Positions 1 to 64,000 of a stretch of DNA of 64,000 nt are shown piece by piece (positions within the stretch are counted from its first letter, which is position 1; each line of letters starts with the position of its first letter). Below the pieces are notes generated by a model. The model had not been told where the DNA came from. It did no database searches and was given only the letters and a program-made list of their open reading frames with translations. This stretch comes from an uncultured delta proteobacterium. Its GTDB lineage: Bacteria > Desulfobacterota > Binatia > Binatales > Binataceae. A program made the translations under genes and the position numbers. Where the stretch lies: positions 224,001 to 288,000 of the forward strand of contig CAVRVY010000001.1 of the NCBI GenBank assembly GCA_963724765.1. The letters run 5' to 3'.

Positions 1-1184
1 TCGGTAGCGGGCTGGCCCGTTATGAGGCAGGCTCCTCGCTGCGCAAAGTGACTTGCCACGAGCCTTAGCTGCTCGCGGCTGATGTCGACCTCGCGAAACC
101 TGGTTGGCAAGCCCAGTTTTGCGAGCAGCGTTTGTAGTTTGTCTGTGAGGCTGTTCGATGCAGTTTGGTCCGGCGCGTCTCGCGGAACTATCCCAAGGGA
201 GCGGGCTACCTCCGCCTGACGAGCCAGCACTTCGGGCTCTCGCGCTGCCGTCCAGCGCATACTGGCCGGTAACGTCACGCAAGCGGTGAGTCCGTAGGGT
301 AGGCGGCACAGCGCTGCGAGTTCATACGCCAATGCATGGCTGGGAAGGGCCGGAGTTGCGGGCCTTAGAGGTTGTGTATGAATCGGCGAGTGGTCGGCGA
401 GCCAGGCCGCTATTTGGCAGCGCAGGCGGGTTTCCAAATTGTCAGGCGCCTGCAGAGTGCGGGGCAGATTGGTAAACAACACCCGCAGCGCGGAAAGTTT
501 CATTGCATCCCCCACCAGATGCGGCGGGAAGCCGCAAAGGACCTCCAGCGTATGATCGATTGCCATGATTCCTGAACTCAACCACAGCGCCATGGGTGTG
601 TGGACAGTAGCGGTGGGGTCGTACATGACGACGCGACTGGCCACTGCCGAAGCTGTGTATGAGCGCTTGACGCCCACTTCAAAGTCGGTGGCGCTGAAGC
701 TGCGAGTATACTCTGAACCTGAAAGAGTAGTGGGAATGCTTATTTGCGGAATGAGCGTCACTGCCAACGGCTCGCGGCGTTCCATGAACGATCCAAGTAG
801 CCGCGAACTATTAAGATTAGCGGCCAGGCAGGTGCGGACGGCTTTTCCAGCGTCGATTACGCTGCCCCCGCCCATCGCAATAACTAGGTCGGCATTGCAG
901 CGGCGTGCGGCGACAACAGCGTCAATTACAATTTCAAGTGGAACATGCTCGAAAGCGGCCGTGAAGCTCGCCGCGAGCCGCTTTCCAAGAATCGCCGATG
1001 CTCGCTGAAACGGTGACTGGCCTTTCAGGGAGCGTGGCGCGAGTAACAAAACCCGCTGGCCGTCAAGGCGTTCGACTTCCGATTCGAGATGCTCGTCTAC
1101 CGTCCTCGCACCATATAGTATTCGTTCGACAGTAGGCACGAACTGAATCATGCCTGTGAGCTGATCGTGCGAGTCTATATTCAT
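1..1184 (-). CDS. Iron-containing alcohol dehydrogenase / maleylacetate reductase family (runs off the window's left edge)
   Basis: Not in the ORF track; translated manually from ATG 1184: MNIDSHDQLTGMIQFVPTVERILYG...VIAMGGGSVIDAGKAV...IPTTLSGSEY. GGGSxxD and PTT are Fe-ADH motifs. Confidence 0.85.
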   Translation of the reverse strand, partial: MNIDSHDQLTGMIQFVPTVERILYGARTVDEHLESEVERLDGQRVLLLAPRSLKGQSPFQRASAILGKRLAASFTAAFEHVPLEIVIDAVVAARRCNADLVIAMGGGSVIDAGKAVRTCLAANLNSSRLLGSFMERREPLAVTLIPQISIPTTLSGSEYTRSFSATDFEVGVKRSYTASAVASRVVMYDPTATVHTPMALWLSSGIMAIDHTLEVLCGFPPHLVGDAMKLSALRVLFTNLPRTLQAPDNLETRLRCQIAAWLADHSPIHTQPLRPATPALPSHALAYELAALCRLPYGLTACVTLPASMRWTAAREPEVLARQAEVARSLGIVPRDAPDQTASNSLTDKLQTLLAKLGLPTRFREVDISREQLRLVASHFAQRGACLITGQPAT

Positions 1185-1588
1185 CACTGAGACTGGACAG
1201 GCTGCCGGCTATCGCCCGGGCGATTACCAGAATCCGAAATGGCCGAAGGGCGATAGAACAGGCAACCAGAGAGACCTGGCCAGACTTGACTACGCACGAA
1301 AACTAGACACCCACGTAAAGTTTCAGGGACTCCCGCGCTTGATATCTGCTGCGTGGTCGCGTTACCCGAGAGTCTGATGAACGACTATGAGAAATGAGCG
1401 CTGGACGGCGAGACGCCGTCCAGCGCTGCATCCCCGACCGCTGCCTCCCCCGCGCACCTAGCGGTATCTCCGAACTACTCACTGCCGTTGTCGAGCCGAA
1501 CATTCCGCGCACAGACATGCGTGTCAGGTTGAGTTGTCCAGGCTTTGATGGTTTCGGCGGTTTCCGCAACATGGACATTTCGCCTAGA

Positions 1589-1786
1589 TTAGATTCGCTT
1601 CGCCGGACCTACCGGTAAACAGACTCCCCTTCTCCTGCCCTCTGCGTTCCAGCCTAGGGACCCCTCATTGGTCCGTTCCAGCAGAGCGCGTGCTTCGACT
1701 TCGCTGCGTCGATGATCCCGGCGAAGATGCTCGATAACCCCATATTCAGCTCTTACCCAGCAGAGCGGACATTGTCTCGTTTCCAT
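1589..1786 (-). CDS. Small C2H2-type zinc-finger-like protein (65 aa)
   Basis: METRQCPLCWVRAEYGVIEHLRRDH has C-x2-C...H-x4-H. Strong RBS GAGGAGG before ATG 1786. The paralogous start at 18170 is cut by IS21. Confidence 0.6.
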   Translation of the reverse strand: METRQCPLCWVRAEYGVIEHLRRDHRRSEVEARALLERTNEGSLGWNAEGRRRGVCLPVGPAKRI

Positions 1787-2192
1787 GTGAGCCCTCCTCG
1801 ACCGAGCCGCCGTGAACGCCATTCGCGCCAATGCTTTCGCTGGAGACTCGCGAGTCTTCTGCGACAATGCGTAAGTCATTCACCGGAGCAGGCTTCTCCG
1901 GCGTTCGCAGGCGAGAAGTTGGCACGAACCGTGGGCGATCGTTGCCCTTCACAGTGATGTCGCGGAGCTCAAGACGCCTCATCGGCGCAGTGATAAGGCC
2001 GACTTTCACGGGCGGATCAGTGCGATGTCGGCCAGGCGAAAAAGATTCAAACCTGACCTCTACAAGCGGCAGGCCGTACGTAGTTTCGATCTTTTCCACC
2101 GTTCCCGGCCACCAACGGCCCTTACCAAACCAGACAATCCACACCCAAACGGGTGCTGCAAGTTTCAGCTCCTTAACATCGGATGGTTTCAT
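1746..2192 (-). CDS. Hypothetical protein with SH3/Tudor/PWWP-like N-terminal signature
   Basis: LKLAAPVWVW..GRWWPGTVEKI..VEVRF pattern. A diverged paralog at 18172-18573 supports coding status. Confidence 0.65.
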   Translation of the reverse strand: MKPSDVKELKLAAPVWVWIVWFGKGRWWPGTVEKIETTYGLPLVEVRFESFSPGRHRTDPPVKVGLITAPMRRLELRDITVKGNDRPRFVPTSRLRTPEKPAPVNDLRIVAEDSRVSSESIGANGVHGGSVEEGSHGNETMSALLGKS

Positions 2193-2246
2193 CGACTCTC
2201 CGGAACCCGGATACCAGTGGGCACGTTGACTAACGCGACCTTCTGT

Positions 2247-4016
2247 TCAGAGCTCGAGTGCGGCGGCAAGTGTCTCACGCTGGACTTCAAGTTCCCGAGG
2301 CAGATCGGCATTGATCCGATCGAAGAATTCTTCCTGTAAACGAAGCTCAGCGACCCACTCTTCAGGTTTTACCGCGAGCGCTCCGTCCAGCCGCGCCGCG
2401 GTAATATCCAACCCTGCAAGATCCAAGTCCAGCTTGTGAGGAATGAGACCAACAGCGGTTTGCGCGGCGCCGACACGGCCATGCACACGGTCGGCAATCC
2501 ACTTCAAAACCCTCATGTTCTCGCCGTAACCCGGCCAGAGAAATGAATTGTCTCGATCCTTTCGGAACCAGTTGACCATGAAGATCTTGGGTGGATGGGC
2601 AAGCTTGCTGTGCATCCCGAACCAGTGACTGATGTAATCGGCGACGTTGTAGCCACAGAAGGGAAGCATCGCCATCGGATCGCGGCGCACAACGCCGACC
2701 TTACCGCTCGCTGCTGCGGTAGTCTCCGAGCCCATCGTCGCGCCTAGGTATACGCCGTGGGCCCAATCAAATGACTCAAGCACCAGGGGAATCGTAGTGG
2801 CCCGACGGCCGCCGAAAATGATCGCCGAAATAGGCACTCCTTCAGGCGAGTCTGCATACGGCGTGTATGCGGGATTGTTCGTCATGGGGCAGGTGAAACG
2901 GCTGTTGGGGTGGGCAGCGGGGCGGCCCGACTCCCCTGTCCAAGGGTTTCCTCGCCAGTCAACGATACCCGAGGGAGGTTCGGTTTCGATGCCTTCCCAC
3001 CACACGTCATTGTCTGGAGTTAGCGCGACGTTGGTGAATATCGTGTCGCTCCGGATCATTTCCGTCGCGTTGAGATTAGAGCGCGCGCTGGTTCCGGGGG
3101 CGACCCCGAAATAACCGGCCTCAGGATTGATAGCCCACAGACGTCCATCTCGACCCACCCGCATCCAGGCGATATCGTCTCCGACGGTAAATATGCGCCA
3201 ACCTTTGAAAGGGGCCGGGGGCGTGAGCATCGCCAGGTTGGTCTTGCCGCACGCACTCGGAAAAGCTGCCGCTATATAGGTGACTTCTCCCTGCGGGCTC
3301 TCGAGCCCCAATATCAGCATGTGCTCGGCAAGCCATCCTTCTTTGCGACCTAGATAGCTGGCAATTCGCAGGCCGAAGCACTTCTTGCTCAACAGGGCGT
3401 TGCCGCCGTAGTTGCTTCCCACCGACCAAACCATGTTGTCCTGCGGAAAGTGACATATCAGCCGTCTGTTTGGATCACAGTCGAGAGTGCAATGCATGCC
3501 CCGCTGAAAATCGTCAGTTGTGCGTAGCAGATCACTCGCTACGCTTCCCATCCGGGTCATGATTCGAAGGCTCAGAACCACATAGAGACTATCGGTCAAC
3601 TGCACTCCGACTTTCGCCAAAGGAGACCCCACCGGTCCGAGCACGTAGGGCACCCCGTACATCGTCCGGCCTTTGTACGCACCTTCAAGCCAACTTTTGA
3701 GCTTTCGCCGGGTCTCGCCCGGATCCATCCAATTGTTTGTCGGCCCAGCTTCATCCCGAGTGGGCGTGCAAACGTAGGTCAGCTCCTCAGTGCGCGAGAC
3801 ATCGCTTGGATGCGAGCGATGAAGATAACAACCGGGGCGCCTGCGTTGGTCGAGTGGCATCAGCACGCCAGTAGCGACCGCCTGCGCCGTCAGACGACGT
3901 TTCTCTTCTTCGGAACCGTCGCACCAGATCATGTTTTTGGCCTGGGTCAACGACGCCATCTCATTCACCCAAGCGTCCAGAGGCGTAAGGCCGTTCCGAT
4001 CCTTTCGCCTCTTCAT
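2247..4016 (-). CDS. pckG: Phosphoenolpyruvate carboxykinase (GTP)
   Basis: 589 aa; motifs YGGNALL.KK, WLAEHM, AAFPSACGKTNLAM, VGDDIAW, HPNSRF, RRDPMAM. Confidence 0.97.
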   Translation of the reverse strand: MKRRKDRNGLTPLDAWVNEMASLTQAKNMIWCDGSEEEKRRLTAQAVATGVLMPLDQRRRPGCYLHRSHPSDVSRTEELTYVCTPTRDEAGPTNNWMDPGETRRKLKSWLEGAYKGRTMYGVPYVLGPVGSPLAKVGVQLTDSLYVVLSLRIMTRMGSVASDLLRTTDDFQRGMHCTLDCDPNRRLICHFPQDNMVWSVGSNYGGNALLSKKCFGLRIASYLGRKEGWLAEHMLILGLESPQGEVTYIAAAFPSACGKTNLAMLTPPAPFKGWRIFTVGDDIAWMRVGRDGRLWAINPEAGYFGVAPGTSARSNLNATEMIRSDTIFTNVALTPDNDVWWEGIETEPPSGIVDWRGNPWTGESGRPAAHPNSRFTCPMTNNPAYTPYADSPEGVPISAIIFGGRRATTIPLVLESFDWAHGVYLGATMGSETTAAASGKVGVVRRDPMAMLPFCGYNVADYISHWFGMHSKLAHPPKIFMVNWFRKDRDNSFLWPGYGENMRVLKWIADRVHGRVGAAQTAVGLIPHKLDLDLAGLDITAARLDGALAVKPEEWVAELRLQEEFFDRINADLPRELEVQRETLAAALEL

Positions 4017-4765
4017 GATGCGATCGACCTCTTTTGGAAAGCGGGAAACAGGTTTCTCTCAACTCCGCACAGAACTTCGAAGATCGCTGTGGCATCCGGC
4101 GCTTCGAGCAATGCCTGCGTCGCTTCGGCTCGCGCGAACATCTGCGACAGCTTCGCCAGCCACGGCAAATGCAGCTCGTGGAACTTCAGGCCGAGGACGA
4201 AAAAGAGATGCGTAGCCTTGCCGTCTAATGCGTCGAAGTCGACTCCATGCGCGGACCTTCCCAACACCATGAACGGTCTCACGACGTGCTCCGGATGGCG
4301 GTACATCGTATGCAGGAACGCAACGCCATTACCGACCGCGCTCGGCATGATGTTCTCGCGTTCGATAAGGGCGTGGACGAACCAGGTCTCGTCATCAACC
4401 AAGCCAAGACGACTGGCCAACGCAGCGAGCTCTTCAACCACGCCAAGCTTGGTGGTCGCGACGAGTTCGGGGACGATGTGGCTCGGCTGAAAGCACCTCT
4501 CGAGCGCAAGCATCCGTTGCGGCGCAGACGGTGCGCCTCGCACTTCAAAACGGCGCGGGGCGACGCCAAGCATCTGGTCGTCGAGCCAGGTATCAATCAT
4601 CGCCTTGCGAAAGCGCCATTGATTGCCGATTTTGACGCCTGGGACATCTCCTTCCGACACGAGCTTGAGAAGTGTGCGCTCATTGACGCTCAAGTATGCG
4701 GCCAGTTCCTTAAGAGTCAGGAGCCTATCGTCAGAAGGTCTAACTGTTTTCAAGAAGTTTGACAT
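4013..4765 (-). CDS. Excisionase-type HTH fused to PTS EIIA (Ntr/Fru-type) domain
   Basis: N-terminal LTLKELAAYL..PGVKIGNQWRF (HTH_17); C-terminal ERE..PSAVGNGVAFLH..GVDFDALDG..HLFF. ATGA overlap with pckG. Confidence 0.9.
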   Translation of the reverse strand: MSNFLKTVRPSDDRLLTLKELAAYLSVNERTLLKLVSEGDVPGVKIGNQWRFRKAMIDTWLDDQMLGVAPRRFEVRGAPSAPQRMLALERCFQPSHIVPELVATTKLGVVEELAALASRLGLVDDETWFVHALIERENIMPSAVGNGVAFLHTMYRHPEHVVRPFMVLGRSAHGVDFDALDGKATHLFFVLGLKFHELHLPWLAKLSQMFARAEATQALLEAPDATAIFEVLCGVERNLFPAFQKRSIAS

Positions 4766-4819
4766 CGGTTAGAATTTACGCCATTTTACCCAATAGTTCA
4801 ATATTGGCGGAGAATTACA

Positions 4820-5197
4820 TTGTTTTACGAGCTTTACGTCAAAAGCAAGCGCCCGCGCCGCGCTCACAAGAGCTGCAGAGTCGCGTTCACGCCTGTGGAA
4901 AAGCGACACCTGTCCGGCGAGATATTCCGCGGAACGAAACTCGACTGGTTGGACTTTTCTGGAGCCTACCTCCAAGGGGCGCGGTTCGAGAGCGCTTCAC
5001 TGTGCGGCTGTGACTTCTCCGGGGCGGACTTGAGGGGAACTGTGTTCTGGGACTGCGATCTTCGGTGGGCTCGTTTTAACCGCTCGGTTTTTGGAGATAA
5101 CTCCTTTAAGCACAGCTGGTTGACCGGGGCGGAGGGCATTACTCGTTCTCTATTTGAATATATCCGCGCACGTGGAGGGCATTTCGCTTACTGCTAG
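4820..5197 (+). CDS. Pentapeptide repeat protein
   Basis: Repeats LDFSG-AYLQG-ARFES-ASLCG-CDFSG-ADLRG-TVFWD-CDLRW-ARFNR. Start codon uncertain. Confidence 0.8.
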   Translation: MFYELYVKSKRPRRAHKSCRVAFTPVEKRHLSGEIFRGTKLDWLDFSGAYLQGARFESASLCGCDFSGADLRGTVFWDCDLRWARFNRSVFGDNSFKHSWLTGAEGITRSLFEYIRARGGHFAYC

Positions 5198-5216
5198 CGA
5201 AACTGACGGTGCCGCA

Positions 5217-5702
5217 ATGAGTTGGGAAGGACCTCATAAGATTAGTGACTATCTTGGCAACGTAGCGCGCAGCCCGGGGAAGCGTCCGCCTGAAAGGCCA
5301 GGCGTTTATATAGTGTCCGAAAATCCATGGCGCGACGTGCCCACGCGTGACGATAACATCTTGTACGTTGGACAGGCCGCATACCTCCGATACCACGTGG
5401 GACGACTAATCTCCGATCTGCTCGGGTTCACGGGTGACAATCCGTCGCCGGAGGAAGCCTACCAACACAAGGGTGGTCACTCGCTGTGGTCACATTACTG
5501 CCTGCCACGCAAAATCGAGCCCAGCCGGCTATACCTTGGGTGGTGCTCGGCATGTATTTGTGTGGCCTGTGCAGAAACCAAGCTGCTCGAAATGATGATT
5601 ACTGGCCCCCACCGAGTTCGGATCTGTGCTGCGCACCGGCCGGCTTTGGACCTCAGCCAAAACTGCCGAGTGTCCTCCGCAGAAATTGTCGGCGTGACTT
5701 GA
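5217..5702 (+). CDS. GIY-YIG nuclease superfamily-like protein
   Basis: PERPGVYIV...ILYVGQA..LR motif pair, later conserved E (AETKL), Cys-rich C-terminus. Confidence 0.6.
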   Translation: MSWEGPHKISDYLGNVARSPGKRPPERPGVYIVSENPWRDVPTRDDNILYVGQAAYLRYHVGRLISDLLGFTGDNPSPEEAYQHKGGHSLWSHYCLPRKIEPSRLYLGWCSACICVACAETKLLEMMITGPHRVRICAAHRPALDLSQNCRVSSAEIVGVT

Positions 5703-5760
5703 AACGCGTTAAATTGCGACCAATTTGAAGGAGGAGACCGAAATCAAGGACCATTGGTCC

Positions 5761-6841
5761 ATGATGGACTCCTGCCTGCTTTGGCTGAACCTGTTTGCCG
5801 ATTTGCTCCGCTTTTTGGTTCTTAGTTTACGATCCAAAAGGTCGCTCGCGGCCGAGAATCTCTTCCTGCGCGAACAGCTCGCGTTTCTACCAGGATCGCA
5901 GAATCAACCCCCGACGGACCTCCCATCCAACCCGCTTGACCCTCCTGTGGCTCAGCCGCCGGTTCAATTGGCGAAGCGCGTTGACCGTCGTGACGCCCAA
6001 AACCTTCATCGGTTGGTAGCGCAAGGGCTTCCAGCTTTTCTGGCGTCGGAAATGCCAATCTGGCCGGCCGCGGATTCCGCCGGAGCTCCAACGTCTGATC
6101 TGCAAGATGGCTCGCGAGAACCCCTCGTGGGGCGGGGAGCGAATTGCAAACGAGTTGTTGCTGAAACTGGGCCTCCGCGTGTCGCCGCGCACGATCCGTA
6201 AATATCTGCCAGAGTTGCCGGCCGCACCAGCCGGCAACCCTCGCCGCGCTCAGCGTTGGTCAACCTTTCTCAAGAATCACGCCGACGCCATCATCGCCTG
6301 TGACTTCTGCGTCGTAGCGAGCGCCACTTTTCGGATTCTTTACGTGCTCGTGGTCATGGAACATGCTTCACGCCGAATTATTCACGTCAACGTGACTGCC
6401 CATCCGACCGCAGCCTGGACCCTCCAACACCTGCGTGAAGCCATCCCCTCAGACCACATGTACCGTTTTATCCTTTATGACCGCGACGCGATCTTCTCCT
6501 GGGATTCGATGCTTCGGTAGCGGGCATGGGCCTTGAAGTCATCGAAACACCCGCGCGGAGCCCGAAGGCGAATTCGCTCTGCGAAAGGCTAATCGGGACA
6601 CTCCGGCGTGAGTGTCTGGATTGGATTATTCCCTTGACCGAGGAGCATCTTCGAAAAACTCTGCGATCGTGGCTCGCGCATTACAATCGAGGTCGACCAC
6701 ACTCATCCAGTTCCAACGCCAGAGGCACCGTTTCGACCGATCGAGCCGAGTCGTGGCGCACTCCGTACTGAACGGACTTCACCACGAATATAGCCTCCTG
6801 GCCCGCGCGGCATGAGGGTTGTTGAGTTTTTGCGGACGACA
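5761..6841 (+). pseudogene. Degraded rve integrase-core (IS481/IS3-like) transposase
   Basis: Fragments across frames: LAAENLFLREQLA; MARENPSWG..RI..ELLKLG; ACDF; DRDAIF; CERLIGTLRRECLD; HYNRGRPH; LNGLHHEY. Contains frameshifts and stops. Confidence 0.9.
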
Positions 6842-6957
6842 AATATGTTAGCGCTTGCGATACCCTGCCATCGCGTGATTAAGGCCGACGGCTCGATCTC
6901 CGGCTATCGCTGGGGCGTTGCCCTTAAGCGCCGATTTCTCCAGATGGAGACTCCGGG

Positions 6958-7379
6958 ATGAGCACCATGGCTCCCAGCAATCTGGTGATGGCGGTCGATT
7001 GGCCCGCGGTGGGTCGCCAATCTCGATGCTCAGGGCTGGGTTGTAGTGTCCGGTCTACTAACAGACTCGGAATGCGACAGTATTGCCAATCTCTATACAT
7101 GTGGCGAAGGGTTCCGCAGTCATGTCGTGATGGCACGGCATGGCTTCGGACAGGGAGAATATCGTTATTTCGCCTATCCCCTTCCACGCTTGGTTCAAGG
7201 GTTGCGGACTGCCCTTTATCCGCACCTCGCTTCTGTGGCGAACCGCTGGTACGAGCGCATGGCCCTGGAGATACGCTTTCCTGCCACGCATGCCGCTTTC
7301 CTCGATCGCTCTCTTCGCCGATTCAAGGGAAGCTCGGCGAGCCGGCATGCGCGCCTGTAAACTCTGCCGGCCATCATGA
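6958..7379 (+). pseudogene. Truncated, frameshifted DUF2086-type 2OG-Fe(II) oxygenase joined to an Ada zinc-domain remnant
   Basis: FRSHVVMARHGFGQGEYRYFAYPLP..ANRW..FPATHAAFL, then an abrupt switch to EARRAGMRACKLCRP in another frame. Confidence 0.7.
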
Positions 7380-7471
7380 AAAAGTTAGATGGGAATCCCG
7401 CTCAGCGATTTCACATCAGGGGGCAGCGTGGGGTTCTAGTAACAAAGAACACCACGTTGGAGGTATTTACG

Positions 7472-7939
7472 ATGAGCTTCAGAATTACCGGTCTGCCAGT
7501 CGAACAATTCGCGCCGCTGTTTGATCTCTCGGATGAAGAGCTCGAGAAGCGGCACATAGTCCGAAACATCGCTGACGAACAGATGATAGTTCCCTGTCGC
7601 GTCAATCTCACGGACTCGAAACCCGGCGACGAGTTGTTGCTTCTCAACTACGAACATCATTTCGCCGATTCGCCCTACCGCATGCGCTTTGCCATCTTCG
7701 TTCGAAGGGGTGAGGAGACGTACGATGAAGTGGACAAGATCCCCGAACAATTGCGTTCACGAATGTTGGCAGTGCGCGCGTTCGATGCCAAGGTTATGCT
7801 GCTCGCCTTTGAACTAGTTGATGGCCGCGAGCTCGAGTCTGCGATTGAGCGAGTCTTCAACAATCAAGCAGCGGCCTATCTGCATGTCCATTATGCTGCG
7901 CCCGGCTGCTACGCGGCCCGCATCGACCGGGTCGCCTAA
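7472..7939 (+). CDS. DUF1203 family protein
   Basis: PCRVNLTD..LLLNYEH..SPYR..IFVR..YLHVHYAAPGCYAARIDR; RBS GGAGG before ATG 7472. Confidence 0.88.
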   Translation: MSFRITGLPVEQFAPLFDLSDEELEKRHIVRNIADEQMIVPCRVNLTDSKPGDELLLLNYEHHFADSPYRMRFAIFVRRGEETYDEVDKIPEQLRSRMLAVRAFDAKVMLLAFELVDGRELESAIERVFNNQAAAYLHVHYAAPGCYAARIDRVA

Positions 7940-8016
7940 CACAAAATCAACTGGGAGAGCGGAATTACCTACCGGGGCAACCCGAAATCCTACAAGAGGA
8001 GCCCAAAGGAGCCCAA

Positions 8017-8466
8017 ATGAGTAAAGAAATTGACAACAAGGCTATCGTTAGTCGCTGGTTCACCGAATTCTGGGGCAAGAGCTGCGATCTCAGAGTGGTA
8101 GACGAACTCGCAGCGCCCGACATGCTGCTGCAATACTCACTGCACGAGCCGCGTCGTGGCCGTGAGGACGTCAAGGCGTTCATGATCGGATTTCGCGAGG
8201 CGTTTCCGGATCTGAATTTCTGGGGCACGGCCGATCTTATCGCCGAGGGCGACTATGTGGTTGGCCAATGGGAAGGTGGCGGTACACACACCGGTCCGGC
8301 TTTCAGCGACTTTCTCATCGGATCGTTGCCGGCGGCGACTGGACGGAAGATGCATTTCACTGGGACCACCGTACTTCGCGTCAAAGGTGGCAAAATCGCG
8401 GAGGAGATCGGTTTGGACGACGGTGTGACCGCCCTACAACAGCTCGGCCTAATCCGTAAAGTTTGA
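8017..8466 (+). CDS. SnoaL-like ester cyclase
   Basis: NKAIV.RW..EFW..VVDEL..FREAFPDL..IAEGDYVV..GTHTG..TGRKM..GKIAE. Confidence 0.92.
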   Translation: MSKEIDNKAIVSRWFTEFWGKSCDLRVVDELAAPDMLLQYSLHEPRRGREDVKAFMIGFREAFPDLNFWGTADLIAEGDYVVGQWEGGGTHTGPAFSDFLIGSLPAATGRKMHFTGTTVLRVKGGKIAEEIGLDDGVTALQQLGLIRKV

Positions 8467-8471
8467 TCGAG

Positions 8472-8507
8472 AAAGGGCCGCTGCCGACTTATAGGTAGCG
8501 GCCTTTT
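8472..8507 (+). terminator. Intrinsic terminator
   Basis: Stem GGCCGCTGCC/GGTAGCGGCC followed by TTTT, directly after the stop codon. Confidence 0.7.
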
Positions 8508-8586
8508 CCGTCCGGACCCAATCATTACGCGACACGCGCGCCCCGACGGCCTGACGGGTGCCAGCCATGGCGGTTGCGAGCCCATT

Positions 8587-8780
8587 CGGCCCTAGAGTCG
8601 CCGGCATGCTCGTGCTCATATCTGCTGTTGTTTCCTTGCTTGTCTTTCGGTTCCCCAGCTGTGCAGATTTAGAGCTTGAGTTCGTCGCCCTCCGCCACCA
8701 GTTAACGGTTCTCCGTCGCCAGCGGCCTGGCCGTCCCCGACTCTCCTTCATCGATCGCTTCTGTGGGTCTGGGCTGTCCT
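8587..8780 (+). pseudogene. N-terminal fragment of an integrase-core transposase
   Basis: LELEFVALRHQLTVLRRQRPGRPRLSFIDR; the similarity then ends. Confidence 0.75.
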
Positions 8781-9583
8781 ACTCAAAATTCGATCGACAG
8801 GCAAATTCCGTCAGCGAGCAGATCCTGATCGATGAAGTTCAACCCAGCGCGCTGAACCCCGAGCGACGATCTTATCCGCGAACGGCCCCTCAGCGAGTCG
8901 GTTTCTCGTTTGGAAAATGAGGGTCCGGCACCTTTTGCGAATAGGGGCGCGCTTTGATCAACGCCGAGCCCCGAGGCCAAAGCGGATCAGGCGGCGAGCC
9001 GTTCGTAGCAATGGTGCAGACCGCCGACTTGCGGAATCGCGATCACCTTGCCGCGTGTTGGCGCATGGGCGGGGCGAGGACACGGGCAGTCTTTGTCCAG
9101 CGACGGATGGGTCTACGACACTGACCCCTTAGAAGCTCGGTAAAAGCCAGGACACATCGGCAGCGCGAACCACCCAACGCGGCTCACGATGCCGAGCTCG
9201 CGGTGCATAACCTGATCGACGTGTTTGAAGGGACGGCGGCCGCGGCATTGCGCCAGCCCGGCGTGCGAATGCGCTGAGCCATCGTCATGTTGGCAGCCTG
9301 TCACAATCACCTGAGCGCGCGAACGTCGCGAGCGATCTAAGGACTTTCATCGACGCCAATTGCTCATTCATCTACCAAATCTTCTCTTATACTTGACGTG
9401 ATGGGCAATGTATGCTTTATTGGTCCTATATTAGTCCCGCGGTCGCCGCGCGGCACGAGAACCCGCGCGCTCCTCGTCAATACGGCGGGAGCGCCATTGC
9501 AACCCATGCGCCCGCGCGCTCTCCAAATTGGAGGCATCGCGCCGCCTGGTCTGTGAGGTCGCGGCGCGCGCGGAGGGGAGACG

Positions 9584-9952
9584 ATGAAATTCAACGACCA
9601 AGAACTGGCTACGGTCCTTGCAGCGTTGCGCGTCTTTCAGAACTTGGACGACACCGACCGCGCCGCAATGGATCAGTTCTCCGACGAAGACCCGCTCACC
9701 GACGAAAAAATCGACGCGCTGGCAGAGCGGCTTAACATGGACGAGGCCGCCACTGTCGACGCGCTGGATGCGCTCGACGCAATCGCGACGGCTTTCGACC
9801 AGGCGCGTAATCGCGCCGGCAACCTGCAAGCTACGTTGGAAAGCGGCAACGCGCTCCGCGAGCTGGCGCTGCGGTACAAGGTCGGCGGTTCCCAGGACCC
9901 GATAGAACAGGTCGTGCAGGTCGCGCACGCGATCCTCAAACTCTATGTCTAG
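9584..9952 (+). CDS. Hypothetical acidic helical protein
   Basis: RBS GGAGGGGAG, GC3-rich codon pattern; no family recognised. Confidence 0.6.
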   Translation: MKFNDQELATVLAALRVFQNLDDTDRAAMDQFSDEDPLTDEKIDALAERLNMDEAATVDALDALDAIATAFDQARNRAGNLQATLESGNALRELALRYKVGGSQDPIEQVVQVAHAILKLYV

Positions 9953-9959
9953 TGCAGTC

Positions 9960-10228
9960 CCCATCCGCCCAAGTGACGGTTACCTATCCATGCAACCTCA
10001 AACACGGAGCGTCCATGGACGAACGATATCGCTGAAATCGAGCGCCGCCTGGTCCACGCCGTGGGACCGAACACTTTCGAGCATCTCTGCGTTGCGCTCC
10101 TTCAATTGGAGCACCCGGAACATGTCTGCGCCCACGTCGGAGGAAGCGGCGACGGCGGCGTTGACGGTATCGGCGCTGATGCTACTGAGAAGGTCGTCGG
10201 GTTGCTGCAATGCAAGTGGGCCTATCGG
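9960..10228 (+). pseudogene. Mrr-like restriction endonuclease catalytic-domain fragment
   Basis: FEHLCVALL..HVGGSGDGGVDG..LLQCKW fits the Mrr_cat D..QxK pattern. Truncated where the RT fragment begins. Confidence 0.65.
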
Positions 10229-10713
10229 GTGCCATGTTGGCCAATGCTGGCGAGATGATTCCGCCCTGCGGAGTTCCCGCCTTGGTCGGCCATAGCGTTC
10301 GGCCTTTCCACGAATCCGGCCTTCAGCCACTTCCGGAGTATCGCCCTGTCCATTGGTACATGAGCGAGTAACCAGTCGTGACTGATATTATCGAAGCAGC
10401 CTCGGATGTCGCCCTCCAATATCCATTGAGCCGAACGCGGCTGGTTGAACAGGATTTGACATTCCATCATCGCATCCTGGGCCGAGCGTTTCGTCCGGAA
10501 TCCATAGGAGTTGGGGTCCGCCGTACATTCCGCGATTGGTTCCAGTGCGAGCAGATGGAGCACCTGCATTGCGCGGTCCCTCATCGTTGGAATCCCGAGC
10601 GGTCGCATCCTGCGGCTGCTTTTCGGGATGTATACCCGTCTCAGTAGGCACGGTTTATAACCGCGCTTTCTGAGCGATAACACTGCTTCGGATTTGGTGT
10701 CCGGTGTGGACAT
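10222..10713 (-). pseudogene. Group II intron reverse transcriptase internal fragment
   Basis: RRVYIPK..RPLGIPT.RDRAMQ..LEPIAE..SYGFR..EGDIRGCFDNI.H. Frameshifts before the QG motif; no YADD. Confidence 0.9.
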
Positions 10714-10869
10714 TCAGGCGACTTCGCGTCGCACATTGATGCTCCGGTAGGGCTTCTTCGATACCAGATTGCGCGGCAGTCCGGTCGAGATCCACGGCCT
10801 GCGCCACGGCACTATTCCTTGTTCGAGCACGTTCACGATCTTCTCGGTCACGATTTCGTAAACCTTCAT
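10714..10869 (-). pseudogene. ardC: ArdC/DUF1738 antirestriction protein N-terminal fragment
   Basis: Manual translation: MKVYEIVTEKIVNVLEQGIVPWRRPWISTGLPRNLVSKKPYRSIN, truncated by the RT fragment. Confidence 0.85.
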
Positions 10870-10942
10870 GTCCGTAATCTCCGATTGCGGTTTAGATGGT
10901 TTGGGGGAGAACCGCTTGCGCGGCTCTCCCCGGGTTGGTCGG

Positions 10943-11045
10943 TTAGAACGGAATGTCGCCGGAAGGTTCAGCCTTGGGCGCGTCGCCGTTGGCGCGTTTG
11001 CCGAACAGGCGGAGTTGCGGCGCCACGATTTCGGTGGTGCAAGCG
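10943..11045 (-). pseudogene. ssb: Single-stranded DNA-binding protein C-terminal remnant
   Basis: TTEIVAPQLRLFG...SGDIPF* gives the last OB strand and the acidic DIPF tail; lies upstream of ardC. Confidence 0.7.
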
Positions 11046-11354
11046 AGAAATTCGCCCAAAAGGCGCGAGTAGGCGTTGTGCGGAAAAACGCGACCGCCCC
11101 GACGGCCAGGGCGGTCCGCGCGAGACCCGGCCTGCACGTGCCTCCGGTTCCTAGATGAATGCGGGCGCGTTCTATCCAACGTCACCTCTAATGTCGGTCC
11201 TTCAATCGGGTCGCGACATGTGCGCCAATCATCGCAGACGACGCCACGGGTAGGAGCTATATGAACCGCATGTACGATCTGACGATCAACTCAAACCGGA
11301 CCCAGTGGACCACCATCGACTGTCTAGAGGAAAGTCCTAAGTTTTACACGCCAA

Positions 11355-12578
11355 TTAATCCCCTTGATTAATAGGAACCATCGGCTGCACCTCTTTGCGG
11401 TCGAGCCGAAGCTCGAAGATGCTCGCCTCGGATAGGCAGTAGTCGCTCGGCGGATGATGGATGGTCGCGGTCACGCCGTCGCGGAAGAGCAGCTCGAGCT
11501 TGCCGCCCTTGAAGAGCGCATGGGCTCCGCCCATCTCCAGACACGAACGTGTTACCGCCGCCACGGTCTCGCCCACGAAATACTTGGTCTTAAAATAGTT
11601 CGCCGTCACACGCGGCGTTTGCCCCTCCCGATCGAGGGACCAGGCACATTCACGAACCATCAGGCGCCCGGCATCGATTTGGGCGGCGGCCTTAGCGATG
11701 CGCCTGCGGATGTCGGGATGGTAAGCGAGTGATTGCTTGTATCCCTTGGGCAGCCGCCTATGGACCGCCTCCTTGGCCACCTCCAACGCTCCCACGGCGA
11801 TCCCCAAATAGACGGCGGTGTATGGCAGGTTGTAGAGCGGTTCGCTGTCGGAGACGAATTTGCCGGCGTTGGGAATTTCGCAGTACAGCCCCTCCTCGGG
11901 CACGAAGACGTCTTCCAGCACCATGTTGTCGCTTCTGGTCGCGCGCATTCCCAACGTATTCCAGTTGCGTTCGAAGCGGATTCCTGGCAGTCGGGGGGAA
12001 ATCAGGAAACTCAGCGCCGCCTCGGGATCGTCGGATTCCTGCGGATGGGCGAAAATATTTATCACGTCCGCGGATTGGGCCATCGTGCAAAATCCCTTAG
12101 TGCCATTGAGTAGCCAACCGCCGTCTACCCTGCGGGCCTGGGTCGAGCAGGCGAATGTGGAAGGAAGCAGACCGGTCGTACCCGGCTCCGAGAGGATCGC
12201 TGCCAGTAATTTGTTCGGCCTTACGATCAGGTCGCCGAATCTTTGCTTGTAGCTCTCGGCGAAGTCGGCCTTCATGAGATAGGCGGCTTGCGTGGCGATG
12301 TGCATGTTGAAAGAGACCGCCGTCGACGGGCATCCCTGAGCGAGTTCCTCTGCCGCGATTACCCATCCCAGTACCCCTGCGCCGCTGCCCCCATACTCCC
12401 TCGGGGCGCACAATTGGCAAAAGCCCGCCTCCTTGAGCTTGGCGTAGTTCTCGGTCGTGTGGGAAGTTTCCTGGTCGTGTTGTGTCGCCCGAGTGGCGAA
12501 ATCAGCGGCCAGGTCTTTTGCCAGATCCTTTATGCGTTGTAGTTCGGGATCGAGCGTGAAATCCATCGTCTTGAACAC
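11355..12578 (-). CDS. Acyl-CoA dehydrogenase family protein
   Basis: EELAQGCPSTAV.FNMH, LSEP, LNGTK.F.T, WNTLGMRATRS, GG.A....LE.LFRD. Confidence 0.93.
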   Translation of the reverse strand: MFKTMDFTLDPELQRIKDLAKDLAADFATRATQHDQETSHTTENYAKLKEAGFCQLCAPREYGGSGAGVLGWVIAAEELAQGCPSTAVSFNMHIATQAAYLMKADFAESYKQRFGDLIVRPNKLLAAILSEPGTTGLLPSTFACSTQARRVDGGWLLNGTKGFCTMAQSADVINIFAHPQESDDPEAALSFLISPRLPGIRFERNWNTLGMRATRSDNMVLEDVFVPEEGLYCEIPNAGKFVSDSEPLYNLPYTAVYLGIAVGALEVAKEAVHRRLPKGYKQSLAYHPDIRRRIAKAAAQIDAGRLMVRECAWSLDREGQTPRVTANYFKTKYFVGETVAAVTRSCLEMGGAHALFKGGKLELLFRDGVTATIHHPPSDYCLSEASIFELRLDRKEVQPMVPINQGD

Positions 12579-12752
12579 TCCTACAAGCTCATGACTTATG
12601 CCGAACCGTTTCTAAAGTTATCGGCAAGCGATAAATTCTCTTCACACGTATGACGCCAGCACTTCGCTGACCGCACCCAAGGCTACTCTGCGGGGGAATC
12701 GCACCACTTAAAGCCTTTACGCGCCGCTGCAGCTCGCTGCAGGCAGCGGTTG

Positions 12753-13222
12753 TCAAAGCGTTATTCCATGAATTTGCGATTGCTCCAGGGGCTTGTCGAA
12801 GGAGGTGGCGAGATACTGGAGAAAGCGAAGCCGCTCATACTTCCATTGTCCGTTCACGCGCACGTACTGGTCTTCGTAACGCCCCGCCAGCCAGCCGGGC
12901 CCGCCCTCTACGAAACTCACCGGCTCGAAGATATACCAGCGGCCGGTGGCGCGATCGCCGTCGACTTCGATCAGTGGGTTCATCACTTGGTGCATGGCGA
13001 AACAAAGCAGCCCTGCGCGACTTTCGCGAAGAAGTTACGAATCGCCTCGCGTCCGTCGAAGCGGCCGAATTCACCACCGTCCCAGACACCGTTTTCGACG
13101 AAGCAGTTAGCGATACCGTCGGTGTCGTAACTGGCGTCGCAGAGATAGCAATAGTGGGCCTTGAGCTCCTTGATCGCCTCGATGTCCTCGAGCACTTGAA
13201 TTCTTCGCGCCAGATCGTCCAT
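12753..13222 (-). pseudogene. NTF2/SnoaL_4 (LinA/BaiE-like) protein split by one frameshift near 13000
   Basis: ORF 12983-13222 (LEDIEAIKELKAHYCYLCD) and ORF 12753-12995 (HQVMNPLIEVDGDRATGRW..GRYEDQYVR..W) are two halves of one domain. Could be a sequence error. Confidence 0.85.
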
Positions 13223-13225
13223 CGC

Positions 13226-14233
13226 TCACTCCTGCTTGGTTTTGATGCCAGCGGCCGCCGGCAAGACTGATTTGCCGAAGCGTTCCATTTGGGCCATGAA
13301 GTCGCTGACGGTAGCCGCTTGCACGTCGAGGTGAAGTCCGCAGAATGAGTAACCGCATTCCCCCAATTGCTCCAGGTCGGCGATCAACTCATCGGGATTG
13401 CCGGTCAGGAATGTCCGTGCCGCCCTCGTCGAACGGTTCTCCGTAACGCCGCACATGACCAGTGCCATCATTGGAAAGGCGCTGACATCGCGGCCCATCT
13501 TCGCACCCTCTTCGCGCACCATATTGGTAAGCTCGCGGAAGGCCTCGGGACCCGAACGCGGGTCGGTGACGATCGGATAGAGCCCGTCGCAATAACGCAC
13601 CGCGCGCCGGATACCGATCCGGCTAACCCCGCCGTAAATGATCAGCGGACGAGGCTTCTGCACCGGTTTGGGGTCGACTGAGACTTCCTCGAAGTCGTAG
13701 AAGCTCCCCTGATAGGCCACCCATGGCTCGGTCCATGCTCGCTTATAGATCTCGATGCACTCTTCGGTCATCCGGCCGCGGTCCGCGAAGGAAACTCCCA
13801 GCGCATCGAATTCTTCGCTGCACCATCCGGGACCAACCGCCATGATCAGGCGGCCGCCCGACAACACGTCGACCGTGGCAAACTGGCGCGCGTCGCTCAA
13901 CGGATGGCGGTAGGGCGAGATCAGCACAGACGGCGCGAGCTTGATTCGGTTGGTTTTTGCTGCCACCGCGCCCATCGTGACAGCCCCGTCGAGCATGTTG
14001 GGCCGCTCCGGGTAGGCGTTGCGCCCCGATTCGGTATTGACCAGATGGGCCGATTCGGTCTCGCGTGGCATGGCTACGTGATCGGGGAACCAGAGCGAAT
14101 GATAGCCGAACTCCTCGGCGCGCTGCGCAATCTCGATCAGCGGTAGCTTCTCAGCGGGCACCTTTCGAATAAAAATGTCGCGGCCCTGGCGAGTCAGCAA
14201 GCCGTGGGTCGGCATATTTAATCCGATGTCCAT
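13226..14233 (-). CDS. LLM-class (F420-dependent-type) oxidoreductase
   Basis: AEEFGYHSLWFPDHV, T.RIKL..SVL..PYRHP, DVLSGGRL, PKPVQKPRP.IIYGG. Confidence 0.93.
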   Translation of the reverse strand: MDIGLNMPTHGLLTRQGRDIFIRKVPAEKLPLIEIAQRAEEFGYHSLWFPDHVAMPRETESAHLVNTESGRNAYPERPNMLDGAVTMGAVAAKTNRIKLAPSVLISPYRHPLSDARQFATVDVLSGGRLIMAVGPGWCSEEFDALGVSFADRGRMTEECIEIYKRAWTEPWVAYQGSFYDFEEVSVDPKPVQKPRPLIIYGGVSRIGIRRAVRYCDGLYPIVTDPRSGPEAFRELTNMVREEGAKMGRDVSAFPMMALVMCGVTENRSTRAARTFLTGNPDELIADLEQLGECGYSFCGLHLDVQAATVSDFMAQMERFGKSVLPAAAGIKTKQE

Positions 14234-14652
14234 CAGCGTGCCTCCTTTGAACCGAAAGGGGCGGCATCGGCGAGGTCGCTCCGGCCGACATTTCGTCGAT
14301 CGATGCGCCTCTTGTTCGGATTGTAGCGATAGACCTTTGCTATGGTTGGCATGAGCAAGGCGTCGAATTGTGCCAGTGCCCGATCGTAGATGTGGTTGAG
14401 CGGGGCACCATGGACGCTGATCTCACCGCCGGCAGCGAATGTAAAATCATCCATGTTAACAATCGCGACGATCCCAGCAGCGGCATCGAGAATGAGGGTG
14501 ACGATGGTAGCCACGAGGTCAGGAACATGACCTTCGAGTACGAGCGAGCCACACATCATCGGCGCTCCAGCGATAGACATTGTCCTTGAGGGTGAAGGAG
14601 TTGGCCTTGCGGCTTGGCGCAGGTCTTGCCCTGTCGGAATGCTCAAGACCAT
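14233..14652 (-). pseudogene. Internally deleted amidase remnant
   Basis: IAGAPMMCGSLVLEGHVPD..ATIVT.ILDA..I...NMDD joined directly to YDRALAQFDALLMPT; the catalytic middle is missing. Confidence 0.7.
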
Positions 14653-14689
14653 CGGGATCCTTTGCAGTTCGGCCTGCGCTTTCTTGGCC

Positions 14690-15433
14690 CTATAAGGCCT
14701 GATTACCCTCGCGCTTCATCTCTCTTGTCTTGCGCAGCTCCGATTGACGCCCAACAATCTCTTTGGCCAACGCTACTAGCGCTGTGCGCAGTTGCTGTTT
14801 GAAGCGATGGCCGAGGTTAATCGCAACCGGATCGATCTGATGATCCACGAAACAGCCGTTAGTAAAGGAGAGAGCGAAATTGCCCAACTCATCACTGATC
14901 GATTCGGAGGGCTCGCTACCAAGAGATATAACCAGTGACTCGATCGCGGGCCTGAACTTGTTCACGGCAGCGCAGCGCACCTGGCGAATCGTTTCCGCAG
15001 CCTTGCGACCAATACGCGCGCGATCCATGTATAGTGTCAGCTGCAACCGGAGCAGCTCGGGCCGGCGCTTCAGTTCATGAGCGATAATGTCGAGCATCCG
15101 GTCGAGCTTGACTTCGAACGAGCCGTCCAGGTCTTCCCAGTCGGGAATCAAATCGAGCCAGCGCGAGGCGCCCTCCGCGGCAACGGTGGCGAGCAGGTGC
15201 TGCTTGCTGTCGAAGTGCCAATAGAGGGAACTTGTGGGAAGACCTGAGAGCCGGGCTATTGCACCCATGCTGGTGCCGACATAGCCTTTTTCGGCCAACA
15301 GCCTGGAAGCGACTCTTCTAATCCGCTGGCGCGAGCGATCGCCGAGTTCCACCCGCCGATTGCGTGTGGCGCTCGTGCGCCGCGACCGCTCGCGCCTGCT
15401 GAAAGCAGCACTCTCTGTAGTTTGCACTGCCAT
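14690..15433 (-). CDS. TetR/AcrR family regulator
   Basis: A.RLLAEKGY.GTSM.AIA..SG....LYWHFDSK..LL. Confidence 0.92.
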   Translation of the reverse strand: MAVQTTESAAFSRRERSRRTSATRNRRVELGDRSRQRIRRVASRLLAEKGYVGTSMGAIARLSGLPTSSLYWHFDSKQHLLATVAAEGASRWLDLIPDWEDLDGSFEVKLDRMLDIIAHELKRRPELLRLQLTLYMDRARIGRKAAETIRQVRCAAVNKFRPAIESLVISLGSEPSESISDELGNFALSFTNGCFVDHQIDPVAINLGHRFKQQLRTALVALAKEIVGRQSELRKTREMKREGNQAL

Positions 15434-15477
15434 TTGACCCGCACGCTATCACAGCGAACCTATAAAGCACAATCGTT

Positions 15478-15499
15478 CTATACCGATCGTTCCGGATAG
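15478..15499. promoter_or_regulatory. Candidate TetR operator (imperfect palindrome)
   Basis: CTATACCGATCGTTCCGGATAG, about 45 bp upstream of the tetR start. Confidence 0.4.
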
Positions 15500-15716
15500 A
15501 CAATTCGCTCCGGACGGTTTAAATCGAAATGCGCCTGATCCGCTATTTTGACTGTTGCTTTCTAATTGCCGTGTAGACTGAACGGCCTTCCTCTGCAAGG
15601 TGAGAGCGCCAGAGAGAAAATCCCTCACTGAAGCAGCCGGATAGACCGGTTGCACCGGAGTAAAAATCCGGCAGCAATAGCCCATTTGCCGTGGAACGGC
15701 AGAGGTGGGCGGAGGG

Positions 15717-17216
15717 ATGAAGCGGGTGGAACTATACGCGCAGGTTCGACGAGCGGTTTACGTGGAGGGGCTGAGTCGGCGGGAAGCAGCACGGCGCTTT
15801 GGGATCGACCCGCGGACGGTGGCGAAGATGCTGGCGTTCTCGGTGCCGCCTGGTTATCGACGGAGCCGGCCGCCGGCGCGGCCCAAGCTGGATCCGTTTG
15901 TCGGGATTATCGACCGGATCTTGGAAGAAGATAAGTTACGCCCAGCCAAGCAGCAGCACACGGCGAAACGGATTTTCGAGCGGCTGCGCGATGAGCATGG
16001 GTATGACGGCGGGATCTCGATCGTAAGGGCTTACGTACACGAGCATCGCCAGCGGCTGCGCGAGATGTTCGTGCCACTGCACCATGATCCTGGACACGCG
16101 CAAGTCGACTTCGGTGAAGCGCTCGCGGTAATCGCAGGTGAGGAGTGCAAGATCCACTTCTTCGCGATGGACTTGCCGCACAGCGATGCTTGTTTGGTGC
16201 AGGCCTATCCGGCGGAGAGCACCGAGGCCTTCTGCGAAGGTCACAACGTCAGCTTCGAGTTCTTTGGCGGAGTGCCGCGTTCGATCCTCTACGACAACAC
16301 CAAGCTGGCGGTGGCGCGCATACTCGGAGATGGCACCCGTAAGCGCACCAAGGTCTTCAGTGAGCTGCAGTCCCACTCTCTGTTCGCCGATCGCTTCGGG
16401 CGGCCGGGCAAGGGTAACGATAAGGGCAAGGTCGAGGGGTTGGTCGGCTATGCGCGGCGCAACTTCATGGTGCCGATCCCGCGCGCACTCAGCTTCGCTG
16501 AGCTAAATGAGCAGTTGCTGGAGTGCTGCCGCCGTCGTTTGAAGGATCGGCTACGTGGTCATGATGACACCATCGGCGAGCGGCTGGTGAAGGACCGTGA
16601 GGCTCTCCTGCCGCTGCCGCCCGCACCCTATGATGCGTGCGAAAAGAGGCCCGCCTGGGTCAGCTCGTTGTCGCTGGTGCGCTACCGCGGCAACAACTAC
16701 TCAGTGCCAAGCGCATACGGTCACCGCGAGGTGCTGGTCCGAGGTTACGTCCACGAAGTTGTGATCGCCTGTGCAACCGAGGAGATCGCCCGGCACGCTC
16801 GTTCCTACGAGCGCGAGGACTTCGTGTTCAACCCACTGCACTACCTGGCCCTGCTGGAGCGGAAGATCGGCGCGCTGGACCAGGCCGCGCCGCTGGTCGG
16901 CTGGGAACTACCTGAAGAGTTCGCAACGCTGCGCCGGCTGCTCGAAGCGCGCCTGCGCAAGCCCGGTAAGCGGGAGTTCGTTCAGGTCCTGCGCTTGCTC
17001 GAGGTGTTCGGTCTCGAAGACGTGGTCGCAGGAGTTCGAGAAGCGATCGATCGCGGAGTGATTAGCTTCGACGCGGTCAAGCATCTCGTGCTGTGCCGCA
17101 TCGAACGGCGCCCACCGCGACTCGACCTGAAGATCTATCCCTATCTGCCACAGGCGACTGTGAGCACCACCTCGGCCCGATCCTACCTGAGCCTGATGGC
17201 GGGAGCAGGTTCATGA
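15717..17216 (+). CDS. istA: IS21 transposase
   Basis: N-terminal HTH, AQVDFGE, LYDNTK, KGKVEGLVGY.RRNF. Confidence 0.96.
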   Translation: MKRVELYAQVRRAVYVEGLSRREAARRFGIDPRTVAKMLAFSVPPGYRRSRPPARPKLDPFVGIIDRILEEDKLRPAKQQHTAKRIFERLRDEHGYDGGISIVRAYVHEHRQRLREMFVPLHHDPGHAQVDFGEALAVIAGEECKIHFFAMDLPHSDACLVQAYPAESTEAFCEGHNVSFEFFGGVPRSILYDNTKLAVARILGDGTRKRTKVFSELQSHSLFADRFGRPGKGNDKGKVEGLVGYARRNFMVPIPRALSFAELNEQLLECCRRRLKDRLRGHDDTIGERLVKDREALLPLPPAPYDACEKRPAWVSSLSLVRYRGNNYSVPSAYGHREVLVRGYVHEVVIACATEEIARHARSYEREDFVFNPLHYLALLERKIGALDQAAPLVGWELPEEFATLRRLLEARLRKPGKREFVQVLRLLEVFGLEDVVAGVREAIDRGVISFDAVKHLVLCRIERRPPRLDLKIYPYLPQATVSTTSARSYLSLMAGAGS

Positions 17217-17989
17217 GCGATACGCCCCAGGTTCTGCTCACCCATTACTTGAAAACACTCAGATTGCCCACCTTTTTGCGCGAGTATGACAAGTTGGCGC
17301 GCCAATGCGCCGGCGAGGATGTCGACTATCCTCGCTACCTGTTGCGCCTGGCCGAGCTGGAGATGATCGAACGGGAACGCCGGACCATCGAGCGGCGAAT
17401 CAAGGAAGCCAGGTTCCCGGCGGTCAAAAGTCTCGATAGCTTCGAATTCGCAGCGCTCCCCTCGCTCAACAAGACGCTAGTGCTGGAACTGGCCCGCTCG
17501 GAGTATATCGCGCGCCGCGAGAACATCATCGCGGTCGGCAACAGTGGCACCGGCAAGACTCATGTGGCTCTCGGGCTAGGTCTGGCCGCCTGCCAGAAGG
17601 GTCTCGCGGTCGGCTTCACCACCGCTGCCGCTTTGGTCAACGAGCTGCATGAAGCGCATGATGAGAAGCGTCTGCTGCGCCTCCAACGTCAACTCGCCGG
17701 CTACAAGCTTCTGATCGTGGATGAACTCGGCTACGTCCCGCTCTCCCCAACTGGTGCAGAGTTACTGTTCGAAGTCTTCAGCCAGCGCTACGAGCGCGGC
17801 TCGATCATCGTTACCAGCAATCTGCCGTTCGATGAGTGGACCAGCGTGTTCGGCTCCGAGCGCTTAACCGGCGCACTGCTTGATCGTCTTACCCACCACG
17901 TTCACATCCTCGAGATGAACGGTGACAGCTTCAGGCTCAAACACAGCAAGCGCCGCATCAGTGACGATCAACCGCGAGAATCCGGCTAA
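17213..17989 (+). CDS. istB: IS21 helper ATPase
   Basis: GNSGTGKTH, LLIVDELGY, TSNL.F.EW, LLDRLTHH; ATGA overlap with istA. Confidence 0.96.
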   Translation: MSDTPQVLLTHYLKTLRLPTFLREYDKLARQCAGEDVDYPRYLLRLAELEMIERERRTIERRIKEARFPAVKSLDSFEFAALPSLNKTLVLELARSEYIARRENIIAVGNSGTGKTHVALGLGLAACQKGLAVGFTTAAALVNELHEAHDEKRLLRLQRQLAGYKLLIVDELGYVPLSPTGAELLFEVFSQRYERGSIIVTSNLPFDEWTSVFGSERLTGALLDRLTHHVHILEMNGDSFRLKHSKRRISDDQPRESG

Positions 17990-18171
17990 CACCACTAACT
18001 CCAACCCACAAAGCTAGATCTTTTCGACACAGTAGCGAGGGGGTGATCCCCCTCGCGCTCCCCCTGCCAGACGTCAACCTACCTGCCATCGGCTTATCCA
18101 AATGATGGACTTTTGCTCTGGCGCGCTGATGTACTTTCACTCCGGTGTTGACACATCGCTCTGTTTCCACA

Positions 18172-18573
18172 TCAGTCCTCCTCGACCGGGGATCCGTAAG
18201 CGCCACTTGGGCTGCCGCTTTCTCCCGATCCTCGCGAGTCTGGGACGGTAAACAACCCATCTGCAGCGGCGGGCGTCTCGGGCTTTCGGAGGACGGAAGT
18301 TGGTACGAATCGAGGACGATCGGTGCCTTCAACGTTGATGTCGCGTAGCGCAAGACGCCTCATTCGTGCGGTAACAAGGCCAACGGTGACCGGCGGATCG
18401 GTTCGGTGCCGAGTAGGCGAACAGGATTCGAACCTAACCTTGATATGAGGCAGGCCCATGATTGTTTCGATTCCCTCGACTATCCCAAGCCACCAACGGC
18501 CCCTACCAAAACGAACAATCCACACCCAGACCGGTGTCCCCAGTTTCAATTCCTTAACCTCGGACGGCTCCAT
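18172..18573 (-). CDS. Hypothetical protein, paralog of 1746-2192
   Basis: MEPSEVKELKLGTPVWVWIVRFGRGRWWLG..RHRTDPPV.VGL.TA.MRRL.LRDI. Confidence 0.6.
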   Translation of the reverse strand: MEPSEVKELKLGTPVWVWIVRFGRGRWWLGIVEGIETIMGLPHIKVRFESCSPTRHRTDPPVTVGLVTARMRRLALRDINVEGTDRPRFVPTSVLRKPETPAAADGLFTVPDSRGSGESGSPSGAYGSPVEED

Positions 18574-18623
18574 TCGTTCTCCACAACCAGGGTATCTGTT
18601 GGCGCTGTGATTGGAATCCTCAG

Positions 18624-18800
18624 TCAAAGCTCGAAGGCCGCCGCCAAAGTCTCGCGCTGGACTTCGAGTTCGCGAAGCAGATTCGCATCGATCCGGTCGA
18701 AGAGTTCCTCCTGGGAGCGAAGCTCAGCGGCCCATTCATCGCGTTTTATGGCAAGTACCGTATCGAGGCGTGGAGCTGTAATATCCAGTCCGGCAGAATC
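18624..18800 (-). pseudogene. pckG: C-terminal remnant (about 55 codons) of a second PEP carboxykinase
   Basis: Aligns to the last residues of 2247-4016; the rest of the gene is absent. Confidence 0.9.
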
Positions 18801-18863
18801 CAGCATCGTGCTTGTGATGAAGTCCAAGAGGCGAGCTCGAAATTCAAAGCCATCTAATTCGTG

Positions 18864-18879
18864 AGCATCAGCCGTGCCA
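18864..18879 (-). promoter_or_regulatory. Sigma-54 -24/-12 promoter
   Basis: TGGCACGGCTGATGCT (GG-N10-GC), close to consensus, pointing into the pck remnant. Confidence 0.7.
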
Positions 18880-19090
18880 TAGCCACGCTCCCGGTTCGCC
18901 GTCGGCCTCGGACGACAGGCTATGGCCGAACTTCTCTCCCAATTCGTACAGACGCAGCGATTGTGCTGTAGCTTCAGGCGTCAGATGTATCGACACACTG
19001 ATGCTTAAGGCGACAGATCAATGGAGCGAAAGAGCCCGTAGGGAGACGCCACAGCGGAGCCTCGGCAGAGAATTAATCAGACGGGATTCC

Positions 19091-20593
19091 TTACAGGCCG
19101 TATTCTTTGATCTTTGTGTAGAGCTTTTTTCGGGAGATCCCCAGCAGCTTGGCAGTCTGGACCTTGTTACGGTTTGTCGTCTCCAACGCTCGCCGAATCA
19201 CATCGCGCTCGGCCTCGGCAAAACTACCCGCGCGAGCGGCTCGGGTGGCGGCGGTTCGGGCGCTAATCTCGGGCTCGCCTCGAATCGGCGCTGGCAGATC
19301 CGCAAGCCGGATCTTGTCGTAACGCCCAAAGGTAAACCCCGTCTCGATGGCGTTGGCAAGTTCTCGAACATTTCCGGGCCACTCATAGCGGCGCATCGCT
19401 TCAAGTGCTCGCGCCTCGAGACCTGCGATTGGAGGTTCTCGGTTCAGTCTTTGGTTGAAGAGCTCGATGAAATGCTCTACCAGCAGTGGGACATCATCCA
19501 GCCGTTCGCGCAGCGGAGGAATTCGGAGCACGTTCGCCTGGAGGCGGTAGTAAAGGTCCTCGCGTAGTTGCCGAGCGCGAACGGCTTCTTCCGGGTCGCC
19601 ATTGGTTGAAGCGACGACGCGTAAATTCACAGAGATTTCCCGGCTCGACCCGACAGGCCGTACGGCGCGTTCCTGAAGCACGCGTAACAGTTTGCTTTGC
19701 GTCTCCGGAGCCATCTCTGTGATTTCATCCAGGAAGAGCGTACCTCCCGCGGCTGCGCGAAAGAGGCCCAGAAACTCCATAGTGGCGCCGGTAAAGGCCC
19801 CGCGCTTGTAGCCGAACAATTCGCTTTCGACGAGTTCTCGCGGAATCGCTGCACAGTTGAAAGGAATGAAAGGAGCCAACGGCGTCTCACCCACTTCGTG
19901 AATGGCGCGCGCCACTAGTTCCTTTCCCGTTCCGGTCTCCCCCACAATGAGAATCGTCCCTCGAGCGTGGCCAGCCATACTGATTCGCTCGTAGAGCTGC
20001 CGCATCACTTCAGTGCCACCAACCAATCCGTGAAAGTGCTGCCGTTCCTTCAGCGGCAAGCGCGCGGCTTCCCGCTCGAGGTCCTGTATTCGTGTCTTGA
20101 GCAGTGACGAACGCACCCGGAAGTAGGTGTCTGCCAGTACAATGCTCCGGATGTGGCTTAGTTTGTCGAACGCCAGGTAAACCGGCGGCAACGGGGGGAA
20201 TCCAGGAAGTGACCTCGCCACGCTCTCCTCGAACAAGTGCAGCGAAATCACAACCTCGAAATACGGGACTTCACGTTCGGCCAGTTTCTCGGCTTCGCGG
20301 CGAACGACGTCCACAAATCCCGCCATGTCTCTGTCCAGCAGAAACCGCATCGACTCGTCCAGCTCGTGACCGAATAGCTCGAAAAATTCGGCTTCTGAGA
20401 GCACCCGCGAATCGCCGAAATGTACTTCGTATTGCCTGTGCCAGTTACTCAGGATCTCATCCCGGCGCTTGGCTACGGCCTCCAGCACAGGACGTAGCTC
20501 CTCAAGCTCGCGATCCCACAGAATGCGGAAGTAGGGAGGACCCGATAGTCCCAGAGAGAGACGCGCCGAGTTGGCTTTAGTTTCTTTTGGCAC
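19091..20593 (-). CDS. Sigma-54 enhancer-binding protein (AAA+ and Fis HTH) with all-helical, globin/RsbRD_N-like N-terminal domain
   Basis: GETGTGKE, ESELFG..GAFTGA, LFLDEI, WPGNVREL, C-terminal AKLLGISRKKLY. The N-terminal fold call is inference. Confidence 0.93.
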   Translation of the reverse strand: MPKETKANSARLSLGLSGPPYFRILWDRELEELRPVLEAVAKRRDEILSNWHRQYEVHFGDSRVLSEAEFFELFGHELDESMRFLLDRDMAGFVDVVRREAEKLAEREVPYFEVVISLHLFEESVARSLPGFPPLPPVYLAFDKLSHIRSIVLADTYFRVRSSLLKTRIQDLEREAARLPLKERQHFHGLVGGTEVMRQLYERISMAGHARGTILIVGETGTGKELVARAIHEVGETPLAPFIPFNCAAIPRELVESELFGYKRGAFTGATMEFLGLFRAAAGGTLFLDEITEMAPETQSKLLRVLQERAVRPVGSSREISVNLRVVASTNGDPEEAVRARQLREDLYYRLQANVLRIPPLRERLDDVPLLVEHFIELFNQRLNREPPIAGLEARALEAMRRYEWPGNVRELANAIETGFTFGRYDKIRLADLPAPIRGEPEISARTAATRAARAGSFAEAERDVIRRALETTNRNKVQTAKLLGISRKKLYTKIKEYGL

Positions 20594-21053
20594 CGGTTTC
20601 AGCCTCGATGTCGGGTCTTGGCCTAAGTCGCGTCGTTTAGCTATGGACCCAGCACCGCCTGAATTGATGAGGGAAGACCTTTAATCGACCATCAAAGCCC
20701 ACAGACTGCACGTCCCAGCTTGGCATGATTCCAGCTATTCAAACCGACGTTGCCAAGCTTAACGACGTAGAAAAAATGGATAGACTCCATTCAGGCATGG
20801 TCATCGCCGCGCAAGCTCGATTGTCGGAGACCGACGCGAAGAATTCCGCTTCTTCTGTAGCACCGGGCACATTCTCGGTCTATCAGCGGTGGGGTTGCCA
20901 CAGAGCTAAACGCCGCGAACATCACTGCGACCGATCGGAATGCTGAAGCCGTGCACATGATGATGCCCGCGCCCAAGCAGCTCGCGGGTCCCTGCGTACC
21001 GACTGAGGGAAACACGTAGCCACGCGGCGTCGGCCCCGCAAGGGCCAGCGTTT

Positions 21054-21449
21054 ATGGCGCAGACCTTTCCACATTTTCTTGTGGTCTCGGGCGACGAAAC
21101 ATTGAAGCTCATGGCTTCTCAAGTTGGCGGCGAGCGTTACCGCGTTCAGTTCTGTATCAATCCCTACTCTGCGCTCAAGCTATCATCAGCATCTAGGCTT
21201 AAAGCCATGTTAATAGACGATACTACGCTCGTCGGATCGGAACGAAATACCCTTCTAATCCGATTGCGACAGTGGGCCCCGCGCGCGTTTCTAATCTATG
21301 TCGCCCAGCAACAAAGCCCTGAAATCGAGCGGCAAGCCCGGGCCTGTGGTGTCCACTACTACACGGCCAAGCCCATTGAACGAGAGCGGCTCTCCAAGGT
21401 CTTGAAAGCGTTTCTGGAATTCAAAGGGCCCCGTGGGCTCTTGCCTTAG
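21054..21449 (+). CDS. Stand-alone atypical response-regulator receiver domain
   Basis: FLVVSGD, AMLIDD, ARACGVHYYTAKPIE..L pattern. Confidence 0.7.
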   Translation: MAQTFPHFLVVSGDETLKLMASQVGGERYRVQFCINPYSALKLSSASRLKAMLIDDTTLVGSERNTLLIRLRQWAPRAFLIYVAQQQSPEIERQARACGVHYYTAKPIERERLSKVLKAFLEFKGPRGLLP

Positions 21450-21739
21450 ATGGTAGGACCGGCTTAACCCGTTGTCTTGCGCATTTGGTCCCTTGTGTGT
21501 CGGCTGGCAACGGCTGCCACCCTCGAGCTGACATCAGGGGACCTCGCGTCTCGCCTCCGCCATGCTCTCGGTAGAGACAGCCCGACAGGTCCGACTTAGG
21601 CCCCTCTTAGACACTAAGAGCCATCCGCAATTTCGAGTCGGATACTCCACCATTGCCGATCGGGACCAACGTGATGTTGCCAATGGAGTCACTACGGAAC
21701 GCCACGTCGCTTTTCTCGTTGTCGGATGGGCCTGTGAAT

Positions 21740-21755
21740 TGGCACGCTCGATGCT
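21740..21755 (+). promoter_or_regulatory. Sigma-54 -24/-12 promoter
   Basis: TGGCACGCTCGATGCT, 30 bp upstream of the DUF2267 start and the Hsp20 cluster. Confidence 0.75.
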
Positions 21756-21784
21756 CCATCTGTTGATCAAACGCGAGGGAGCCA

Positions 21785-21940
21785 ATGGGCCAAAAGACGC
21801 TTTTTCGAAAAGTCGCCGAGCGTATGCGATGTGACGAGCGTTGGGCCGAGTCGCTCACTTTCGCAGTGTTCCAGGAGCTTCGGGACCGACTCACGCCGGG
21901 CGAGGCGGCGGATGTCGACGCACAACTGGCCGGCCGGACT
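21785..21940 (+). pseudogene. Truncated DUF2267 family protein
   Basis: LFRKVAER....AE..TFAVFQELRDRLTPGEAADV.AQL, then similarity is lost; the ORF runs on to 22120. Confidence 0.7.
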
Positions 21941-22130
21941 CAAGATGCGTATCTACAAAAAGATGACCGGGCTGCCGATCTCCAAAACGAGGATGCGGGG
22001 GGGGGACACTCACAGCTACCCAGGATTTCAAAATGGAAATCGCGGTTGAGATCAAACATTGTAAAGTATCGTTGGAGACACGACACTACATGGCGGGTTC
22101 TCGCCAATACTCAGTCGTAAGGAGGTTCTT

Positions 22131-22577
22131 ATGGCACTGCTGAGATTTTCACCCGATCTCGATCCGGTGAGTAATCTGCTCACATTGCAGACCGAATTGG
22201 AGCGTTTCCTGCGCAATCCCGCAATCAGGCTCGGCGTGTCGGGACCCGGCGATTTTCCGCCCTTGAACGTATTCGACGACGGGGAGGGAGTCGTCGTGAT
22301 GGCCGAGATACCCGGGATGGATCCAGAAAGCCTCAACGTCTCCGGACAGAGTCACACCCTGACAATCAAGGGTGAGCGCAAGCGCGAGACGGTCGGTGAC
22401 GCCACAGGGTACCACCGGCGCGAACGACCGTTCGGTGAGTTCTCGCGCTCCGTCCAACTCCCCGATGAACTCGATCTTGACAAGGCGGCCGCCAGATACG
22501 AGGCCGGGATGCTGACGGTCAGGGTGCCCAAGGCGGAGTCGGCAAAGCCGCGTCAGATCGCGGTGAACCCGGCTTAA
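22131..22577 (+). CDS. Hsp20/alpha-crystallin small heat-shock protein
   Basis: FPPLNV..AEIPG..LTIKGER..YHRRERPFGEFSRS..A.YEAGMLTV.VPK. Confidence 0.95.
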   Translation: MALLRFSPDLDPVSNLLTLQTELERFLRNPAIRLGVSGPGDFPPLNVFDDGEGVVVMAEIPGMDPESLNVSGQSHTLTIKGERKRETVGDATGYHRRERPFGEFSRSVQLPDELDLDKAAARYEAGMLTVRVPKAESAKPRQIAVNPA

Positions 22578-22626
22578 GACCATGAGGGCGAAGGATTCAA
22601 GGCGCCCTTAAAGGAGGAAACGGACA

Positions 22627-23025
22627 ATGACCGAACAGGAGATTGCCGCGAAGGAAAAGCAGCAGGTACCGGGCCAGGAGAAGACTCGCGCGGGCCGGTT
22701 CTTTCTGCCCGGCGTCGATATCTATGAGTTCGGCGATTCGATCAAGCTTTGGGTCGATATGCCGGGAGTGAAGGAGAGCGACGTCGAGGTAACGCTCAAG
22801 GAGGGGGTTCTTACTATCACTGGTACCGTGTCGACCGAGGCTTATGAGAAGCTGTCGCCGCTATACACTGAGTACAACGTCGGAAACTACTTCAGGCAGT
22901 TCGAATTGAACGAGGATGTGGACGACAAGCATATCGGGGCCTTGATGAGGAACGGAGTGCTCGAGCTAACGCTTCCCAAGGGCGAGCGTGCGCAGGCTCG
23001 CCGGATCGAGATCAAGGCGGGCTGA
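22627..23025 (+). CDS. Hsp20/alpha-crystallin small heat-shock protein
   Basis: P.VDIYE..DMPGV..GVLTI.G..YFRQF.L..NGVLELTLPK. Confidence 0.95.
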   Translation: MTEQEIAAKEKQQVPGQEKTRAGRFFLPGVDIYEFGDSIKLWVDMPGVKESDVEVTLKEGVLTITGTVSTEAYEKLSPLYTEYNVGNYFRQFELNEDVDDKHIGALMRNGVLELTLPKGERAQARRIEIKAG

Positions 23026-23049
23026 CGTCGAACGGAGGAATTTCGAGTG

Positions 23050-23730
23050 ATGGCGTGGAAGGACCCGTATGCCATCCTCGGCGTCGGGCGTGGCGCGCCG
23101 CTTTCAGAGATCAAGCGCGCCTACCGGAAGCTCGCTTTCAGCGCGCATCCCGACGTTGGCGACAATCCGGATGCGCAGCGCTTTCGGGAGGTCCACGAGG
23201 CCTACGAAACCCTGAGCGAGATGGAGCAACGGTGCCCGCGCAGAATCAAGGTCGTGCGGGCACCGGACCGCTCTGGCCACGCGGGGACGATGTACGCGGC
23301 GCCGCAAGGACGTCCCGAGCCGATTCGGCGGAGACCTCCTGTCGACGTAATCGGCGACTTCGGGACCGTAAGTCCGTCGGTCGGCGAGATCCTTGACCAT
23401 ATTGCGCAGAACTTCTTCGGTTTCCATCAAAAGAGCCATGGGTCGTGCCAGCGTCTGGGCGTCGAGATTGTGCTCGACACGCGCGAGGCTTTCTTCGGCG
23501 TTTCTATGCCGATCGAGGTGCCCGTATACGTGCGATGCGGCCGATGCGGGGGCGGTGGCGGGGAGTGGGCCGTGTGTCCGCTATGTCATGGATATGGGAT
23601 GATGGAGACCACTCATAGCATAAGGCTCGAGATTCCGCCCGAGGCCCGAAGTGGCGACAGCTATCAGATCGATCTGAGGAGGGCGGGAATCGAGAACCTG
23701 CTGCTCGACGTGACGATTGTCGTTGCGTGA
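23050..23730 (+). CDS. DnaJ-domain protein with partial zinc finger
   Basis: DPYAILGV..IKRAYRKLA..HPD..F.EV.EAYETL; CGRCGGGG and CPLCHGYG. Confidence 0.9.
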   Translation: MAWKDPYAILGVGRGAPLSEIKRAYRKLAFSAHPDVGDNPDAQRFREVHEAYETLSEMEQRCPRRIKVVRAPDRSGHAGTMYAAPQGRPEPIRRRPPVDVIGDFGTVSPSVGEILDHIAQNFFGFHQKSHGSCQRLGVEIVLDTREAFFGVSMPIEVPVYVRCGRCGGGGGEWAVCPLCHGYGMMETTHSIRLEIPPEARSGDSYQIDLRRAGIENLLLDVTIVVA

Positions 23731-23924
23731 GAAAGCGCCGTGCGGCTACCGCGAGGCGCGGCATCGGAGCCACGCGCATGACTCCTTACTTTCCAATATT
23801 GCGAGTCCGCTTAGCCATCCTCCGCCAGAGCCTCTACGTTAAGGTTGCATCGCAGTCCAAACGCCGGCGTCAATGGCAAAAAGGCTTTTATCGAAATTGC
23901 CTGACCCGCAGATAGGAGGACGCT

Positions 23925-24410
23925 ATGGCTTTTTTACGACCATGGGCTCCGCTTCGTGAGATGGAGGAATTCCGGCATACCGTCGATGAGATGCTGGAAC
24001 ACCTCAGAGGCAAGATCGGGTACCCGCTTGGAGGCGGGTCAGCCGCTCTGAAGCCGCCGATCGAGTCCTTTGTGGAAGAGGGAAGGCTGACGGTGCGCGT
24101 CGAGCTGCCCGGCCTCGACCCCAAGGACATCACGGTGAACGTGGTGGGCGACATGCTGACGATCCGCGCCTCGCGTCAGGAGGAGCACGAAACCAAGAAT
24201 CGCGATTTCCTTCATCGCGAGTTCAGATATGGTGCCATCGAACGCTTGATGACCCTACCCGAGGGCGTAAAGGCCGAAGACATCAAGGCAAGCTTCAGCA
24301 ATGGTTTGCTCCAGCTCACCATCCCAATGCCTGAGGAGACCGCGCCCAAGGAAGTGAAGGTTCACGTCGAGCACGCCCAATCGAAACCTGAGGGTGAGAA
24401 AACGGCCTGA
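23925..24410 (+). CDS. Hsp20/alpha-crystallin small heat-shock protein
   Basis: VRVELPG.DPKDI..LTIRASR..HREFRYG..ER..LPEGV..ASFSNGLLQLTIP; RBS AGGAGG. Confidence 0.95.
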   Translation: MAFLRPWAPLREMEEFRHTVDEMLEHLRGKIGYPLGGGSAALKPPIESFVEEGRLTVRVELPGLDPKDITVNVVGDMLTIRASRQEEHETKNRDFLHREFRYGAIERLMTLPEGVKAEDIKASFSNGLLQLTIPMPEETAPKEVKVHVEHAQSKPEGEKTA

Positions 24411-24465
24411 ACTCGCAATATCTGAAGCACTCCCGGCCGGCTCGGCATCAAACATGGATGACCTC

Positions 24466-25476
24466 TCAACTGCTGGTGCCGCGCAACGAGTAGGAACTCA
24501 GAACGCGGGCGTAGTTGGAGCGCTGGAAGGCCGCCGGGTTGGGCACATTGCGCTGACTCATGCTGCCACACATCTGGCGAATGGCTTCGTACTCGTGCTC
24601 CTCCATCCATCTCAGGAGATCGCGCAAGACGGCGTCGAGATGATGGACGCCGTTGCTGAGCAGTGCCGAGGTCATCATCGTGACGCGCGCCCCAGCCATC
24701 ATGCCCTTCAGCACGTCTTGAGCGCTATGAACGCCGCCTGTGATCGCCAGGTCGGCGTCAACACGTCCGAAGATGATCGCGACCCAATGCAGCCTCAGCA
24801 GCAATTCCTCGGGGCGGCTCAGAGTCAGGCTGGGCGTGACTTCGAGCAGTTCGAGATCCAAATCCGGCTGATAGAAGCGATTGAACAGCACCAGCGCATT
24901 CGCGCCGGCGCAATCGAGTTGTTTCGCCATGTTTGGATGAGCACTGAAGAATGGGGAGAGCTTCACCGCGACGGGAATCCGTACACTTTGTTTTACCCCC
25001 CGAACCAGCTCGACGTATGCCCGCTCGACGTGGCCGGCGGTGAGTTCCGGGTCGGTCACAATCGAATAGAGGTTCAACTCGATGGCGTCGGCGCCCGCTT
25101 GTTCTATCTCGCGTGCATAGCGGATCCAACCGCCGGCTGAGACGCCATTGAGGCTGCCGATGACGGGAATCGAAACGCTCACCTTGGCCTTGCGAATCAG
25201 CTCCAGATAGCCATCGGGACCGAGGTTGTACGTCGTCAGGTCGGGAAAGTAGTTCAGCGACTCCGCGAAACTTTCAGCGCCGCGAAAGAGATCCGCGTCA
25301 AGCATCTCACTTTCCAACGTGAGCTGCTCTTCGAAGAGGGATGGCAATACGACGGCGGCGATTCCGTGATCTTCGAGATGCCGAATCTTGTCGAGTGAAT
25401 CGCACAGCGGCGACGCTGACGCAACGATGGGATTCCTCAAGGCGAGGCCCAGATACGTCGTCGTGAGGTCGATCAT
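24466..25476 (-). CDS. Dihydroorotate dehydrogenase-like FMN protein (PFOR-associated)
   Basis: Start [23 protein letters not shown] overlaps the PFOR stop (ATGA); [34 protein letters not shown]. Confidence 0.92.
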
Positions 25477-28400
25477 TGCCTGCCCCCTTTTGCCAGCTTG
25501 CCCGAGGCAGTCTCCGATTCGGTGGCAGATTGCGAGGACGGGATTGCCGCGCCGGTCATAGCGGCACGATTTGCGTATACGCGCCACTGGCGAGCGACGT
25601 CGTCCTGCGCCATCTGGAGCAACTCGCGCGCAGCTTCGGGATTGCTGCGCGCGAGCATCGTGTAGCGCGCTTCCTGATAGGCGTACTGCTTGAGCGGGAT
25701 GCTGGGCGCCTTCGAGTCGAGCTGAAAAGGGTTCTTGCCTTCTTTTCGCAGCGCCGGGTTGTAGCGCATAAGCGGCCAGTAGCCGGAGAGCATCGCGTTC
25801 TTCTGCTGGTTCAGGCCGAAGGCCATGTCGTAGCCGTGCGCGATGCAATGGCTATACGCGATGATCAGCGAGGCGCCGTCGTACGCTTCAGCCTCGAGCA
25901 AAGCCCGGACGGTGTGCGTATCGTTGCCGCCCATCGCCACGCGCGCGACGTAAACCGAGCCGTAGCTGATGGCCTCCATCGCGAGGTCCTTCTTGGCGGT
26001 CTGTTTGCCACCGGCGGCAAACTTCGCAACCGCGCCGCGCGGCGTGGATTTGGACATTTGCCCGCCCGTGTTCGAGTACACTTCAGTATCCAGCACCATC
26101 ACGTTCACGTTCATTCCGGAGGCGAGCACATGATCGAGTCCGCCAAACCCGATGTCATAGGCCCATCCGTCGCCGCCCACGAGCCAAACGCTCTTGCGCA
26201 CCAGCGCATCGGCAACCGCCATCAGGTCGCGCGCGTCGTTGGTTTCGAGACCTGCAATAACCCGCTTGACCTCGGCGACCCGCTGGCGCTGCGCCGCGAT
26301 GCCTGCCTCAGTCGATTGATCAGCTTCCAGGATCTCCGAGACGAGGCGCCCGCCGAGCTGACTGGAAAGACGCCGGATCAGCTCCCGCGCGTAGTCAAAC
26401 CGCTTGTCGAGCGCAAGCCTCATCCCGAGCCCGAACTCGGCATTGTCTTCGAACAAGGAATTTGACCACGCCGGCCCCCGGCCTTCGGCGTTCGAGGTGT
26501 AAGGCGTGGTCGGCAAATTGCCACCATATATAGAGGAGCATCCGGTCGCGTTCGCGATCAGCAACCGATCGCCGAAGAGTTGGGTGAGCAGTTTGATGTA
26601 GGGCGTCTCGCCGCATCCAGCGCACGCTCCGGAAAATTCGAACAGCGGTTCGAGCAGTTGCGCATCTTTGACTTGCGCGTGCACGAGACTGTCTCGATTG
26701 AACTCCGGCAGCGACAGGAAAAACTCCCAGTTCCTCGCCTCCGCGTCGCGAATTGGAGGCTGAGGCGACATGTTGATCGCCTTGTGCTGCACCTCGCTCT
26801 TGCTTTTGGCCGGGCACACTTCGACGCACAGGCGGCATCCGGTGCAGTCCTCGGGCGCCACTTGCAGCGTGTAACGCATCGCCTCGAGGCCGCGCCAGCG
26901 GGGCATCGCTGACTTGAAGGTCGCAGGCGCATCGTCGAGGTGACTGGGCCCGTATACCTTCGCGCGAATCACCGCATGGGGGCAGACCAGCACGCACTTC
27001 CCGCACTGGATGCACAGGTCTTGATCCCAGACCGGGATCTCCTGCGCGATGTTGAGCTTTTCCCATTTCGCCGTGCCGGTGGGAAAGGTGCCGTCGGGCG
27101 GCAGCGCGCTGGTGGGAACCGAATCACCGTAGCCGGCGATGAGAGCGCCGAGGACATCGCGAACGAAGGCCGGCGCGTGCGAGGGCACCGGAGCGAGAAT
27201 ATCGATCGCGCTGCTCGCCGTCGCCGGTATGGTGACCTCGTGCAGATGCGCAAGTGTAGTATCCACAGCGGCGAAGTTCCGTTGCACGATCGCTTCGCCA
27301 CGCTTACCGTATGTTTCCTGGATCGCCGATTTGATCGCCGCGATCGCCGCATCCGGCGGCAACACGCCGCTCACGGCAAAAAAGCACGTCTGCATGATCG
27401 TATTGATGCGGCCGCCCATGCCGGCCTGGCGCGCCACCTTGTACGCATCGATGACGAAGAAGCGAAGCTCCTTGTCGAGGATCTGCTGCTGCACCTTGCG
27501 CGGCAGATGGTTCCACACCTCGTCGGGCGCGTATGGCGCATTGAGAAGGAACGTCGCTCCCTGATCCGCCGCCGCGAGCACGTCCATCCGCTCGAGGAAG
27601 GCGAACTGATGGCATCCGATGAAGCTCGCCTTGCTGATCAGGTATGTCGAACGGATCGGGTCCGGCCCGAAGCGCAGATGCGACACCGTGACCGAGCCCG
27701 CCTTCTTCGAATCGTAGACGAAGTAACCCTGCGCGTAGCTGGGCGTGTTCTCGCCGATGATCACGATCGAGTTCTTGTTCGCACCCACGGTGCCGTCCGA
27801 TCCAAATCCATAGAAGAGCGCGCGCACAGTCAGTGGACTTTCAGTCGAAAACGCGGGGTCGAATGCGAGGCTGGAATGAGTCACGTCGTCGTGAATCCCC
27901 ACGGTGAAGTGATTCTTGGGAGTCTCCTTCCGGAGTTCATCGAAGACCGCCTTCACCATCGCGGGTGTGAATTCCTTTGATGACAGGCCGTATCGTCCTC
28001 CGATGATTCGCGGCCACCCACCATCGATGGTGCCTGCCGCCCACGCCTCGCTGAGCGCCGTCACGACATCGAGATAGAGCGGCTCGCCGCTGCCGCCGGG
28101 CTCCTTGGTGCGGTCCAGCACCGCTATCGCACGCGTCGTTCCTGGCAAAGCTGCCGCGAAAGCGGCGCTGTCGAACGGCCGAAACAATCGCACCTTGAGC
28201 AGGCCGACCTTTTCTCCCCCGGCGATGAGGCGTTCGATCGTCTCCTCGGCAGCGCCGGCGCCCGAGCCCATCAAGATGATGACCCGTTCCGCTCCGGGAT
28301 CCCCGACATAATCAAACAGTCGATATGCGCGGCCGGTCCGACGCGCGAAGCGATCCATGAGGTCCTGAACAATTGTCGGACATGCGCGATAGAAGGGATT

Positions 28401-29084
28401 AATGGCCTCGCGCGCCTGAAAAAAGACATCCGGGTTCTGCGCCGTCCCGCGCAGCATCGGTCGATCTGGACTGAGCGCGCGATCGCGATGCTGCCGGACG
28501 AACTTCGCATCGATGAGCGCACGCAGATCGTCGTCTGAGAGGGGATGGATCTTGTTGAGCTCATGCGAAGTGCGGAAGCCGTCGAAAAAATGCAGAAACG
28601 GGATCCGCGATTCGAGCGAAGCGGCATGCGCAATCAGGGCGAAGTCGTGTGCTTCCTGAACGGAATTGGAGGACAGCAAGCCGAAGCCAGTCGCGCGTGC
28701 CGCCATGACATCGCTGTGGTCGCCGAATATCGAAAGAGCGTGCGTCGCGATAGTCCGTGCCGCGACGTGGATGACGCACACGGTAAGCTCACCCGCGATT
28801 TTGTACATGTTGGGGATCATCAGAAGAAGGCCTTGCGAGGCGGTGAAAGTCGTGCCAAGGGCTCCCGCCTGCAATGCACCATGTAGCGCGCCGGCGGCTC
28901 CGCCTTCGCTCTGCATTTCGACCACCTTAGGCACGGTGCCGAAGATGTTCCTGCGAGCCTCATCGCTCCATTGATCGGCCCATTCACCCATCGGCGACGA
29001 CGGCGTGATGGGGTAGATCGCGATCACTTCACTCAAGCGGTAGGCAACAGATGCCGCTGCTTCGTTCCCGTCAAGGATTTCCAT
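25473..29084 (-). CDS. nifJ: Pyruvate:ferredoxin/flavodoxin oxidoreductase (homodimeric)
   Basis: 1203 aa; [67 protein letters not shown]. Confidence 0.98.
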
Positions 29085-29226
29085 TTTGGCCCTTACCAGG
29101 AGCCGTTTGGCTTTTCCTAGGTTCGTGTAGGAGTACTGCTAGCTGCGCTGAGGAAGCCCTCAAGTAATATCCCTAGCATTTGCTCACGTCTCTTCGGCCT
29201 CCGCGACGTCGCCCCTTACTTAATCC

Positions 29227-29242
29227 AGCAAGAAGGAAGCCA
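29227..29242 (-). promoter_or_regulatory. Sigma-54 -24/-12 promoter candidate for nifJ
   Basis: TGGCTTCCTTCTTGCT (GG-N10-GC with TTGC), about 140 bp upstream of the start. Confidence 0.55.
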
Positions 29243-29578
29243 TCGGGATTGAGTGCTTGCCGTCCGTTTGGCTCCGCCGAGGACGGAACTTCATTACTTC
29301 GCTTCTCCCCAATTCAACCCAGGCGGGCACGCGGGCGTCGATTTCGGCCAGAAAGACGCTGGCTTCCCGGCCGCGCGAGTTTTCTTGTGTATCCAAAGGA
29401 ATCATTTTCTTGGTGTTGTGTGTCCGCAGGAATCATCTGCAACTCTGCCATTAGAGTAAACGAAGCAGAGTAATGGCAGAAACTAAACCGTTCGTCCAAA
29501 GACAAGAGAGGGAAAACCTTTGGTTCAAACGCGAATTATTTGGCCTCTATCGAAGTCTTTCGCCCGGTCTTTTCGCCT

Positions 29579-29594
29579 CGGCACGATTTTGGCT
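29579..29594 (+). promoter_or_regulatory. Sigma-54 -24/-12 promoter candidate for the oxidase operon
   Basis: CGGCACGATTTTGGCT (GG-N10-GC), about 225 bp upstream of coxB. Confidence 0.6.
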
Positions 29595-29817
29595 GTGTCG
29601 CGACGCAGGCAACAGAAGAGTTCAGCGTGGGTAGCGACTGGTTACTTGTGGTCGAGGGCAGGAGCAATGCAGTTTCTCCCGGTCGACCTGGCGAACACCA
29701 TTCGGCCAGCCGAGTTGTCGCCGCAGATCTGGCAACGCGTAAGTTGGGATCGGGAATGAGGATTATATAGCGACCAGAACAGCGTTACCCGGATCCTTCG
29801 CGTGACGCTGAACGGGG

Positions 29818-30558
29818 GTGAACTCAGTGATTCTTGGGTGGCTCCCAGAAGACATTTCGACGTTCGGTCCGAACATCGATTCAATCCTCAAGCTGATCAT
29901 TTACGTGGTCGGCGTCGCATTCGTCTTGGCCGAGGGTACACTTTTGGCGTTCGTCATCTTGTACCGTCGCCGCGAGGGCGGACGCGCATCGTTTGTGCCT
30001 GGCGAATCGCTGCACGAGCTCGCATGGGTGCTGATCCCAGTCGTCATCGTCATCTTCTTCGATGTGGCGATCGACGTTCGGGCAAAGCCGGTCTGGGATC
30101 TGGTCAAGGAGCAAAGCCCTCCTCCGGGGCTGACTGTAAAGTTGGATGCGTTCCAGTTCGGATGGGAGTTCACGTATCCGGGCCCCGACGGCCAGTTCGG
30201 CACGCACGACTTGGTCCAAACAACGACTTTGACCGTTCCCACGGGCCAGGTGATTCGGTTGCTCATGACGTCGAAGGACGCGATCCACAGTTTCTACGTG
30301 CCGCAGTTACGGCTTAAACAGGACATCGTTCCCGGTCGGCAGATCCCTGCATGGTTCGAGGTAACGCGTCCCGGCAAATACGAAATCGCATGCTCCCAGC
30401 TTTGCGGGATCTCGCACTTCGCGATGAAGGGTATCCTGCGCGTTCTGACGCCCGCGGAGTATCAGCAATGGGTTAGCCAGCACTGGCCCAAGTCCGGCGC
30501 TGGGGCAGGTAAGAGCGCATCAAGTGCGCGATCATCCGCGAGCGGAACGGAGGGATAG
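29818..30558 (+). CDS. coxB: Cytochrome c oxidase subunit II (CuA)
   Basis: Two TM helices, FQFGWEFTYP, DAIHSF, CuA motif CSQLCGISHFAM. Confidence 0.95.
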   Translation: MNSVILGWLPEDISTFGPNIDSILKLIIYVVGVAFVLAEGTLLAFVILYRRREGGRASFVPGESLHELAWVLIPVVIVIFFDVAIDVRAKPVWDLVKEQSPPPGLTVKLDAFQFGWEFTYPGPDGQFGTHDLVQTTTLTVPTGQVIRLLMTSKDAIHSFYVPQLRLKQDIVPGRQIPAWFEVTRPGKYEIACSQLCGISHFAMKGILRVLTPAEYQQWVSQHWPKSGAGAGKSASSARSSASGTEG

Positions 30559-30561
30559 GCC

Positions 30562-32274
30562 ATGGCCGAGATCCAAGTCGCGCCAACCGCCGAGGCCCAT
30601 GAGAAGATGGGCTTTTGGCGAGCATATTTATTTTCTGTCGACCACAAGGTCATCGCCAAGCAGTACCTGTTTCTGGGCCTGTTCATGGGGTTTGTGGGCG
30701 TGGGCCTGTCGTACGTCTTCCGTTGGCAGCTCGCCTGGCCCGGCACCGCCGTCCCCGGCTGGGGGAAGGTAACCGCGGCACAATATTACGAACTCGTCAC
30801 GATGCACGGAACGATAATGGTCTTCTTCGTGGCGATGCCGATTCTGCTTGGCGCTTTCGGCAATTTCCTCATCCCGCTGATGATCGGCGCGCGCGACATG
30901 GCCTTCCCGCGGCTCAACATGGTCTCGTTCTGGACGATTTTCGTGGGCTCGGTACTCCTGCTTATTTCGTTTTTCGTACCTGGCGGCGCGTCGCGCGCGG
31001 GCTGGACCGACTACGTTCCATTGTCCGACGCCTCAAAGTATCTCCCAGGAAATTACTGGGGCGGAAACCTCTGGTTGATCGCCGTAGCGATCGATTTCGC
31101 TTCGGTCCTGATGGGCGGGATCAACTTTCTCACCACGGCAATCGCGATGCGCGCGCCGGGGATGACGATGTGGCGAATGCCGCTGTTGGTCTGGCAGGAG
31201 CTGGTGGCGAGCGTGTTGTTCATGCTGAGCGTCGGACCGCTCATCGCCGGCGTGGTGATGCTACTGTTTGACCGGATAGTGGGGACAGGTTTCTTCCTTC
31301 CGGAAAAGGGCGCCGATCCGCTGCTTTGGCAACACCTGTTCTGGTTCTTCGGCCATCCGGAGGTCTACGTAGTCGCCGTGCCGGGACTTGGGATCGTGAT
31401 GGAGATACTCCCCGTATTCAGCCGCAAGCCGATCTTTGGCTATCGCATGATCGTGTGGTCCACGATTGCTGCGGGTACCCTCAGCTTCATGGTGTGGGCA
31501 CACCATATGTTCGTGAGCGGGCTGGACCCGACGCTGGCGGCGCCTTTCAGCGCGACTACGATCGCGATTTCCATCCCGTTCGCGGTGATGCTGTTTGCGA
31601 TGATCGCGACGCTGTGGCGCGCTCAGATTAGGTTCTCAACGCCGATGCTGTTCGCGCTGGGCGCGCTGGCGAATTTCCTACTCGGCGGCGTAACCGGCAT
31701 TCCTCTGGGGACGGACGCCGCCGACATCTATCTGCACGACAGTTACTTTGTAATCGCCCATTTCCACAACACTCTCGTGCCGACCGCGGTCATCGCGGGA
31801 TTTGGCGGGATCTACTACTGGTTTCCGAAGATGTTCGGCCGCATGATGAACGAGACCTGGGGCAAAGTGCACTTCATCTTCACCTGGGTCGGCTTCAACT
31901 TGGTTTTCATTCCGCTCTTCCTCATCGGCTTGGGCGGCGGCCAGCGCCGAATGTACATGTTGAAGGCATATACTTACTACAAGCCGCTCCAGCCGCTGCA
32001 CGTGATTGCAACCATCGGCCTGCTTCTCATAATAGCCGGGCAGATTCCGTTCCTGGTGAACTTTTTCGTTAGCATGTTCCGCGGCAAACGGGCTGAAGCG
32101 AATCCGTGGCATGCCAACACGCTTGAATGGGCTACGGACTCCCCGCCACCGCATGAGAATTTCCATACCATTCCGACGGTCACGCGCGGACCATATGACT
32201 ATAGCGTGCCCGGGATGGAACAGGATTGGGCTCCGCAGAATGCAGAACCGGTGACCATCGCCGCGCGGAATTGA
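30562..32274 (+). CDS. coxA: Heme-copper oxidase subunit I, A1-type active site, K-channel residues substituted
   Basis: TMHG, RDMAFPRLN, WFFGHPEVY, VWAHHM, HDSYFVIAHFH, RR. Helix VIII reads SIPFAVMLFA instead of [10 protein letters not shown]. Confidence 0.96.
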   Translation: MAEIQVAPTAEAHEKMGFWRAYLFSVDHKVIAKQYLFLGLFMGFVGVGLSYVFRWQLAWPGTAVPGWGKVTAAQYYELVTMHGTIMVFFVAMPILLGAFGNFLIPLMIGARDMAFPRLNMVSFWTIFVGSVLLLISFFVPGGASRAGWTDYVPLSDASKYLPGNYWGGNLWLIAVAIDFASVLMGGINFLTTAIAMRAPGMTMWRMPLLVWQELVASVLFMLSVGPLIAGVVMLLFDRIVGTGFFLPEKGADPLLWQHLFWFFGHPEVYVVAVPGLGIVMEILPVFSRKPIFGYRMIVWSTIAAGTLSFMVWAHHMFVSGLDPTLAAPFSATTIAISIPFAVMLFAMIATLWRAQIRFSTPMLFALGALANFLLGGVTGIPLGTDAADIYLHDSYFVIAHFHNTLVPTAVIAGFGGIYYWFPKMFGRMMNETWGKVHFIFTWVGFNLVFIPLFLIGLGGGQRRMYMLKAYTYYKPLQPLHVIATIGLLLIIAGQIPFLVNFFVSMFRGKRAEANPWHANTLEWATDSPPPHENFHTIPTVTRGPYDYSVPGMEQDWAPQNAEPVTIAARN

Positions 32275-32335
32275 GGCGGCGTGCGATACTTTTACGCAAA
32301 GCCCGTGTGACAACAGCCAGGTAGACATAACGATC

Positions 32336-32950
32336 ATGGCAAACTCAGCCGTCGAAATCGTTCATCCTCTGCACGTGGACCAAAGCACTTTCGAGATCGG
32401 CAAGCTTGGAATGTGGGTCTTCCTTGCCGGGGAAACGATGCTCTTCGGCGGGCTTATGGGTTGCTATACCTTGTTGATGATCGGCCGGGGAGGCTGGGGA
32501 GCGGCCGGTGCGAATGTCGCTTGGCGCCTGGGAGGCATCAACACTCTGGTTCTGTTCACCAGCAGTCTGATTGCTGCGCTCGCGCAAGGTGCCGCGCGAG
32601 ATCGGGATTCAGCCGGTGTGAAGCGTTATCTGGGCGCCACCGCGGCCCTCGGTGTGCTCTTTTTGATAATCAAGGCCTTCGAGTACGCCAGCGATTTTCG
32701 CGAGGGTTTCACGCCGGTCGCGGGTCTTTTCTGGAGCTTCTACTACCTGATGACCGGGCTGCACGTGCTCCATCTGCTGGCTGGCGTCGTGGTTATCGTC
32801 GGGCTGCTTCTGTGGATTAGCCCGCGCACTCCCAGCGCCTTGGTAGAGCGCAAGCTCAAATATGTGTGCCTCTATTGGTATTTCGTCGAGACGGTCTGGG
32901 TTTTCCTGTTTGCGCTCGTCTATTTGACCCCCAGCCTTGGAGTAGGATGA
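32336..32950 (+). CDS. Oxidase subunit III family protein (first copy)
   Basis: KLGMWVFLAGE.MLF, NT..L.TSS, YYLMTGLHVLH, LYWYFVETVW. Confidence 0.92.
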   Translation: MANSAVEIVHPLHVDQSTFEIGKLGMWVFLAGETMLFGGLMGCYTLLMIGRGGWGAAGANVAWRLGGINTLVLFTSSLIAALAQGAARDRDSAGVKRYLGATAALGVLFLIIKAFEYASDFREGFTPVAGLFWSFYYLMTGLHVLHLLAGVVVIVGLLLWISPRTPSALVERKLKYVCLYWYFVETVWVFLFALVYLTPSLGVG

Positions 32951-33246
32951 GCACTTCGATGGAACAAACCAAACAAACCGATTTCGCGGCCGCAGACCCC
33001 CTGAAGACCTGGGGATTGCTAGTCGTTCTGTTGCTGGTTGGCGCCTTGGCAGTGGCGCTGGGCCTGCCTCGAGGCCTGGCGCTGTGGGTCATCTTTGCCG
33101 CCGCGATCGCAGAGGCCTATGTTATCGGCCGTTACTATATGCGCCTGAGATCCGAAGACGTGCTGATATACATCCTGGCATTGCTGCCGGTGGCGCTGGT
33201 CATCGTTCTCGCATTCGTGCTTGTTCCGGACATCGTGAGGCCTTAA
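32947..33246 (+). CDS. Oxidase subunit IV-like 3-TM protein
   Basis: Three hydrophobic segments; AEAYVIGRYYMRLR resembles the KA.LV..FMHL motif; ATGA overlap. Confidence 0.75.
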   Translation: MSTSMEQTKQTDFAAADPLKTWGLLVVLLLVGALAVALGLPRGLALWVIFAAAIAEAYVIGRYYMRLRSEDVLIYILALLPVALVIVLAFVLVPDIVRP

Positions 33247-33263
33247 GCGGGAGGGTTGACACT

Positions 33264-33902
33264 TTGGCTGCGGCAATTCCGCTTCGTTCAGTCCAGAGTC
33301 CAAAACGCCGTGCCGCCTTTGGCGGTGGCAGCGGTTCTGGTCCCATTGGGTCGCCAAGGAAAGCCGATCCGACGCTGGGCGTGCTGATCTTCATTGGCTC
33401 CGAGGTGATGCTGTTCGCTGGATTGATCAGCGCATTGCTGGTCTCACGCGCGTCGGCGGCATTTTGGCCGCCCTTAAACCAGCCCCGGCTCCCAGTCGCG
33501 ATGACGGGACTCAACACCGGCCTTCTTGTCCTGAGCGGGTTTACGATGTGGAGAGTGGTGCGGCTGCTGCGTCAGCATGACAGCAGGCGGGCGGCGCGCT
33601 GGATGACCGTGACATTCTTGCTCGGCGCCATGTTCCTCGCGATTCAGGGCAGTGAGTGGGCGCGGCTCATTCACTTCGGGCTGACGATGACCTCGAGTGT
33701 GTATGGAGGGATGTTCTATCTGATCGTGGGCGCCCATGCGCTTCATCTCGTTGCGGCGCTGGCTGTGCTGTCCTTCGTGACGGCGCGGGTCTGGCGCGGG
33801 CGCTACGAGTCGGATCTCCGCGGCATTGTGGCGTGTTCGGTCTATTGGTCGTTCGTGGTGGTTCTCTGGCCGATACTTTATGCGCTGGTTTACTTCGGTT
33901 AG
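33264..33902 (+). CDS. Oxidase subunit III family protein (second copy)
   Basis: LGVLIFIGSEVMLFAG, NTGLLVLSG, Q..EW, FYLIVGAHALH, YWSFV. TTG start after GGAGGG. Confidence 0.9.
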   Translation: MAAAIPLRSVQSPKRRAAFGGGSGSGPIGSPRKADPTLGVLIFIGSEVMLFAGLISALLVSRASAAFWPPLNQPRLPVAMTGLNTGLLVLSGFTMWRVVRLLRQHDSRRAARWMTVTFLLGAMFLAIQGSEWARLIHFGLTMTSSVYGGMFYLIVGAHALHLVAALAVLSFVTARVWRGRYESDLRGIVACSVYWSFVVVLWPILYALVYFG

Positions 33903-34209
33903 CGTCGGCGTCTCCGCGACTGCCGCCAGCCTGTTCTGGGCGCCCGGGGCCTACGCATGCCCGCTGTGTTTCGCGTCCTCGGGACCCGGCGTTTTGCGCG
34001 CCTATCTTGTGAGCGCGTTTTTCATGATAGGCCTCGCCTGGGCGGTGATCGGGGGGATATGGCTATATGCCGCCCGTACGTACTCAGAAGCCGCCGAACC
34101 AGGAGATGCAATCACACGCGTTGAAGCTCCTTGGATTCAGAGTGCCGCTGTCGATAACTGCGAGACGGAACAACTTAAGCCTGGTGTGATTCGGAGGAGG
34201 ACGAGATGA
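33880..34209 (+). CDS. Small membrane protein with CxxC after a signal-like segment
   Basis: AYA|CPLCF followed by one TM helix; overlaps both neighbours. Confidence 0.7.
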   Translation: MRWFTSVSVGVSATAASLFWAPGAYACPLCFASSGPGVLRAYLVSAFFMIGLAWAVIGGIWLYAARTYSEAAEPGDAITRVEAPWIQSAAVDNCETEQLKPGVIRRRTR

Positions 34210-34595
34210 CGAAGCTGCATTTACTTGGCGCGGGTTTGCTCGTGGCTGGGGCATTTATGGTGGCCGCCGTGAGACCGGCGTCCGCGGAGACCGTAACGGT
34301 CCAGATGTTCGACACGCCGGCAAAATTCGTTCCGGACCCCGTAAAGGTTAAGGTCGGCGATACCATAAAATGGGTGAACAAGGGCGAGACAGTTCACACC
34401 GCTACTACGGACCCGTCCACGGCGCCCGACCCAAGCTGGGCGTCGGTGCCGAAGGGGGCGGAGACGTTCGACTCGGGTTATCTGAACGCGGGGGAGGATT
34501 GGAGCTACACGTTTAAGGTTCCCGGGGTTTATCACTACTTCTGCACGACGCACGTAAAGGAAGGGATGAAAGGCGAAATCGACGTCGGGCAATAG
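34206..34595 (+). CDS. Plastocyanin/azurin-family type-1 copper protein
   Basis: Signal peptide; F.P..VKVKVGDTIKWVN..HT; YFCTTHVKEGMKG supplies the H/C/H/M ligands. Confidence 0.92.
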   Translation: MTKLHLLGAGLLVAGAFMVAAVRPASAETVTVQMFDTPAKFVPDPVKVKVGDTIKWVNKGETVHTATTDPSTAPDPSWASVPKGAETFDSGYLNAGEDWSYTFKVPGVYHYFCTTHVKEGMKGEIDVGQ

Positions 34596-34684
34596 CCCGC
34601 ATTCACCGGTTGTTTCGCTTCAAAGCGCGAGCTCCGGCTACGCGCGGTCTCGGCAGCCTGCAAGGTTTTCAGGGGGAGAGGCGA

Positions 34685-36283
34685 ATGAAGCGTCTAAATC
34701 ATCTTCTGGTCGCGGGCCTCGTGCTCTCGATCGCGCTGACGATGATCCCGCTGCGAAGCGGACGCGCGGATGAGTCATCGATCTCGAAGTCAACTTCCCC
34801 TTCTGATGATTCGGCGCCAAGCTCAGCGGCCGATCCAGCCAAGAGAAAGGCAGGCACGTACGAGCGGTTGCTTCGCGAGATCGATACGGAGCGCAGGCAT
34901 GAGGAGGAGGAAGAGCGCAAGCATGAGGAGGACGAGGCAGCGGAGCGCAAGCGTATTGAGGAACTGGAAAGGGAAGTCAGGGCGCTTCAGGAAAGCAAGC
35001 AGCAGCTCGCAACCCAAACGAACGAAAACCAGACGCAACTCGCTACCGTCCAGAAAACCATAAATTCCCAGCTCGGGCCCCTCGGTTTTGGCGATCGCAT
35101 AAACGCTTTTCTCGGCCAGCATAACTTCACGATGGTCGGAGACGCTTCCGTTGGGTACTACTACTCTCGTCAAGCGGGAACCAACGATCCGGTACTGGAG
35201 TTTCAAGTCAATCCGATGCTTAAAGTCGCCGATTGGCTTCAGTTTTACAGCGCTTTCGGCGCGGTAGCCGGCCCGGGCGGAATTTCCGACATGGGTCCAA
35301 CGCTTGCTAACATGCAGATCTTTCCGTTCGGGCACGAGTTTCCTCTGGAGCTGGTCGCCGGACTATTCGACATGCCCTTCGGCGACTTTTACGAGAACCA
35401 GGGCCCGCCTTGGGTTAATCCGTTCGTAACCGCGCCGCTGCTTTACGGCGCGGAAGCGATCGAGCCACCCGCCTCGCTGGGGTTGCAGGCTCGCAGTGGG
35501 ATCCAGTGGGGCGCTCTGGGCCAGGACGTTGACGCCACTGTGTGGGTGGACTCAGGCCCGAGTTTCGAATCGACGGCGGGTGTCATCGGCACGCCGGTAA
35601 TCGGTGAAATCCTGAACCCGCTTACCGGAACTAACATCGCCACCAACGGCAAGGGTTTCGGCGGTCGCTTCAGGCTGTTCCCAATACCGATCGATGCGAA
35701 TCTTGGACGCTTGGAGCTGGAGGCATCGACCTACAATGGCAAGTGGCTGGACGGGCTCTGGTACAATTCTTGGGGAGTGGGATATGCCTATCGCGTCGGA
35801 CCGTTCCGCACTCGAGGCGAGTGGGCGCAGACCTACCGCCAAATGCCCAGTCTTACGGGAGCGGCTGCGTATCCCGGTTGCTGCGGGCATGAGAACCGGG
35901 AAGGCTGGTATACAATGTTGGGTTACTTCCTATACGGAATTCCACATCCGTACCTCGGCGACTGGCTCGAGCCGAGATTCGACAAGACTGAATTCCTGGT
36001 GCGCTACTCCGGCGTGAACCAGCCCGCCGTCCTCACTAACGACATCGCGACTGAGCCAGTCCAGGGCTTCAGCGGATCGCCGTCGATCTACAGCCCGCAT
36101 GCACGCGAAGTAGCGCTGGCACTCGACTACTGGTTTCAGCCCAATATTGTCTGGCAGAACGAGGTTGACTTTGAACTGCCGCGAGCCGGTGGGACATTCT
36201 ACACCCTTGGTGCGCCGGCGAGCCCGGTGGGTGCCACCCCGAACGATGTCACGCTACTGACTCAATTGACAATTGGTTTCTGA
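34685..36283 (+). CDS. Putative outer-membrane beta-barrel (porin) with N-terminal coiled coil
   Basis: Signal peptide, E/R-rich coiled coil, alternating beta-strand pattern, terminal TQLTIGF; no CxxCH. Confidence 0.78.
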   Translation: MKRLNHLLVAGLVLSIALTMIPLRSGRADESSISKSTSPSDDSAPSSAADPAKRKAGTYERLLREIDTERRHEEEEERKHEEDEAAERKRIEELEREVRALQESKQQLATQTNENQTQLATVQKTINSQLGPLGFGDRINAFLGQHNFTMVGDASVGYYYSRQAGTNDPVLEFQVNPMLKVADWLQFYSAFGAVAGPGGISDMGPTLANMQIFPFGHEFPLELVAGLFDMPFGDFYENQGPPWVNPFVTAPLLYGAEAIEPPASLGLQARSGIQWGALGQDVDATVWVDSGPSFESTAGVIGTPVIGEILNPLTGTNIATNGKGFGGRFRLFPIPIDANLGRLELEASTYNGKWLDGLWYNSWGVGYAYRVGPFRTRGEWAQTYRQMPSLTGAAAYPGCCGHENREGWYTMLGYFLYGIPHPYLGDWLEPRFDKTEFLVRYSGVNQPAVLTNDIATEPVQGFSGSPSIYSPHAREVALALDYWFQPNIVWQNEVDFELPRAGGTFYTLGAPASPVGATPNDVTLLTQLTIGF

Positions 36284-36304
36284 GCCAGGAAAAGGCCGAC
36301 GCCA

Positions 36305-36670
36305 ATGAAATTACCGATCGCTAAAGCCGCAATGATTTCGATGCTGCTGTTGGCCGGGGCCGTCGGCGCGCGCGCGGCGGATTCAGGGGCGCCCGCTGCA
36401 GCGAGCAACAACGCGCAGAAACCGGCTGATCCCCCGAAAGCGGCGAACCAGTATGGCGCCACAGATGAACAACAGCGGCAGCATCTTGAGCTATTTCGCG
36501 AAGGGCAGGCGTTGTGGCCGATCTATTGTAATCACTGTCACAATGCCCGAAATCCGGCCGAGTTTGCTCCGTATCAGTGGGATCAGATCATGATGCATAT
36601 GCGCACGATGGAGAACCTGCCGCCTCATGATCAAGATGCCATCCTGGAATATCTAAAGACGGCACGTTGA
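36305..36670 (+). CDS. Periplasmic monoheme cytochrome c
   Basis: Signal peptide; GQALW..YCNHCH; W..IMMHM; AILEYL. Confidence 0.9.
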   Translation: MKLPIAKAAMISMLLLAGAVGARAADSGAPAAASNNAQKPADPPKAANQYGATDEQQRQHLELFREGQALWPIYCNHCHNARNPAEFAPYQWDQIMMHMRTMENLPPHDQDAILEYLKTAR

Positions 36671-36739
36671 GGAGAGTTCCAAAACCCTCCAGCGTCGGAA
36701 CGATTGGCATCGCTCACTCGAGGGAGCGGCGAAACTGGG

Positions 36740-37669
36740 ATGTTTTCCCAGCGCGTCAACATGAAAGCCACGGCGATAGAAGAGGTAGCTCTGCGTGCCG
36801 CGCCATCGGTGGGCGAATACGCAACCGCCTATTTCGAATTGGCAAAGCCGCGCGTGCTCACGATGGTGCTTATCACCACGCTTGCGGGCTTCTACATGGG
36901 AAGCGGCGAGCAATTCGGGTTCGCGCAGGCGCTGAAGCTTGGCATTGGTACCGCATTGGCGGCCGGCGGAACGCTGGCGCTGAACGAATATACCGAGCGC
37001 GGCACGGACGCCCGGATGGAGCGGACGCGCCATCGGCCGCTGCCCTCGGGCCGCCTACGGCCGATCGAAGCGCTGATTTTCGGTGTCGTTACCGCCGTCG
37101 CCGGAATTTTCTATCTCTGGGTGGAAGTTAACCCGCTGAGCGCAATAGTTACCGGCGCGATAGCCGCGCTTTATCTGGGTGCATACACCCCGATGAAACG
37201 AATCACCTGGCTCTGCCACCTGATCGGCGCGGTTCCCGGCGCGCTGCCACCTGTGATCGGCTGGGCGGCGGCGCGCAACGGCCTGGGCGGCGAGCCGCTG
37301 GTGCTTTTCGCCATCATGTTCCTGTGGCAGGTGCCGCATTCGCTCTCGATCGCGCGGCTTTATCAGCGCGACTACGCGCGCGCCGGTATCCGCATGTTGC
37401 CGCAGCCCGGTCGCTACGGCGATCCCGCAAATTCACTGATGATCGCGGCCGCCGCGGCGCTGCTCGTGGTGGGGATGCTGCCCGCGCTGATGAGGTTCGC
37501 GGGACTTTTATATCTGCCGGTCGCCATTGTGCTTGGGGTGGTGATGCTATTTCAATGCGTAGGGCTTGTGGCGGGCGGCGCCACGGTTGGCGCGGCGCAG
37601 CGGGTCATGAAGCTCTCGCTCTTGTACCTCCCGGCCGTGCTGTTGGTGATGGTTCTCGACAAGCTCTGA
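36740..37669 (+). CDS. cyoE: Heme o synthase (protoheme IX farnesyltransferase)
   Basis: YFELAKPRV, LNEY.E...DARMERT.HRPLPSG, YTPMKR, GAVPGALPP.IGWAA, FLWQVPH, DYARAG. Confidence 0.94.
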   Translation: MFSQRVNMKATAIEEVALRAAPSVGEYATAYFELAKPRVLTMVLITTLAGFYMGSGEQFGFAQALKLGIGTALAAGGTLALNEYTERGTDARMERTRHRPLPSGRLRPIEALIFGVVTAVAGIFYLWVEVNPLSAIVTGAIAALYLGAYTPMKRITWLCHLIGAVPGALPPVIGWAAARNGLGGEPLVLFAIMFLWQVPHSLSIARLYQRDYARAGIRMLPQPGRYGDPANSLMIAAAAALLVVGMLPALMRFAGLLYLPVAIVLGVVMLFQCVGLVAGGATVGAAQRVMKLSLLYLPAVLLVMVLDKL

Positions 37670-37709
37670 CCCGGATAAACGTTGAGCTACAGCTGCAAGC
37701 TGGTACAGA

Positions 37710-38493
37710 GTGAACCGCTTAGGGGTTCCCTATTCGAAGCCGTTTCGCCCGTATCTGCATTCTGTTTTGCCGGCAGCTGTGGCTACCGCTTGCGCTTTTT
37801 ATAGTCTTTAACGCCCTGTGCGCGCTGGTATATGGACAACTCGAGGGGCTGCGTTGGCAGGACGCCGTTTTCTGGATCGTTCACCCCTATTCAATAGACT
37901 ACCGCACGGTCCGAAACGCGACGAAGTTTTTCTCCTTGTTCGTATACTTCGGCGTCTTTGCTCTTCAGATCTGGATCGCCGAGCGGGTTCTGCTCACGAT
38001 CTTCAGCCAACAGGGTAGGGAGGCCTGGAAGTTCATGATCAACGAGGTCAGCATCGAAGGGCTCCGCGACCATTTCATCGTATGTGGCTATGGTCAGGTC
38101 GGCCGGACCGTCGTCGAGCAGCTCAATCGGCTGGAGATTCCCTTTGTGCTCATCGAGACAAACGAAGGGCTCTGCAAGGAGCTCCTGAAAGAAGGAACCT
38201 TTGTCATCCAGGGCGATGCCAAGCGGCATGATGTGTTAAAGATGGCGGGCATCGCCCGGGCTCGCGGTATCTGCATCGTGATAGATAACGACGCCGACAA
38301 CCTCTACATCACCGTGACGACAAGATCGCTCAATCCGAACGTAAAGATCATCACCCGGGCTGGCCAGCAGCGCTACGCCGAAGCGATACGGAACTCCGGC
38401 GCTGATGAAGTGATCATACCGGAATACGAAGGCGGTCTGATGGCAGGAAGAATGATCGAAAAGTACTATCCTGTTCGTCCGACGCTCGACTGA
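37710..38493 (+). CDS. 2-TM plus TrkA-N/RCK potassium-channel-like protein; 5' end probably frameshifted
   Basis: DHFIVCGYGQVGR..GDA..AGI.RA..DADNL..TRA..GADEVI.P. The frame is open back to 37723 with TM segments, but GTG 37710 is one base out of frame. Confidence 0.75.
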
Positions 38494-38599
38494 CGCGTTC
38501 TTCTGATTTGTGAAACCGCAGTGGAACTTACTATGTGCATCGGGCCCGCACTGTGTTTCGGCGTTGACAGAATACTAATGGAGATTGGAGTGAACCCCC

Positions 38600-39421
38600 T
38601 TGATGTCTTCTGAAAGCAAAACGCGCGCGCGTTTCTATCGCGCGGCTATGGAGTTCTCCGAAGTCGCCGAGCGCAAGCGCAAGTGGACGCTCTTCGACGA
38701 CATACCGTGGGAGAAGATCGACACATCGCGCAACACTCCCAAACGCGCGACCTGCATCGAGACCTTCTGCGCTGAGGAACTATACCTCCCCGACTACGCA
38801 TCGCATGGATCGCACATGACGCGATCGGTGTTCGGCCTCGCATGGTTCCTAGCGCGGTGGAGTTTCGAGGAATCGCGTCACGGGCTCGTCTTCCGCGAAT
38901 ACCTGATCCGATCGGGGATGCGATCGGAACGTGAATTCGAGATGGTCGAGGACACGGTATCCGCGAAGTCGTGGGTGCCGCCTTTTTCGACAATCAGACA
39001 GATGGCCTGCTACGGCGCGCTCCAGGAAGGCGCCACCTACCTCGCCTACAAGGCGCAGAAAGACAAGGCCGAAGCTGAAGGCGACGATGTGCTAACCGCG
39101 ATCTTCTCGGTGATCGGCATCGATGAAGCCGCGCACGCCGGCTTCTATCGCAAGGTAATCGGAATCCAAATGGACGACGATCGCACCGCCACCATCGTTG
39201 ATTTCGCGCACGTGCTCGCCAACTTCAAAATGCCGGGAGACGGACTCATCGCGGGTTACCATGAGCGGCTGCAGACGGGCGGCGGCGGCGTCAGCCCGCG
39301 CCAGTTCATGGAGCACGTGGTGCTGCCGACGCTGCGCAGCCTGGGAATCAGCAGAAGCGAATTGAAGTCGGCGCAAGCGCAGGATCGAATGGCCACCGAA
39401 GCGGCGCTGCTCCTGAGCTGA
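38600..39421 (+). CDS. Acyl-ACP desaturase-like ferritin-fold di-iron protein
   Basis: W...DIPW, EE.YLPDY, W..EESRHG, LQE.AT..Y, DEAAH..FY, FKMPG. Confidence 0.88.
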   Translation: MMSSESKTRARFYRAAMEFSEVAERKRKWTLFDDIPWEKIDTSRNTPKRATCIETFCAEELYLPDYASHGSHMTRSVFGLAWFLARWSFEESRHGLVFREYLIRSGMRSEREFEMVEDTVSAKSWVPPFSTIRQMACYGALQEGATYLAYKAQKDKAEAEGDDVLTAIFSVIGIDEAAHAGFYRKVIGIQMDDDRTATIVDFAHVLANFKMPGDGLIAGYHERLQTGGGGVSPRQFMEHVVLPTLRSLGISRSELKSAQAQDRMATEAALLLS

Positions 39422-39643
39422 TGGGCGCTAACCGGGCGGGTACAACAATCTCAAGGGCGAAAGCCCTAAGAAACCGGCGTGACCTTGACTTGCGGGCGAT
39501 GGTTGAGCCGAAACACTCGGCGCGTGAAGGAGTCTTTCGGCCGAGGTTACCGGTGGACCAATGCGAAGAGCGTCGGCGACGCGGGAGTTGCAAATCGTGC
39601 GCGGATGCACCGTTAACCGCGTGCATGAGGGAGGAACTCAGTC

Positions 39644-40086
39644 ATGGCCGTCAGCGTAAAGAAAGCCATTCTGTGGCGCAGGGAGGTCGAAGACAACCAC
39701 CCCGGGATGCTCGCCAATACCCTCCAACCACTTTCCGAAGCAGGCGCCGACCTGCAAGTGGTCATGGCCTATCGCTACCCGGGCGACCAGAACAAGGCCG
39801 CTATCGAGCTGCATCCGGTTTCCGGTAAGAAGTCCGCAGCAGCGGCGCAAACAGCGGGGCTCGCCCCCTCCGTCCATCTCCACCCTGCTGGTCGAAGGCG
39901 ACAATCGGCCGGGGCGGGGCCACGCGATCGCCAAAGCGGTCGGCGATGCGGGGGATCAACATGAGCTTCGTGATGGCGTTGGTGGTGGGCCGAAGGTACT
40001 CGGTGCTGCTCGGCTTCGAGAACGAGGCTGACGCAAGCAAGGCCGCAACCCTAATCAAAAGAGCCATGGCGAGTGGCAGGAAGTAG
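39644..40086 (+). pseudogene. ACT-domain protein with frameshifts
   Basis: EVEDNHPGMLA..L..L.EAGADL, then in other frames LLVEGDNRPG.GH.IA..GINMSF..VGR. Confidence 0.8.
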
Positions 40087-40218
40087 TCCCGCGCGTTCGG
40101 GGGAGCGAGGGAGTTCAGTAGATTGTTGCGGCTGGCGCAAGTCCTGTGGGTCGTGATCACTCCGTCCGGCCATCATCAGCGTCTCGTAATACTGAGAGTT
40201 CGAATCGGGAGTATATAC

Positions 40219-40749
40219 TTAACGCAATTTCTCGGCCTGACCGTTTTCCCTGACGCCCGCTTCGGATCGATTGGATTCTCTGGGAAAGCGCATGTAAACC
40301 CCGTGCTGTGTTATAGACCCAATGAAAGGGGCTTGATGTTTGAACACAAATCGGAAGATATCCGACAGGCGAGCCTTCAGAATGTCGGCCATTAGAGTCT
40401 TGTTCATGTTGCCGGAAGAAAAGGAGAATTGCTGAATTGCGTGCTTTTTGATCTGGTCAAGTTCCAGGGGCGTGTAGCGTTGCGCTTTATCCTTGGTCAA
40501 TATAATCCAGCATCGTTCTCCGACGAAAGGTAACCAAATTTCGTCATCAACACCTTCTGGGAATTTATCGCGAGGGAAATGGGCGAGATGCCTTTCGTAG
40601 TGAAGGCCCGCAGAATCTAGGACGTCATGAATGGGTCGGCAATCGCTGAAATTTTCGTCTAGATAATAGACGCTCGCATCACGCTGCCGCTGCCGCGCAC
40701 TGAGCTTCCCATCTGACTGCTTCTTCGATCTCTTTTGGCGTCCGCCCAT
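40219..40749 (-). CDS. VapC45-like PIN-domain toxin
   Basis: YYLDENF, DDEIWL..G...WIILTKD..RY..E; the stop codon lies inside the left IR. Confidence 0.85.
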   Translation of the reverse strand: MGGRQKRSKKQSDGKLSARQRQRDASVYYLDENFSDCRPIHDVLDSAGLHYERHLAHFPRDKFPEGVDDEIWLPFVGERCWIILTKDKAQRYTPLELDQIKKHAIQQFSFSSGNMNKTLMADILKARLSDIFRFVFKHQAPFIGSITQHGVYMRFPRESNRSEAGVRENGQAEKLR

Positions 40750-41389
40750 ACTCCTCTGCTAGGTCTTGGATGGATTCCCGCGCATTAAAGCGGGCGGCTA
40801 CCACGGCAGTAGCTATACCAGTGCGGTCGATAACCGAACGACCAAAAGCAATCGTCGGAGCTATGGAAATAATTTTCGGCTCATCTGTATTGATGTTGTA
40901 CACAAAAGGAAAAAACTTGCCGCCGGTCGCAGTCCATTTAATTCTCTGTAGATAAGTGTCTAAAACTTCTTTCATGATGATTTGACCGCCGTGCGTAAGA
41001 TTGATGATTACCTCATTCGTAGTAGCAATAAATAGGTTCATGCCATCCGTGCTAAGAGACGGCTCTAAGAGGGGATGTGGGGATGGTTGGATTTTGGCTA
41101 GCATTTCTAATGACTTACGCACCGCTAAAATCTGCATTTCGTGTGTTGTTCGAAGAGATTGCAGCACGTGACACTCCAGCAAATTTAAAAAAGAGAGTGT
41201 CGGCGGCTCATAGGTCGGTAGTGTTATCAGGGCGGTCGCGGGCGCGGACTTTTTTCCGATAGCCCAATACCGCAAGGTTTGATAGGGAACGCGGGCATAC
41301 CGCGCTGCGACCGCGAGACTATACGCCGGTGCGTCCAAGATTGGATGCTCCCCGTCGAACGGGCGCTTGAAAATTGACCTTGCCTCCAC
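40679..41389 (-). CDS. VapB45-like HTH plus DUF433 antitoxin
   Basis: AYS...AARY..VP..TLRYW, LSFLNLLE, I.P.IAFGR.VI..TGI.T....RF.A.ESI..LAEEY....IEEAVRW. Confidence 0.9.
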   Translation of the reverse strand: MEARSIFKRPFDGEHPILDAPAYSLAVAARYARVPYQTLRYWAIGKKSAPATALITLPTYEPPTLSFLNLLECHVLQSLRTTHEMQILAVRKSLEMLAKIQPSPHPLLEPSLSTDGMNLFIATTNEVIINLTHGGQIIMKEVLDTYLQRIKWTATGGKFFPFVYNINTDEPKIISIAPTIAFGRSVIDRTGIATAVVAARFNARESIQDLAEEYGRTPKEIEEAVRWEAQCAAAAA

Positions 41390-41408
41390 AGCCCTGATTG
41401 TATATCAT
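41380..41408 (+). promoter_or_regulatory. Candidate sigma-70 promoter for the tRNA-like gene
   Basis: TTGCCT-17 bp-TATCAT, 40 bp upstream of the tRNA. Confidence 0.4.
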
Positions 41409-41447
41409 TCTTCCCCTTCATTCAGTCAACCAAACCTTTATCGTTTT

Positions 41448-41535
41448 CGCGGCGTGCCGGAAATTGGCAGACGGACCGGTCTTGGATGTCGGCGGGCATA
41501 GTCTCGTGCGGGTTCGACTCCCGCCGCCGCGACCA
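41448..41535 (+). tRNA. Atypical class-II tRNA: Leu-like body with TGG (Pro) anticodon
   Basis: Folded by hand: 7-bp acceptor CGCGGCG/CGCCGCG + ACCA; D-arm CCG-GAAATTGGCAGA-CGG; anticodon arm CCGGT-CT TGG AT-GTCGG; 15-nt variable arm; T-arm GCGGG-TTCGACT-CCCGC. Confidence 0.85.
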
Positions 41536-41543
41536 TTTTTTAC

Positions 41544-41572
41544 TTGACACAAGTATCATGATAGAGTAGAGT
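41544..41572 (+). promoter_or_regulatory. Sigma-70 promoter of the transposase (likely leaderless mRNA)
   Basis: TTGACA-17 bp-TAGAGT ends 6 nt before ATG 41579; no Shine-Dalgarno; palindrome TATCATGATA in the spacer. Confidence 0.7.
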
Positions 41573-41578
41573 TACATC

Positions 41579-42610
41579 ATGGCAAAGGGGCAAAGAAAAG
41601 CGGGGTCTGATAAGTCGGCCATCGTGGCCGCGCTGCCAAAGGCCTGCGCTGATGAACCAGCGGCGGTCGAGTTCATCGAATCATTGCGGTGGGGCGTGAC
41701 GGGCCCGTGCTGCCTGCATTGCGGCGACACCGATGTTTACAAAATGACAGACCGCAAGACTGGCCAGCGCAACAGGCGCTTTCTGTGGAAGTGTAACGGC
41801 TGCCAGAAGCAATACACCGTTCGCGTTGGCACCGTGATGGAAGATAGCCGAATTCCGCTGCGCCATTGGGCATACGCGCTGTGGAAATCCTGTTCATCGA
41901 AGAAGGGCGTCAGCGCGTTGCAGATCAAGCGCGAGACCGGACTGACCTATAAATCGGCGCTGTTCATGATGCATCGCATCCGCTTCGGTATGGCCGAAGA
42001 TTGGACCGGGCAACCCAAGCTGAGCGGGACCGTGGAAGCCGATGAAACCTACGTCGGCGGCAAGCCGCGAAACAAGCATCCGCAAGGGCGACCGGGACCA
42101 CGAAAGGGTTGGCAGGATAAAAAGACTGCGGTGGCCGCATTAGTTGAGCGTGGTGGCAAGATCCGCTCATTCGTCACTGTGAACGTGACTGCCGCGAACG
42201 TGGGTAAGATTCTCCAAGAGAACGTAACAACGGATTCGCACCTGATGACTGACAGCTCTCCGATCTACCGCAGCGGAATCGGAAAGCCATTTGCGAGCCA
42301 CGGCATGACCGACCATTCCAAGGGCGAGTACGCGAAGCCGGATGGCACACACAGCAATACGGTTGAATCCGCCTTCTCATTGCTCAAGCGCGGCATCTAT
42401 GGAACTTTCCACAACGTCAGCCGCAAACATTTGCATCGTTACGTCGCCGAGTTTGATTTCCGCTGGAACGCGCGAAAAGTGGACGATGGCGAGCGATTGG
42501 CGCGCGCGATCCGAAGCGCGGAAGGTAAGCGGCTGCGGTACAAGGAACCATTGGCGACTTTGCCTCCGACCCCCGCACAAGGCAGACCATTTGAAACATT
42601 GCGCGGATAA
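41579..42610 (+). CDS. IS1595-family transposase
   Basis: Zn ribbon CLHC..CNGC, KKGVSALQI.R, GTVEADETYVGG, LMTD, HSNTVESAFSLLKR, YVAEFDFRWN. Confidence 0.96.
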   Translation: MAKGQRKAGSDKSAIVAALPKACADEPAAVEFIESLRWGVTGPCCLHCGDTDVYKMTDRKTGQRNRRFLWKCNGCQKQYTVRVGTVMEDSRIPLRHWAYALWKSCSSKKGVSALQIKRETGLTYKSALFMMHRIRFGMAEDWTGQPKLSGTVEADETYVGGKPRNKHPQGRPGPRKGWQDKKTAVAALVERGGKIRSFVTVNVTAANVGKILQENVTTDSHLMTDSSPIYRSGIGKPFASHGMTDHSKGEYAKPDGTHSNTVESAFSLLKRGIYGTFHNVSRKHLHRYVAEFDFRWNARKVDDGERLARAIRSAEGKRLRYKEPLATLPPTPAQGRPFETLRG

Positions 42611-42627
42611 GCTGTCGAGCCAACAGG

Positions 42628-45600
42628 ATGAGTAAGACAATCGACCAAGGCAAAGAAGAAATTGCGGCGCTCTGCCGATACTTCACTACTAACCGGCGGG
42701 AGTTTAACCCCGGAGCCAAAGAAGCCCACATCCGTCAAACATTGATCGACCCTTTCTTTGAAGCCCTAGGCTGGGATGTCCGTAACAAGACAATGGCTGC
42801 GCCTCAGTACCGGGAAGTCATTCCCGAGGACAGCCTAGACGTGGAAGGGCAACAAAAGGCCCCGGATTATACCTTCCGCGTCGGCACCTTGCCGAAGTTT
42901 TACGTCGAAGCCAAGAAGTGCGGTGTCAATATCGGTGCGGACTCGGGTCCGGCCTTCCAGCTTCGTCGATATGGATGGAGCGCCAAACTCGGGTTGTCCG
43001 TTCTCACCAACTTTGAGGAACTCGCCATTTACGATTGCACCGCCCGCCCGCGTCAGAGCGACAAAGCGAGCAATGCGAGAATCCAGTTCTTCCGCTACGA
43101 CGAATATCCCGACCGTTGGCGTGAATTGTGGGACCTGTTTTCCCGCGAAGCGGTCTGGTCCGGGGCGTTTGACCAGTACGTCGCGTCCAAGCGGAAACGT
43201 GGTACGTCCGAAGTAGATGCGGAGTTTTTGAAAGAAATGGAGAGCTGGCGGCTCGCGCTGGCCGGAAATATCGCCCTTCGAAACAAAAACCTGTCTTTGG
43301 ACGATCTGAACGCTGCAGTGCAACTCACGATTGACAGGGTGGTATTCCTTCGCATGGCGGAAGACCGAGGGCTAGAGCCTTACGAGCAACTTCTGAAGCT
43401 CTGCGAACGGCCCGGCATTTACCCGCGCTTCATTCGCGGTATATGCCGCAGGGCTGACCAAAAGTACAACTCTGGGCTGTTCCATTTCCAGAAGGAAAGC
43501 GGGGTATCCGAAGACCCCGACCGGATCACGCCGAAGCTGGCGACGGATGACAAGATTTTCAAGCCGATCCTTGAAAGCCTGTATTTCTCCCACGGCTCGC
43601 CCTATCACTTCGGTGTTCTACCCGTCGAAATCCTTGGAACCGTCTATGAACGGTTCTTGGGCAAGGTGATCCGGTTAACGGCAGGCCACCACGCAAGGAT
43701 TGAAGAAAAACCTGAAGTGCGCAAAGCCGGTGGCGTCTACTACACACCAGCTTACATTGTCGATTACATCGTCAAGCACACCGTCGCCGCGCAGATTGAA
43801 GGGCGAAGTCCCACACAACTGGCCGGGGAAAAGGACAGAGCGCCTTTCCGTGTCTTGGACATGGCTTGCGGAAGTGGATCGTTCCTGTTGAGTGCCTATC
43901 GGTGCCTTCTGGACTACTGCCTGAATTGGTACATCGAACACAAGCCGGACAACTTTAGGAAGGCCGTTTACAAGGACCCCCGCAACGGTCAATGGAGACT
44001 CAAGATAGAGGAAAAGAAACGGATTCTTACGACGCATATCTTCGGCGTGGACATCGACCTTCAGGCCGTGGAAGTATCTAAGCTGTCTCTGTTGCTGAAG
44101 GTGTTGGAAGGCGAAACGGATCAGAGTCTGTCTTTGAGCCAGCTTCCCTTTGGCGACCGCGCCCTGCCTAATCTGGCAGACAACATTAAGTGCGGCAATT
44201 CTCTAATCGGCCCGGATTATTTCACCGACAAGCTGTTTCTCGACCCCGAGGAAATGAAGCGGGTCAATCCGCTTGACTGGAAACAGCGCTTCCCCGATAC
44301 GATAAAGAGTGGAGGCTTTGATTGTATCATCGGCAACCCGCCGTACCTAAAAATTGAACATATTGTCGAAGGTGACCGGAAATATTTTTCGCTAGGCTTC
44401 GCCTCCTTCATGAAGAGATACGACACCTACGGGCTATTCGTCGAGCGTTCGCTTGTCCTTCTCAAGCCAAAGGGCCTGTTCGGCATGATTATTCCTTCGA
44501 CGATTTTGAACAACCTTAGCTTCAGCCAGCTTCGTAAGATGCTGGTCGAATTAACGTCCATCTCTTCGATAGTCAATTTGGGCGGAAAGGTCTTCCAAGG
44601 AGTAAACAACGATACCGTCATCTTGACTTTCGCAAAGGGAAAGGACCCCGTCGGCACAACGCAGATTCTCGACGTGCAGAAGTATGGTGGCGGGTTGGCA
44701 ACAGCGGCAGCTATCGGTACGAAGGATTTGTCTCGCGCGGCGGCGCCCCCGCAATATGTGTTTGAACTACGCATGTCGAAGGCGGCAGACTCCATCCTCG
44801 CTAAAATGCGCAGCGGCGGTCTGGCTCTTGGTGAAATCTGCTCATGCTTTCAAGGCTTCGTTACTGGGGGGAATGATGCCTACATTGTGGACTCAAAAAG
44901 TATCCGCGACGAAAACCTCGAAAAAGAGGTGTGCAAACCCGCTGTCTTTGGCGACCAAGTGTCCCGCTACGGCAGGCCGAGCCCCCAAGGATTCGTCATT
45001 TACCTGACCAGAGACAGCAATCTGGATGAATTTCCCAACATTAAGGCAAGGCTTGAACCTCACAAGGCCAACCTCAAAACGAAGCGAGAAGTGAAACTAG
45101 GAAGGCAGCCGTGGTACTCGCTGCACTGGCCTCGCGTTCAAGAAAATTTTGAACGTTCCCCGAAGATTTTGGTACAAGCAATAAGAAACTTAGCATTGAA
45201 AAGACGGATAATCGCCACGCTGGACTCTCGAGGTCTCTACGCCGATCACACGCTTAACGTGCTGTACACGGAGCATCAAGAATATGACATTATATTCGTG
45301 CTGGGTATTCTGAATTCCGCGCTTGTGAATTTCCTGTTCTCGAAGAAGTATATCGACATCAACATCAAAGGCGTGTATCTTACCGAGGCCCCCATTCCCA
45401 GAATTAACTTCTCTGCTCCTGCCGACAGAAAACGCCATGACCAAATGGTAACGCTGGTTAATTCGATACTCGGATTGCACAACGAAGTGGCCGAGACGAA
45501 GTCCGCCGCACAAAAGGCCATCCTTCAGCGCCAGATTGATTCGACGGACGCCGAGATCGACCGGCTCGTATATGATCTGTACGGCCTGACGGCTGAAGAG

Positions 45601-45657
45601 ATCGCGACAGTGGAAGGAGCAACCGCGAGCGTCAACCGAGTGAGCGTCCAAGAATGA
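42628..45657 (+). CDS. Type IIG (Eco57I-like) fused restriction endonuclease/N6-methyltransferase
   Basis: N-terminal PDY..VEAK nuclease; GVYYTP, LDMACGSGSFL, IFGVDID, IIGNPPY; TaqI-like C-terminus (LGILNS, EIDRLVYDLYGLT). Confidence 0.93.
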   Translation: MSKTIDQGKEEIAALCRYFTTNRREFNPGAKEAHIRQTLIDPFFEALGWDVRNKTMAAPQYREVIPEDSLDVEGQQKAPDYTFRVGTLPKFYVEAKKCGVNIGADSGPAFQLRRYGWSAKLGLSVLTNFEELAIYDCTARPRQSDKASNARIQFFRYDEYPDRWRELWDLFSREAVWSGAFDQYVASKRKRGTSEVDAEFLKEMESWRLALAGNIALRNKNLSLDDLNAAVQLTIDRVVFLRMAEDRGLEPYEQLLKLCERPGIYPRFIRGICRRADQKYNSGLFHFQKESGVSEDPDRITPKLATDDKIFKPILESLYFSHGSPYHFGVLPVEILGTVYERFLGKVIRLTAGHHARIEEKPEVRKAGGVYYTPAYIVDYIVKHTVAAQIEGRSPTQLAGEKDRAPFRVLDMACGSGSFLLSAYRCLLDYCLNWYIEHKPDNFRKAVYKDPRNGQWRLKIEEKKRILTTHIFGVDIDLQAVEVSKLSLLLKVLEGETDQSLSLSQLPFGDRALPNLADNIKCGNSLIGPDYFTDKLFLDPEEMKRVNPLDWKQRFPDTIKSGGFDCIIGNPPYLKIEHIVEGDRKYFSLGFASFMKRYDTYGLFVERSLVLLKPKGLFGMIIPSTILNNLSFSQLRKMLVELTSISSIVNLGGKVFQGVNNDTVILTFAKGKDPVGTTQILDVQKYGGGLATAAAIGTKDLSRAAAPPQYVFELRMSKAADSILAKMRSGGLALGEICSCFQGFVTGGNDAYIVDSKSIRDENLEKEVCKPAVFGDQVSRYGRPSPQGFVIYLTRDSNLDEFPNIKARLEPHKANLKTKREVKLGRQPWYSLHWPRVQENFERSPKILVQAIRNLALKRRIIATLDSRGLYADHTLNVLYTEHQEYDIIFVLGILNSALVNFLFSKKYIDINIKGVYLTEAPIPRINFSAPADRKRHDQMVTLVNSILGLHNEVAETKSAAQKAILQRQIDSTDAEIDRLVYDLYGLTAEEIATVEGATASVNRVSVQE

Positions 45658-45806
45658 CCAAGAAGCAGAAGACCGAGCGAAAGCCTCCCGGCCCCGCACC
45701 CGAAGTGCTGAAAATCGAGGGCGACTGGAAAGACGCCATGAAACAGCTGATTTCCAAGAAGCGCCCAGTCGGTGGTCGGCCCAAGATCGAAAAGAAACGC
45801 GGCTGA
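45654..45806 (+). CDS. Small basic protein (50 aa)
   Basis: Manual translation MTKKQKTERKPPGPAPEVLKIEGDWKDAMKQLISKKRPVGGRPKIEKKRG; ATGA overlap with the RM gene. Confidence 0.65.
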   Translation: MTKKQKTERKPPGPAPEVLKIEGDWKDAMKQLISKKRPVGGRPKIEKKRG

Positions 45807-45837
45807 ACGATCGTCCCCAACACAGGAGGCACGAACG

Positions 45838-46011
45838 ATGGCCAAGGTAGCCTCGTATCATACGAACTCGATGGAGTATCCGCCCAGCCACCGGAACGTT
45901 TACCACGATCACGACGATTGCCCATATGGGAAGCGCATTAAGCCACAACACCTCATTCGCAACTCGACCGGGGGCAAGCCGCGCTGCGATGAGTGCATCA
46001 AGCTGGGCTAA
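45838..46011 (+). CDS. Small putative metal-binding protein (57 aa)
   Basis: RBS AGGAGG; VYHDHDDCPYG...CDEC. Confidence 0.7.
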   Translation: MAKVASYHTNSMEYPPSHRNVYHDHDDCPYGKRIKPQHLIRNSTGGKPRCDECIKLG

Positions 46012-46373
46012 TTGCGTGCTCTAAATACGATTTCCCAATGCGGTCCGTTCGGCTCGTTGCCGTCCAGTATGGACCAGATGCGCCGCAGGAACAGGATCGG
46101 CAGCCCGTAGGCTAGGCAGACACCGACAGCGCGCCAGCCCGCTTCGGGCGTTCCGTAAAACCTGACGCTCGGCTCTGGGTAGGAGTGCCCCGGGCCGCCT
46201 TCGCAGGACTCGAACGTTTCGATCCCTTCGGCTTGGAGCCGTTCGACGGCTTTGCGGATGCCGGGATCTAGCCCTCGAAGGTCGCCGTTCAGCCATGCCG
46301 GTGGATGCTGATCTGTAGGCAGCGGCGACGCTTTCCAAAGCTTACCGCGTTTCGATTTCTTGTTTTTCGACAT
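46008..46373 (-). CDS. Hypothetical protein with D-x2-I...G-I-E-T-x2-S-C-E-G-x3-H motif
   Basis: LDPGIRKAVERLQAEGIETFESCEGGPGHSYPEP.V.F; lies just inside the right IR. Confidence 0.7.
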   Translation of the reverse strand: MSKNKKSKRGKLWKASPLPTDQHPPAWLNGDLRGLDPGIRKAVERLQAEGIETFESCEGGPGHSYPEPSVRFYGTPEAGWRAVGVCLAYGLPILFLRRIWSILDGNEPNGPHWEIVFRARN

Positions 46374-46454
46374 CGGAGATTCAATTAGGCCGACTTAACG
46401 ATGTATTAGTGAGACTTTCGGGGATTGCGTTAAGTACATACTCCCGGTTAGAAT

Positions 46455-46605
46455 TCATCCCGCTCCGCCACGCAGTCCCAGATTTGATGATTCTCCGGGC
46501 ATAACCGCAAAAAGCGCGCGTGTGGGGGGGGCGATGCGCCCGCCCACCGACACCGGAGAGAGCTCAGATGTCGAATTATGCCGCGTCGCTTCGATTTTCT
46601 CTCTG
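46455..46605 (+). repeat. tRNA 3'-end-like terminal module; diverged inverted copy at 60410-60567
   Basis: Shared blocks CGCTCCGCCA, AGTCCC.GATTT, TCTCCGG, ACCGGAGA, GCCGCG, TTTCTCT in the same order. Confidence 0.6.
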
Positions 46606-47090
46606 TAGGCGAGGAATTCGGTGCCGATGCCCTGGGTGAACACATTACACGATAGAAATCTGCGGACATCGCGAGCGGTGAATTTCATGACGCCAAGCGC
46701 CCTGCGCGGGCATCCGCGCATGGATTTGCAGCTGCGGCCGCTTGCCGCAACTGAGGCAACAGCAGCTAATGGCGAAGAGTGACGACTTCCAGTTCCGGGT
46801 CCACCCGGTTCCGGAGCCGGCAGGTCAGCAAAAGAACCGATCGCAGACATGAGCGCGGTGGAGTCCCGCCAGAAGCCGGGACTGGCGTGCAATCAGTTGG
46901 ACAGGTCGGAAATTCGGCGCATCCTTGCTCAGGGAGAGCTCGTTCGAACGTGTTTATAGGAAGCCGTATACGCCTCGAGGATTCGGCGCAGGCGCAATTC
47001 GCCGAACACGGTGAAGTGATGCAGGCACTCTCGGTTACATTTAGGTAACAAAGCAACCTTCCTCAAAGGAGAGGACACGCATATGCCCCT

Positions 47091-47360
47091 GAAAAGAGCG
47101 AGGTCATCCGACTCATCCAAGAAGCCATCGATATCCGCAAAGATACGCTGCACTCTCACACCACAAGGCCAGAAGAACCAAATCAAAAGAGGCAAAAGCG
47201 GGCGAAGGGTCCAAGAAGTGGATATTCAAATCAAGACTGAGGACGTTGATCTCTTCGATGTCGATGAAGATGGGAATCTATCCTTCACGCTCGCCATCAC
47301 ACAACTCGACGACATACCCGAAAAGAGCGAGGTCATCCGACTCGTCCAAGAAGCCATCGA
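47091..47360 (+). repeat. 41-bp direct repeat pair (47091-47131, 47320-47360) within a probably frameshifted ORF
   Basis: GAAAAGAGCGAGGTCATCCGACTC(A/G)TCCAAGAAGCCATCGA; one frame encodes EKSEVIRL(I/V)QEAI. Confidence 0.85.
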
Positions 47361-47413
47361 AAAAAAGAAGAGTACGACGGCGCTGCAGTCGCGGGACGAC
47401 GAGTAGCTTCGCC

Positions 47414-47845
47414 ATGCTCGCAGGACAACTCGCACTCATTGCCGCCGCGCTGTTTGCCGGAGCGGCCGTCTACATAAACGTCGCGGAACAACCCGCCCGC
47501 CTAGATCTCGGCGATGGCGCGCTCCTGACCGAATGGAAATCCGCCTATAAGCGTGGCTTTGCCATGCAGGCACCGTTGGTCCTCGTCGGGTTTCTCTTGG
47601 GTTTAATGGCGTGGTGGCAGATGAAAGATTGGCGCTGGTTTTTCGGCGCTGTTGCCCTTGCTGCCAACTGGCCCTACACGCTCTTCGCCATCATGCCGAC
47701 CAACAACCAGCTCAAGGCCATTAACTCGGCGAGTGCAGGATCGACGAGCCGCACGCTAGTTGAAAAATGGGGCAGGTTGCACGCCGTACGTTCCGTGCTC
47801 GGCTTTGCCGCGACGCTCATTTTCCTTTGGGCGTCGATGAGCTGA
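47414..47845 (+). CDS. DUF1772 / anthrone-oxygenase-like membrane protein
   Basis: ALFAGAAVYINVAEQPARL..W..AYKRG..MQAPL..WPYTL..IMPTN..W..LHAVRS.LG. Confidence 0.88.
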   Translation: MLAGQLALIAAALFAGAAVYINVAEQPARLDLGDGALLTEWKSAYKRGFAMQAPLVLVGFLLGLMAWWQMKDWRWFFGAVALAANWPYTLFAIMPTNNQLKAINSASAGSTSRTLVEKWGRLHAVRSVLGFAATLIFLWASMS

Positions 47846-48152
47846 ACCCCTCACGATTTTGCGACGCACCGTCAGGCGAAGGGGCGGCTTCTGACCGTGC
47901 TCAGGAGGAATCGACGACATCAATCCCGAACTCGCGCACTTCGGCCTCCGAGCGTCTCGGGAAAAGCTCGAAGTCGGGCCGACGAAATTTCTCCCATCGC
48001 GTCGACCGGATGGATTCGCGTAAAGCCGAGCCGGCGCCTGCACGAGCAGGAGCTAATTCAGGAACGCAACCACCGCGCGTTCTAGTAGCCCACCCGCAAC
48101 CTTCCGTCACACTGGACGAAGTTTTCGGTAGCCACAGGCAGTCAATAACCTG

Positions 48153-50408
48153 TTACACTAGCGGCGGCAGCGGCTCTTCCGAAACGAAGCGGGTAAGGAT
48201 GTTTTGAATCATTCGCGAGCAGTTGTTGTGGTAATTATTGTGTGAAAGGCTGCCGCAAAAAGCGATTGAGCTGACCGAAAAGACTGCACCGCCATTGGAC
48301 GTTGTATAATACACGATGTCGCCCCGCACTCTGGCGGACTGAGTGCCGCTCACTCCCGGTGTGTTGAAATACATCTCTTCAAGCACTTCGAGGTAGACAT
48401 CAGTATGCTTTTCTGAGGAAGCGAGCAGGAGCGCATGGGGCGGCGTGCCGAGCTCGGTGTCGTAGATATCCAGCTCGAGTCCGGCCGCACCACCGCCGAC
48501 CAAGCCGAAATTTCCCAGGAGCTCGTTGGCCCCAATGCCTTCAAAGATAAAGGCCACGCGGGGATCAAAGCTGTCCGGCATTCGCCGGTAATACGACGAA
48601 ACGTCAAAACCTTCGGCGACGAATCCGGTGCCTGCGATCTTTTGCGGCGCCCGTCCGCGATGGCGCCACAGGGTGCCGTATTCGCCGGTGAAGCTCAGAT
48701 GGCGTTCGCCGGGCTTCGCTTTCCAGGCTTGCGAGCCGTTTTCCTTGCGTACCTCGATGATGTTGGGGTCGCTGGGATGATAGGCGATTATCCAGTAAAA
48801 GCCGTTAGCCCCCATATAGATAAAGCGGCCACCACTGCGCTGATATGTCTGGAGCGCGTCCAGCATCGACCCAGAGTAGTACTCCGGATGCGAACCGGTC
48901 AGCACGGCCTTGTAGGGCTTGAGCAGATCGGGGCCCTCGTAGTTTAGGTCCTGGTCGGTTATCACGTCGAAATCGAACCCTTTTTCGGTAAGCCAATCGA
49001 CGAGATGTAGGTCGGCATTGAACTGCCAGAGCGAGGGTGACAGCCAGTGGCGGTACTTGGGCCGCATGTTGAGGATCGGGCGCAGGCGCGATGAGTAAGC
49101 GACCCCGCTGCCGTCGGAATGGGTGTCGTAGGTGGAGAGGCCATATTCCCGATGTTGCGCGAGAAAAAGGTCCTGGCGTTGCATAACCGGGTTGCGCGCG
49201 ATCATGAGCTGGGCGACGCTCGAGTTGGTGGTCAGATGGTCATTGGCATAAGCCATGTAGGAGGCGGTCGGAGCCAGCAGCGCGATCCGCGACTCCTTCC
49301 CGCGCAGCGGCCGCACGTAGAAGGGGATATAATCCTCCTCGTCGCCGGCGCGCAGCCGTGCCGCGTAAATCCCGCTCTTGAGCTCGACCGGTACTAGCAG
49401 CTCGAAATCGGTTTCCCACCCGGCATCGTGTAGGTCATCGTCGTGGAAATGAATCGCGCTGTACTGTTCGGGAGCATGGATGAAGTTTTGCTCTTCGGAG
49501 GTCCAATTGTAGCCGGTCACCGCTCGGGTAGGCTGGTTGATCAGAGTGCCGTGCAGCCCGTTGAAGGAAAGATCGGTGAAGCCGCGACTGGCAATCCCCT
49601 GGCGCGAAATGCCGGCGGCAAAGTCCCAGCCAGCGATTAGATCGACGGGCTTGGGACTGTCCATAGCCTCGCGCTGCAGCGGATGCCGAGCTAAAAGGGG
49701 CCGGTCGATCTTGCCATTGTACTTGCCGCCGACCTTGAGCCGCGATCCCGTCGCGTGCTCAAGCCAACCACCGATCAACAGCGGTGCGCTGTTGGCGCCC
49801 AGCGGGCCGATCGAAATGGCTTTTTCAACCGCGGCCGGCGCGGCGTCACTCGGAGCGAGCATCGCACAGCGGCCGCTCATCGCTTCTGCGATCGGTTCCT
49901 GGCTGACCGTCATGCGGCCGGCGTGCAACGAGGCGCTGACGAAGTACCAACTGCCGGCTATCAGCGGCTTGCTCGAACTGAGTCTTTCGATCTTGCCCGA
50001 GCCATCGGCCAGCCACAGTGCCGCGCATCCCGATTCGTCGATCATCAATCCGTAGCCCAGGTTCTGTGCAGAATCCCACTTGGTGATAATTCCCTGCGCT
50101 CCCTTCCCGGGAGTCGTGGGACATATCATCGCGTGGAGAGCGAAACTGTCAAGATTTTGCAGGGCCGCGCTGTCGGGCACCAGGCCGTATGAGCCGGCGT
50201 GAATCTCCTGCTTGCGCGCCGGGTACTTGCCGCTTGCCGCAGTTTTTACCGGCTGCTCCTTGAAGCCAGGGCCAGCTGGGTTGGTGTCGCCATGGATCAG
50301 CCGAACGATTTCAACGTCGTAGTAGGGGTGATCCTCGACGCTGACCATGAACTTAATCCGTTCTCCGGGGAAAACACTGAGCTTGTCACAATAGCCGACA
50401 ATTTCCAC
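48153..50408 (-). CDS. N,N-dimethylformamidase large (beta) subunit family
   Basis: 751 aa; RLIHGDTNPAGPG, LamG-like insert, IHFHDDDL, YMAYAN, YGLSTYD.H.DG, GSHPEYYS, YMGANGFYW. Confidence 0.93.
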   Translation of the reverse strand: MEIVGYCDKLSVFPGERIKFMVSVEDHPYYDVEIVRLIHGDTNPAGPGFKEQPVKTAASGKYPARKQEIHAGSYGLVPDSAALQNLDSFALHAMICPTTPGKGAQGIITKWDSAQNLGYGLMIDESGCAALWLADGSGKIERLSSSKPLIAGSWYFVSASLHAGRMTVSQEPIAEAMSGRCAMLAPSDAAPAAVEKAISIGPLGANSAPLLIGGWLEHATGSRLKVGGKYNGKIDRPLLARHPLQREAMDSPKPVDLIAGWDFAAGISRQGIASRGFTDLSFNGLHGTLINQPTRAVTGYNWTSEEQNFIHAPEQYSAIHFHDDDLHDAGWETDFELLVPVELKSGIYAARLRAGDEEDYIPFYVRPLRGKESRIALLAPTASYMAYANDHLTTNSSVAQLMIARNPVMQRQDLFLAQHREYGLSTYDTHSDGSGVAYSSRLRPILNMRPKYRHWLSPSLWQFNADLHLVDWLTEKGFDFDVITDQDLNYEGPDLLKPYKAVLTGSHPEYYSGSMLDALQTYQRSGGRFIYMGANGFYWIIAYHPSDPNIIEVRKENGSQAWKAKPGERHLSFTGEYGTLWRHRGRAPQKIAGTGFVAEGFDVSSYYRRMPDSFDPRVAFIFEGIGANELLGNFGLVGGGAAGLELDIYDTELGTPPHALLLASSEKHTDVYLEVLEEMYFNTPGVSGTQSARVRGDIVYYTTSNGGAVFSVSSIAFCGSLSHNNYHNNCSRMIQNILTRFVSEEPLPPLV

Positions 50409-50453
50409 GCGAAAATCTCCTTCCCAGCGGGGACACCGCGCCCGCGTGCCGCT

Positions 50454-50807
50454 TCAGATGCAGCCCAAATCGGCGAGCCGTTTGAGGAACACTCCATGCT
50501 CGGCCGCCTCCCGCGAGGCGAAACTCGCACTTTCGTCGATCGTCGGCGGTTCTCCGCGGACGCCCGAGAGGCGGGCGATGCGCCACTCCTGGTGGGGTTT
50601 GGTACAAACTAGGATGTACTTGCCGGCAGTTCGGAGGCCATAGCGCCGTAGATAAATCAGCAACCGTTCCAGCGCGTCGCTATGGATTCCGATCGGGTTG
50701 CGCTTATGTTCTTCGATAATTTCGTCGCTGATCAGCGGTTTGATCGTGTCGGCTAGAATCCGCGCATCGATCTCGCCATAGGCTGCATCGGCCTTAGAAG
50801 TTGTCAC
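50454..50807 (-). CDS. N,N-dimethylformamidase small (alpha) subunit-like protein
   Basis: EEH..NPIG.HSDAL.RLL.Y.RR..GKY..EWRI..L...RG.PP..AEH.VF..R; directly upstream of the large subunit. Confidence 0.82.
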   Translation of the reverse strand: MTTSKADAAYGEIDARILADTIKPLISDEIIEEHKRNPIGIHSDALERLLIYLRRYGLRTAGKYILVCTKPHQEWRIARLSGVRGEPPTIDESASFASREAAEHGVFLKRLADLGCI

Positions 50808-50877
50808 CTTCGTTATCTCCCATGGTGCTTCGAGTCAGCGCCGCGCCGCTCATCCGATTGCGCAACAGCGGCGGCTT

Positions 50878-51771
50878 TCATTCATCGACGTAGTTCTCGG
50901 CGATCTCGCGGTGGGTCGTGAACCACACGTCGGGTTTACACTGCATGTATTGGATGATGTCCTCGAAGCACTTGAGCCGCATCCCACGACCCGTGCACTG
51001 CGGATGCTGGCAGGTGGTGTACACGCCGCCCGGTATGTTTTCGTACATGTAATTGAAATGGCCGAGCCAGACCTCTTTGACCTTCTCCGGGCTCGACAGC
51101 GGCGCCGAACCATACCAGCCGTTATTCGGGTCCAGGTAGTAAGACATGAATTCATAGTGAGGAAAATCGTCGAGGTCCCACATGAATGGGATCTCGACGA
51201 TCTTCGAGGCGTTCCCGTACTTGATATCGTAGGGCTCCTCGAATTGGTATTTGTCGCCAACCCGCAGGCGATATGGGACGAAGTCGCTGCCCTGCATCGA
51301 GCTGTCGTAGAGATAGCCCTCTTCGAGCAGAAGTTGGGGCATGTCCGCGCCGTAGTCGACAATTGGCGAGCGGAACCCCGTCGGACGCGTTCCCGTGACC
51401 TTTTCGATGGCGTCGAGCTGCTGGCGCAGATAGCCGCGCATCTCCTCCACGCTGGTATTGGTTCCCAGCAGCCCGACTTCCTTGGGCTGGTGATACATGC
51501 CGTGAGAGCCGATGTCGTGACCACGCGTCACGATCTCTTTGGTCTCGCTGGGATGATGAAGCGCAGTGTGCCCGGGCACGTAGAACGTTCCTTTGATTTT
51601 GTATTTGTCCAAAAGATCAAGGATCCGCCTGAGCCCCTCTACCCCGAACTCACCGCGCGACAGCGGGTTCATGGTGTGAAATTTAAAACAGCCCAACCAT
51701 AGGCTGGTTATGTCCACATCGAACGAGAAACAGACCGCAAACCTCTTGCCACCGGGCATTTTGACTGCCAT
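50878..51771 (-). CDS. Polysaccharide deacetylase (CE4, PuuE/PgdA-like)
   Basis: FSFDVD, SRGEFG, TFYVPG, HDIGSHGMYH, GFRSP, YDSS, DD.PHY, HPQ..GR. Confidence 0.92.
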   Translation of the reverse strand: MAVKMPGGKRFAVCFSFDVDITSLWLGCFKFHTMNPLSRGEFGVEGLRRILDLLDKYKIKGTFYVPGHTALHHPSETKEIVTRGHDIGSHGMYHQPKEVGLLGTNTSVEEMRGYLRQQLDAIEKVTGTRPTGFRSPIVDYGADMPQLLLEEGYLYDSSMQGSDFVPYRLRVGDKYQFEEPYDIKYGNASKIVEIPFMWDLDDFPHYEFMSYYLDPNNGWYGSAPLSSPEKVKEVWLGHFNYMYENIPGGVYTTCQHPQCTGRGMRLKCFEDIIQYMQCKPDVWFTTHREIAENYVDE

Positions 51772-52039
51772 CTGGAGTATCCTCCTCCACGTGGTAGGGT
51801 TACCGCTTGCAACGAACGAATCGCGTTGAGGCGCTCATTAGCGCTTTCGGAATTTTTTTAAAGCGCTGAGATAGTACAACGCCTAATTTCTCAGCCACTG
51901 GCCTGTTCTTTAATTAGACACGCTCGCTGCCGTCCGCCTACGCCGACTACAGAATGTGCCTAGCACAAAACATCGAAACTCCGCAAACTAATAGTTAAAA
52001 AAATTGCCTACGGATAAACTTCCGGTGAGGCGGGCGACC

Positions 52040-52560
52040 CAGCCCCGTGCGCAAGGTCGCTGCCGTGATTGGTTGGAATCCGGTTGCGGTCATGTATACG
52101 GCCTCTTGGATGGAGCTCAATGCGTTCCGGGCCAGGATGGAACTCCGGGGCAGCTTCTCCTGATCAGGCGAACGGGCTTAGTGCCCTGAGGGTTCGACAG
52201 GTTTGTAAAGGTGCCGGTCCGACCGGTTCGCCATCAGCTTGGCAGACAACCTTCGCAACTCCTTGGCAGGGTTTTCCCGGCGCGCCCCTTCAGGCGGCTG
52301 GGACGCGGTAATCCTCGCTGCGCGCGAGCAGCGCCGATAGCACGCGTGCGTTCTTATTGGCTAATGCCACTGCTGCGATATTGGTGCCGCGCCGTTCCCT
52401 GAACGCGCCGATCCAACGGCTGCGTGGATCGCGCTTGGCGGCAGGCGAAGCGCAGCGTCGCGCGCGCCTGTGGATCAGCCAGGTGCTGTAGATAGCGGGT
52501 CGCTCCACGCTTACTGATACCGAGTAGTACGCTGCGCCCGGCGCTCGAGTGCTGCCGCGG
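52040..52560 (-). mobile_element. IS110/IS1111-type remnant: transposase C-terminus plus 3' non-coding region
   Basis: QHSSAGR..L.GISKRG and AAVALANKNARV.SALL across frameshifts, followed by a non-coding tail containing ATGGCGAACCGGTCGGACCGG...GAGGCCGTATACATGACCGCAAC. Confidence 0.75.
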
Positions 52561-52771
52561 TATGGTGGTGTTCGACGAAGCGCAGTTGGGTGGTGTTCTG
52601 AAGAATTACGCTTCGTATTACAACCAGGTCCGGACGCATCTCTTATTGGACAAGAATGCGCCGGACTTTCCGGACTTTCGGCGCCCGCAGAAGCTCGGCC
52701 TCATCGCAGCCATCTCAATTCTGGGTGGGCTGCATCACTAATATGTCAGGGTTTAGGTTTTGACTAAGCAC
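52560..52771 (+). pseudogene. C-terminal fragment and right end of an integrase-core transposase
   Basis: VVFDEAQL..VLKNYASYYN..RTHL.LDK..P and ILGGLHH.YVRV; ends GGTTTTGACTAAGCACA. Confidence 0.75.
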
Positions 52772-53460
52772 AGCGATGTCGCGCTCGGGCGTTAGCTGTC
52801 TCTGCTGTGGCCTGCCCTCGATGAGTCGAGAGGATCTTCGGCTCGAAGGCGAAGCCGGACGCCTCGGAATGATTATGACAGCGGTTGTGGTCGATGGTGC
52901 AGGCGGGAAGGAATACCGGCTGCCGATCGACGATGAGATTCGCTCGGCGGCGGAAGCCGAGAATGAAATCGCCCGCGTTTTCACGAACGTTCCCTTCTGG
53001 GATTCCAAATGAGCGAATACCTGAAGGTGGCAGCCGTACTGGTGGCGGCTCACCATTCACCGTCCACCTATTCGGGCTGACGAGATGGCGCGATCTCTTC
53101 ACGCCTCGCCAACTCTTTGCGCTTGGCACGCTTCTGAAGTACACGCGTAGCGCGACTGTAAGCGTCGGCGGATCGCCTGACTGGACTGAAGGAATTTCGA
53201 GCTATTTGGCTTGCGGTTTGGATCGACTACTCGACTTCAGCAACGTGAACACCTAATGGAAGATAGACGCTTCGACAATTAATCACTCCTTCGTCAGATT
53301 TGCACTCCCTATCATTTGAGATTTCGCCGAAGGAAATACAATCGGCGATACTGCTGGTTCATATAAAATGTGCCTTGAACGAGTGGTCACCGGACTCGAG
53401 GTAGGTGCCTCTTCCTTTCGAGGAGGAACCTCGAAAGTGTTGCGCCAGTCAGCGATTGCG
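52772..53460 (+). pseudogene. DUF1156-type adenine DNA methylase internal fragment
   Basis: MTAVV..GKEYRLP; PNERIP..FGLTRWRDLFTPRQL.AL; F.RFALPI*DFAE.N. Contains stops and a frameshift. Confidence 0.75.
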
Positions 53461-53581
53461 CCGCTTTCGCAATGCGTCACCAGTTGCGGCAACAAGAAGA
53501 AATTGCCCGTGCCGCAAAGCGACAGGACGGTCCACGCGGAATCACGGGAGGCATCTAAAGCTGAAATTCGCGACAGCTCAA

Positions 53582-54568
53582 TCAGAGTTTCGTGGCGGAT
53601 GAAACTGATTGAGCCCGCCCCACCGTGGGCGTTTGCTGCGGAGGGACCGCCGATTTGCTGACCTCGGCTTGCATCATCTCAATAAAAAGTCTGGCTTGGA
53701 GAGAAAGAAGCTTCTTTCGGCGCACTACCACCCCATACGCTCGGTTCGGAAAGTACTGCCCCATTGGCGCAATATGAAGATTCTCTCTGCCCGTCAGGCA
53801 GATGGCGGTAACAATCGATACGCCCAGGTTCTGCTCAACATACTTCTTTATCACTTCCCAGCCACCAGCCTCAAAAAGAACGCGGCACTCCAAGTCATGC
53901 TGAGCAAAGACCGTCTTGACCAGGCGCCAGGTGTTGAGGTGACGAGGCGGAAGAATCAGCCCGTGCGGGCTAATGTCGCGCAGTGTCGGTTTGGAGAGGG
54001 AGGCTAACGGATGCTCACGGGCGGTTATTAGCATTTTTGGATAGGTAAAGAGAGGCCGAAAAGAGATGTCGTCAGGTATCTCGATCATGGAACCGATTCC
54101 AAAATCAAAATCATCTGCCCGCAGCATCGCGATGCCATCGAGTCCGGTGACGTTGTGGAGACGAAAACGGATCTCTGGATACTTAGTAGAGAAGCGTTTT
54201 ACAAACTGTGGCAGCAGATAGAGCAACGTAGATTCTGCTGCCGCAATATCGAGTTCACCGCGATTCGCCATGCCCCGCAACTCGGCGAAGGTCCTAGGCA
54301 GTGCCTCTATCTGCTCAATCAGTGGCAGTGCCAGATCGAGCAGCATTTTTCCTTCCGACGTGAGTCTGATTCCCGTCCCACGGCGCCTGAAAAGTGTCGT
54401 TCCGAGCCCCCGCTCCAGTCCTCGGATTCGGAGCGAGACCGAAGGCTGTGTAAGCGATATCCGTTCGGCCGCCTTCGTGATGCTGCCCGTCAGGGCGGCA
54501 TAACAGAACCCCCTCAACTGTTGGACAAGATTACCCTTGCCGTTCGCGGAAAAGTACTGCGCGCTCAT
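53582..54568 (-). CDS. LysR-family regulator (CysB/Cbl-like)
   Basis: QLRGF...GSITKAAE...TQPSVS..I..LE..LG..LF.R, LTSEG, plus a substrate-binding domain. Confidence 0.94.
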   Translation of the reverse strand: MSAQYFSANGKGNLVQQLRGFCYAALTGSITKAAERISLTQPSVSLRIRGLERGLGTTLFRRRGTGIRLTSEGKMLLDLALPLIEQIEALPRTFAELRGMANRGELDIAAAESTLLYLLPQFVKRFSTKYPEIRFRLHNVTGLDGIAMLRADDFDFGIGSMIEIPDDISFRPLFTYPKMLITAREHPLASLSKPTLRDISPHGLILPPRHLNTWRLVKTVFAQHDLECRVLFEAGGWEVIKKYVEQNLGVSIVTAICLTGRENLHIAPMGQYFPNRAYGVVVRRKKLLSLQARLFIEMMQAEVSKSAVPPQQTPTVGRAQSVSSATKL

Positions 54569-54930
54569 AAGCTCAATTTATATCATGCATAAGTTTCATT
54601 GTCTTGGCAAATGGTTGTCAATAGTGCTGTCTTGAGAGGACCTGAGGTGCGAAATCTGAAACCGCTTAGATAATGACGGGACCACCAGTTCTGCCAAAGC
54701 CAGAGACCCGACAAGAGGGGAAAACGCCCATGCTTGGCAAGTTTGTCACAGGAGTTGTTTCAACGTCCTGTTGGGAGCTCCAGGGATGTGATCGACAAAA
54801 TGCGTCGGCTAACAAACTACGACACGGGCGTCCACCTCCAAAAAAAGGCCCTCTAAAAAACTCGACGAGATCGTTGCTCGCGCAACCAAAAAAGAACGGA
54901 GGTTACGTAAACATTTTGGGGGATTCGAAA

Positions 54931-55197
54931 ATGAAGAATTTAAAGGCAGCTTTTATCTTGCTCGTTGCTCTCGCTGTCGTGAGCCTGAATGGCGGTCTGG
55001 GTATGGCTGGCGGGGACGGGAGCTCGGGGAACCCAAACTGCGAGGTCGCTGCGACAGTTGGTATCGAACAACTGGTTGCTGACTATTACGGCGAGGTGAG
55101 GCTGACTTCGGAGGGTTGGAAGTTCGAGCTGTGGGAGCCGACCGAGGACGAGCCATCGGAAATCCCGGGCTGTTTAGCGAACAACCAGAATCCCTGA
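54931..55197 (+). CDS. Short secreted protein; probably an internally deleted paralog of 55370-56026
   Basis: Signal MKNLKAAFILL..GLGMAGG; C....VGIEQLVADY resembles C.....VAIDQLWDAY. Confidence 0.5.
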   Translation: MKNLKAAFILLVALAVVSLNGGLGMAGGDGSSGNPNCEVAATVGIEQLVADYYGEVRLTSEGWKFELWEPTEDEPSEIPGCLANNQNP

Positions 55198-55369
55198 GAT
55201 GTGAAAATTAGTACTTCATCCGACCGTGAAGTGAGGTCGCCCGGTGTCGGATTTGAGTAGTGTATGAGGATATACACCATTGCTGTCGGGCGCGTTCGCT
55301 TAGCAAGACGTGATCAAACCGCCAGTAGTGAAAAAATAACATTATAAAACGCTTGGGGGACGGATAGAT

Positions 55370-56026
55370 ATGAAAGACTTAAAACTGCTCTTTCTCTCGT
55401 TGCTTGCAGTCGCTGCTTTTGTCCTGACTAGCGGTCTGGCTCGGGCTGGAGGACATCAAGCGCCAATCAATCCGGTTAAAACGTGCGGCGTGGGCCCGAC
55501 GGACGACATCGTCGCGATTGATCAGCTATGGGATGCTTACGCACACAACCTAGATTCTGGCGATGCGAAGGGTGTGGCAAACCTGTTTACCCACGACGGT
55601 GGTTATATCCTACTGTACAACAATCGTGTGACTCAGACGTTGGTCCCTATGGGATACAGCCCTACCACGACCGGCAACGGGACCAGCGGTACTCCTGGCG
55701 GTGGATGCACGGCGCTGGGCTACAACGCGATTGTTAACTTCCTAACCAATATCGGTCTAGGCAACGATTACCCACGGGCACAACTTTCGCATCATATCGT
55801 TACTAGCAAGTGCATCGACGTGCAAGGTAATCAGGCTACCATGACGGCCTACTGGAATGGACTCACGGGTCCTAACGACGAAGTATCCCCTCCCACCACA
55901 ACTACGACGGTGTCTGACGGCGGTCAATACGACAATACCTACGTGAAAGTTAACGGAGTCTGGAAGGCTGACCAGAATCGGGTCATCTTCGATACGAATA
56001 TCGTTGATTATCCTTGTCTGAACTAA
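55370..56026 (+). CDS. Secreted NTF2/SnoaL_4-like protein
   Basis: Signal peptide; IDQL..AYAHNLD.GD...ANLFT.DG; SHHIVT..IDVQGNQA; GQYDNTYVKVNGVWK. Confidence 0.85.
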   Translation: MKDLKLLFLSLLAVAAFVLTSGLARAGGHQAPINPVKTCGVGPTDDIVAIDQLWDAYAHNLDSGDAKGVANLFTHDGGYILLYNNRVTQTLVPMGYSPTTTGNGTSGTPGGGCTALGYNAIVNFLTNIGLGNDYPRAQLSHHIVTSKCIDVQGNQATMTAYWNGLTGPNDEVSPPTTTTTVSDGGQYDNTYVKVNGVWKADQNRVIFDTNIVDYPCLN

Positions 56027-56199
56027 TTAAGTAGTACTGCGAGCCCGAAGTGCGGAGTCCGACTCCGCACCTCGGGTCAGACCTCAAAATCCAAGGTCTC
56101 TTTTGAACGACGATCGATCCCGCTGCTAGCTCGGGCTTGGAACAGGGACCGCCTTTTGGGTTTAAGTGTGTCCTCCTTGTCTGACGGAACCGCACCGTG

Positions 56200-56614
56200 G
56201 AGCGCTCCGGACACGCGCAGGAAGCTTTTACAGGGGCCGGCGGGAAAAGGGTTTGGTTGCGACCAACTGGCGGAGATGCAAAAGATCATCGACGCCGAGA
56301 AGAGTGACCTCTTCGATGTGCTGGCCCATGTTGCCTATGCACTGCCGCCGCTGACACGCGAGGAGCGCGCTACCAGGGCCAAGGTCGTTATCAGCACCCA
56401 CTTCAACAGGAAGCAGCGGGTCTTCCTCGACTTCGTGCTGTCGCATTATGTGAGCGTCGGGGTGGATGAACTCGACCAGGAAAAGCTGACGCCGCTGCTC
56501 CACCTGAAATACCACAACTCCATTGCCGACGCGGTGGCTGATCTCGGAAGGCCCGAAGAGATCAGCAAGGTTTTCGCTGGCTTCCAAAGGTTTCTGTATC
56601 AGGAGGCCGCGTAG
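56200..56614 (+). pseudogene. Type I restriction enzyme HsdR (EcoEI R C-terminal) fragment
   Basis: QLAEMQKIIDAEKSDLFDVLAHVAY..PLTREERA..FLDFVLSHYV..GV.EL..F.GFQ.FLY; N-terminus missing. Confidence 0.82.
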
Positions 56615-56891
56615 CTGCGTCTCGACGTCCTGTGCGGCCTGCTCGGCGGGCGATTATCTACTCCGGCCCGGCGGGACGACCCAGACGCGAAACTTCGGCA
56701 TTGTGCTGGAACTGAAGCCGCCGTATCTGGCGCGCGTGTGCTCGTGACTGCGGGTTGCCACTCACTCAGGTACCTTCAGGTAACATCCAAGCGTAGAACT
56801 AATCCGGACGGAGGAACCGACCCGGAATAGCCATAGACCCTAGGGGGGGGCGTTGGTTGTTTCGGGTGTTTTCATTTTGGAGGACGAAGGC

Positions 56892-57113
56892 TTGATCAGC
56901 GCGCAGCGACTTTTATCGGCAACAGACGTCACGCGGGTCTGCGGGATCTCCCGGACGGCGCTCTCAAAGATGCGACTCAGAGGCGATGGTCCGCCCTCGA
57001 CGAAGGTCGGCAGCGTAGCCATCACCCCACTCGACAAGTTCCTAGACTGGATTAGTCGGGAACTCAGCCGGGTATCGCGGCCTCGTTGGCTCCGGAAGCT
57101 AGCCAGGTGGTAG
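56892..57113 (+). CDS. AlpA/excisionase-like HTH protein (possibly degenerate)
   Basis: RLLS..DV..VCGISR..LSKMRLRGDGPP..KVG. Confidence 0.6.
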   Translation: MISAQRLLSATDVTRVCGISRTALSKMRLRGDGPPSTKVGSVAITPLDKFLDWISRELSRVSRPRWLRKLARW

Positions 57114-57630
57114 GCGATGGTCGTCGCATTATATCTGGAAGGGCGTATCGCGCTGGTTCATCTATTCGCCCAGCAAGTTCGGCTATTCGGCCTTCAGCCG
57201 GGACGACGCGATTCAGGAAGCCCACTTAATGTGCGGCGACGATCTCCGGCTAGTTCCGGGCACCGCGTCGGGAGTTTCCAATGCAACCTAATCAGCCCGT
57301 GGCGCGGCTTTTCCGTCTTGGGGACGGCCAGCACTGGCCGTCGTCGATGGCCACTATGGATGCGCTCGCGCCAACGCGGCGCGAAGCCTTAGACCTAATC
57401 CGCGCCGAGCTGATGATCGACATCGAGGTATAGTCGGGGACGGCCTAATTTCCATGCCCGGACTTGGTTCATGTGCGATTGAGAACCGAGCGCGGACGCC
57501 GGAGCGGCGATATACACACGCGAATGCGGCTGCCGTGGGCCTACTGGATCCGGCAGAAGAGGCGGAGATCGACCGACTTGCAGCGAACGACGGCTGACGC
57601 AAATAGATAAAGCCGAAAAGGAGAAGTTCA

Positions 57631-58311
57631 GTGGACCGAGAACATTACGCACAGTTGACCGACGAAAGGCCGGTGCCGCATGCCCCGCTGCCGACATCCG
57701 GCTCCGAGATGCTGCGGCCGGACCAATGGAATCAAGAACAAGCGCTACGCGATCAGATGCGTGCCGTTGATTCCGAGGTGATAAAAGAGGCGGACGACAC
57801 GGCTGAGGCGCTGCGTATGCGGGAGCAGGCTGCCGAGTTAGGCGTCCGAGAGATCGCGTGGAAGTCGGCGATCAAGGGTGCAGCGCAAGGTCGCAACCGG
57901 GCCACGTGCTTAGCCAACAAGATGATCGCTGACTACGAACGGCGAATTGTCCCCACCAAAGAGGCCGAGGGCCTAACTGGTTTGCGGCGACTGATCGAGG
58001 AGATCGAGGCCGGACAACATGCCGCGATCGATACGATGATGCTGGCCCGGAACCAAGAGGATATGGAAACCGCCGCCGCTAACGAGGCGGCACCGCAAGC
58101 TGACGTAAACCGGGGAGCGCGCGGGATGTCCGATCGCCAGGCCTACGACTGGTTGGTTGAGCGCGGCTTAAGGCTGCGCTTGCGCAAGGGTGTGATCGAG
58201 GTCGCGCCCAAGGACGCGGCTACCTTCCGGGAAAGGGCGATGGTCAGGCTCCATCGCGAGGGGCTGACGGGATTGCTTCAGCAAATGGCAGACTTTGGGC
58301 CGGTCGATTGA
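57631..58311 (+). CDS. Hypothetical coiled-coil protein with C-terminal TubC_N-like segment
   Basis: C-terminus L.ERGLRLRL..G.I.VAPK......VRLHREGL..LL; RBS GGAGA. Confidence 0.55.
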   Translation: MDREHYAQLTDERPVPHAPLPTSGSEMLRPDQWNQEQALRDQMRAVDSEVIKEADDTAEALRMREQAAELGVREIAWKSAIKGAAQGRNRATCLANKMIADYERRIVPTKEAEGLTGLRRLIEEIEAGQHAAIDTMMLARNQEDMETAAANEAAPQADVNRGARGMSDRQAYDWLVERGLRLRLRKGVIEVAPKDAATFRERAMVRLHREGLTGLLQQMADFGPVD

Positions 58312-58343
58312 CCGGTCCCATTGGGCGGCGGGTACAGGATCCA

Positions 58344-58786
58344 TGAATAGACCTCGAATATTGCTTGTCGCGCTTGCGGTTCAGCTTCTCACGCTAGGCA
58401 AGGCGCACGCGCAGTATGCGTATGTCACACACCCCAACATGTTGGTCAAACAAGGTGCAACCACCGCAGTGTTACCTGGAAATCCGTTCCGTGCCTTCGT
58501 CTACTGTGTAATCGCGAGCCCCGGTAAGGGTCAGTCGCTTGCGCCTTCAGTCGTGACAATGGGCGACGCTACAAGAGGCGTGGCCGTACAGTATCCCGAT
58601 CGCCCACCGCAGCTTTGGGGGAGTACTGGCGAGATCTGGGTCTTCTCGGATCAAGTCGCCCTGATTTCCTGCACCGAGCTTGCTATTCCTCCATACCGAA
58701 CGCGGCAGCGGCGAAAGCTTGGTCGGACCTCGGAAACCGCACCGTCACCGGATATACAAACCGGACACGCCGAAAAAGCTCAATGA
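58344..58786 (+). CDS. Hypothetical secreted protein
   Basis: MNRPRILLVALAVQLLTLGKAHA signal peptide. Confidence 0.45.
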
Positions 58787-59589
58787 ACTCAATGCTTTTT
58801 TGACTACCAGTGCCCAGTGCGCGAACGGCCGGAACCCATCAGCGAAGCCCGGCCCGGAAGGCCGAAGGGAAGTCGCACGGGAGCCCGGCACGTCGTGGCG
58901 GACCCCGGCGTCGGCGGGCAACGGGGCCGAAACCGGGACAGCGTACGACCCAGGCGACGCGGCGCGCACGCGGCGGTTTCCGGGGCACAGTATATGAATC
59001 TGCCGCTGACCAAGGTCGCTCGCCAGACCTCCGAGGCCGTCAAGCGTCGCACGCGCGGCGTTCAGGCGCTGACGATCAAGCTTAGGACGATCGCGCCGTG
59101 GCTCTCCGAAAGCGACCTTCCGAGCACGATCGTGGGTGCCGCGCCCGCAGCGCCGCGCCAGTCGGCCGCGAGCGCCTGAATGAACGAGCCGTGCGCGAAC
59201 AGGATCTTGTCGCCGGTTATCTTTGCCCGGAGCATCGGCGAGCATTCGACAATGCGGGCGGCCATCGTGAAGATTCGGTCGGTCGACTGCTGAATCCGAG
59301 CTGATGACGTAGCCTTCGGCGTAACGCCCGCCGAGGCAGAGGACCGCCCAGAGCCCGACGAGGGCGCTGAACGTGCGCTTGCCGCTTTTTTTTGATGCAG
59401 GAGTACAAATACGTCCTGAACGGCAGGTCGCCGTTGGCTTTCAGCACCATGTGATCGAGGAACGCATCCTCGGCCGGAAGTAGAACGAACAGCTTCCCGG
59501 TCTCCGGGTTGACGCATTGCTCCCGTATAAACGCACCGGGGCCGCGTCGGTAGCGCGCGAACTTGGTGTTGCTTTGGTCGTTGCCCAAG

Positions 59590-60258
59590 CTGTGCGGCAA
59601 TCGTGGCCTGCGATGGCGGCTGGCTGCGCCGGAGATCGAACGGAGCGTGGTGATCGCTGTCCGGCAGATCCTGAAGGACCAAGTGGCTATCAGCACGGTT
59701 CTGCAGGAGGGTGGCATTTCGACCACGGAGCTAGCCTCCTCACTTAAGGTTGTTGAGGACTGCTGCGTACAGCTCGAGTCCCACCCTGAAATCGCAACAA
59801 CCATTTCGGAGGCGATCAAGCGGGTCGAGCTGAGTAAGGACGGAATTCAGCTAACTTTCAACCTCGCGCCGCTGATTTTCCACCAGATCATTCCTTCCGG
59901 TGCGGGGCTTGCAATCACTTGGTTAGTACCGCTGCAGATCAAGCGTCGCGGCGTGGCGTTGCGGTTGGTACTGAAGGGCGAGGCGATTGCGGTGCAGAGG
60001 ACCGACCCAGCTCTCCTCAAAGCCATTTCCCGCGCGCATCCGTGGTTCGCCGAGCTCATATCAGGACGCGTGGCATCCACCATCGAGCTTGCTAAGCGAG
60101 AACGCCTAAACGACAGCTATGTCCGCCGTCTGGTGCGATTGGCTTTCCTGTCACCCACGATCATCGAAGCAATTTGCACTGGTTAACAACCGGCTGACCT
60201 TACCGCGCAAAACTTGACGCGCGTTGCCGATGTCCCTCTCGGCTGGCACTCTCCTTAA
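59590..60258 (+). pseudogene. Large serine recombinase C-terminal fragment
   Basis: WRLAAPEIE..V; IKRRG..LRLV; DPALLKAI.RAH.W..L..G...ELAKRE...SYV.RL.RLAFL.P.I.EAI..G*QPADLT (internal stop). Confidence 0.82.
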
Positions 60259-60543
60259 TCAAACATCCGATTTTCCAGCTTTTCGAACCGCGACTTATTC
60301 TGCCCTCATTACCACCTCATCTATCTCTGAGGTACTGAATCCCCACCGGGAGCATGCAAATCGTATCGAAACCGCTCGACTCATCACCTGGCACCGAGCG
60401 AATTCGAAACAAAGAGAAATTTCGCCAGTCGCGGCGTGATGGGAGTAATGTGGATTTCTCCGGTCCGGTGTCCCACGTCGAACCGCCGTACACACGGACA
60501 ATTCCAGCAATTCTCCGGAGATTCTTAGAAATCGGGGACTCGT

Positions 60544-60567
60544 TGGCGGAGCGAATGGGATTCGAAC
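60544..60567 (-). other. tRNA(Ser-like) 3'-end fragment, att-like remnant
   Basis: Reverse complement GTTCGAATCCCATTCGCTCCGCCA gives a T-loop plus an acceptor 3' strand ending GCCA; no 5' half; about 290 bp downstream of the recombinase remnant. Confidence 0.7.
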
Positions 60568-60742
60568 TATCGGTTATCTCTCTAGACATATCGCTTTGCT
60601 CTCCGACATCGCAGGCTCAACTGCGTAAAGCCCATCGATACCGCAACGATCACAATGGGTATTTACGCACCACTTGGTTGTGACCGCCAGGCCGCCTGAC
60701 AGACGCCCATGCATGCTCACCTTTCTCATGCCCACAGAAAGC

Positions 60743-61789
60743 TCACGGGGCCTTGGACGCTCGAGTAGTCCGGCTCCAGCGAACGGTCTGAAAATTGTAC
60801 GCTGTGTTCTCGACCGCCTCTCTCAGTACTCCCCAGTAGGTGTGAGTCAGATGAGCGGCATCGCGAAAGCCTGGTTTTGAAACCAGGACAGCGTGGAGTT
60901 CGGGAAGGCGATAGAAGGGAACGCTCGGATAGAAGTGGTGCTCGATATGATAGTTAACGTTCTTTGGCGCAACGAATATACGCTCCATCAAGGTGACACT
61001 CGTTGTGCGCGTATGCCCATATATATTGTAGCTGTCAGGTATGGCAGAATGTTCCGCGATACTGCGCAGACGAAGGATCACGACTAGCCACGTAAACATC
61101 GGGACAAGCCAATACTGAATAAAGAACTTTAGTGCGCCATCCCAAAATAGCACGAGAGCCACTGCAAGGTAGAATCCATATCGCATAACGATGATTCCTC
61201 TGCTTACGCTTGTGTCTTTCGACGTGACGGTGCGGACAAGCCTGAGAAAGGTAATAGCACCGAGCCCGGACAAATCGCGAAGCAGCAACGATGCGAGTTC
61301 GCTGGGACGCTTCGGAAAGACCCAGTCAGGGTCAGTCTGTTTGCGAGCCCAATCGGGATCCTGGTCCGTATTCAGGTAACGATGATGTGAAAAATGGTTA
61401 AGACGGTAAGCTCTCGCCGAAATTAGGCAGGGCCATGCCAAAAGTATCTCAGTCGCCCAATCATTAAATCGTCTATTTCGAAACAACCGATAGTGGACAC
61501 CGTCGTGCATCAAGATCAAAAGTGCGTGTTGCCTGGCTCCGAGAAATGCTACAGCAAGCAGATACAGAAACGGATTCCAGAGCCTTTCGCAGAAGTAGAT
61601 CGTGCCCAGAACGAGTGTCCACTCTGCACTGATGTGTAGGCAGCTCAACCAGGCATTGATCTCGGACAATTTTCCTATTTCTTCCTTGGAGAGCCTGATA
61701 GGCACGTCGCTAGCGAATGCGTCAGAAGCGCGGCTTCGGCCTCTCGATTGGTTTACCAATTCAACTGTCATATTCTTCCCCTCGACCAT
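60743..61789 (-). CDS. Membrane fatty-acid desaturase family protein
   Basis: His boxes HDGVH, HFSHH, EH, HIEHH plus PSVPFYRLPELH. The true start may be 61771. Confidence 0.92.
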   Translation of the reverse strand: MVEGKNMTVELVNQSRGRSRASDAFASDVPIRLSKEEIGKLSEINAWLSCLHISAEWTLVLGTIYFCERLWNPFLYLLAVAFLGARQHALLILMHDGVHYRLFRNRRFNDWATEILLAWPCLISARAYRLNHFSHHRYLNTDQDPDWARKQTDPDWVFPKRPSELASLLLRDLSGLGAITFLRLVRTVTSKDTSVSRGIIVMRYGFYLAVALVLFWDGALKFFIQYWLVPMFTWLVVILRLRSIAEHSAIPDSYNIYGHTRTTSVTLMERIFVAPKNVNYHIEHHFYPSVPFYRLPELHAVLVSKPGFRDAAHLTHTYWGVLREAVENTAYNFQTVRWSRTTRASKAP

Positions 61790-61790
61790 T

Positions 61791-61821
61791 GCTCAATCAA
61801 TTGCGTGGTAGTTGATTGAGC
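61791..61821. promoter_or_regulatory. Perfect 10-bp inverted repeat upstream of the desaturase
   Basis: GCTCAATCAA-11 nt-TTGATTGAGC. Confidence 0.55.
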
Positions 61822-61890
61822 GCACATAGCATATTTGCTGTAACGCAACACACGAGACTGACACAGCTATGACTCCGCGACGGTGTGGCG

Positions 61891-62607
61891 CTACGCTAGT
61901 CCGCTGGCATTGTCACCGCCGTGTGCAACAGCGAGAAACCTCGCAGCTTGCTCGACCGGTGGAAGTGCAGGACGAAACGAACTAGGCCTCAGCCGAACAG
62001 AATTCATGAATCGGACTACGCGATGACTGTCCAAGGCTTCGACGCTAAGGCCGGCGACACCCATGATCAGTTTTTGCAGCGGCTTACCTTCCAAAATCAC
62101 CGGCCACACCAATGGTCTGGCTCCTTCGAGGGTTTCCACGTATGGATATTCGACCGGCTCACCCACCTTGACGAATCCCATCGCGGCATAGAATCCCATG
62201 TGGTCGGATGACCCGACGGCCAAATAGGCAAGAACCGTGCAGGCCTGAAGCCGAACAACCTGAATCGCAGCGCCATGCCATGCACGCATCCCCGCACCCC
62301 TGGAGAGTGACCAATGATCACTGCACTCCAGCACCGATCGAGGGTGCAAATGGCCGAGGTCCGGTTTCGAGCAGCTTTGGGGAAAAGTCTCAAGGTTATG
62401 CATCGCAATGCCTGCGATCATTCGTTCTGCTGGATCTTCTTCGTGTTCGAACACCGCGTAGAGGTTCGCCGCCTCGAGACGGGCTCTGTTATCGTTCCGC
62501 AAGCCGCATACTTCTTTATAAAGTCCCCCGTGCCTGGCGCGAGCCTCCGCTACGCGTTCCGCAAAAATCCCGCGCTCAACCCTTGTCGTCAGTAGGCGCA
62601 TTTCCAT
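61891..62607 (-). CDS. GNAT-fold acyltransferase-like protein (LuxI/FeeM-like, tentative)
   Basis: RBS AAGGAG; LYAVF..MIAGIAM, VLECSDHWS..RGAG, FYAAMGF.KVGEPVEYP. Confidence 0.6.
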   Translation of the reverse strand: MEMRLLTTRVERGIFAERVAEARARHGGLYKEVCGLRNDNRARLEAANLYAVFEHEEDPAERMIAGIAMHNLETFPQSCSKPDLGHLHPRSVLECSDHWSLSRGAGMRAWHGAAIQVVRLQACTVLAYLAVGSSDHMGFYAAMGFVKVGEPVEYPYVETLEGARPLVWPVILEGKPLQKLIMGVAGLSVEALDSHRVVRFMNSVRLRPSSFRPALPPVEQAARFLAVAHGGDNASGLA

Positions 62608-63690
62608 CGCAATCTCCTTGTGAATGACTGAATGTTTTCTTGGCAAGAGCCCCCGACTGCCAAAGTGCCCATGGCGGGGCGCGCACCTGAGCAAACCACC
62701 GTCCGCTAACAGGACGGCGGTCACCAGGCATCGAACGAACAGGCGCGCCAGAGTCTCCAGTGAACTCGGCACAACGGGCGAGTGAAGTAGGCGTTAATCG
62801 CCGAGGAGGGTCGCCGCTTGTGTGCTGTCTCGCGTCTTCGATCGGCTTGTTCGCCGGCGTACGCCGCGCTTTATGCGCATCGTCGCTGCGGGAGGAGAAG
62901 TGGCCAAGTCGGCACATAGGCCTATCCGTCGTGGAAGGATATTTCATGAGGCCGCCCCCAGATACCCGGGGAGCGCATCCTGATTGTTCGAGGCAGTGGC
63001 GCATCGCCTTTTAGTCGTGCCAATCGAGATCGAATAGCAACTGGACTACTCCTGTTCCAGCGACGGCCGACGCGAGGCACCAGCGCAGGTGACTCTGAGG
63101 GCGATCCTCTTTGTGCCTCCTCTTTGTCCTCGGCGCGTGCGGCTATAGTCACTACAGCAACAACAGATGTTGAGTCGGGATAGAGGCGTAATCAGCCGAT
63201 TGCATCCTCGATTGAGTATTAGCGCGCGCTCCGAATACCCTTTGGTCGCTATCCAGCGAACGGGATCCCGCGAAGGCCGGGACTACTTCATCTAGCCCTA
63301 CTCGCGCTGGGCACGTTGCACGCCCCGGCACTTGGGATGAGATTAGCTCGGAATCGAATGGCGACGACCGAAACAGCTTGATCGTCACCAGACAGTGGCG
63401 TAAAAGGGAGACGGGGCAACAATGTACTGATAGTCGAGTGCGCCTCGACCGTGTTGATTGCGCCCGAGCGTTGCGGTCGACGCCCAATGAAGCGCTCCTT
63501 GTCCGGTCTGCAAATCTCTACGTCTCAGGTCAATCACGACCCGGCGCTTTGTTGACAGACAGTCAGCTTTTGCTGTCTATTAGCTTAGGCCGCCAAGAAA
63601 TGGCAAGGGCCTCTGCTGTCAGAGCTGTAACCAGGGATTTGACGTGATGATGGGAGCAGCGTATTTGTTCTAAGCGACGTGGTGTGGCTT

Positions 63691-64000
63691 ATGGGTGGCA
63701 ATAAACGCATCTCAACGCTGGAAGGATTGATAGCCGACATTTTGGCATCAATTGGTAACGCTTCACGTCGGCAATCCGCTACGTTCGGGAGCGCCATTGA
63801 AGAGATCAGATCTTTATCGGAAAGCGACTATGGTCCCGCCCTCCGCAGGTCCTTCAGCCGCTGCGAGATTCAGGAAATAGTCGCAGAGGCGAGACGGCGG
63901 GTATGGCAGCATCTAAATCGCGAGCCAGTGAAGATCGGTCCCCCTCAAGAATTCACAAGTCGGTGGTCCAACCTTGGTGTTGACTTCCGGCTAGCCAGCA
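63691..64000 (+). CDS. Hypothetical protein, runs off the window's right edge
   Basis: Manual translation: 103 codons open from ATG 63691 (MGGNKRISTLEGLIADIL...). Confidence 0.45.
   Translation, partial: MGGNKRISTLEGLIADILASIGNASRRQSATFGSAIEEIRSLSESDYGPALRRSFSRCEIQEIVAEARRRVWQHLNREPVKIGPPQEFTSRWSNLGVDFRLAS

Follow-up and report, generated by a model that had tools for sequence, protein, structure and literature searches.

A naturally K-channel-less A1-type heme-copper oxidase in a Binataceae bacterium and its probable reliance on the D channel

Introduction

In the Pereira/Sousa scheme, A1-type heme-copper oxidases are defined by a cross-link tyrosine and a glutamate in helix VI, within the motif HPEVY. 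The two-channel textbook scheme assigns the K channel to the catalytic cycle's reductive half and the D channel to the oxidative half and proton pumping. A cornerstone of this scheme is the nearly dead K362M mutant of Rhodobacter sphaeroides, which keeps H2O2-driven turnover. The canonical K-channel ladder comprises E101 of subunit II and S365, K362, T359, and S299 (PMC9687966). According to PMC6115622, canonical enzymes mutated in the K channel in the laboratory have almost no turnover, because the step that reduces the oxidized site is blocked.

Natural A-family oxidases without the K-channel lysine have already been described, in a 2020 preprint (10.1101/2020.03.01.968255) and a 2021 paper (PMC8239418) by Degli Esposti. 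As described there, the K-less rus-like COX of Fe(II) oxidizers and their relatives carry a hydrophobic residue at the lysine position, have an unconserved entry glutamate in subunit II, and are classed as A2; retention of the D channel was proposed in the preprint. Their gene clusters include cupredoxin and cytochrome c genes and a duplicated COX3, with ctaA located outside them. A literature search for K-less oxidases of Binatia, Gemmatimonadota, and Verrucomicrobiota found nothing beyond this preprint and paper, whose supplementary COX1 figures may include such sequences. A further related system is coxMNOP, or COX operon subtype a-III, of Bradyrhizobium and Pseudomonas, with the gene order II-I-III-III. 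Here, we describe a K-less oxidase locus of an uncultured Binataceae bacterium, located in a window of 64,000 nucleotides (assembly GCA_963724765.1, contig CAVRVY010000001.1, positions 224,001 to 288,000). The novelty implied by the sequence-only reading of this window is not supported, since natural K-less A-family oxidases are known from the preprint and paper above.

Materials and methods

Domains were assigned with Pfam and NCBIfam models, pairwise alignments to solved structures were made with phmmer, and an AlphaFold model of the coxA product was compared with known structures using Foldseek. The clade set consisted of 121 sequences with at least 63% identity, query included (range, 63-95%). 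The A-family alignment had 154 rows, namely the 150 nearest 50%-identity cluster representatives, the query, and three of its own paralogs; this sample is skewed towards relatives of the K-less query. At least 80 related loci with identity of 55% or less were listed, and the named close relatives were taken from a separate search.

Results

Every subunit I rung of the K channel is hydrophobic in coxA

The coxA frame is uninterrupted and starts with ATG (Table 1). The closest solved structure is mycobacterial CtaD (7rh6_R, E 1.9e-130, phmmer). Relative to it, 'givsei' is changed to 'givmei', 'avptgikffnw' to 'sipfavmlfam', and 'hfhy' to 'hfhn'. Residues 252-370 align with residues 271-389 of R. 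sphaeroides 1m56_A, 119 against 119 residues at an offset of 19, which gives the equivalences of the K-channel residues, Y269, and E267. The substitutions T359F, K362M, S365A, and S299M, which the sequence-only reading had listed, were confirmed by the alignments to both structures, as was the codon that it had assigned to the K362 equivalent (ATG). The assignment of the 362 column is also supported because the K362M chain 3om3_A scores about 2 bits above otherwise identical chains in two phmmer alignments (124.6 vs 122.6 bits and 384.9 vs 382.8 bits). The A1-type K channel is thus replaced by A346, M343, F340, and M280.

Table 1. Coordinates of the oxidase locus in the window; residues after an equals sign use R. 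sphaeroides numbering.
Feature	Position	Strand	Evidence or remark
coxB, subunit II, 246 aa	29818..30558	+	Pfam COX2 E 1.9e-16
Entry Glu E67 of coxB (= subunit II E101)	30016-30018	+	R. sphaeroides alignment
coxA, K-less A1-type heme-copper oxidase subunit I, 570 aa	30562..32274	+	Pfam COX1 E 7.9e-140
D-channel entry N101, D112, N119 (= N121, D132, N139)	30862..30918	+	Alignment
HPEVY: CuB ligand H265, A1-type Glu E267 (= E286), cross-link Tyr Y269 (= Y288)	31354..31368	+	Alignment
M280 (= S299), lower K channel	31399..31401	+	Alignments to 7rh6_R and 1m56_A
Helix VIII K-channel rungs	31570..31599	+	S337, F340, M343, A346
S337 (canonical Ala)	31570-31572	+	Helix VIII
F340 (= T359)	31579-31581	+	Helix VIII
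M343 (= K362)	31588-31590	+	Codon ATG
A346 (= S365)	31597-31599	+	Helix VIII
N403, HFHN instead of HFHY	31768..31770	+	Alignment
First subunit III-like gene, 204 aa	32336..32950	+	Pfam COX3 E 5.3e-13
Subunit IV-like gene	32866..33246 (longest ORF; start probably near 32944)	+	Pfam COX4_pro E 1.6e-7, residues 47-115; synteny
Second subunit III-like gene	33084..33902 (longest ORF; start probably near 33250)	+	Pfam COX3 E 1.3e-21, residues 98-271
127-aa membrane protein, CPLC motif	33826..34209	+	No Pfam or NCBIfam match
Periplasmic type-1 cupredoxin, 129 aa, signal peptide	34206..34595	+	Pfam Copper-bind E 1.9e-12
Porin-like outer-membrane protein	34610..36283	+	Signal peptide, coiled coil, beta-rich domain ending in Phe
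Secreted monohaem cytochrome c, 121 aa, CNHCH motif	36305..36670	+	Motif in translation; no Pfam or NCBIfam match
ctaB/cyoE, heme O synthase	36704..37669	+	NCBIfam TIGR01473 234.9 bits, cut-off 210.3

The active site, D channel, and fold are retained

The COX1 domain (PF00115), the six His ligands, and the fold place the coxA product in the heme-copper superfamily. As the sequence-only reading had listed, coxA keeps the ligands H82, H265, H314, H315, H400, and H402, the helix VI residues E267 and Y269 (the latter with a predicted cross-link), the D-channel residues N101, D112, and N119, and the Arg pair R462 and R463. The equivalents of D132, N121, N139, and E286, which make up the A1-type D channel, are therefore all present; at the S201 position of this channel, the window has V, and the four clade representatives sampled have F or V. 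The AlphaFold model has a pTM of 0.81, with pLDDT values of 79-89 in helix VIII, and gives TM-scores of 0.81-0.84 against subunit I of R. sphaeroides, P. denitrificans, and bovine oxidase. The score against the NCBIfam CtaD_CoxA equivalog (TIGR02891) is 602.3 bits, under the cut-off of 670.75. Nitric oxide reductases are marked by loss of the tyrosine and altered CuB/FeB ligands; here, the tyrosine and the three CuB histidines are kept.

Loss of the K channel is clade-wide, and coxA is under purifying selection

In the 121-sequence clade set, the T359 position is F throughout, and the K362 position is M in 52, I in 34, and L in 35. The S365 position is A in 96, S in 17, and C in 8 sequences, and the S299 position is L in 71, M in 25, Q in 21, F in 2, and C and E in 1 each. 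The helix VI residues E267 and Y269 are present in all 121 sequences. The His ligands and R462/R463 are kept in 120-121 of the 121 (one has Y at H314), and N101, D112, and N119 in 119-120, the rest being alignment gaps. The change from HFHY to HFHN, reported in the sequence-only reading, holds for the window and does not extend beyond the near subclade: N at position 403 occurs in 36 sequences, all within the subclade with at least 75% identity, and Y is found in 83 and F in 2.

The dN/dS values between the window coxA and two orthologs were 0.126, 0.143, and 0.123. The K-less homologs form a well-supported clade with members in Binatia, Gemmatimonadota, Myxococcota, and Verrucomicrobiota. None of the 121 sequences retains the threonine or the lysine, as the closest homologs would in the case of a strain-specific lesion. 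Judged from these sequences, the K-channel loss in coxA is no lesion, because F at T359 and M, I, or L at K362 are found in every clade member and dN/dS is 0.12-0.14. Coordinated hydrophobic substitutions in an intact operon, as first noted for the window alone, are thus a property of the clade, and the operon is conserved with them.

There are 42 clade-specific conserved positions. The only new ionizable residues among them are K33 and E213, which we place, from their sequence position and the topology, on the cytoplasmic side at the ends of helices I and V; none is in helices VI-IX. In or beside helices VII-X, what the clade has gained are two hydroxyls, S337 and T404. A compensating lysine was looked for in the alignment, and none was present in helices VI-IX. 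K33, the sole clade-specific lysine, was rejected in this role, since it presumably sits at the cytoplasmic start of helix I, outside helices VI-IX.

The lysine position changes repeatedly among relatives

The K-channel lysine had been assumed to be near-invariant in the A family. This assumption was not supported: in the 154-row alignment, biased as it is towards relatives of the K-less query, the position is K in 89 rows and another residue in 61, and its state changes at least 10 times on the tree of the nearest cluster representatives. At positions 337 and 308, where canonical enzymes have Ala and Gly, Ser is found in four or five K-less clades that are independent of one another. S337 accompanies loss of K in about three of seven independent pairs, and the reverse never occurs (sign test, median p 0.25). 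Covariation of K loss with S337, S308, S299, and other positions was not significant with these seven independent pairs.

The entry glutamate of subunit II has drifted

The product of coxB begins with two transmembrane helices and carries a full CuA site (H...CSQLCGISHFAM), without a cytochrome c domain. Aligned with R. sphaeroides subunit II, it shows the same CuA ligands (H, C, C, H, and M), and its score is below the NCBIfam CoxB cut-off (TIGR02866, 136.1 vs 147.7 bits). The intact CuA site marks a predicted cytochrome c or cupredoxin oxidase, not a quinol oxidase. The entry Glu column of the subunit II alignment is marked by the E101A mutant chain 6ci0_B. In K-holding relatives, the entry residue is E in 39 of 39 loci. 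In the K-less clade, it is E in 4 and Q in 8 of 12 genes: the 10 loci of the Binatia clade divide into 3 with E and 7 with Q, E is the residue of the window, and Q that of its own paralog. The two nearest orthologs of the window coxB, like this paralog, carry Q. This drift is, on the alignment evidence, a coordinated relaxation in a second subunit, and the entry Glu appears to be no longer constrained in the clade.

Operon and neighboring genes

The K-less clade operon has the order coxB-coxA-cox3-cox4-cox3. The subunit III-like gene after coxA is kept in all K-less operons compared, and the cox3 duplication is common to the Binatia, Gemmatimonadales, Puniceicoccaceae, and Myxococcota loci. 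Downstream genes are shared with the two nearest orthologous operons, G017 and G079, namely those for the CPLC protein (62-66% identity), the cupredoxin (79-80%), and the monohaem cytochrome c (60-67%). The cupredoxin has the Cu ligands H...C-x2-H-x4-M and is likely the electron donor to CuA. The porin-like protein has no CxxCH motif and falls within a large Binataceae family, some members of which match PF07396; Porin_O_P is found in 17-45% of the members of its Atlas look-alikes, which is a lead only. ctaA is located elsewhere in the genome, outside the cox operon.

An O2-sensitive PFOR gene adjoins the cox operon, and each of the two K-less operons in this genome is flanked by sigma-54 activator paralogs. 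A candidate sigma-54 promoter for coxB (GG-N10-GC at 29579-29594, 225 nt upstream) was rejected, as the motif has 30 matches in the window against 29.6 expected. Upstream of five other K-less coxB genes, a sigma-54 site was absent in G017 and G079, and only G036 had a loose match. Promoter and terminator counts in a scan were at the level of shuffled sequence. For positions 29818-34595, no RNA runs were listed; the matches were DNA runs from soil, peat, sediment, and wetland, covering partial shares.

Sole or accessory oxidase

Two metagenome-assembled genomes, G036 (99% complete) and G108 (94% complete), have the K-less gene as their only PF00115 match and one COX2-family gene each. Cytochrome bd was looked for and not found in either, and NarI was not found in G036. 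No ACIII or cupredoxin gene was present near the sole-oxidase gene of G036; Binatota are described, in PMC8262859, as having genes for an aerobic chain that includes ACIII and complex IV. In nine of the 11 holder genomes examined, the K-less enzyme occurs alongside K-holding oxidases and could be accessory there. The genome of the window is of this kind, with two canonical oxidases, and it also holds a qNOR-like gene.

Discussion

Compared with the canonical A1 aa3 oxidases of R. sphaeroides, P. denitrificans, and mycobacteria (CtaD), the window enzyme shares the fold (TM-score 0.81-0.84; 38-42% identity), the six histidines, the Glu and Tyr of HPEVY, the D channel, the Arg pair, CuA, and subunits III and IV. 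It differs in its hydrophobic K-channel rungs, its two short subunit III genes, and its scores under the NCBIfam CtaD and CoxB cut-offs. Features outlined above for the K-less rus-like COX recur at this locus: a hydrophobic residue in place of the lysine, the D channel, the cupredoxin and cytochrome c genes, the duplicated COX3, and the distant ctaA. The subunit II entry residue varies across the clade (Q in 8 of 12 genes), with E in the window and Q in its two nearest orthologs and its own paralog. Those enzymes are classed as A2, whereas the window enzyme is A1; the A2 label does not fit it because the helix VI Glu is present. Moreover, the window subunit II itself keeps its Glu, and the host is a Binataceae bacterium of neutral soil. 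The gene order II-I-III-III is shared with coxMNOP, except that a subunit IV-like gene stands between the two III copies. The Pseudomonas and Rhodocyclaceae subunit I sequences are placed in the same wider region of the tree as the K-less clade, but those subunit I proteins (L049, L064) keep the lysine. Pseudomonas CoxM has c-type heme domains (PMC5492768), whereas the window CoxB carries CuA only.

The R. sphaeroides K362M mutant (3om3) has the identical residue at position 362, and it is both the top Foldseek match, by a negligible margin, and the best-scoring R. sphaeroides chain in phmmer. That mutant is a single change in a two-channel enzyme and is nearly inactive; in the window enzyme, T359, S365, and S299 are changed too, the subunit II Glu is altered in most of the clade genes, and the protein has long been under purifying selection. 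Enzymes of the B and C families keep a K-channel analogue without a D channel, of which the window enzyme is the converse; they indicate that an O2 reductase with one input channel can work and pump (PMC11214002).

On balance, the coxA product is probably a working CuA-dependent A1-type O2 reductase that lost its K pathway in evolution and depends on the D channel only. Below the active-site Tyr, the K pathway would be closed by hydrophobic residues at every rung (A, M, F, and M at S365, K362, T359, and S299). A carrier in the periplasm, probably one of two proteins encoded downstream (the cupredoxin or the monohaem cytochrome c), would pass electrons to CuA, and O2, the presumed substrate, would be reduced to water. 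Both chemical and pumped protons would then be supplied through the intact D pathway (D112, N101, N119, E267). We suggest only tentatively, and with more doubt than confidence, that a multi-phylum A1-type clade runs its whole cycle on the D channel alone, proton pumping included, and that it provides the only respiratory oxidase of some Binatia. Against a D-only O2 reductase speak the poor turnover of canonical enzymes with a mutated K channel, the V at the S201 position of the D channel, and the possibly accessory status of the enzyme in nine of 11 holder genomes.

Simulations in which the D channel loses contact with the active site in the reductive phase (PMC6115622) also count against D-only supply and speak for an O2 reductase whose reductive-half protons take a different, unrecognized route. 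Such a route might be a path rebuilt near the old K channel through the hydroxyls S337 and S308, and these parallel-gained Ser residues could be part of a rewiring; alternatively, protons might be taken up from the periplasmic side as in cNOR, at the cost of energy conservation. The recurrence of both serines in independent K-less clades, and the one-way association of S337 with K loss, point in this direction. However, that association is not significant, helices VI-IX have gained no ionizable residue, and below S337 the helix VIII face consists of F, M, and A, so that the sequence shows no unbroken polar ladder leading to the cytoplasm. We rate a different route as unlikely.

The gene neighborhood raises a reading of physiology that is compatible with a D-only O2 reductase. 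The K-less oxidase may be the sink of a rus-like module that takes electrons from an inorganic donor, for example Fe(II), via cytochrome c and cupredoxin as in Acidithiobacillus. The cupredoxin, the secreted cytochrome c, the porin-like protein, and ctaB lie downstream of the cox genes, an arrangement kept in G017 and G079. Yet the porin-like protein lacks a heme motif and belongs to a general Binataceae porin family, and the remaining K-less operons in the comparison, those of G036, G108, and the type 2 loci, lack the accessory genes, which leaves such a module improbable.

The sequence-only reading had inferred a specialized enzyme and named a D-channel-only oxidase, a peroxidase, or an N-oxide reductase. 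The first is the best reading; the other two fare poorly given that all O2-reductase active-site features are present and the enzyme is the sole heme-copper oxidase in two genomes. A role as a peroxide scavenger or as a membrane peroxidase fed by cytochrome c (or cupredoxin) would agree with the residue pattern of K362M, with the narrow first place of 3om3 in the fold search, and with the adjoining PFOR gene. Nevertheless, we hold it to be quite improbable: bd oxidase was not found in the two sole-oxidase genomes, and purifying selection has preserved the full D channel, the apparatus for pumping, and both subunit III genes, which is more than a scavenger needs. Descent of an NO or N2O reductase from an oxidase has precedent, as nitric oxide reductases arose repeatedly from oxygen reductases (PMC11214002), and the qNOR-like gene indicates N-oxide metabolism in this genome. 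The same source states that O2 chemistry in the superfamily needs the Tyr cofactor and that nitric oxide reductases, including new families defined by altered active sites, are without it; the three CuB histidines and the cross-link Tyr, kept in 120-121 of 121 sequences, and the intact CuA make this reading highly improbable. A decaying or inactive paralog, suggested by the two canonical oxidases of the genome and the scores under the equivalog cut-offs, can be dismissed, being contradicted by the dN/dS of 0.12-0.14, ligands retained across 63-95% identity, an operon conserved across phyla, and the two sole-oxidase genomes.

What the window contributes beyond the systems described before is a Binatia branch of A1 type, relaxation of the subunit II entry residue (E/Q), and genomes with the K-less enzyme as sole oxidase. 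A long-lived natural lineage without any K-channel rung, in which the other catalytic features are kept, bears directly on the two-channel scheme: either the D channel suffices for the reductive and oxidative halves alike, or there is another route. If the D-only reading is true, A-family oxidases can do without the K channel, and the clade is a natural case in which to study why the canonical enzymes require both channels. The question is testable, because a clade member of type 2 is carried by Puniceicoccaceae bacterium K14 (L009), which is likely an isolate.

K-channel residues of the window protein

In a phmmer search against solved structures, the protein of the window gene, coxA, aligned over its full length with mycobacterial CtaD (E = 1.9e-130); the Ser of GIVSE is replaced by Met, the Thr and Lys of PTGIK by Phe and Met, respectively, and the Tyr of HFHY by Asn. 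Residues 252-370 paired with residues 271-389 of Rhodobacter sphaeroides 1m56_A (119 vs 119 residues), which fixes an offset of 19 and hence the equivalences M343 = K362, F340 = T359, A346 = S365, M280 = S299, Y269 = Y288, and E267 = E286. M343 is encoded by ATG (31588-31590). The K362M mutant chain 3om3_A served as an internal control: both searches scored it about 2 bits higher than R. sphaeroides chains that are identical apart from this change. The K-channel substitutions proposed in the sequence-only reading are thus confirmed by formal alignment, and the six His ligands, the D-channel Asp/Asn, and the Arg pair that it listed as retained are all present. The K-channel ladder has been described as subunit II H96 and E101, S365, K362, T359, and Y288 (PMC9687966), and its bovine equivalent as E62 (subunit II)-K319-T316-Y244 (PMC6115622). 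Of this ladder, the window retains just the Tyr at its end and the Glu of subunit II (E67). The AlphaFold model (pTM 0.81) had TM-scores of 0.80-0.84 against R. sphaeroides, P. denitrificans, mycobacterial, and bovine subunit I.

Conservation and selection

Conservation was evaluated in 121 sequences, the query plus the 120 relatives that matched it best (63-95% identity). F340 was invariant; position 343 was M (52), I (34), or L (35), position 346 was A (96), S (17), or C (8), and position 280 was L, M, Q, F, C, or E, with Ser in none. The catalytic residues were retained in 120-121 of the 121 sequences. The HFHN motif, correctly noted for the window, is confined to a near subclade (36/121). 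Against the orthologs of two other Binataceae genomes, the window gene had a dN/dS of 0.12-0.14. Judged from these sequences, loss of the lysine is a clade character rather than a strain-specific lesion. No compensating Lys emerged: among 42 clade-specific conserved positions, the only new ionisable residues were K33 and E213, which, judged from their place in the sequence and the known topology of the family, are on the cytoplasmic side, at the ends of helices I and V, and the gains in or adjoining helices VII-X were the hydroxyls S337 and T404. The subunit II entry Glu was conserved in 39/39 loci with a lysine-holding subunit I; in ten Binatia loci of the K-less clade it was E in three and Q in seven. 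The window has E, and its own paralog and two nearest orthologs have Q.

Phylogeny and spread of lysine loss

In an IQ-TREE phylogeny of 59 sequences, the window protein fell in a Binatia-only group of six (SH-aLRT 97), nested in a 17-row K-less clade (SH-aLRT 100) together with Gemmatimonadales, Longimicrobiales, Myxococcota, Puniceicoccaceae, and a Flavobacteriaceae MAG. The K-less homologs nearest the window protein form a clade, a point that the sequence-only reading had proposed to check. A second K-less clade (SH-aLRT 100), of Verrucomicrobiota, Acidobacteriota, Planctomycetota, Elusimicrobiota, and others, joined the first in the best tree with weak support (76.8). The nearest lysine-holding relatives are also Binatia (PSAIKTFNW; 52% identity).

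All counts of lysine loss come from samples biased towards relatives of the K-less query. With this bias, the lysine was absent from 21 of the 80 named genome loci among the matches listed; 154 aligned rows (the query, three paralogs from its own genome, and the nearest 150 representatives of clusters at 50% identity) had K in 89, another residue in 61, and a gap in 4; and the tree of 124 full-length rows required at least 10 state changes at this position. The supposed near-invariance of the lysine does not hold in these samples. Of 150 further Binatia genomes sampled, 10 had a near-full-length match with a motif checked as window type, and nine more loci were of the sister type; one unpublished genome (G087) is counted in these tallies, but no claim depends on it.

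In the sister K-less clade (loci L100-L109, L006-L008, and L010), the motif reads P-[ILV]-A-E-M: a conserved Glu immediately precedes the lost-lysine position and could be another way of coping with the loss. A separate large A-family group of fused subunit I+III proteins of about 800-850 aa (representatives P0150-P0260) has Gln at the lysine position (PSGIQVF) in 16 of 22 sampled members, with Ser/Thr retained at T359 and Trp at W366.

The operon and other oxidase genes

In the window, which has 58% G+C, coxA (an open frame of 570 aa) comes second in a cluster of genes that all run in one direction.

Features of the oxidase operon and its surroundings
Feature	Coordinates	Strand	Remark
IS21-family transposase	15705-17216	+	flanks oxidase region
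Sigma-54 activator	19091-20593	-
Three Hsp20-family small heat-shock genes and DnaJ-like gene	22131-24410	+	in a run, upstream of PFOR gene
Dihydroorotate dehydrogenase-like protein	24466-25848	-
Pyruvate:ferredoxin oxidoreductase (PFOR), single polypeptide	25473-29084	-	TIGR02176, 1802 bits
Candidate -24/-12 site	29579-29594		not conserved in nearest orthologs
coxB	29818-30558	+	CuA site complete
coxA	30562-32274	+	K-less
Short subunit III gene	32336-32950	+
Subunit IV-like gene	end at 33246	+
Second subunit III-like gene	end at 33902	+
Membrane protein, 127 aa	33826-34209	+	CPLC motif adjoining TM helix; no known family
Type-1 cupredoxin	34206-34595	+	secreted
Porin-like outer-membrane protein	34610-36283	+	N-terminal coiled coil; without heme motif
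Monohaem cytochrome c, 121 aa	36305-36670	+	secreted
Heme O synthase (ctaB)	36704-37669	+
ISXO2-like transposase-looking ORF and 1009-aa putative type IIG restriction-modification enzyme	41579-45657	+	flank oxidase region; read from translation

The order coxB-coxA-cox3-cox4-cox3 was common to all K-less operons compared; the cupredoxin, porin-like, cytochrome c, and ctaB genes were common only to the window operon and its two nearest orthologs. The CPLC protein, between the second cox3 and the cupredoxin gene, is kept in both and may serve in the handling of copper or thiols. The cytochrome c gene lies directly 3' of the porin-like gene, a pair conserved in those two orthologous operons (G017 and G079); the porin-like protein is one of many paralogs in a large Binataceae family.

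By the source names of near-identical proteins, the organism belongs to Candidatus Binataceae / Binatus. Its genome (5.4 Mb, 97% complete) has five COX1-family genes: two canonical ones with the lysine (PTGVKIF and PTGIKIF), the window gene, a second K-less paralog (PFAVIVF, HFHY; 63-67% identity to the window protein, depending on the alignment), and a qNOR-like gene. The heme A synthase gene lies elsewhere in the genome.

Likely function and proton route

Apart from the K channel, all features defining an O2-reducing A1 oxidase are present and conserved. Lysine-holding oxidases coexist with the K-less gene in 9 of 11 holder genomes examined for COX1-family genes; in the Binatia genomes G036 (99% complete) and G108 (94% complete), it is the sole PF00115 match. 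Each of the two has one COX2-family gene and no cytochrome bd match, and G036 has no NarI. Binatota have been described as aerobic, with ACIII and complex IV (PMC8262859). On these grounds, the enzyme is probably a functional terminal oxidase that reduces O2 in respiration, receives electrons from a periplasmic cupredoxin or cytochrome c, and takes in all its protons through the D channel. The D-channel-only oxidase is thus the best of the readings first offered. The observation itself is correct and stronger than first stated: the loss is clade-wide, reaches the second subunit, occurs under purifying selection, and affects the sole heme-copper oxidase found in two genomes.

The main objection is mechanistic and concerns the reductive phase, in which canonical K-channel mutants stall and, as simulations suggest, the D channel is disconnected from the site (PMC6115622). 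Proton delivery by a rebuilt or periplasmic route therefore remains a serious, if rather unlikely, rival. Several K-less clades have independently come to carry Ser at 337 and 308, but its association with K loss is not significant, with only seven independent contrasts. The peroxidase reading is unsupported, given the retained A1 features and the sole-oxidase genomes. An N-oxide reductase is likewise unsupported, since new NOR families are recognised by Tyr loss and changed metal ligands (PMC11214002), neither of which is seen here. The K-less enzyme gives experimenters a good way into a long-standing question of mechanism.

Comparison with known systems

K-less A-family oxidases as a kind have already been described and are not new. 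Degli Esposti and co-workers described a hydrophobic residue at the COX1 lysine in acidophilic Fe(II) oxidisers and close non-acidophile relatives, with the COX2 entry Glu replaced and the D channel kept (10.1101/2020.03.01.968255), and the journal version of that work gives seven independent K-channel losses for archaeal family A oxidases (PMC8239418). By its published description, the former is a close fit to the window operon; however, it is of A2 type whereas the window oxidase is of A1 type, the window operon is from Binatia, and the window CoxB still has the entry Glu. The II-I-III-III gene order is that described for coxMNOP-type operons (PMC5492768), but the Pseudomonas coxMNOP-type subunit I (locus L064) keeps the lysine.

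Genomic surroundings

PFOR, a usually oxygen-sensitive enzyme, is encoded beside the terminal oxidase; its gene and the dihydroorotate dehydrogenase-like gene are transcribed divergently from the oxidase operon. Sigma-54 activator genes lie near both K-less operons of the genome, the second at 13392-14921 (+) of locus L086, and their products are paralogs (55% identical). In another genome, G128, 17 fragmentary COX1 matches are spread over several frames at three loci, which suggests that its other oxidase genes were assembled with frameshifts or many errors.

Follow-up and report, generated by a model that had tools for sequence, protein, structure and literature searches.

An IS1595-family cargo transposon with a chimeric tRNA(UGG) in its backbone, and its possible role in decoding CCA codons of the transposase

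Introduction

Siguier, Gagnevin and Chandler are said to have described, in 2009, "transporter IS" elements of the IS1595 family that carry passenger genes, in groups of the ISNwi1/ISNha5 type. Cargo-carrying IS1595 elements are already known, and the available text of PMC8101967 characterizes the family by a transposase with a Zn ribbon and a DDE_Tnp_IS1595 domain, by short inverted repeats (IRs) and by an 8-bp duplication. Restriction-modification (R-M) genes can reside on transposon-like units whose IRs are imperfect and which are flanked by 8-bp duplications, and type IIG genes show allelic diversity in their specificity domain, according to extracts of Furuta, Abe and Kobayashi (2010, PMC2853133). 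In Acidobacteria, allo-tRNAs and irregular tRNAs occur near toxin-antitoxin (TA) systems and a transposon-related ORF, and part of the text of Mukai et al. (2017, PMC5389517) suggests that some irregular tRNAs are tied to transposable elements and not to translation. The window analyzed here, a stretch of 64,000 nucleotides from an uncultured delta proteobacterium (GCA_963724765.1, CAVRVY010000001.1:224001-288000; coordinates count from its first letter), holds an IS1595-family cargo transposon of 6.2 kb at 40206-46446.

Element boundaries and insertion site

An inverted-repeat search gives the element terminal repeats of 23 bp, IR-L at 40206-40228 (+ strand) and IR-R at 46424-46446 (- strand), and the same IR is found on related elements. 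The arms returned by the search are longer (40196-40228 and 46424-46456, 33 nt, 88% complementary), and in the core IR-L is identical to the complement of IR-R at 22/23 positions. The IR begins with CGGGAGT in the window element and with CGGAAGT in most relatives. Directly outside lie the two copies of an 8-bp target-site duplication, GTTCGAAT at 40198-40205 and, with one change (7/8 identical), GTTAGAAT at 46447-46454. Repeats of 22/23 and a near-perfect duplication had both been reported in the initial annotation of this DNA, and both hold. Related elements mostly have perfect duplications, which flank 12/15 Binataceae copies with the same IRs and 57/63 IR-bounded related elements from named genomes. 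No further occurrence of the IR with up to five mismatches was found across the 5.4-Mb genome, where the element has a copy number of one.

An empty site in relatives, suggested at the outset as a check on the boundaries, was found in two genomes of the same genus (L201 and L202) that lack the element. Their homology to the right flank begins exactly at the duplicated 8-mer (80-86% over 234 nt), and they have a single copy of this 8-mer with ACCGAGA just before it, where the left flank of the window has ACTGAGA. The G+C content of the element is 0.47-0.58, as against about 0.62 for the genome. The probable history is one in which an IS1595 transporter insertion sequence inserted beside the end of another mobile element, making the 8-bp duplication.

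Backbone and cargo

The gene set first described for the locus, a single transposase with passenger genes on both sides, was recovered, with the coordinates of all eight genes. Its backbone consists of the two 23-bp IRs, a tRNA(UGG) gene, a DDE transposase and a basic protein of about 50 aa; the remainder is exchangeable cargo. Here the left arm holds a VapBC45/49-like pair and the right arm a two-gene module, and the third piece is a type IIG R-M gene. We hold this structural part of the account, including the assignment of the tRNA to the IS backbone, with high confidence.

The transposase (41579-42610, + strand, 343 aa) was identified with Pfam and NCBIfam, by matches to PF12762 (129.5 bits, cut-off 27), PF12760 (35.4, cut-off 25.4) and NF033547 (186, cut-off 75). 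It combines an N-terminal Zn ribbon with a DDE_Tnp_IS1595 domain, which together with the terminal IRs and the 8-bp duplication is the make-up of an IS1595 element. A consensus scan, the sole source for this feature, places a putative promoter, TTGACA-17-TAGAGT, at 41544-41572 (+ strand), ending 7 nt upstream of the transposase ATG, and an ACTTGAC box 3' of the tRNA is also present in the related elements L033 and L035.

The basic protein of about 50 aa (45654-45806, + strand) was recognized by coding conservation in 10 Binataceae elements and by tblastn, which finds a match in 75/80 named loci; its motif is of the type PGPxPE-LKIEGxW-KK-P-GWPK, with R in the window copy for the conserved W. 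This gene had been counted among three small cargo ORFs, a description that fits the other two, whereas 45654-45806 encodes a conserved backbone protein. The two are a small Cys-rich ORF (within 45772-46011, + strand) and an ORF of 121 aa (46008-46373, - strand), and they make up a module whose 567-bp segment at 45823-46389 is 100% identical to G000:C1:469400-469966. This second genomic copy adjoins a phage terminase gene, the nearest Atlas clusters to the 121-aa ORF are phage hypothetical proteins, and L033 carries a 50%-identical homologue of it at the equivalent position. The module is probably phage-derived.

Between the genes for the transposase and the basic protein sits the largest piece of cargo, a type IIG R-M gene (42628-45657, + strand, 1009 aa; Pfam, PADLOC). 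Pfam assigns its product the domains HSDR_N (31-141), Eco57I/N6_Mtase (470-683) and TaqI_C (839-923), as well as MmeI_Mtase, and PADLOC matches REase_MTase_IIG over residues 9-994 (624 bits); the translation shows NPPY and PD...EAK motifs. The predicted nuclease, gamma-class N6-adenine methyltransferase and specificity domains lie in one chain, as expected of a type IIG enzyme. At the DNA level the first 1.7 kb are 81-83% identical to relatives, and the specificity part diverges. Different genomes carry different R-M types on the same IS backbone: an N6_N4 methylase, a methylase-Mrr fusion, SmaI-like, Eco29kI-like and IIG.

The candidate antitoxin of the left arm (40679-41389, - strand, 236 aa) is VapB45/49-like, with DUF433 (Pfam, 29.4 bits, cut-off 23.6) and an HTH (HTH_66, below cut-off), and its residues 18-225 match PDB entry 5AF3, "VapBC49" (E 4.2e-16). 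The candidate toxin (40219-40749, - strand, 176 aa) matches Pfam PIN_10 (PF18478, 36.7 bits, cut-off 26.2), and its stop codon (40219-40221) falls within IR-L, as had been pointed out before. With a PIN-like gene directly downstream of a candidate DNA-binding antitoxin gene and overlapping it by 71 nt, the two resemble a VapBC-type pair. The PIN-like protein has a basic N-terminal extension of 26 aa; no alternative in-frame start codon was found in its ORF, and no sequence relative of it in the PDB.

Could the tRNA be the partner of this toxin? The initial annotation took the toxin to be paired with "its own" tRNA, a combination that it did not know to have been described; the tRNA would then be a target, decoy or rescue copy for the neighboring PIN toxin, and selection would act on the cassette as a whole. 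Only 58 bp do indeed separate the tRNA from the divergent antitoxin start, and some VapC toxins cleave tRNAs. The combination also has a precedent, because irregular tRNAs in Acidobacteria are reported next to TA systems and transposon genes in the available part of PMC5389517. The pairing, however, did not survive comparison with other elements, where TA pair and tRNA never occur together: a PIN or DUF433 gene is present in 0/11 other tRNA-bearing Binataceae elements (Pfam) and in 0/80 named loci within +/-6 kb (tblastn). The tRNA tracks the transposase, and the left-arm cargo is different in every element examined (HNH, DUF4145 and unknown ORFs, for example). A partnership of tRNA and toxin is very improbable; their closeness arises because the TA pair occupies the cargo slot to the left of the backbone tRNA, which belongs to the IS and not to the toxin. 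The description of the locus as a mobile defence cassette is fair for the cargo, which includes a pair of VapBC type as well as a type IIG enzyme, but not for the toxin-tRNA pairing that was placed at its center.

A tRNA that accompanies the transposase

ARAGORN, covariation and a link with the transposase across the family identify the backbone tRNA (41448-41535, + strand, 88 nt). Its body is of the tRNA-Leu type, with a 15-nt variable arm and A73, and it has C1-G72, a UGG anticodon and an encoded CCA. The tRNA fold is genuine. Across the alignment 97.2% of cells are paired, with compensatory double changes in 16/24 pairs; 0/500 shuffles score as high, and slid alignments reach 41-52%. Tertiary pairs co-vary too (A18 with G55 in four copies, C19 with G56 in one), and a 7/5 geometry, with a 7-bp acceptor and a 5-bp T-stem, is 100% paired across 12 copies. 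The sequence falls below the Rfam gathering score for tRNA, its best match being the tmRNA model (24.8 bits versus 47), and the stability of its single-sequence fold equals that of shuffles (z -0.10).

The host tRNAs nearest to it are tRNA-Leu, and genuine tRNA-Leu genes score 70-81 bits in the covariance model built for the IS tRNAs, whose own copies score 65-100 bits. The body is that of a tRNA-Leu in its class II form, 3-bp D-stem, GG placement, long variable arm and A73; the anticodon is not, being TGG in 50/50 copies where tRNA-Leu has NAG or YAA. The window copy shares UGG, C1-G72 and A73 with tRNA-Pro, and its acceptor stem matches that of the host tRNA-Pro at 6/7 positions and that of L034 at 7/7. 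It departs from tRNA-Pro in lacking the short variable loop and in having A37 and a Leu-type D-arm; G37 is typical of tRNA-Pro. C1-G72 occurs in 11/50 IS copies, and G1-C72, in 36/50, predominates outside the window lineage. The IS tRNA is a chimera of a tRNA-Leu D-arm, variable arm and A73 with a UGG anticodon, and in the window lineage the acceptor stem is of the tRNA-Pro type.

A covariance model finds the UGG tRNA in 49/80 named transposase loci from eight phyla; it precedes the transposase gene on the same strand in 22, converges with it from the downstream side in 20 and is otherwise arranged in seven. The distance between tRNA and transposase gene is about 50-500 nt whatever the cargo, with two orientations of the tRNA, and the tRNA is inside both IRs in 38/38 tRNA-bearing complete elements. 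An IUPAC pattern (Leu-type D-arm, YUGG and T-loop) gave 18 matches in 15/165 family genomes scanned; 13 are tRNA-like, 12/13 of these beside a transposase, and the other five were called non-tRNA by eye only. The reversed pattern gave three matches. On the transposase tree, presence of the tRNA changes at least 10-17 times. About 25 IR-bounded elements are without it, and the tRNA is not needed in cis for transposition, because nearly all of these carry perfect duplications. No IS-borne tRNA was found described in the literature, and to our knowledge neither a tRNA gene nor a protein of about 50 aa is known as a backbone part in the IS1595 family.

A tRNA-shaped RNA need not be a decoder. It could be a processing or insulating signal, through RNase P/Z cuts or convergent antisense, or a cofactor of the transposase or small protein. 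Such a role would suit its constant closeness to the transposase gene, with two orientations in use, the co-occurrence of the small basic protein and the looseness of the anticodon loop, where position 33 is not always U (C in 5/49 copies, A in 1/49) and one copy has C at position 37. Some acidobacterial irregular tRNAs, moreover, are charged yet unused in translation, according to the portion of Mukai et al. at hand (PMC5389517). This reading is nevertheless improbable, for it leaves unexplained an anticodon that is invariant in 50 copies with freely changed stems, as well as the matching CCA codons described below, and the two orientations would affect the transcript in opposite ways.

CCA codons in the transposase

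The window transposase has CCA codons at Pro20 and Pro324. CCA is the exact Watson-Crick complement of the UGG anticodon and the rarest Pro codon of the G+C-rich host (10%). Among 80 transposase genes CCA recurs at fixed Pro columns, namely Pro20 (61/76), Pro324 (48/58) and column 156 (23/42), and is otherwise nearly absent; five other conserved Pro columns have at most 7% CCA and are mostly CCG. The three CCA columns are the top three for A-ending codons among 119 conserved four-fold columns (fractions of 0.83, 0.80 and 0.55, the next being 0.30 and the median 0.11), and the codons adjoining them show no synonymous conservation. In tRNA-less IS1595 transposases of 30-45% identity, position 20 is A, Q, D, M or E, not Pro, and the tRNA is likewise absent beside the closest plasmid-borne transposases from cultured bacteria, which are at most 45% identical.

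CCA is more frequent where the tRNA is present: 44/48 versus 17/28 at Pro20, 32/34 versus 16/24 at Pro324 and 17/20 versus 6/21 at column 156. Under phylogenetic control this association is lost: of 10 independent pairs, 3.5 differ in codon state in the direction of the tRNA, 0.8 in the opposite direction and 5.6 not at all (median p 0.375). Overall use of CCA plus CCG is alike in the two sets of transposases (0.71 with the tRNA, 0.68 without).

That controlled test is one of several observations that would allow the tRNA to be an ordinary passenger, as in phages, supplementing a rare codon or replacing a host tRNA-Pro that a nuclease attacks, with CCA conserved for an unrelated reason. CCA is scarce in the host, the tRNA is missing from some 25 complete elements, and in some relatives additional odd tRNAs lie beside the UGG tRNA. 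We consider a passenger role decidedly unlikely: the cargo of the family is highly variable, yet the type and anticodon of the tRNA are constant across eight phyla; the cargo genes do not favor CCA (2/47 Pro codons in the R-M gene); and the CCA pattern is site-specific and limited to the tRNA-bearing subgroup.

Possible control of transposase translation

The mechanism that we favor, tentatively, is gating by CCA. The IS would supply a tRNA of its own, to which ProRS would probably attach proline, recognizing G35, G36, A73 and C1-G72; this tRNA would decode checkpoint CCA codons in the transposase, whose synthesis would then hinge on the element's own tRNA. No RNA run was found to contain the sequence, and we infer the expression of the tRNA, the amino acid that it carries and the gating alike. 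Extended to the whole IS1595 group, which spans at least eight phyla of uncultured bacteria from soil and sediment, the proposal is that the chimeric tRNA and CCA checkpoints at codon 20 and near the C-terminus may control translation of the transposase or free it from the host, which we put somewhat below an even chance. For the explanation as a whole, an IS with a backbone tRNA, exchangeable cargo and CCA gating, we judge the odds about even. If true, the element would be without precedent among known insertion sequences in encoding a piece of the machinery that decodes its own gene. What an IS would gain by putting such a gate on its transposase is not obvious.

Could the tRNA instead carry leucine? 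Bacterial LeuRS ignores the anticodon and relies on A73 and body features, so that leucylation would put Leu at CCA (and CCG), either as deliberate recoding at codons 20 and 324 or as general low-level mistranslation; in its bolder form, the IS would be running a local Pro-to-Leu recoding. In favor of this reading, the IS tRNA has the D-arm, long variable arm and A73 of a tRNA-Leu, and its model gives equally good scores to genuine tRNA-Leu genes. The L033 tRNA and the host tRNA-Leu(CAG) do not differ in the variable arm, the Leu-like G1-C72 is the majority state, and CCA is shunned at the five other conserved prolines. Leu was, however, not found at the CCA columns among the homologues (80 transposase genes), at column 19 or 383, though CTA is one change from CCA, and Pro persists there, as CCG or CCC, in elements from which the tRNA has been lost. 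Several separate branches of the transposase tree have acquired the tRNA-Pro-like C1-G72 acceptor, and the conserved prolines are mostly CCG, which UGG could also read. Leucylation is thus unlikely.

Comparison with known systems

Like the R-M units in the available text of PMC2853133, the element places R-M genes in an IR-bounded unit that makes a short duplication on insertion; here, in contrast to the units covered by that text, the transposase is identified, and one IS backbone carries different R-M types by genome. The irregular tRNAs in the accessible part of Mukai et al. (PMC5389517) share with the IS tRNA long variable arms, a mismatch of anticodon and body, an origin in soil bacteria and a link to selfish elements. 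As characterized there, allo-tRNAs have 8/4 or 9/3 geometry and Ser identity, whereas the IS tRNA is 7/5 and Leu-bodied, never departs from UGG and sits within a defined IS whose transposase has matching codons.

The candidate TA pair resembles VapBC45 and VapBC49 of Mycobacterium tuberculosis in its antitoxin-first overlapping order, DUF433 antitoxin and PIN-like toxin; its toxin differs in having no relative among solved structures and in adding the basic 26-aa N-terminal extension. With the transporter IS of the IS1595 family the element shares a single transposase gene, passenger genes inside the IRs and an 8-bp duplication, and the tRNA gene and the protein of about 50 aa, as backbone parts, set the window group apart. 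In Streptomyces, the bldA tRNA-Leu(UAA) gates genes that contain TTA codons. Here too, a tRNA would be reserved for the codon least used in a G+C-rich genome, with few such codons per gene and with gating that we only infer. bldA, however, is a chromosomal developmental regulator and a normal tRNA-Leu, whereas the IS tRNA is a chimera of body and anticodon and rides on the same mobile element as the gene that it may serve.

Ends and gene content of the element

The repeat search reports a sole long inverted repeat pair around the element, 33 nt and 88% complementary (40196-40228 against 46424-46456). Read from the sequence, the terminal inverted repeats (IRs) share a core of 23 bp, in which 40206-40228 and the complement of 46424-46446 are identical at 22/23 positions, and they are flanked by the 8-mers GTTCGAAT (40198-40205) and GTTAGAAT (46447-46454). 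The element is single-copy in its 5.4-Mb genome, which holds no further IR copies with up to 5 mismatches allowed, and at 0.47-0.58 it is poorer in G+C than the genome as a whole (0.62). Two reverse-strand genes come first, for a PIN-like protein (40219-40749; PF18478) whose stop codon falls within the left IR and for a DUF433/HTH protein (40679-41389; Pfam), the putative toxin and antitoxin. These are followed on the forward strand by an 88-nt tRNA gene called Pro(tgg) by ARAGORN (41448-41535), the IS1595 transposase gene (41579-42610; PF12760 and PF12762; NF033547 at 186 bits) and the gene for a 1009-aa type IIG restriction-modification (RM) enzyme (42628-45657; Pfam; PADLOC, full-length at 624 bits), and then by three small ORFs on both strands (45654-46373; ORF calls). 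The initial annotation had described a cargo transposon with these IRs, target duplication and gene content, correctly in every detail checked.

Neither the toxin, the antitoxin nor the small ORFs have a match in NCBIfam, PADLOC or PHROGs; a PDB sequence search with the toxin returns nothing meaningful, and the ESM Atlas offers unnamed clusters only. The best promoter-like site of the element, TTGACA-17-TAGAGT (41544-41572, a consensus match only), ends 7 nt 5' of the transposase ATG, so that the transposase mRNA would be leaderless. An ACTTGAC box lies 3' of the tRNA in two Binataceae relatives too (L033 and L035). Short contigs (~200-800 nt) from four metagenome runs (freshwater sediment, two soil, peat) match pieces of 39000-47500 with 0-1 differences; none given by those runs holds a joint across the element, an empty site or an alternative cargo. 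There are no RNA runs among the listed holders of 41300-42700.

Boundaries and mobility in relatives

A DNA search of 165 same-family genomes finds parts of the element in 74, a tally that takes in three genomes flagged unpublished and otherwise unused, and 20 loci fetched from this search form the Binataceae set. Both IRs are present in 15 of the 20, where the 8-bp duplication is perfect in 12, 7/8 in two and 6/8 in one. One of these 15 is a 777-bp miniature derivative (L051:7131-7907, from G006:C11) with a perfect duplication, in which nothing is left but 92 nt of the transposase gene and the region of the small protein. A second sample consists of the best 80 of 348 transposase relatives in named genomes, whose transposases are 51-87% identical to the window's and whose hosts are MAGs labelled Binataceae or "delta proteobacterium", Planctomycetota, Gemmatimonadota, Acidobacteriota, Pseudomonadota, Myxococcota, Eisenbacteria, Krumholzibacteriia and Verrucomicrobiota. 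Among these best 80 of 348 the IR (CGGAAGTATGTACTTnACGCAA in most) is kept across phyla, with the pair in 63/80 loci and a perfect 8-bp duplication in 57 of those 63.

An empty site, which the initial annotation had suggested seeking in relatives, is found in two same-genus genomes (L201 and L202): the 8-mer occurs once, without the element, preceded by ACCGAGA where the window's left flank reads ACTGAGA. The right flank (46447-46680, 234 nt) is 80-86% identical in both, homology beginning exactly at the duplicated 8-mer, and left of ACCGAGA there is no conservation, even between the two congeners. The conserved 234 nt in L202 (3393-3625) adjoin the gene for a 598-aa large serine recombinase (3713-5509), to which the window has a partial match, 37% identical, at 59560-60252. 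Conservation confined to the right flank, together with the adjoining recombinase gene, places the IS at the edge of another mobile element. A tRNA gene was considered as the insertion target, as GTTCGAAT is T-loop-like, but rejected: ARAGORN and Rfam call no tRNA at the unoccupied site. Five Binataceae elements of different genomes (L039, L046, L048, L049 and L051) have the duplication GAAGAATC in common, and with it bases outside the duplication (CAGC...CCGG); in these cases the IS seems to prefer, or to occupy, a repeated target sequence.

The tRNA travels with the transposase

The initial annotation had paired the toxin with the element's own tRNA, an idea that was to fall if the two never co-occurred in related elements and the tRNA had no effect on toxicity. 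Tabulated over these elements, the toxin-antitoxin pair and the tRNA do not co-occur outside the window: a PIN or DUF433 gene is present in 0/11 other tRNA-bearing Binataceae elements, and the pair in 0/80 named loci, which (best 80 of 348) hold no homologue of any window cargo gene. On this co-occurrence criterion the proposed partnership is refuted and has no support, and the tRNA belongs with the IS rather than with the toxin.

Same-type tRNAs (83-92 nt, anticodon tgg) are called by ARAGORN in 11/20 related Binataceae loci. The gene lies directly upstream of the transposase on the same strand in four Binataceae elements, the window's included, and directly downstream and convergent in eight. 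A covariance model built from 12 copies detects a TGG tRNA of the IS type in 49/80 named loci (best 80 of 348): 22 upstream on the same strand, 20 downstream and convergent, six upstream on the opposite strand and one downstream on the same strand. Wherever such an element has both IRs, the tRNA lies within them (38/38). A purpose-built pattern (Leu-type D-arm, YUGG, T-loop) scanned over the 165 family genomes matches 18 places in 15 genomes, against 3 for the reversed-pattern control; 13 of the 18 are tRNA-like and five non-tRNA, judged by eye only. Twelve of the 13 are IS copies, and the remaining one is a degenerate orphan: neither a transposase nor an IR or small ORF lies within 5 kb of it. 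Extended phylum-wide to 401 genomes, only 4 of them from the window's family, the scan matched 21 other genomes; the reversed pattern matched a similar number, no match is tRNA-like by eye, and this sample is uninformative. The tRNA is dispensable in cis for movement, because ~25 complete elements are without it.

All five verrucomicrobial elements (L160, L172, L188, L189 and L191) form one clade without the tRNA; they retain the IRs, perfect duplications and the small protein, and have ~900 nt upstream of their transposase. In some related elements there is another irregular tRNA next to the UGG tRNA or the transposase (L146:8228-8322, L170:5651-5739, L165:2345-2420, L155:7284-7359, L151:4166-4240 and L147:5822-5896). 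One kind is Ser-like, 93-95 nt, with a UUA anticodon that would read the ochre stop; another has a class II body and a CAA anticodon.

A second backbone gene and exchangeable cargo

The DNA at 45654-45806 is conserved in many relatives, where it stands directly 3' of the transposase. It encodes a basic protein of ~50 aa (consensus PGPxPE-LKIEGxW-DA-K-KK-P-GWPK), with substitutions at synonymous sites across 10 Binataceae elements. The protein is found by tblastn in 75/80 named loci (best 80 of 348), and neither the family libraries nor the Atlas give it a name. The backbone of this well-bounded element of the IS1595 group thus includes a tRNA and a small basic protein.

The cargo is exchangeable, and L175 holds an example of a minimal relative, of 1.95 kb. 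In the window's element the RM gene separates the transposase from the ~50-aa ORF, its stop overlapping the ORF start. The same slot, or one near it, is occupied in other Binataceae elements by N6_N4 methylases (L032, L044), methylase-Mrr fusions (L033, L034), a SmaI-like nuclease (L035), an Eco29kI-like nuclease (L043) or an AAA ATPase (L048). Three genomes hold close RM homologues that lack IRs, with 81-83% DNA identity over the first 1.7 kb and a divergent specificity part; in one case 90 nt of a transposase gene survive upstream. At its end the cargo has a 567-bp stretch with two small ORFs (45823-46389) whose 100% identical counterpart ~200 kb away in the same genome (G000:C1:469400-469966, locus L002) adjoins a phage terminase-like gene. 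The identity points to DNA having passed recently between a prophage-like region and the cargo of the IS. A homologue of the 121-aa ORF, 50% identical, is in the same place in L033. One IS backbone thus shuttles different RM systems, and here also a toxin-antitoxin pair, between genomes.

A tRNA-Leu body with a proline anticodon

The cloverleaf is 97.2% paired across 12 copies, with compensatory double changes in 16/24 pairs; none of 500 shuffles is as high, and slid controls are 41-52% paired. Tertiary positions co-vary in a 66-row model alignment, A18 occurring with G55 in four copies and C19 with G56 in one. The stability of the single-sequence fold is ordinary (z -0.10), and Rfam gives a sub-threshold match only, with the tRNA-clan model for tmRNA (24.8 bits vs 47). 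The body is of tRNA-Leu type: the nearest host tRNAs are tRNA-Leu, and the covariance model scores genuine tRNA-Leu genes in the loci at 70-81 bits and IS copies at 65-100, with Ser-like tRNAs at 49-57 and class I tRNAs at 29-40. The model matches 151/151 family genomes, seven of them flagged unpublished, presumably via host tRNA-Leu genes; since it finds these too, it shows likeness to tRNA-Leu and is useless for counting.

The anticodon is TGG in 50/50 copies, A73 is present in 49/50, position 37 is A or G in 48/49, and U33 is kept in 43/49 (C in five, A in one). An allo-tRNA identity was rejected because the acceptor/T-stem geometry is 7/5. The window's genome (G000) has other odd tRNAs as called by ARAGORN, namely a 95-nt tRNA without an isotype call adjoining a 74-nt "SeC" (C1:1040721-1040913), Ala(cgc) of 97 nt (C3:1300532-1300628), Cys(gca) of 91 nt (C4:64275-64365), Val(cac) of 89 nt (C4:931320-931408), Ala(tgc) of 85 nt (C4:1046304-1046388) and Gly(gcc) of 93 nt (C4:1438922-1439014). 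By coordinates, all of them are at least ~16 kb away from the 16 matches to IS1595 transposases in that genome.

Fixed CCA codons in the transposase

Proline codons are CCA or CCG in 90% of cases in 12 Binataceae transposases and in 65% in a set of 131 long ORFs of the host (from contig C2, with GC3 > 0.65); in this comparison the differences for seven further four-fold families do not exceed 0.11. Across 79 transposases the CCA+CCG share is 0.71 with the tRNA and 0.68 without it. As the two classes are alike overall, a global codon co-adaptation to the tRNA is given up and a site-specific one kept.

At fixed places the transposase keeps CCA, a codon that makes up 10% of host proline codons. 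Among 80 genes it is used at Pro20 in 61/76, at Pro324 in 48/58 and at alignment column 156 in 23/42, against at most 7% at each of five other conserved proline columns. These three columns have the highest A-ending share of 119 conserved four-fold columns (0.83, 0.80 and 0.55; the next is 0.30 and the median 0.11), and codons neighbouring them show no synonymous conservation. The CCA counts with and without the tRNA are 44/48 vs 17/28 at Pro20, 32/34 vs 16/24 at Pro324 and 17/20 vs 6/21 at column 156. Among tRNA-less IS1595 transposases of 30-45% identity, two on plasmids and ten further ones in the window's genome, none has proline at position 20. On the transposase tree, tRNA presence switches at least 10-17 times, and an independent-pairs test for correlated evolution of tRNA and CCA is not significant (median p 0.375): over 10 independent pairs the codon state follows the tRNA in 3.5, runs against it in 0.8 and is equal in 5.6.

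What would such a tRNA do? If expressed and charged, it may decode the fixed CCA codons, rare in such hosts, and transposase synthesis would in that case depend on the tRNA that the element itself encodes. We would give a role outside decoding, or that of a plain passenger, a small chance each. Which amino acid would it carry? Leucine is less likely; three observations favour proline. The acceptor stem in the window's lineage is of tRNA-Pro type, with C1-G72, and matches the host tRNA-Pro stem at 6/7 positions in the window and 7/7 in L034; the shift to C1-G72 recurs, in 11/50 copies at several separate places on the transposase tree; and leucine stands at the CCA columns in 0/80 homologues (best 80 of 348). 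Proline charging is therefore the favoured reading.

Relation to known systems

Three papers bear on the element: they treat the features of the IS1595 family (PMC8101967), RM genes on IS-like units with 8-bp duplications (PMC2853133) and, in Acidobacteria, irregular tRNAs near toxin-antitoxin systems and a transposon-related ORF (PMC5389517). No literature report of an IS-borne or transposon-borne tRNA was found, with subscription papers, ISfinder and TnPedia outside the search. On plasmids of cultured bacteria, the nearest transposases reach no more than 45% identity and come without the tRNA; the restriction of its close members to uncultured lineages is probably why the group has been missed so far. 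The ~50-aa protein marks the group well, and "tRNA-Pro" calls with long variable arms in such elements should not be counted as host tRNA genes.

Insertion sequences are generally taken to encode only what movement requires, and the IS RNAs known are antisense regulators or guides. If the proposed decoding is true, translational self-control by a private tRNA would join the ways in which mobile elements regulate themselves, here in a DDE-type IS with a tRNA kept across phyla and a rare codon fixed, and the puzzling tRNAs of soil metagenomes in which body and anticodon are mismatched would gain a natural context. The cargo transposon itself is a further case of the known cargo-carrying IS; what is new is that an IS1595 group found across phyla has a tRNA and a small protein among its backbone parts, with fixed codons to match.

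Follow-up and report, generated by a model that had tools for sequence, protein, structure and literature searches.

The 64,000-nucleotide stretch of bacterial DNA analysed here (the window) contains a single tRNA gene, in which a leucine-type class-II body is joined to the proline anticodon UGG, and the gene lies between the terminal inverted repeats of an IS1595-family transposon. The data described below directly show that the gene exists, that it folds as a tRNA, that it is conserved with UGG unchanged, and that it lies within those repeats. Beyond these, we think it rather probable, judging from sequence comparisons, that the gene is functional cargo of the transposon, and that its product would decode CCN codons while charged with leucine, with proline or with both. 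The features of the gene and of the element are collected in Table 1.

Table 1. Positions, within the window, of the tRNA gene, its flanking signals and the other parts of the transposon.
Feature	Positions	Strand	Details
Left terminal inverted repeat, 33 nt	40196..40228	.	88% complementary to 46424-46456
PIN_10 protein, toxin-like, variable cargo	40219..40749	-	PF18478, E 4.4e-9
DUF433 + HTH protein, antitoxin-like, variable cargo	40679..41389	-	PF04255, E 7.2e-7; PF21321, E 9.6e-4
Promoter-like site TTGCCT-17-TATCAT, 40 nt upstream of tRNA	41380..41408	+	consensus scan, 9/12 matches
Class-II tRNA, Leu-type body	41448..41535	+	88 nt; A37, C1:G72, A73, encoded CCA; from ARAGORN, Rfam, homologues and covariation
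Six-T run	41536..41541	+	directly 3' of the CCA end; read from sequence
Transposase promoter-like site TTGACA-17-TAGAGT	41544..41572	+	10/12 matches
IS1595-family transposase, 343 aa	41579..42610	+	DDE_Tnp_IS1595, E 1.4e-37; Zn_ribbon_IS1595, E 1e-8
Type IIG restriction-modification enzyme, 1009 aa, cargo	42628..45657	+	Pfam Eco57I, N6_Mtase, HSDR_N, MmeI_Mtase, TaqI_C
Conserved 50-aa basic ORF, right end	45654..45806	+	52-70% aa identity to ORFs in L138, L139, L140 and L141
121-aa ORF	46008..46373	-	an L138 ORF is 50% identical across 94 aa
Right terminal inverted repeat	46424..46456	.	partner of the left repeat; recurs in relatives

The gene was the only tRNA called by ARAGORN in the whole window (anticodon tgg, at 41483-41485), and a search of the local 401 bases with the tRNA model RF00005 scored it at 41.6 bits (E 1.3e-7; gathering score 29); the Rfam fast-filter scan over the whole 64 kb did not list it. 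Read by hand, the acceptor stem (CGCGGCG/CGCCGCG) is formed by 7/7 Watson-Crick pairs, C1:G72 and C3:G70 among them, and the D arm has a 3-bp stem (C10-G25, C11-G24 and G12-C23) plus G13.A22. The core includes U8, A14, A15, G18G19, A20a, and U48 preceding the T arm. The anticodon stem (CCGGU/GUCGG) has two wobble pairs, G30.U40 and U31.G39, near a 7-nt loop (CUUGGAU) with U33, the UGG triplet and A37; the variable region is 15 nt, and a T arm with a 5-bp stem (GCGGG-UUCGACU-CCCGC) is followed by A73 and the encoded CCA, so that the canonical 7/5 acceptor/T geometry is present. The initial annotation had reported a complete cloverleaf with CCA, anticodon TGG, a long arm, Leu-type core positions, ProRS determinants, A37 and two G-U pairs, and every feature that it listed was seen in the hand reading. 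Folding of the single sequence gave a minimum-energy structure without canonical D and anticodon arms, no better than that of shuffled sequences (z = -0.10); the homologues described below, with their compensatory stem changes, argue that the tRNA is more than a chance resemblance. With regard to expression signals, the site upstream of the gene offers a hint of a putative tRNA promoter, and -35/-10-like words also occur upstream of the tRNA in about half of 10 relatives. The terminator scan made no call at the six-T run, and no RNA run was listed as containing the tRNA.

The initial annotation had called the tRNA transposon-borne, and this was upheld: it sits 1.2 kb inside the 33-nt inverted repeats of a 6.26-kb IS1595-family element (40196-46456). 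The same 33-nt repeat, at 90-100% identity, flanks the tRNA and transposase on both sides, in inverted orientation, in the related loci L140 and L138, and one arm of it was found in L139. Transposase relatives within the same bacterial family have 60-87% identity to the window copy. The IS1595 family includes long members that carry passengers; the window element is like these in its Zn-ribbon and DDE transposase, its terminal inverted repeats and the passengers between them. No description of a tRNA as a conserved IS1595 passenger was found in the full-text literature searched. Set against L138-L141, the window element has just three parts that all five have in common, namely the tRNA, the transposase and the 50-aa ORF; this last matched no Pfam family, and the 121-aa ORF had no Pfam match of note. 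The other cargo is mostly of restriction type (a methylase-Mrr fusion and HNH in L138 and L140, a SmaI-like nuclease in L139, a 979-aa N6 methylase in L204); nothing in that of L141 was assignable. L141 and L006 have the transposase turned round with respect to the tRNA, and both still lie within the element. The element has a G+C content of 53.6% vs 62% for the genome, in which it occurs once.

Several features of insertion were looked for at this and related elements. No direct repeat (target duplication) was seen at the element ends, and a search for an empty site in 17 genomes of the genus matched only a desaturase gene, at ~70% identity, the element-side flank not being conserved. The Terracidiphilus record L119 has a TonB-dependent receptor gene split by a ~3.2-kb insert with a UGC family tRNA and a transposase. 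Terminal repeats of the simpler elements L076, L285, L192 and L226, and of L119, were also sought, and nothing convincing was found. Placement of the IS ends within the tRNA T arm, as a 17-nt inverted repeat (41510-41526 / 42694-42710) might suggest, was rejected, since the tRNA is common to relatives over its full length and the ends that they conserve are those formed by the 33-nt repeats. Plasmid and phage collections gave no match.

We examined if the tRNA is conserved by BLAST against 165 genomes of the same bacterial family. Four full-length homologues (74-79% identity) were found, all with the long arm, UGG, C1:G72 and A73, and with stems that differ by compensatory changes. The same genomes contain 20 loci with a transposase relative (at least ~60% identical) or part of such a relative, and a class-II tRNA accompanies 11 of the 20; the anticodon is UGG in 11/11. 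Ten of these tRNAs were called by ARAGORN, and the eleventh (L279), with a ~30-nt variable arm that ARAGORN missed, was recognised by alignment. No tRNA was found within the 1.5-kb flanks of the remaining 9 transposases, and no tRNA occupies the expected position at L274 (genome G074), which has the closest transposase (87% identity); therefore, the element can exist without it. The tRNA and transposase tallies for the 165 genomes include seven flagged as unpublished (G017, G018, G102, G157, G162, G163 and G164), none of them a carrier of the tRNA(UGG); L012 and the transposase-tree members L290 and L295 come from genomes so flagged. Canonical tRNA-Pro(UGG) is kept in 9/10 carriers, the tenth genome being 86% complete, and the window tRNA is accessory to it; replacement of the housekeeping tRNA-Pro(UGG) was looked for and not seen.

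Stem covariation was assessed over 39 distinct UGG members, selected by a search pattern in which the D and T arms were partly fixed while the stems of the acceptor, the anticodon arm and the variable arm were free, and by ARAGORN, which requires a cloverleaf; 98.1% of 896 cells were paired and 16/23 pairs showed change on both sides. None of 500 shuffles reached the observed pairing, and controls with slid partners were 39-48% paired. All 7 acceptor pairs covary among the UGG members. A14, A15, G18, G19 and U48 were invariant in 39/39, the pattern having left A14, A15 and U48 free, and A20a was fixed by the pattern in the relatives. Matches without an ARAGORN call numbered 10/120 in the metagenome scan and 8/106 in the genome scan (both described below).

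These data bear upon the reading that the gene is a tRNA-Leu pseudogene in decay or owes its anticodon to an error of assembly or base calling, which we regard as effectively refuted and very improbable indeed. One could cite for it the single copy per genome, the G.U pairs beside the anticodon loop and an element that is able to lack the tRNA; yet UGG recurs in 11/11 relatives at 74-79% identity or less, which carry compensatory changes, and in 38/120 of the metagenome matches listed. The initial annotation had allowed for a misread anticodon, and for decay with no conserved homologues. Neither was borne out: no alternative letter was listed anywhere within 41448-41535 in the contigs of 4 DNA runs (one of them possibly the source sample), and conserved homologues with covarying stems exist.

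Whether the body is of leucine or proline type was judged position by position on identity elements, together with pairwise similarity. By the account in PMC9976931, E. coli LeuRS needs A73, A15:U48, G18G19, A20a and D/T-loop contacts, and can dispense with both the anticodon and the long arm. The window tRNA has this identity set in full, including T-loop U54, U55, C56 and A58, in full agreement with the earlier description of a Leu-type body with a Pro anticodon. When it was aligned globally with the other 58 tRNAs that ARAGORN called in its genome, tRNA-Leu(UAA) and tRNA-Pro(GGG) tied for first place, and all 5 tRNA-Leu were within the top 7; the Leu-like parts are the D arm, the variable arm and the T arm. 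A leucine anticodon (NAG or YAA, with A35) is replaced by UGG, so that in what it decodes the molecule is no tRNA-Leu, although the anticodon goes unread by LeuRS. The class-I body with a short variable loop of 4-5 nt that is expected of tRNA-Pro is replaced by one with the 15-nt arm; the three tRNA-Pro of the genome are 75-78 nt.

For the proline side, the bacterial determinants given in PMC9976931 are A73, G72, G15:C48, U17a, G49, G35, G36 and G37. The window tRNA has A73, G72, G49, G35 and G36, and it has A15:U48 and A37 in place of G15:C48 and G37. A bacterial E-type ProRS, as described in PMC11229370, uses G72 and A73. The acceptor stem differs by one pair from the stems of the genome's tRNA-Pro, and the acceptor stem of the relative L005 is identical to them. 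The host genome has one LeuRS (955 bits, at G000:C1:370457-372889) and one ProRS of family I (E-type; 571 bits, at G000:C3:273303-274730); neither a family II ProRS over the cut-off nor any extra LeuRS or ProRS paralogue was found in it, and Pfam searches of the element genes found no synthetase gene inside the transposon.

For the C1:G72 pair, genome contigs were scanned for a Leu-type D arm and the window T arm with C as the first nucleotide, the anticodon being left free. The 106 stretches found were 81 ordinary tRNA-Leu with C1:G72 (hosts: Phycisphaerae, Coriobacteriia, Verrucomicrobia and some Alphaproteobacteria), 17 with non-Leu anticodons and 8 without an ARAGORN call. The 17 comprised UGG (7), UGC (3), UGA (2), and AGG, GUC, GCC, ACC and GGA (1 each). 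Because 81/106 matches are ordinary tRNA-Leu of other phyla, C1:G72 is by itself no proline mark; the ProRS determinants named in the initial annotation (C1:G72, A73, G35 and G36) are all present. Among the 39 distinct UGG members C1:G72 occurs in 10, and most members elsewhere are G1:C72; G37 occurs in 5/10 of the former vs 5/29 of the others, in a comparison among kin that are not independent. We infer a Leu-accepting ancestor, of which the acceptor end and position 37 have since shifted toward the host proline type in the window clade.

A wider family became apparent when metagenomes were scanned with the same arms, position 35 not A and position 1 free. At least 120 loci were found, and among the matches listed the anticodons were UGG (38), CGC (17), GUC (10), UUA (8), CUC (4), UGC (4), CUA (3) and others (1-2 each), with 10 lacking a call. 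A few of the metagenome matches are ordinary tRNAs in arrays. The pooled and de-duplicated family has at least 114 distinct Leu-bodied sequences, and among the 114 listed there are at least 23 different non-Leu anticodons. A73 was found in 102 of the 114 listed, and 7 paired acceptor positions (7/5 acceptor-T geometry) likewise in 102; G1:C72 occurs in 79 and C1:G72 in 18 (12 of these from the C1-biased scan). U33, otherwise universal, is present in 96 of them and C33 in 18; A37 in 94 and G37 in 16; encoded CCA in 19; and G:U or U:G at 3:70 in 1 and 2, respectively. Nine of the 114 have an ochre anticodon and three an amber one, and Ala, Asp and Glu anticodons also occur on the Leu body, without the G3.U70 wobble or G73. 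This large family of mismatched Leu-bodied tRNAs is apparently undescribed: no description of it was found in the main texts of the literature searched, while supplements, notably those of PMC5389517, may hold related sequences.

Linkage to the transposase follows the anticodon. A transposase relative is present on the same contig in 32/120 listed metagenome loci, and, among the matches listed, in 26/42 of those with a proline anticodon (UGG 23/38, AGG 2/2, GGG 1/2) and in none of those with CGC (0/17) or GUC (0/10). UGG is the commonest anticodon among the matches listed, and it is the one tied to IS1595 transposases. The transposase tree (n=45) contains a clade with 100/99 support that holds nearly all UGG-linked copies, and the AGG/GGG-linked and UUA/CUA-linked copies form neighbouring groups, so that grouping follows the linked anticodon; outgroup copies lack such a tRNA in their flanking sequence. 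It had been suggested that homologues beside IS1595 transposases might keep the body while the anticodon varied. The homologues are there; within the transposase clade the anticodon is fixed (11/11 UGG), and the variation in anticodon on a like body was found in the wider family (23 anticodons).

An alternative is that the gene encodes an odd-shaped but genuine tRNA-Pro, charged only by ProRS through G35, G36, A73 and G72, and serving as a spare proline decoder; it could, for example, evade a nuclease or toxin directed at the usual tRNA-Pro body, or help to decode CCA in the element, which is lower in G+C. Mobile-element tRNAs that resist anticodon nucleases are known from phages. CCA is infrequently used in the genome, at 5.6 per 1000, and somewhat more often in the element, at 8.2 per 1000, which speaks for such a use. 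The C1:G72 pair and tRNA-Pro-like acceptor stem (identical in L005), the excess of G37 among C1:G72 members, and a host ProRS of the E type, a bacterial example of which recognises G72 and A73 according to PMC11229370, are consistent with this alternative. We consider it unlikely. The window copy is without G15:C48 and G37, both bacterial Pro determinants in the account of PMC9976931; G1:C72 predominates among UGG members elsewhere; the anticodon cannot switch off an intact LeuRS set; the same body with stop, Ala, Asp and Glu anticodons makes cognate charging implausible; and nine carriers already keep a canonical tRNA-Pro(UGG).

The surroundings of the tRNA raise the further alternative of a non-translating, tRNA-shaped RNA. 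Such an RNA could serve as decoy, sensor or antidote where the defence cargo includes a nuclease that targets tRNAs, or could mark a point of processing, termination or insulation in transposase expression. Family members adjoin PIN (window, L100), ApeA-HEPN (L053), HEPN (L046) and MazF/PemK toxin (L256) genes, as well as Uma2, other nucleases, RM genes, primase-polymerase, prophage terminase and IS1-like genes, and a partly non-translational role is among the proposals in PMC5389517 for allo-tRNAs near toxin-antitoxin genes. However, no partner gene is conserved with the tRNA except the transposase and the 50-aa ORF. The initial annotation had proposed that the tRNA could be a decoy or regulator of the neighbouring PIN toxin; the window element alone carries the PIN_10/DUF433 pair, with no counterparts in L138-L141 (HNH or unassigned ORFs being found at that place), and because PIN is not conserved with the tRNA the idea is left unsupported. 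As to a signal acting in cis, the commonest layout in the family, in which the tRNA lies 20-130 nt beyond the transposase and is read toward it, is as such a signal might have it, and the window layout (tRNA upstream, same strand, 44 nt) is confined to its transposase sub-clade; but the position of the tRNA is too variable overall (upstream on the same strand, downstream on the opposite strand, 5 to 2000 nt). The C33 members (18/114 listed) speak for a non-translating RNA, whereas A73 and 7/5 geometry, each kept in 102/114 listed, matter for charging and for EF-Tu, not for a decoy, and the anticodon triplet is fixed while its stem covaries. Taken with these points, a non-translating RNA appears quite improbable.

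We return to a charged tRNA that decodes proline codons, and to how it might act. The tRNA would be long-term cargo of an IS1595-family transposon that also bears defence genes; it would be transcribed from its own promoter-like site, matured into an ordinary L-shaped tRNA of 7/5 geometry that ends in A73-CCA, aminoacylated, and would read CCN on the ribosome alongside the host tRNA-Pro(UGG). The fixed anticodon, the covarying stems and the kept A73 and 7/5 geometry point to such a charged, decoding tRNA rather than to mere structure. Since the core has every element needed by LeuRS, and LeuRS ignores the anticodon, leucine would be the family-wide default, and the tRNA would act at a low level as a Pro-to-Leu missense suppressor. 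That this body also bears stop, Ala, Asp and Glu anticodons, with no identity marks to match, likewise argues that only the Leu body explains the charging of those members. In the window sub-clade the acceptor end would have been remodelled to the host tRNA-Pro type (C1:G72, and G37 in half of the members), and C1:G72 together with G35 and G36 suggests that ProRS should be able to compete with LeuRS. The window tRNA is thus probably a dual-identity Leu/Pro acceptor, and the extent of mistranslation would be set by the Leu:Pro charging ratio.

What the element might gain is a guess: a regulated ambiguity or toxicity of the proteome, linked to stress or invasion and coupled to the defence cargo. 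The recurrent restriction and abortive-infection cargo hints at genetic conflict, which is likewise conjecture. Avoidance of proline codons by the transposon's own genes was looked for and not found (5.4% in element genes and 5.4% in the genome). Recoding by the tRNA of its own transposase at stop codons was also rejected: the transposase beside the ochre tRNA of L168 has no in-frame stop (query residues 25-321), nor has that beside the amber tRNA of L229 (residues 25-322), in which the ORF ends at its own stop codon.

Engineered yeast tRNA-Ser(UGG) mistranslators reportedly put serine at proline codons, with toxicity tuned by weakening mutations; they are like the window tRNA in being class II, served by an anticodon-blind synthetase and equipped with UGG, and unlike it in being man-made, eukaryotic and of Ser identity. 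Among natural tRNAs, the closest match in mechanism appears to be the nematode nev-tRNAs (Hamashima et al. 2012, PMC3333845), tRNA-Leu-derived class-II molecules with Gly (CCC) or Ile (UAU) anticodons, which according to that report were charged only with leucine in vitro and decoded GGG as Leu in vitro. The Leu-derived class-II body and an anticodon belonging to another amino acid are shared with the window tRNA; by contrast, the nev-tRNAs, as the report presents them, are eukaryotic nuclear genes with other anticodons, with no mobile element and no Pro-type acceptor, whereas the window tRNA is bacterial and on a transposon.

The allo-tRNAs (Mukai et al. 2017, PMC5389517) would be closest in ecology and context. 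As that work describes them, these are bacterial class-II tRNAs of soil and sediment with 35 anticodons, including stop anticodons, mismatched to the body; they are often next to toxin-antitoxin and transposon-related genes, and in E. coli they inserted the amino acid of the body at wrong codons and were toxic when induced. They differ, in the same description, by 8/4 or 9/3 geometry and a tRNASec-like D arm (7/5 and a 3-bp Leu-type D stem in the window tRNA) and by Ser (G73) or Ala (G3:U70) identity (A73 and C3:G70 in the window tRNA); a specific, phylogenetically stable link with IS1595 transposases sets the window tRNA apart from what is described there. The tRNAProX/ProRSx systems of Streptomyces and relatives, reviewed in PMC11415595, have dual-identity tRNAs involving proline that lead to encoded mistranslation. 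By that account they are the mirror image of the present case, with a class-I Pro body, A34 and Ala, Asn or Thr anticodons as opposed to a Leu-type body with a Pro anticodon, and they are co-encoded with a dedicated ProRS paralogue, whereas the window genome has a single ProRS and the transposon no synthetase. No Leu-bodied proline-reading tRNA was found listed in this 2024 review (PMC11415595).

Natural tRNAs in which body and anticodon disagree are rare, and the allo-tRNAs, nev-tRNAs and tRNAProX have each altered views on the frozen code. The case in the window is bacterial, has canonical tRNA geometry and a fixed anticodon, and is bound to one transposase lineage; the conserved, fixed anticodon and the tie to a single lineage therefore make it a clean, clonable system (tRNA, LeuRS, ProRS and reporter). 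With it one could ask whether codon ambiguity is something that mobile elements spread deliberately, and could follow the remodelling of an acceptor end (G1:C72 to C1:G72, and A37 to G37) during identity drift. The ochre and amber members of the family would be ready-made natural Leu suppressors. Were the window gene only a spare tRNA-Pro, it would still be the first class-II-shaped proline tRNA traceable in the main texts of the literature searched here.

What the comparisons point to is a mobile-element tRNA, intact and evolutionarily conserved in a soil bacterium, that is leucine-shaped and would read proline codons. More tentatively, it is possible rather than probable that IS1595-family transposons of soil bacteria spread a leucine-accepting, proline-codon-reading tRNA as a heritable and mobile Pro-to-Leu ambiguity, within a large suppressor family used by mobile and defence elements. 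Members of this family of mismatched tRNAs may cause cells to mistranslate their own genes. If transposons do spread a leucine-accepting tRNA of this kind, a cell acquiring the element would gain a mobile Pro-to-Leu layer, by which the reading of the code in hosts or in invaders would be altered.

Contigs of the soil/peat sequencing runs X1, X3 and X7 were compared with the window. Summed contig depth over the bin holding the tRNA (window 41299-41555) was 49-215, compared to about 0-15 in the neighbouring bins; therefore, many other contigs within these runs match the tRNA at a level of at least 90%. The additional contigs presumably represent related tRNAs of other organisms.

Position 33 was C, rather than the near-universal U33, in 18 of the 114 distinct members of the Leu-bodied family among the matches listed, as in the loci L003, L148, L169, L183, L189, L197, L204 and L279, with loops of the form YCUGGRR. 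In the L279 homologue of the window tRNA, from the related genome G085 (about 2500-2610, minus strand), the variable arm measures about 30 nt, twice the usual length, and ARAGORN gave no call for this homologue. Locus L217 includes a 74-nt class-I tRNA-like sequence of unclear anticodon (7153-7226, plus strand), located 11 nt upstream of the class-II UGG tRNA; thus, some elements may have two tRNAs. Locus L204 (5091-8423), the nearest metagenome copy to the element of the related genome G011 among the matches listed, has ThsB-TIR, SLATT and STAND-NTPase genes as neighbours, which is a defence-island setting.

Further odd tRNA calls, Leu-bodied tRNAs with non-Leu anticodons, and the small ORF shared by the related transposons
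Feature	Location	Strand	Remarks
tRNA-Cys(GCA), 91 nt, long variable arm	G000:C4 64275-64365	-	ARAGORN; outside window
Ser-like tRNA, 95 nt, oversized anticodon loop	G000:C1 1040721-1040815	-	ARAGORN; outside window
"SeC(tca)" call, 74 nt	G000:C1 1040840-1040913	-	ARAGORN; outside window; adjoins the 95-nt Ser-like tRNA
ORF, 50 aa, very basic, PPGPAP stretch	window 45654-45806	+	kept in all five related transposons, 52-70% identity
Leu-bodied tRNA, Ala anticodon CGC	L143, L167, L176, L180, L186, L191, L205, L211 and others		metagenome
Leu-bodied tRNA, Glu anticodon CUC	L142, L153, L184, L237		metagenome
Leu-bodied tRNA, Asp anticodon GUC	L144, L159, L215, L246 and others		metagenome
Leu-bodied tRNA, ochre suppressor-type anticodon UUA	L158, L160, L161, L168, L187, L200, L206, L251		
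Leu-bodied tRNA, amber suppressor-type anticodon CUA	L220, L229, L256		

Three odd ARAGORN calls were obtained elsewhere in the window's own genome (G000), which also has a normal tRNA-Sec; the tRNA-Cys among them may be selC*-like. The 50-aa ORF had no family match in Pfam.

Among the metagenome matches listed, the Leu-bodied tRNAs with CGC, CUC and GUC anticodons showed no link to the IS1595 transposase (CGC, 0 of 17; GUC, 0 of 10). The CGC and CUC types co-occur on a single contig in L153 and L227, and Ser/Thr kinases or Uma2 nucleases are their frequent neighbours. At 4446-4531 of the Microbacterium timonense record (L053), a Leu-type body carries the Asp anticodon GUC together with C1:G72, A73 and CCA; this tRNA lies 75 nt upstream of a gene with ApeA_NTD1 and HEPN_Apea domains.

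IS1595 transposases adjoin one UUA tRNA (L168) and one CUA tRNA (L229), and these two transposases are sisters in the tree. At L256 a MazF/PemK toxin gene lies 48 nt from the tRNA. The UUA and CUA members are natural ochre and amber suppressor-type tRNAs, belonging to the same Leu-bodied family as the window tRNA.
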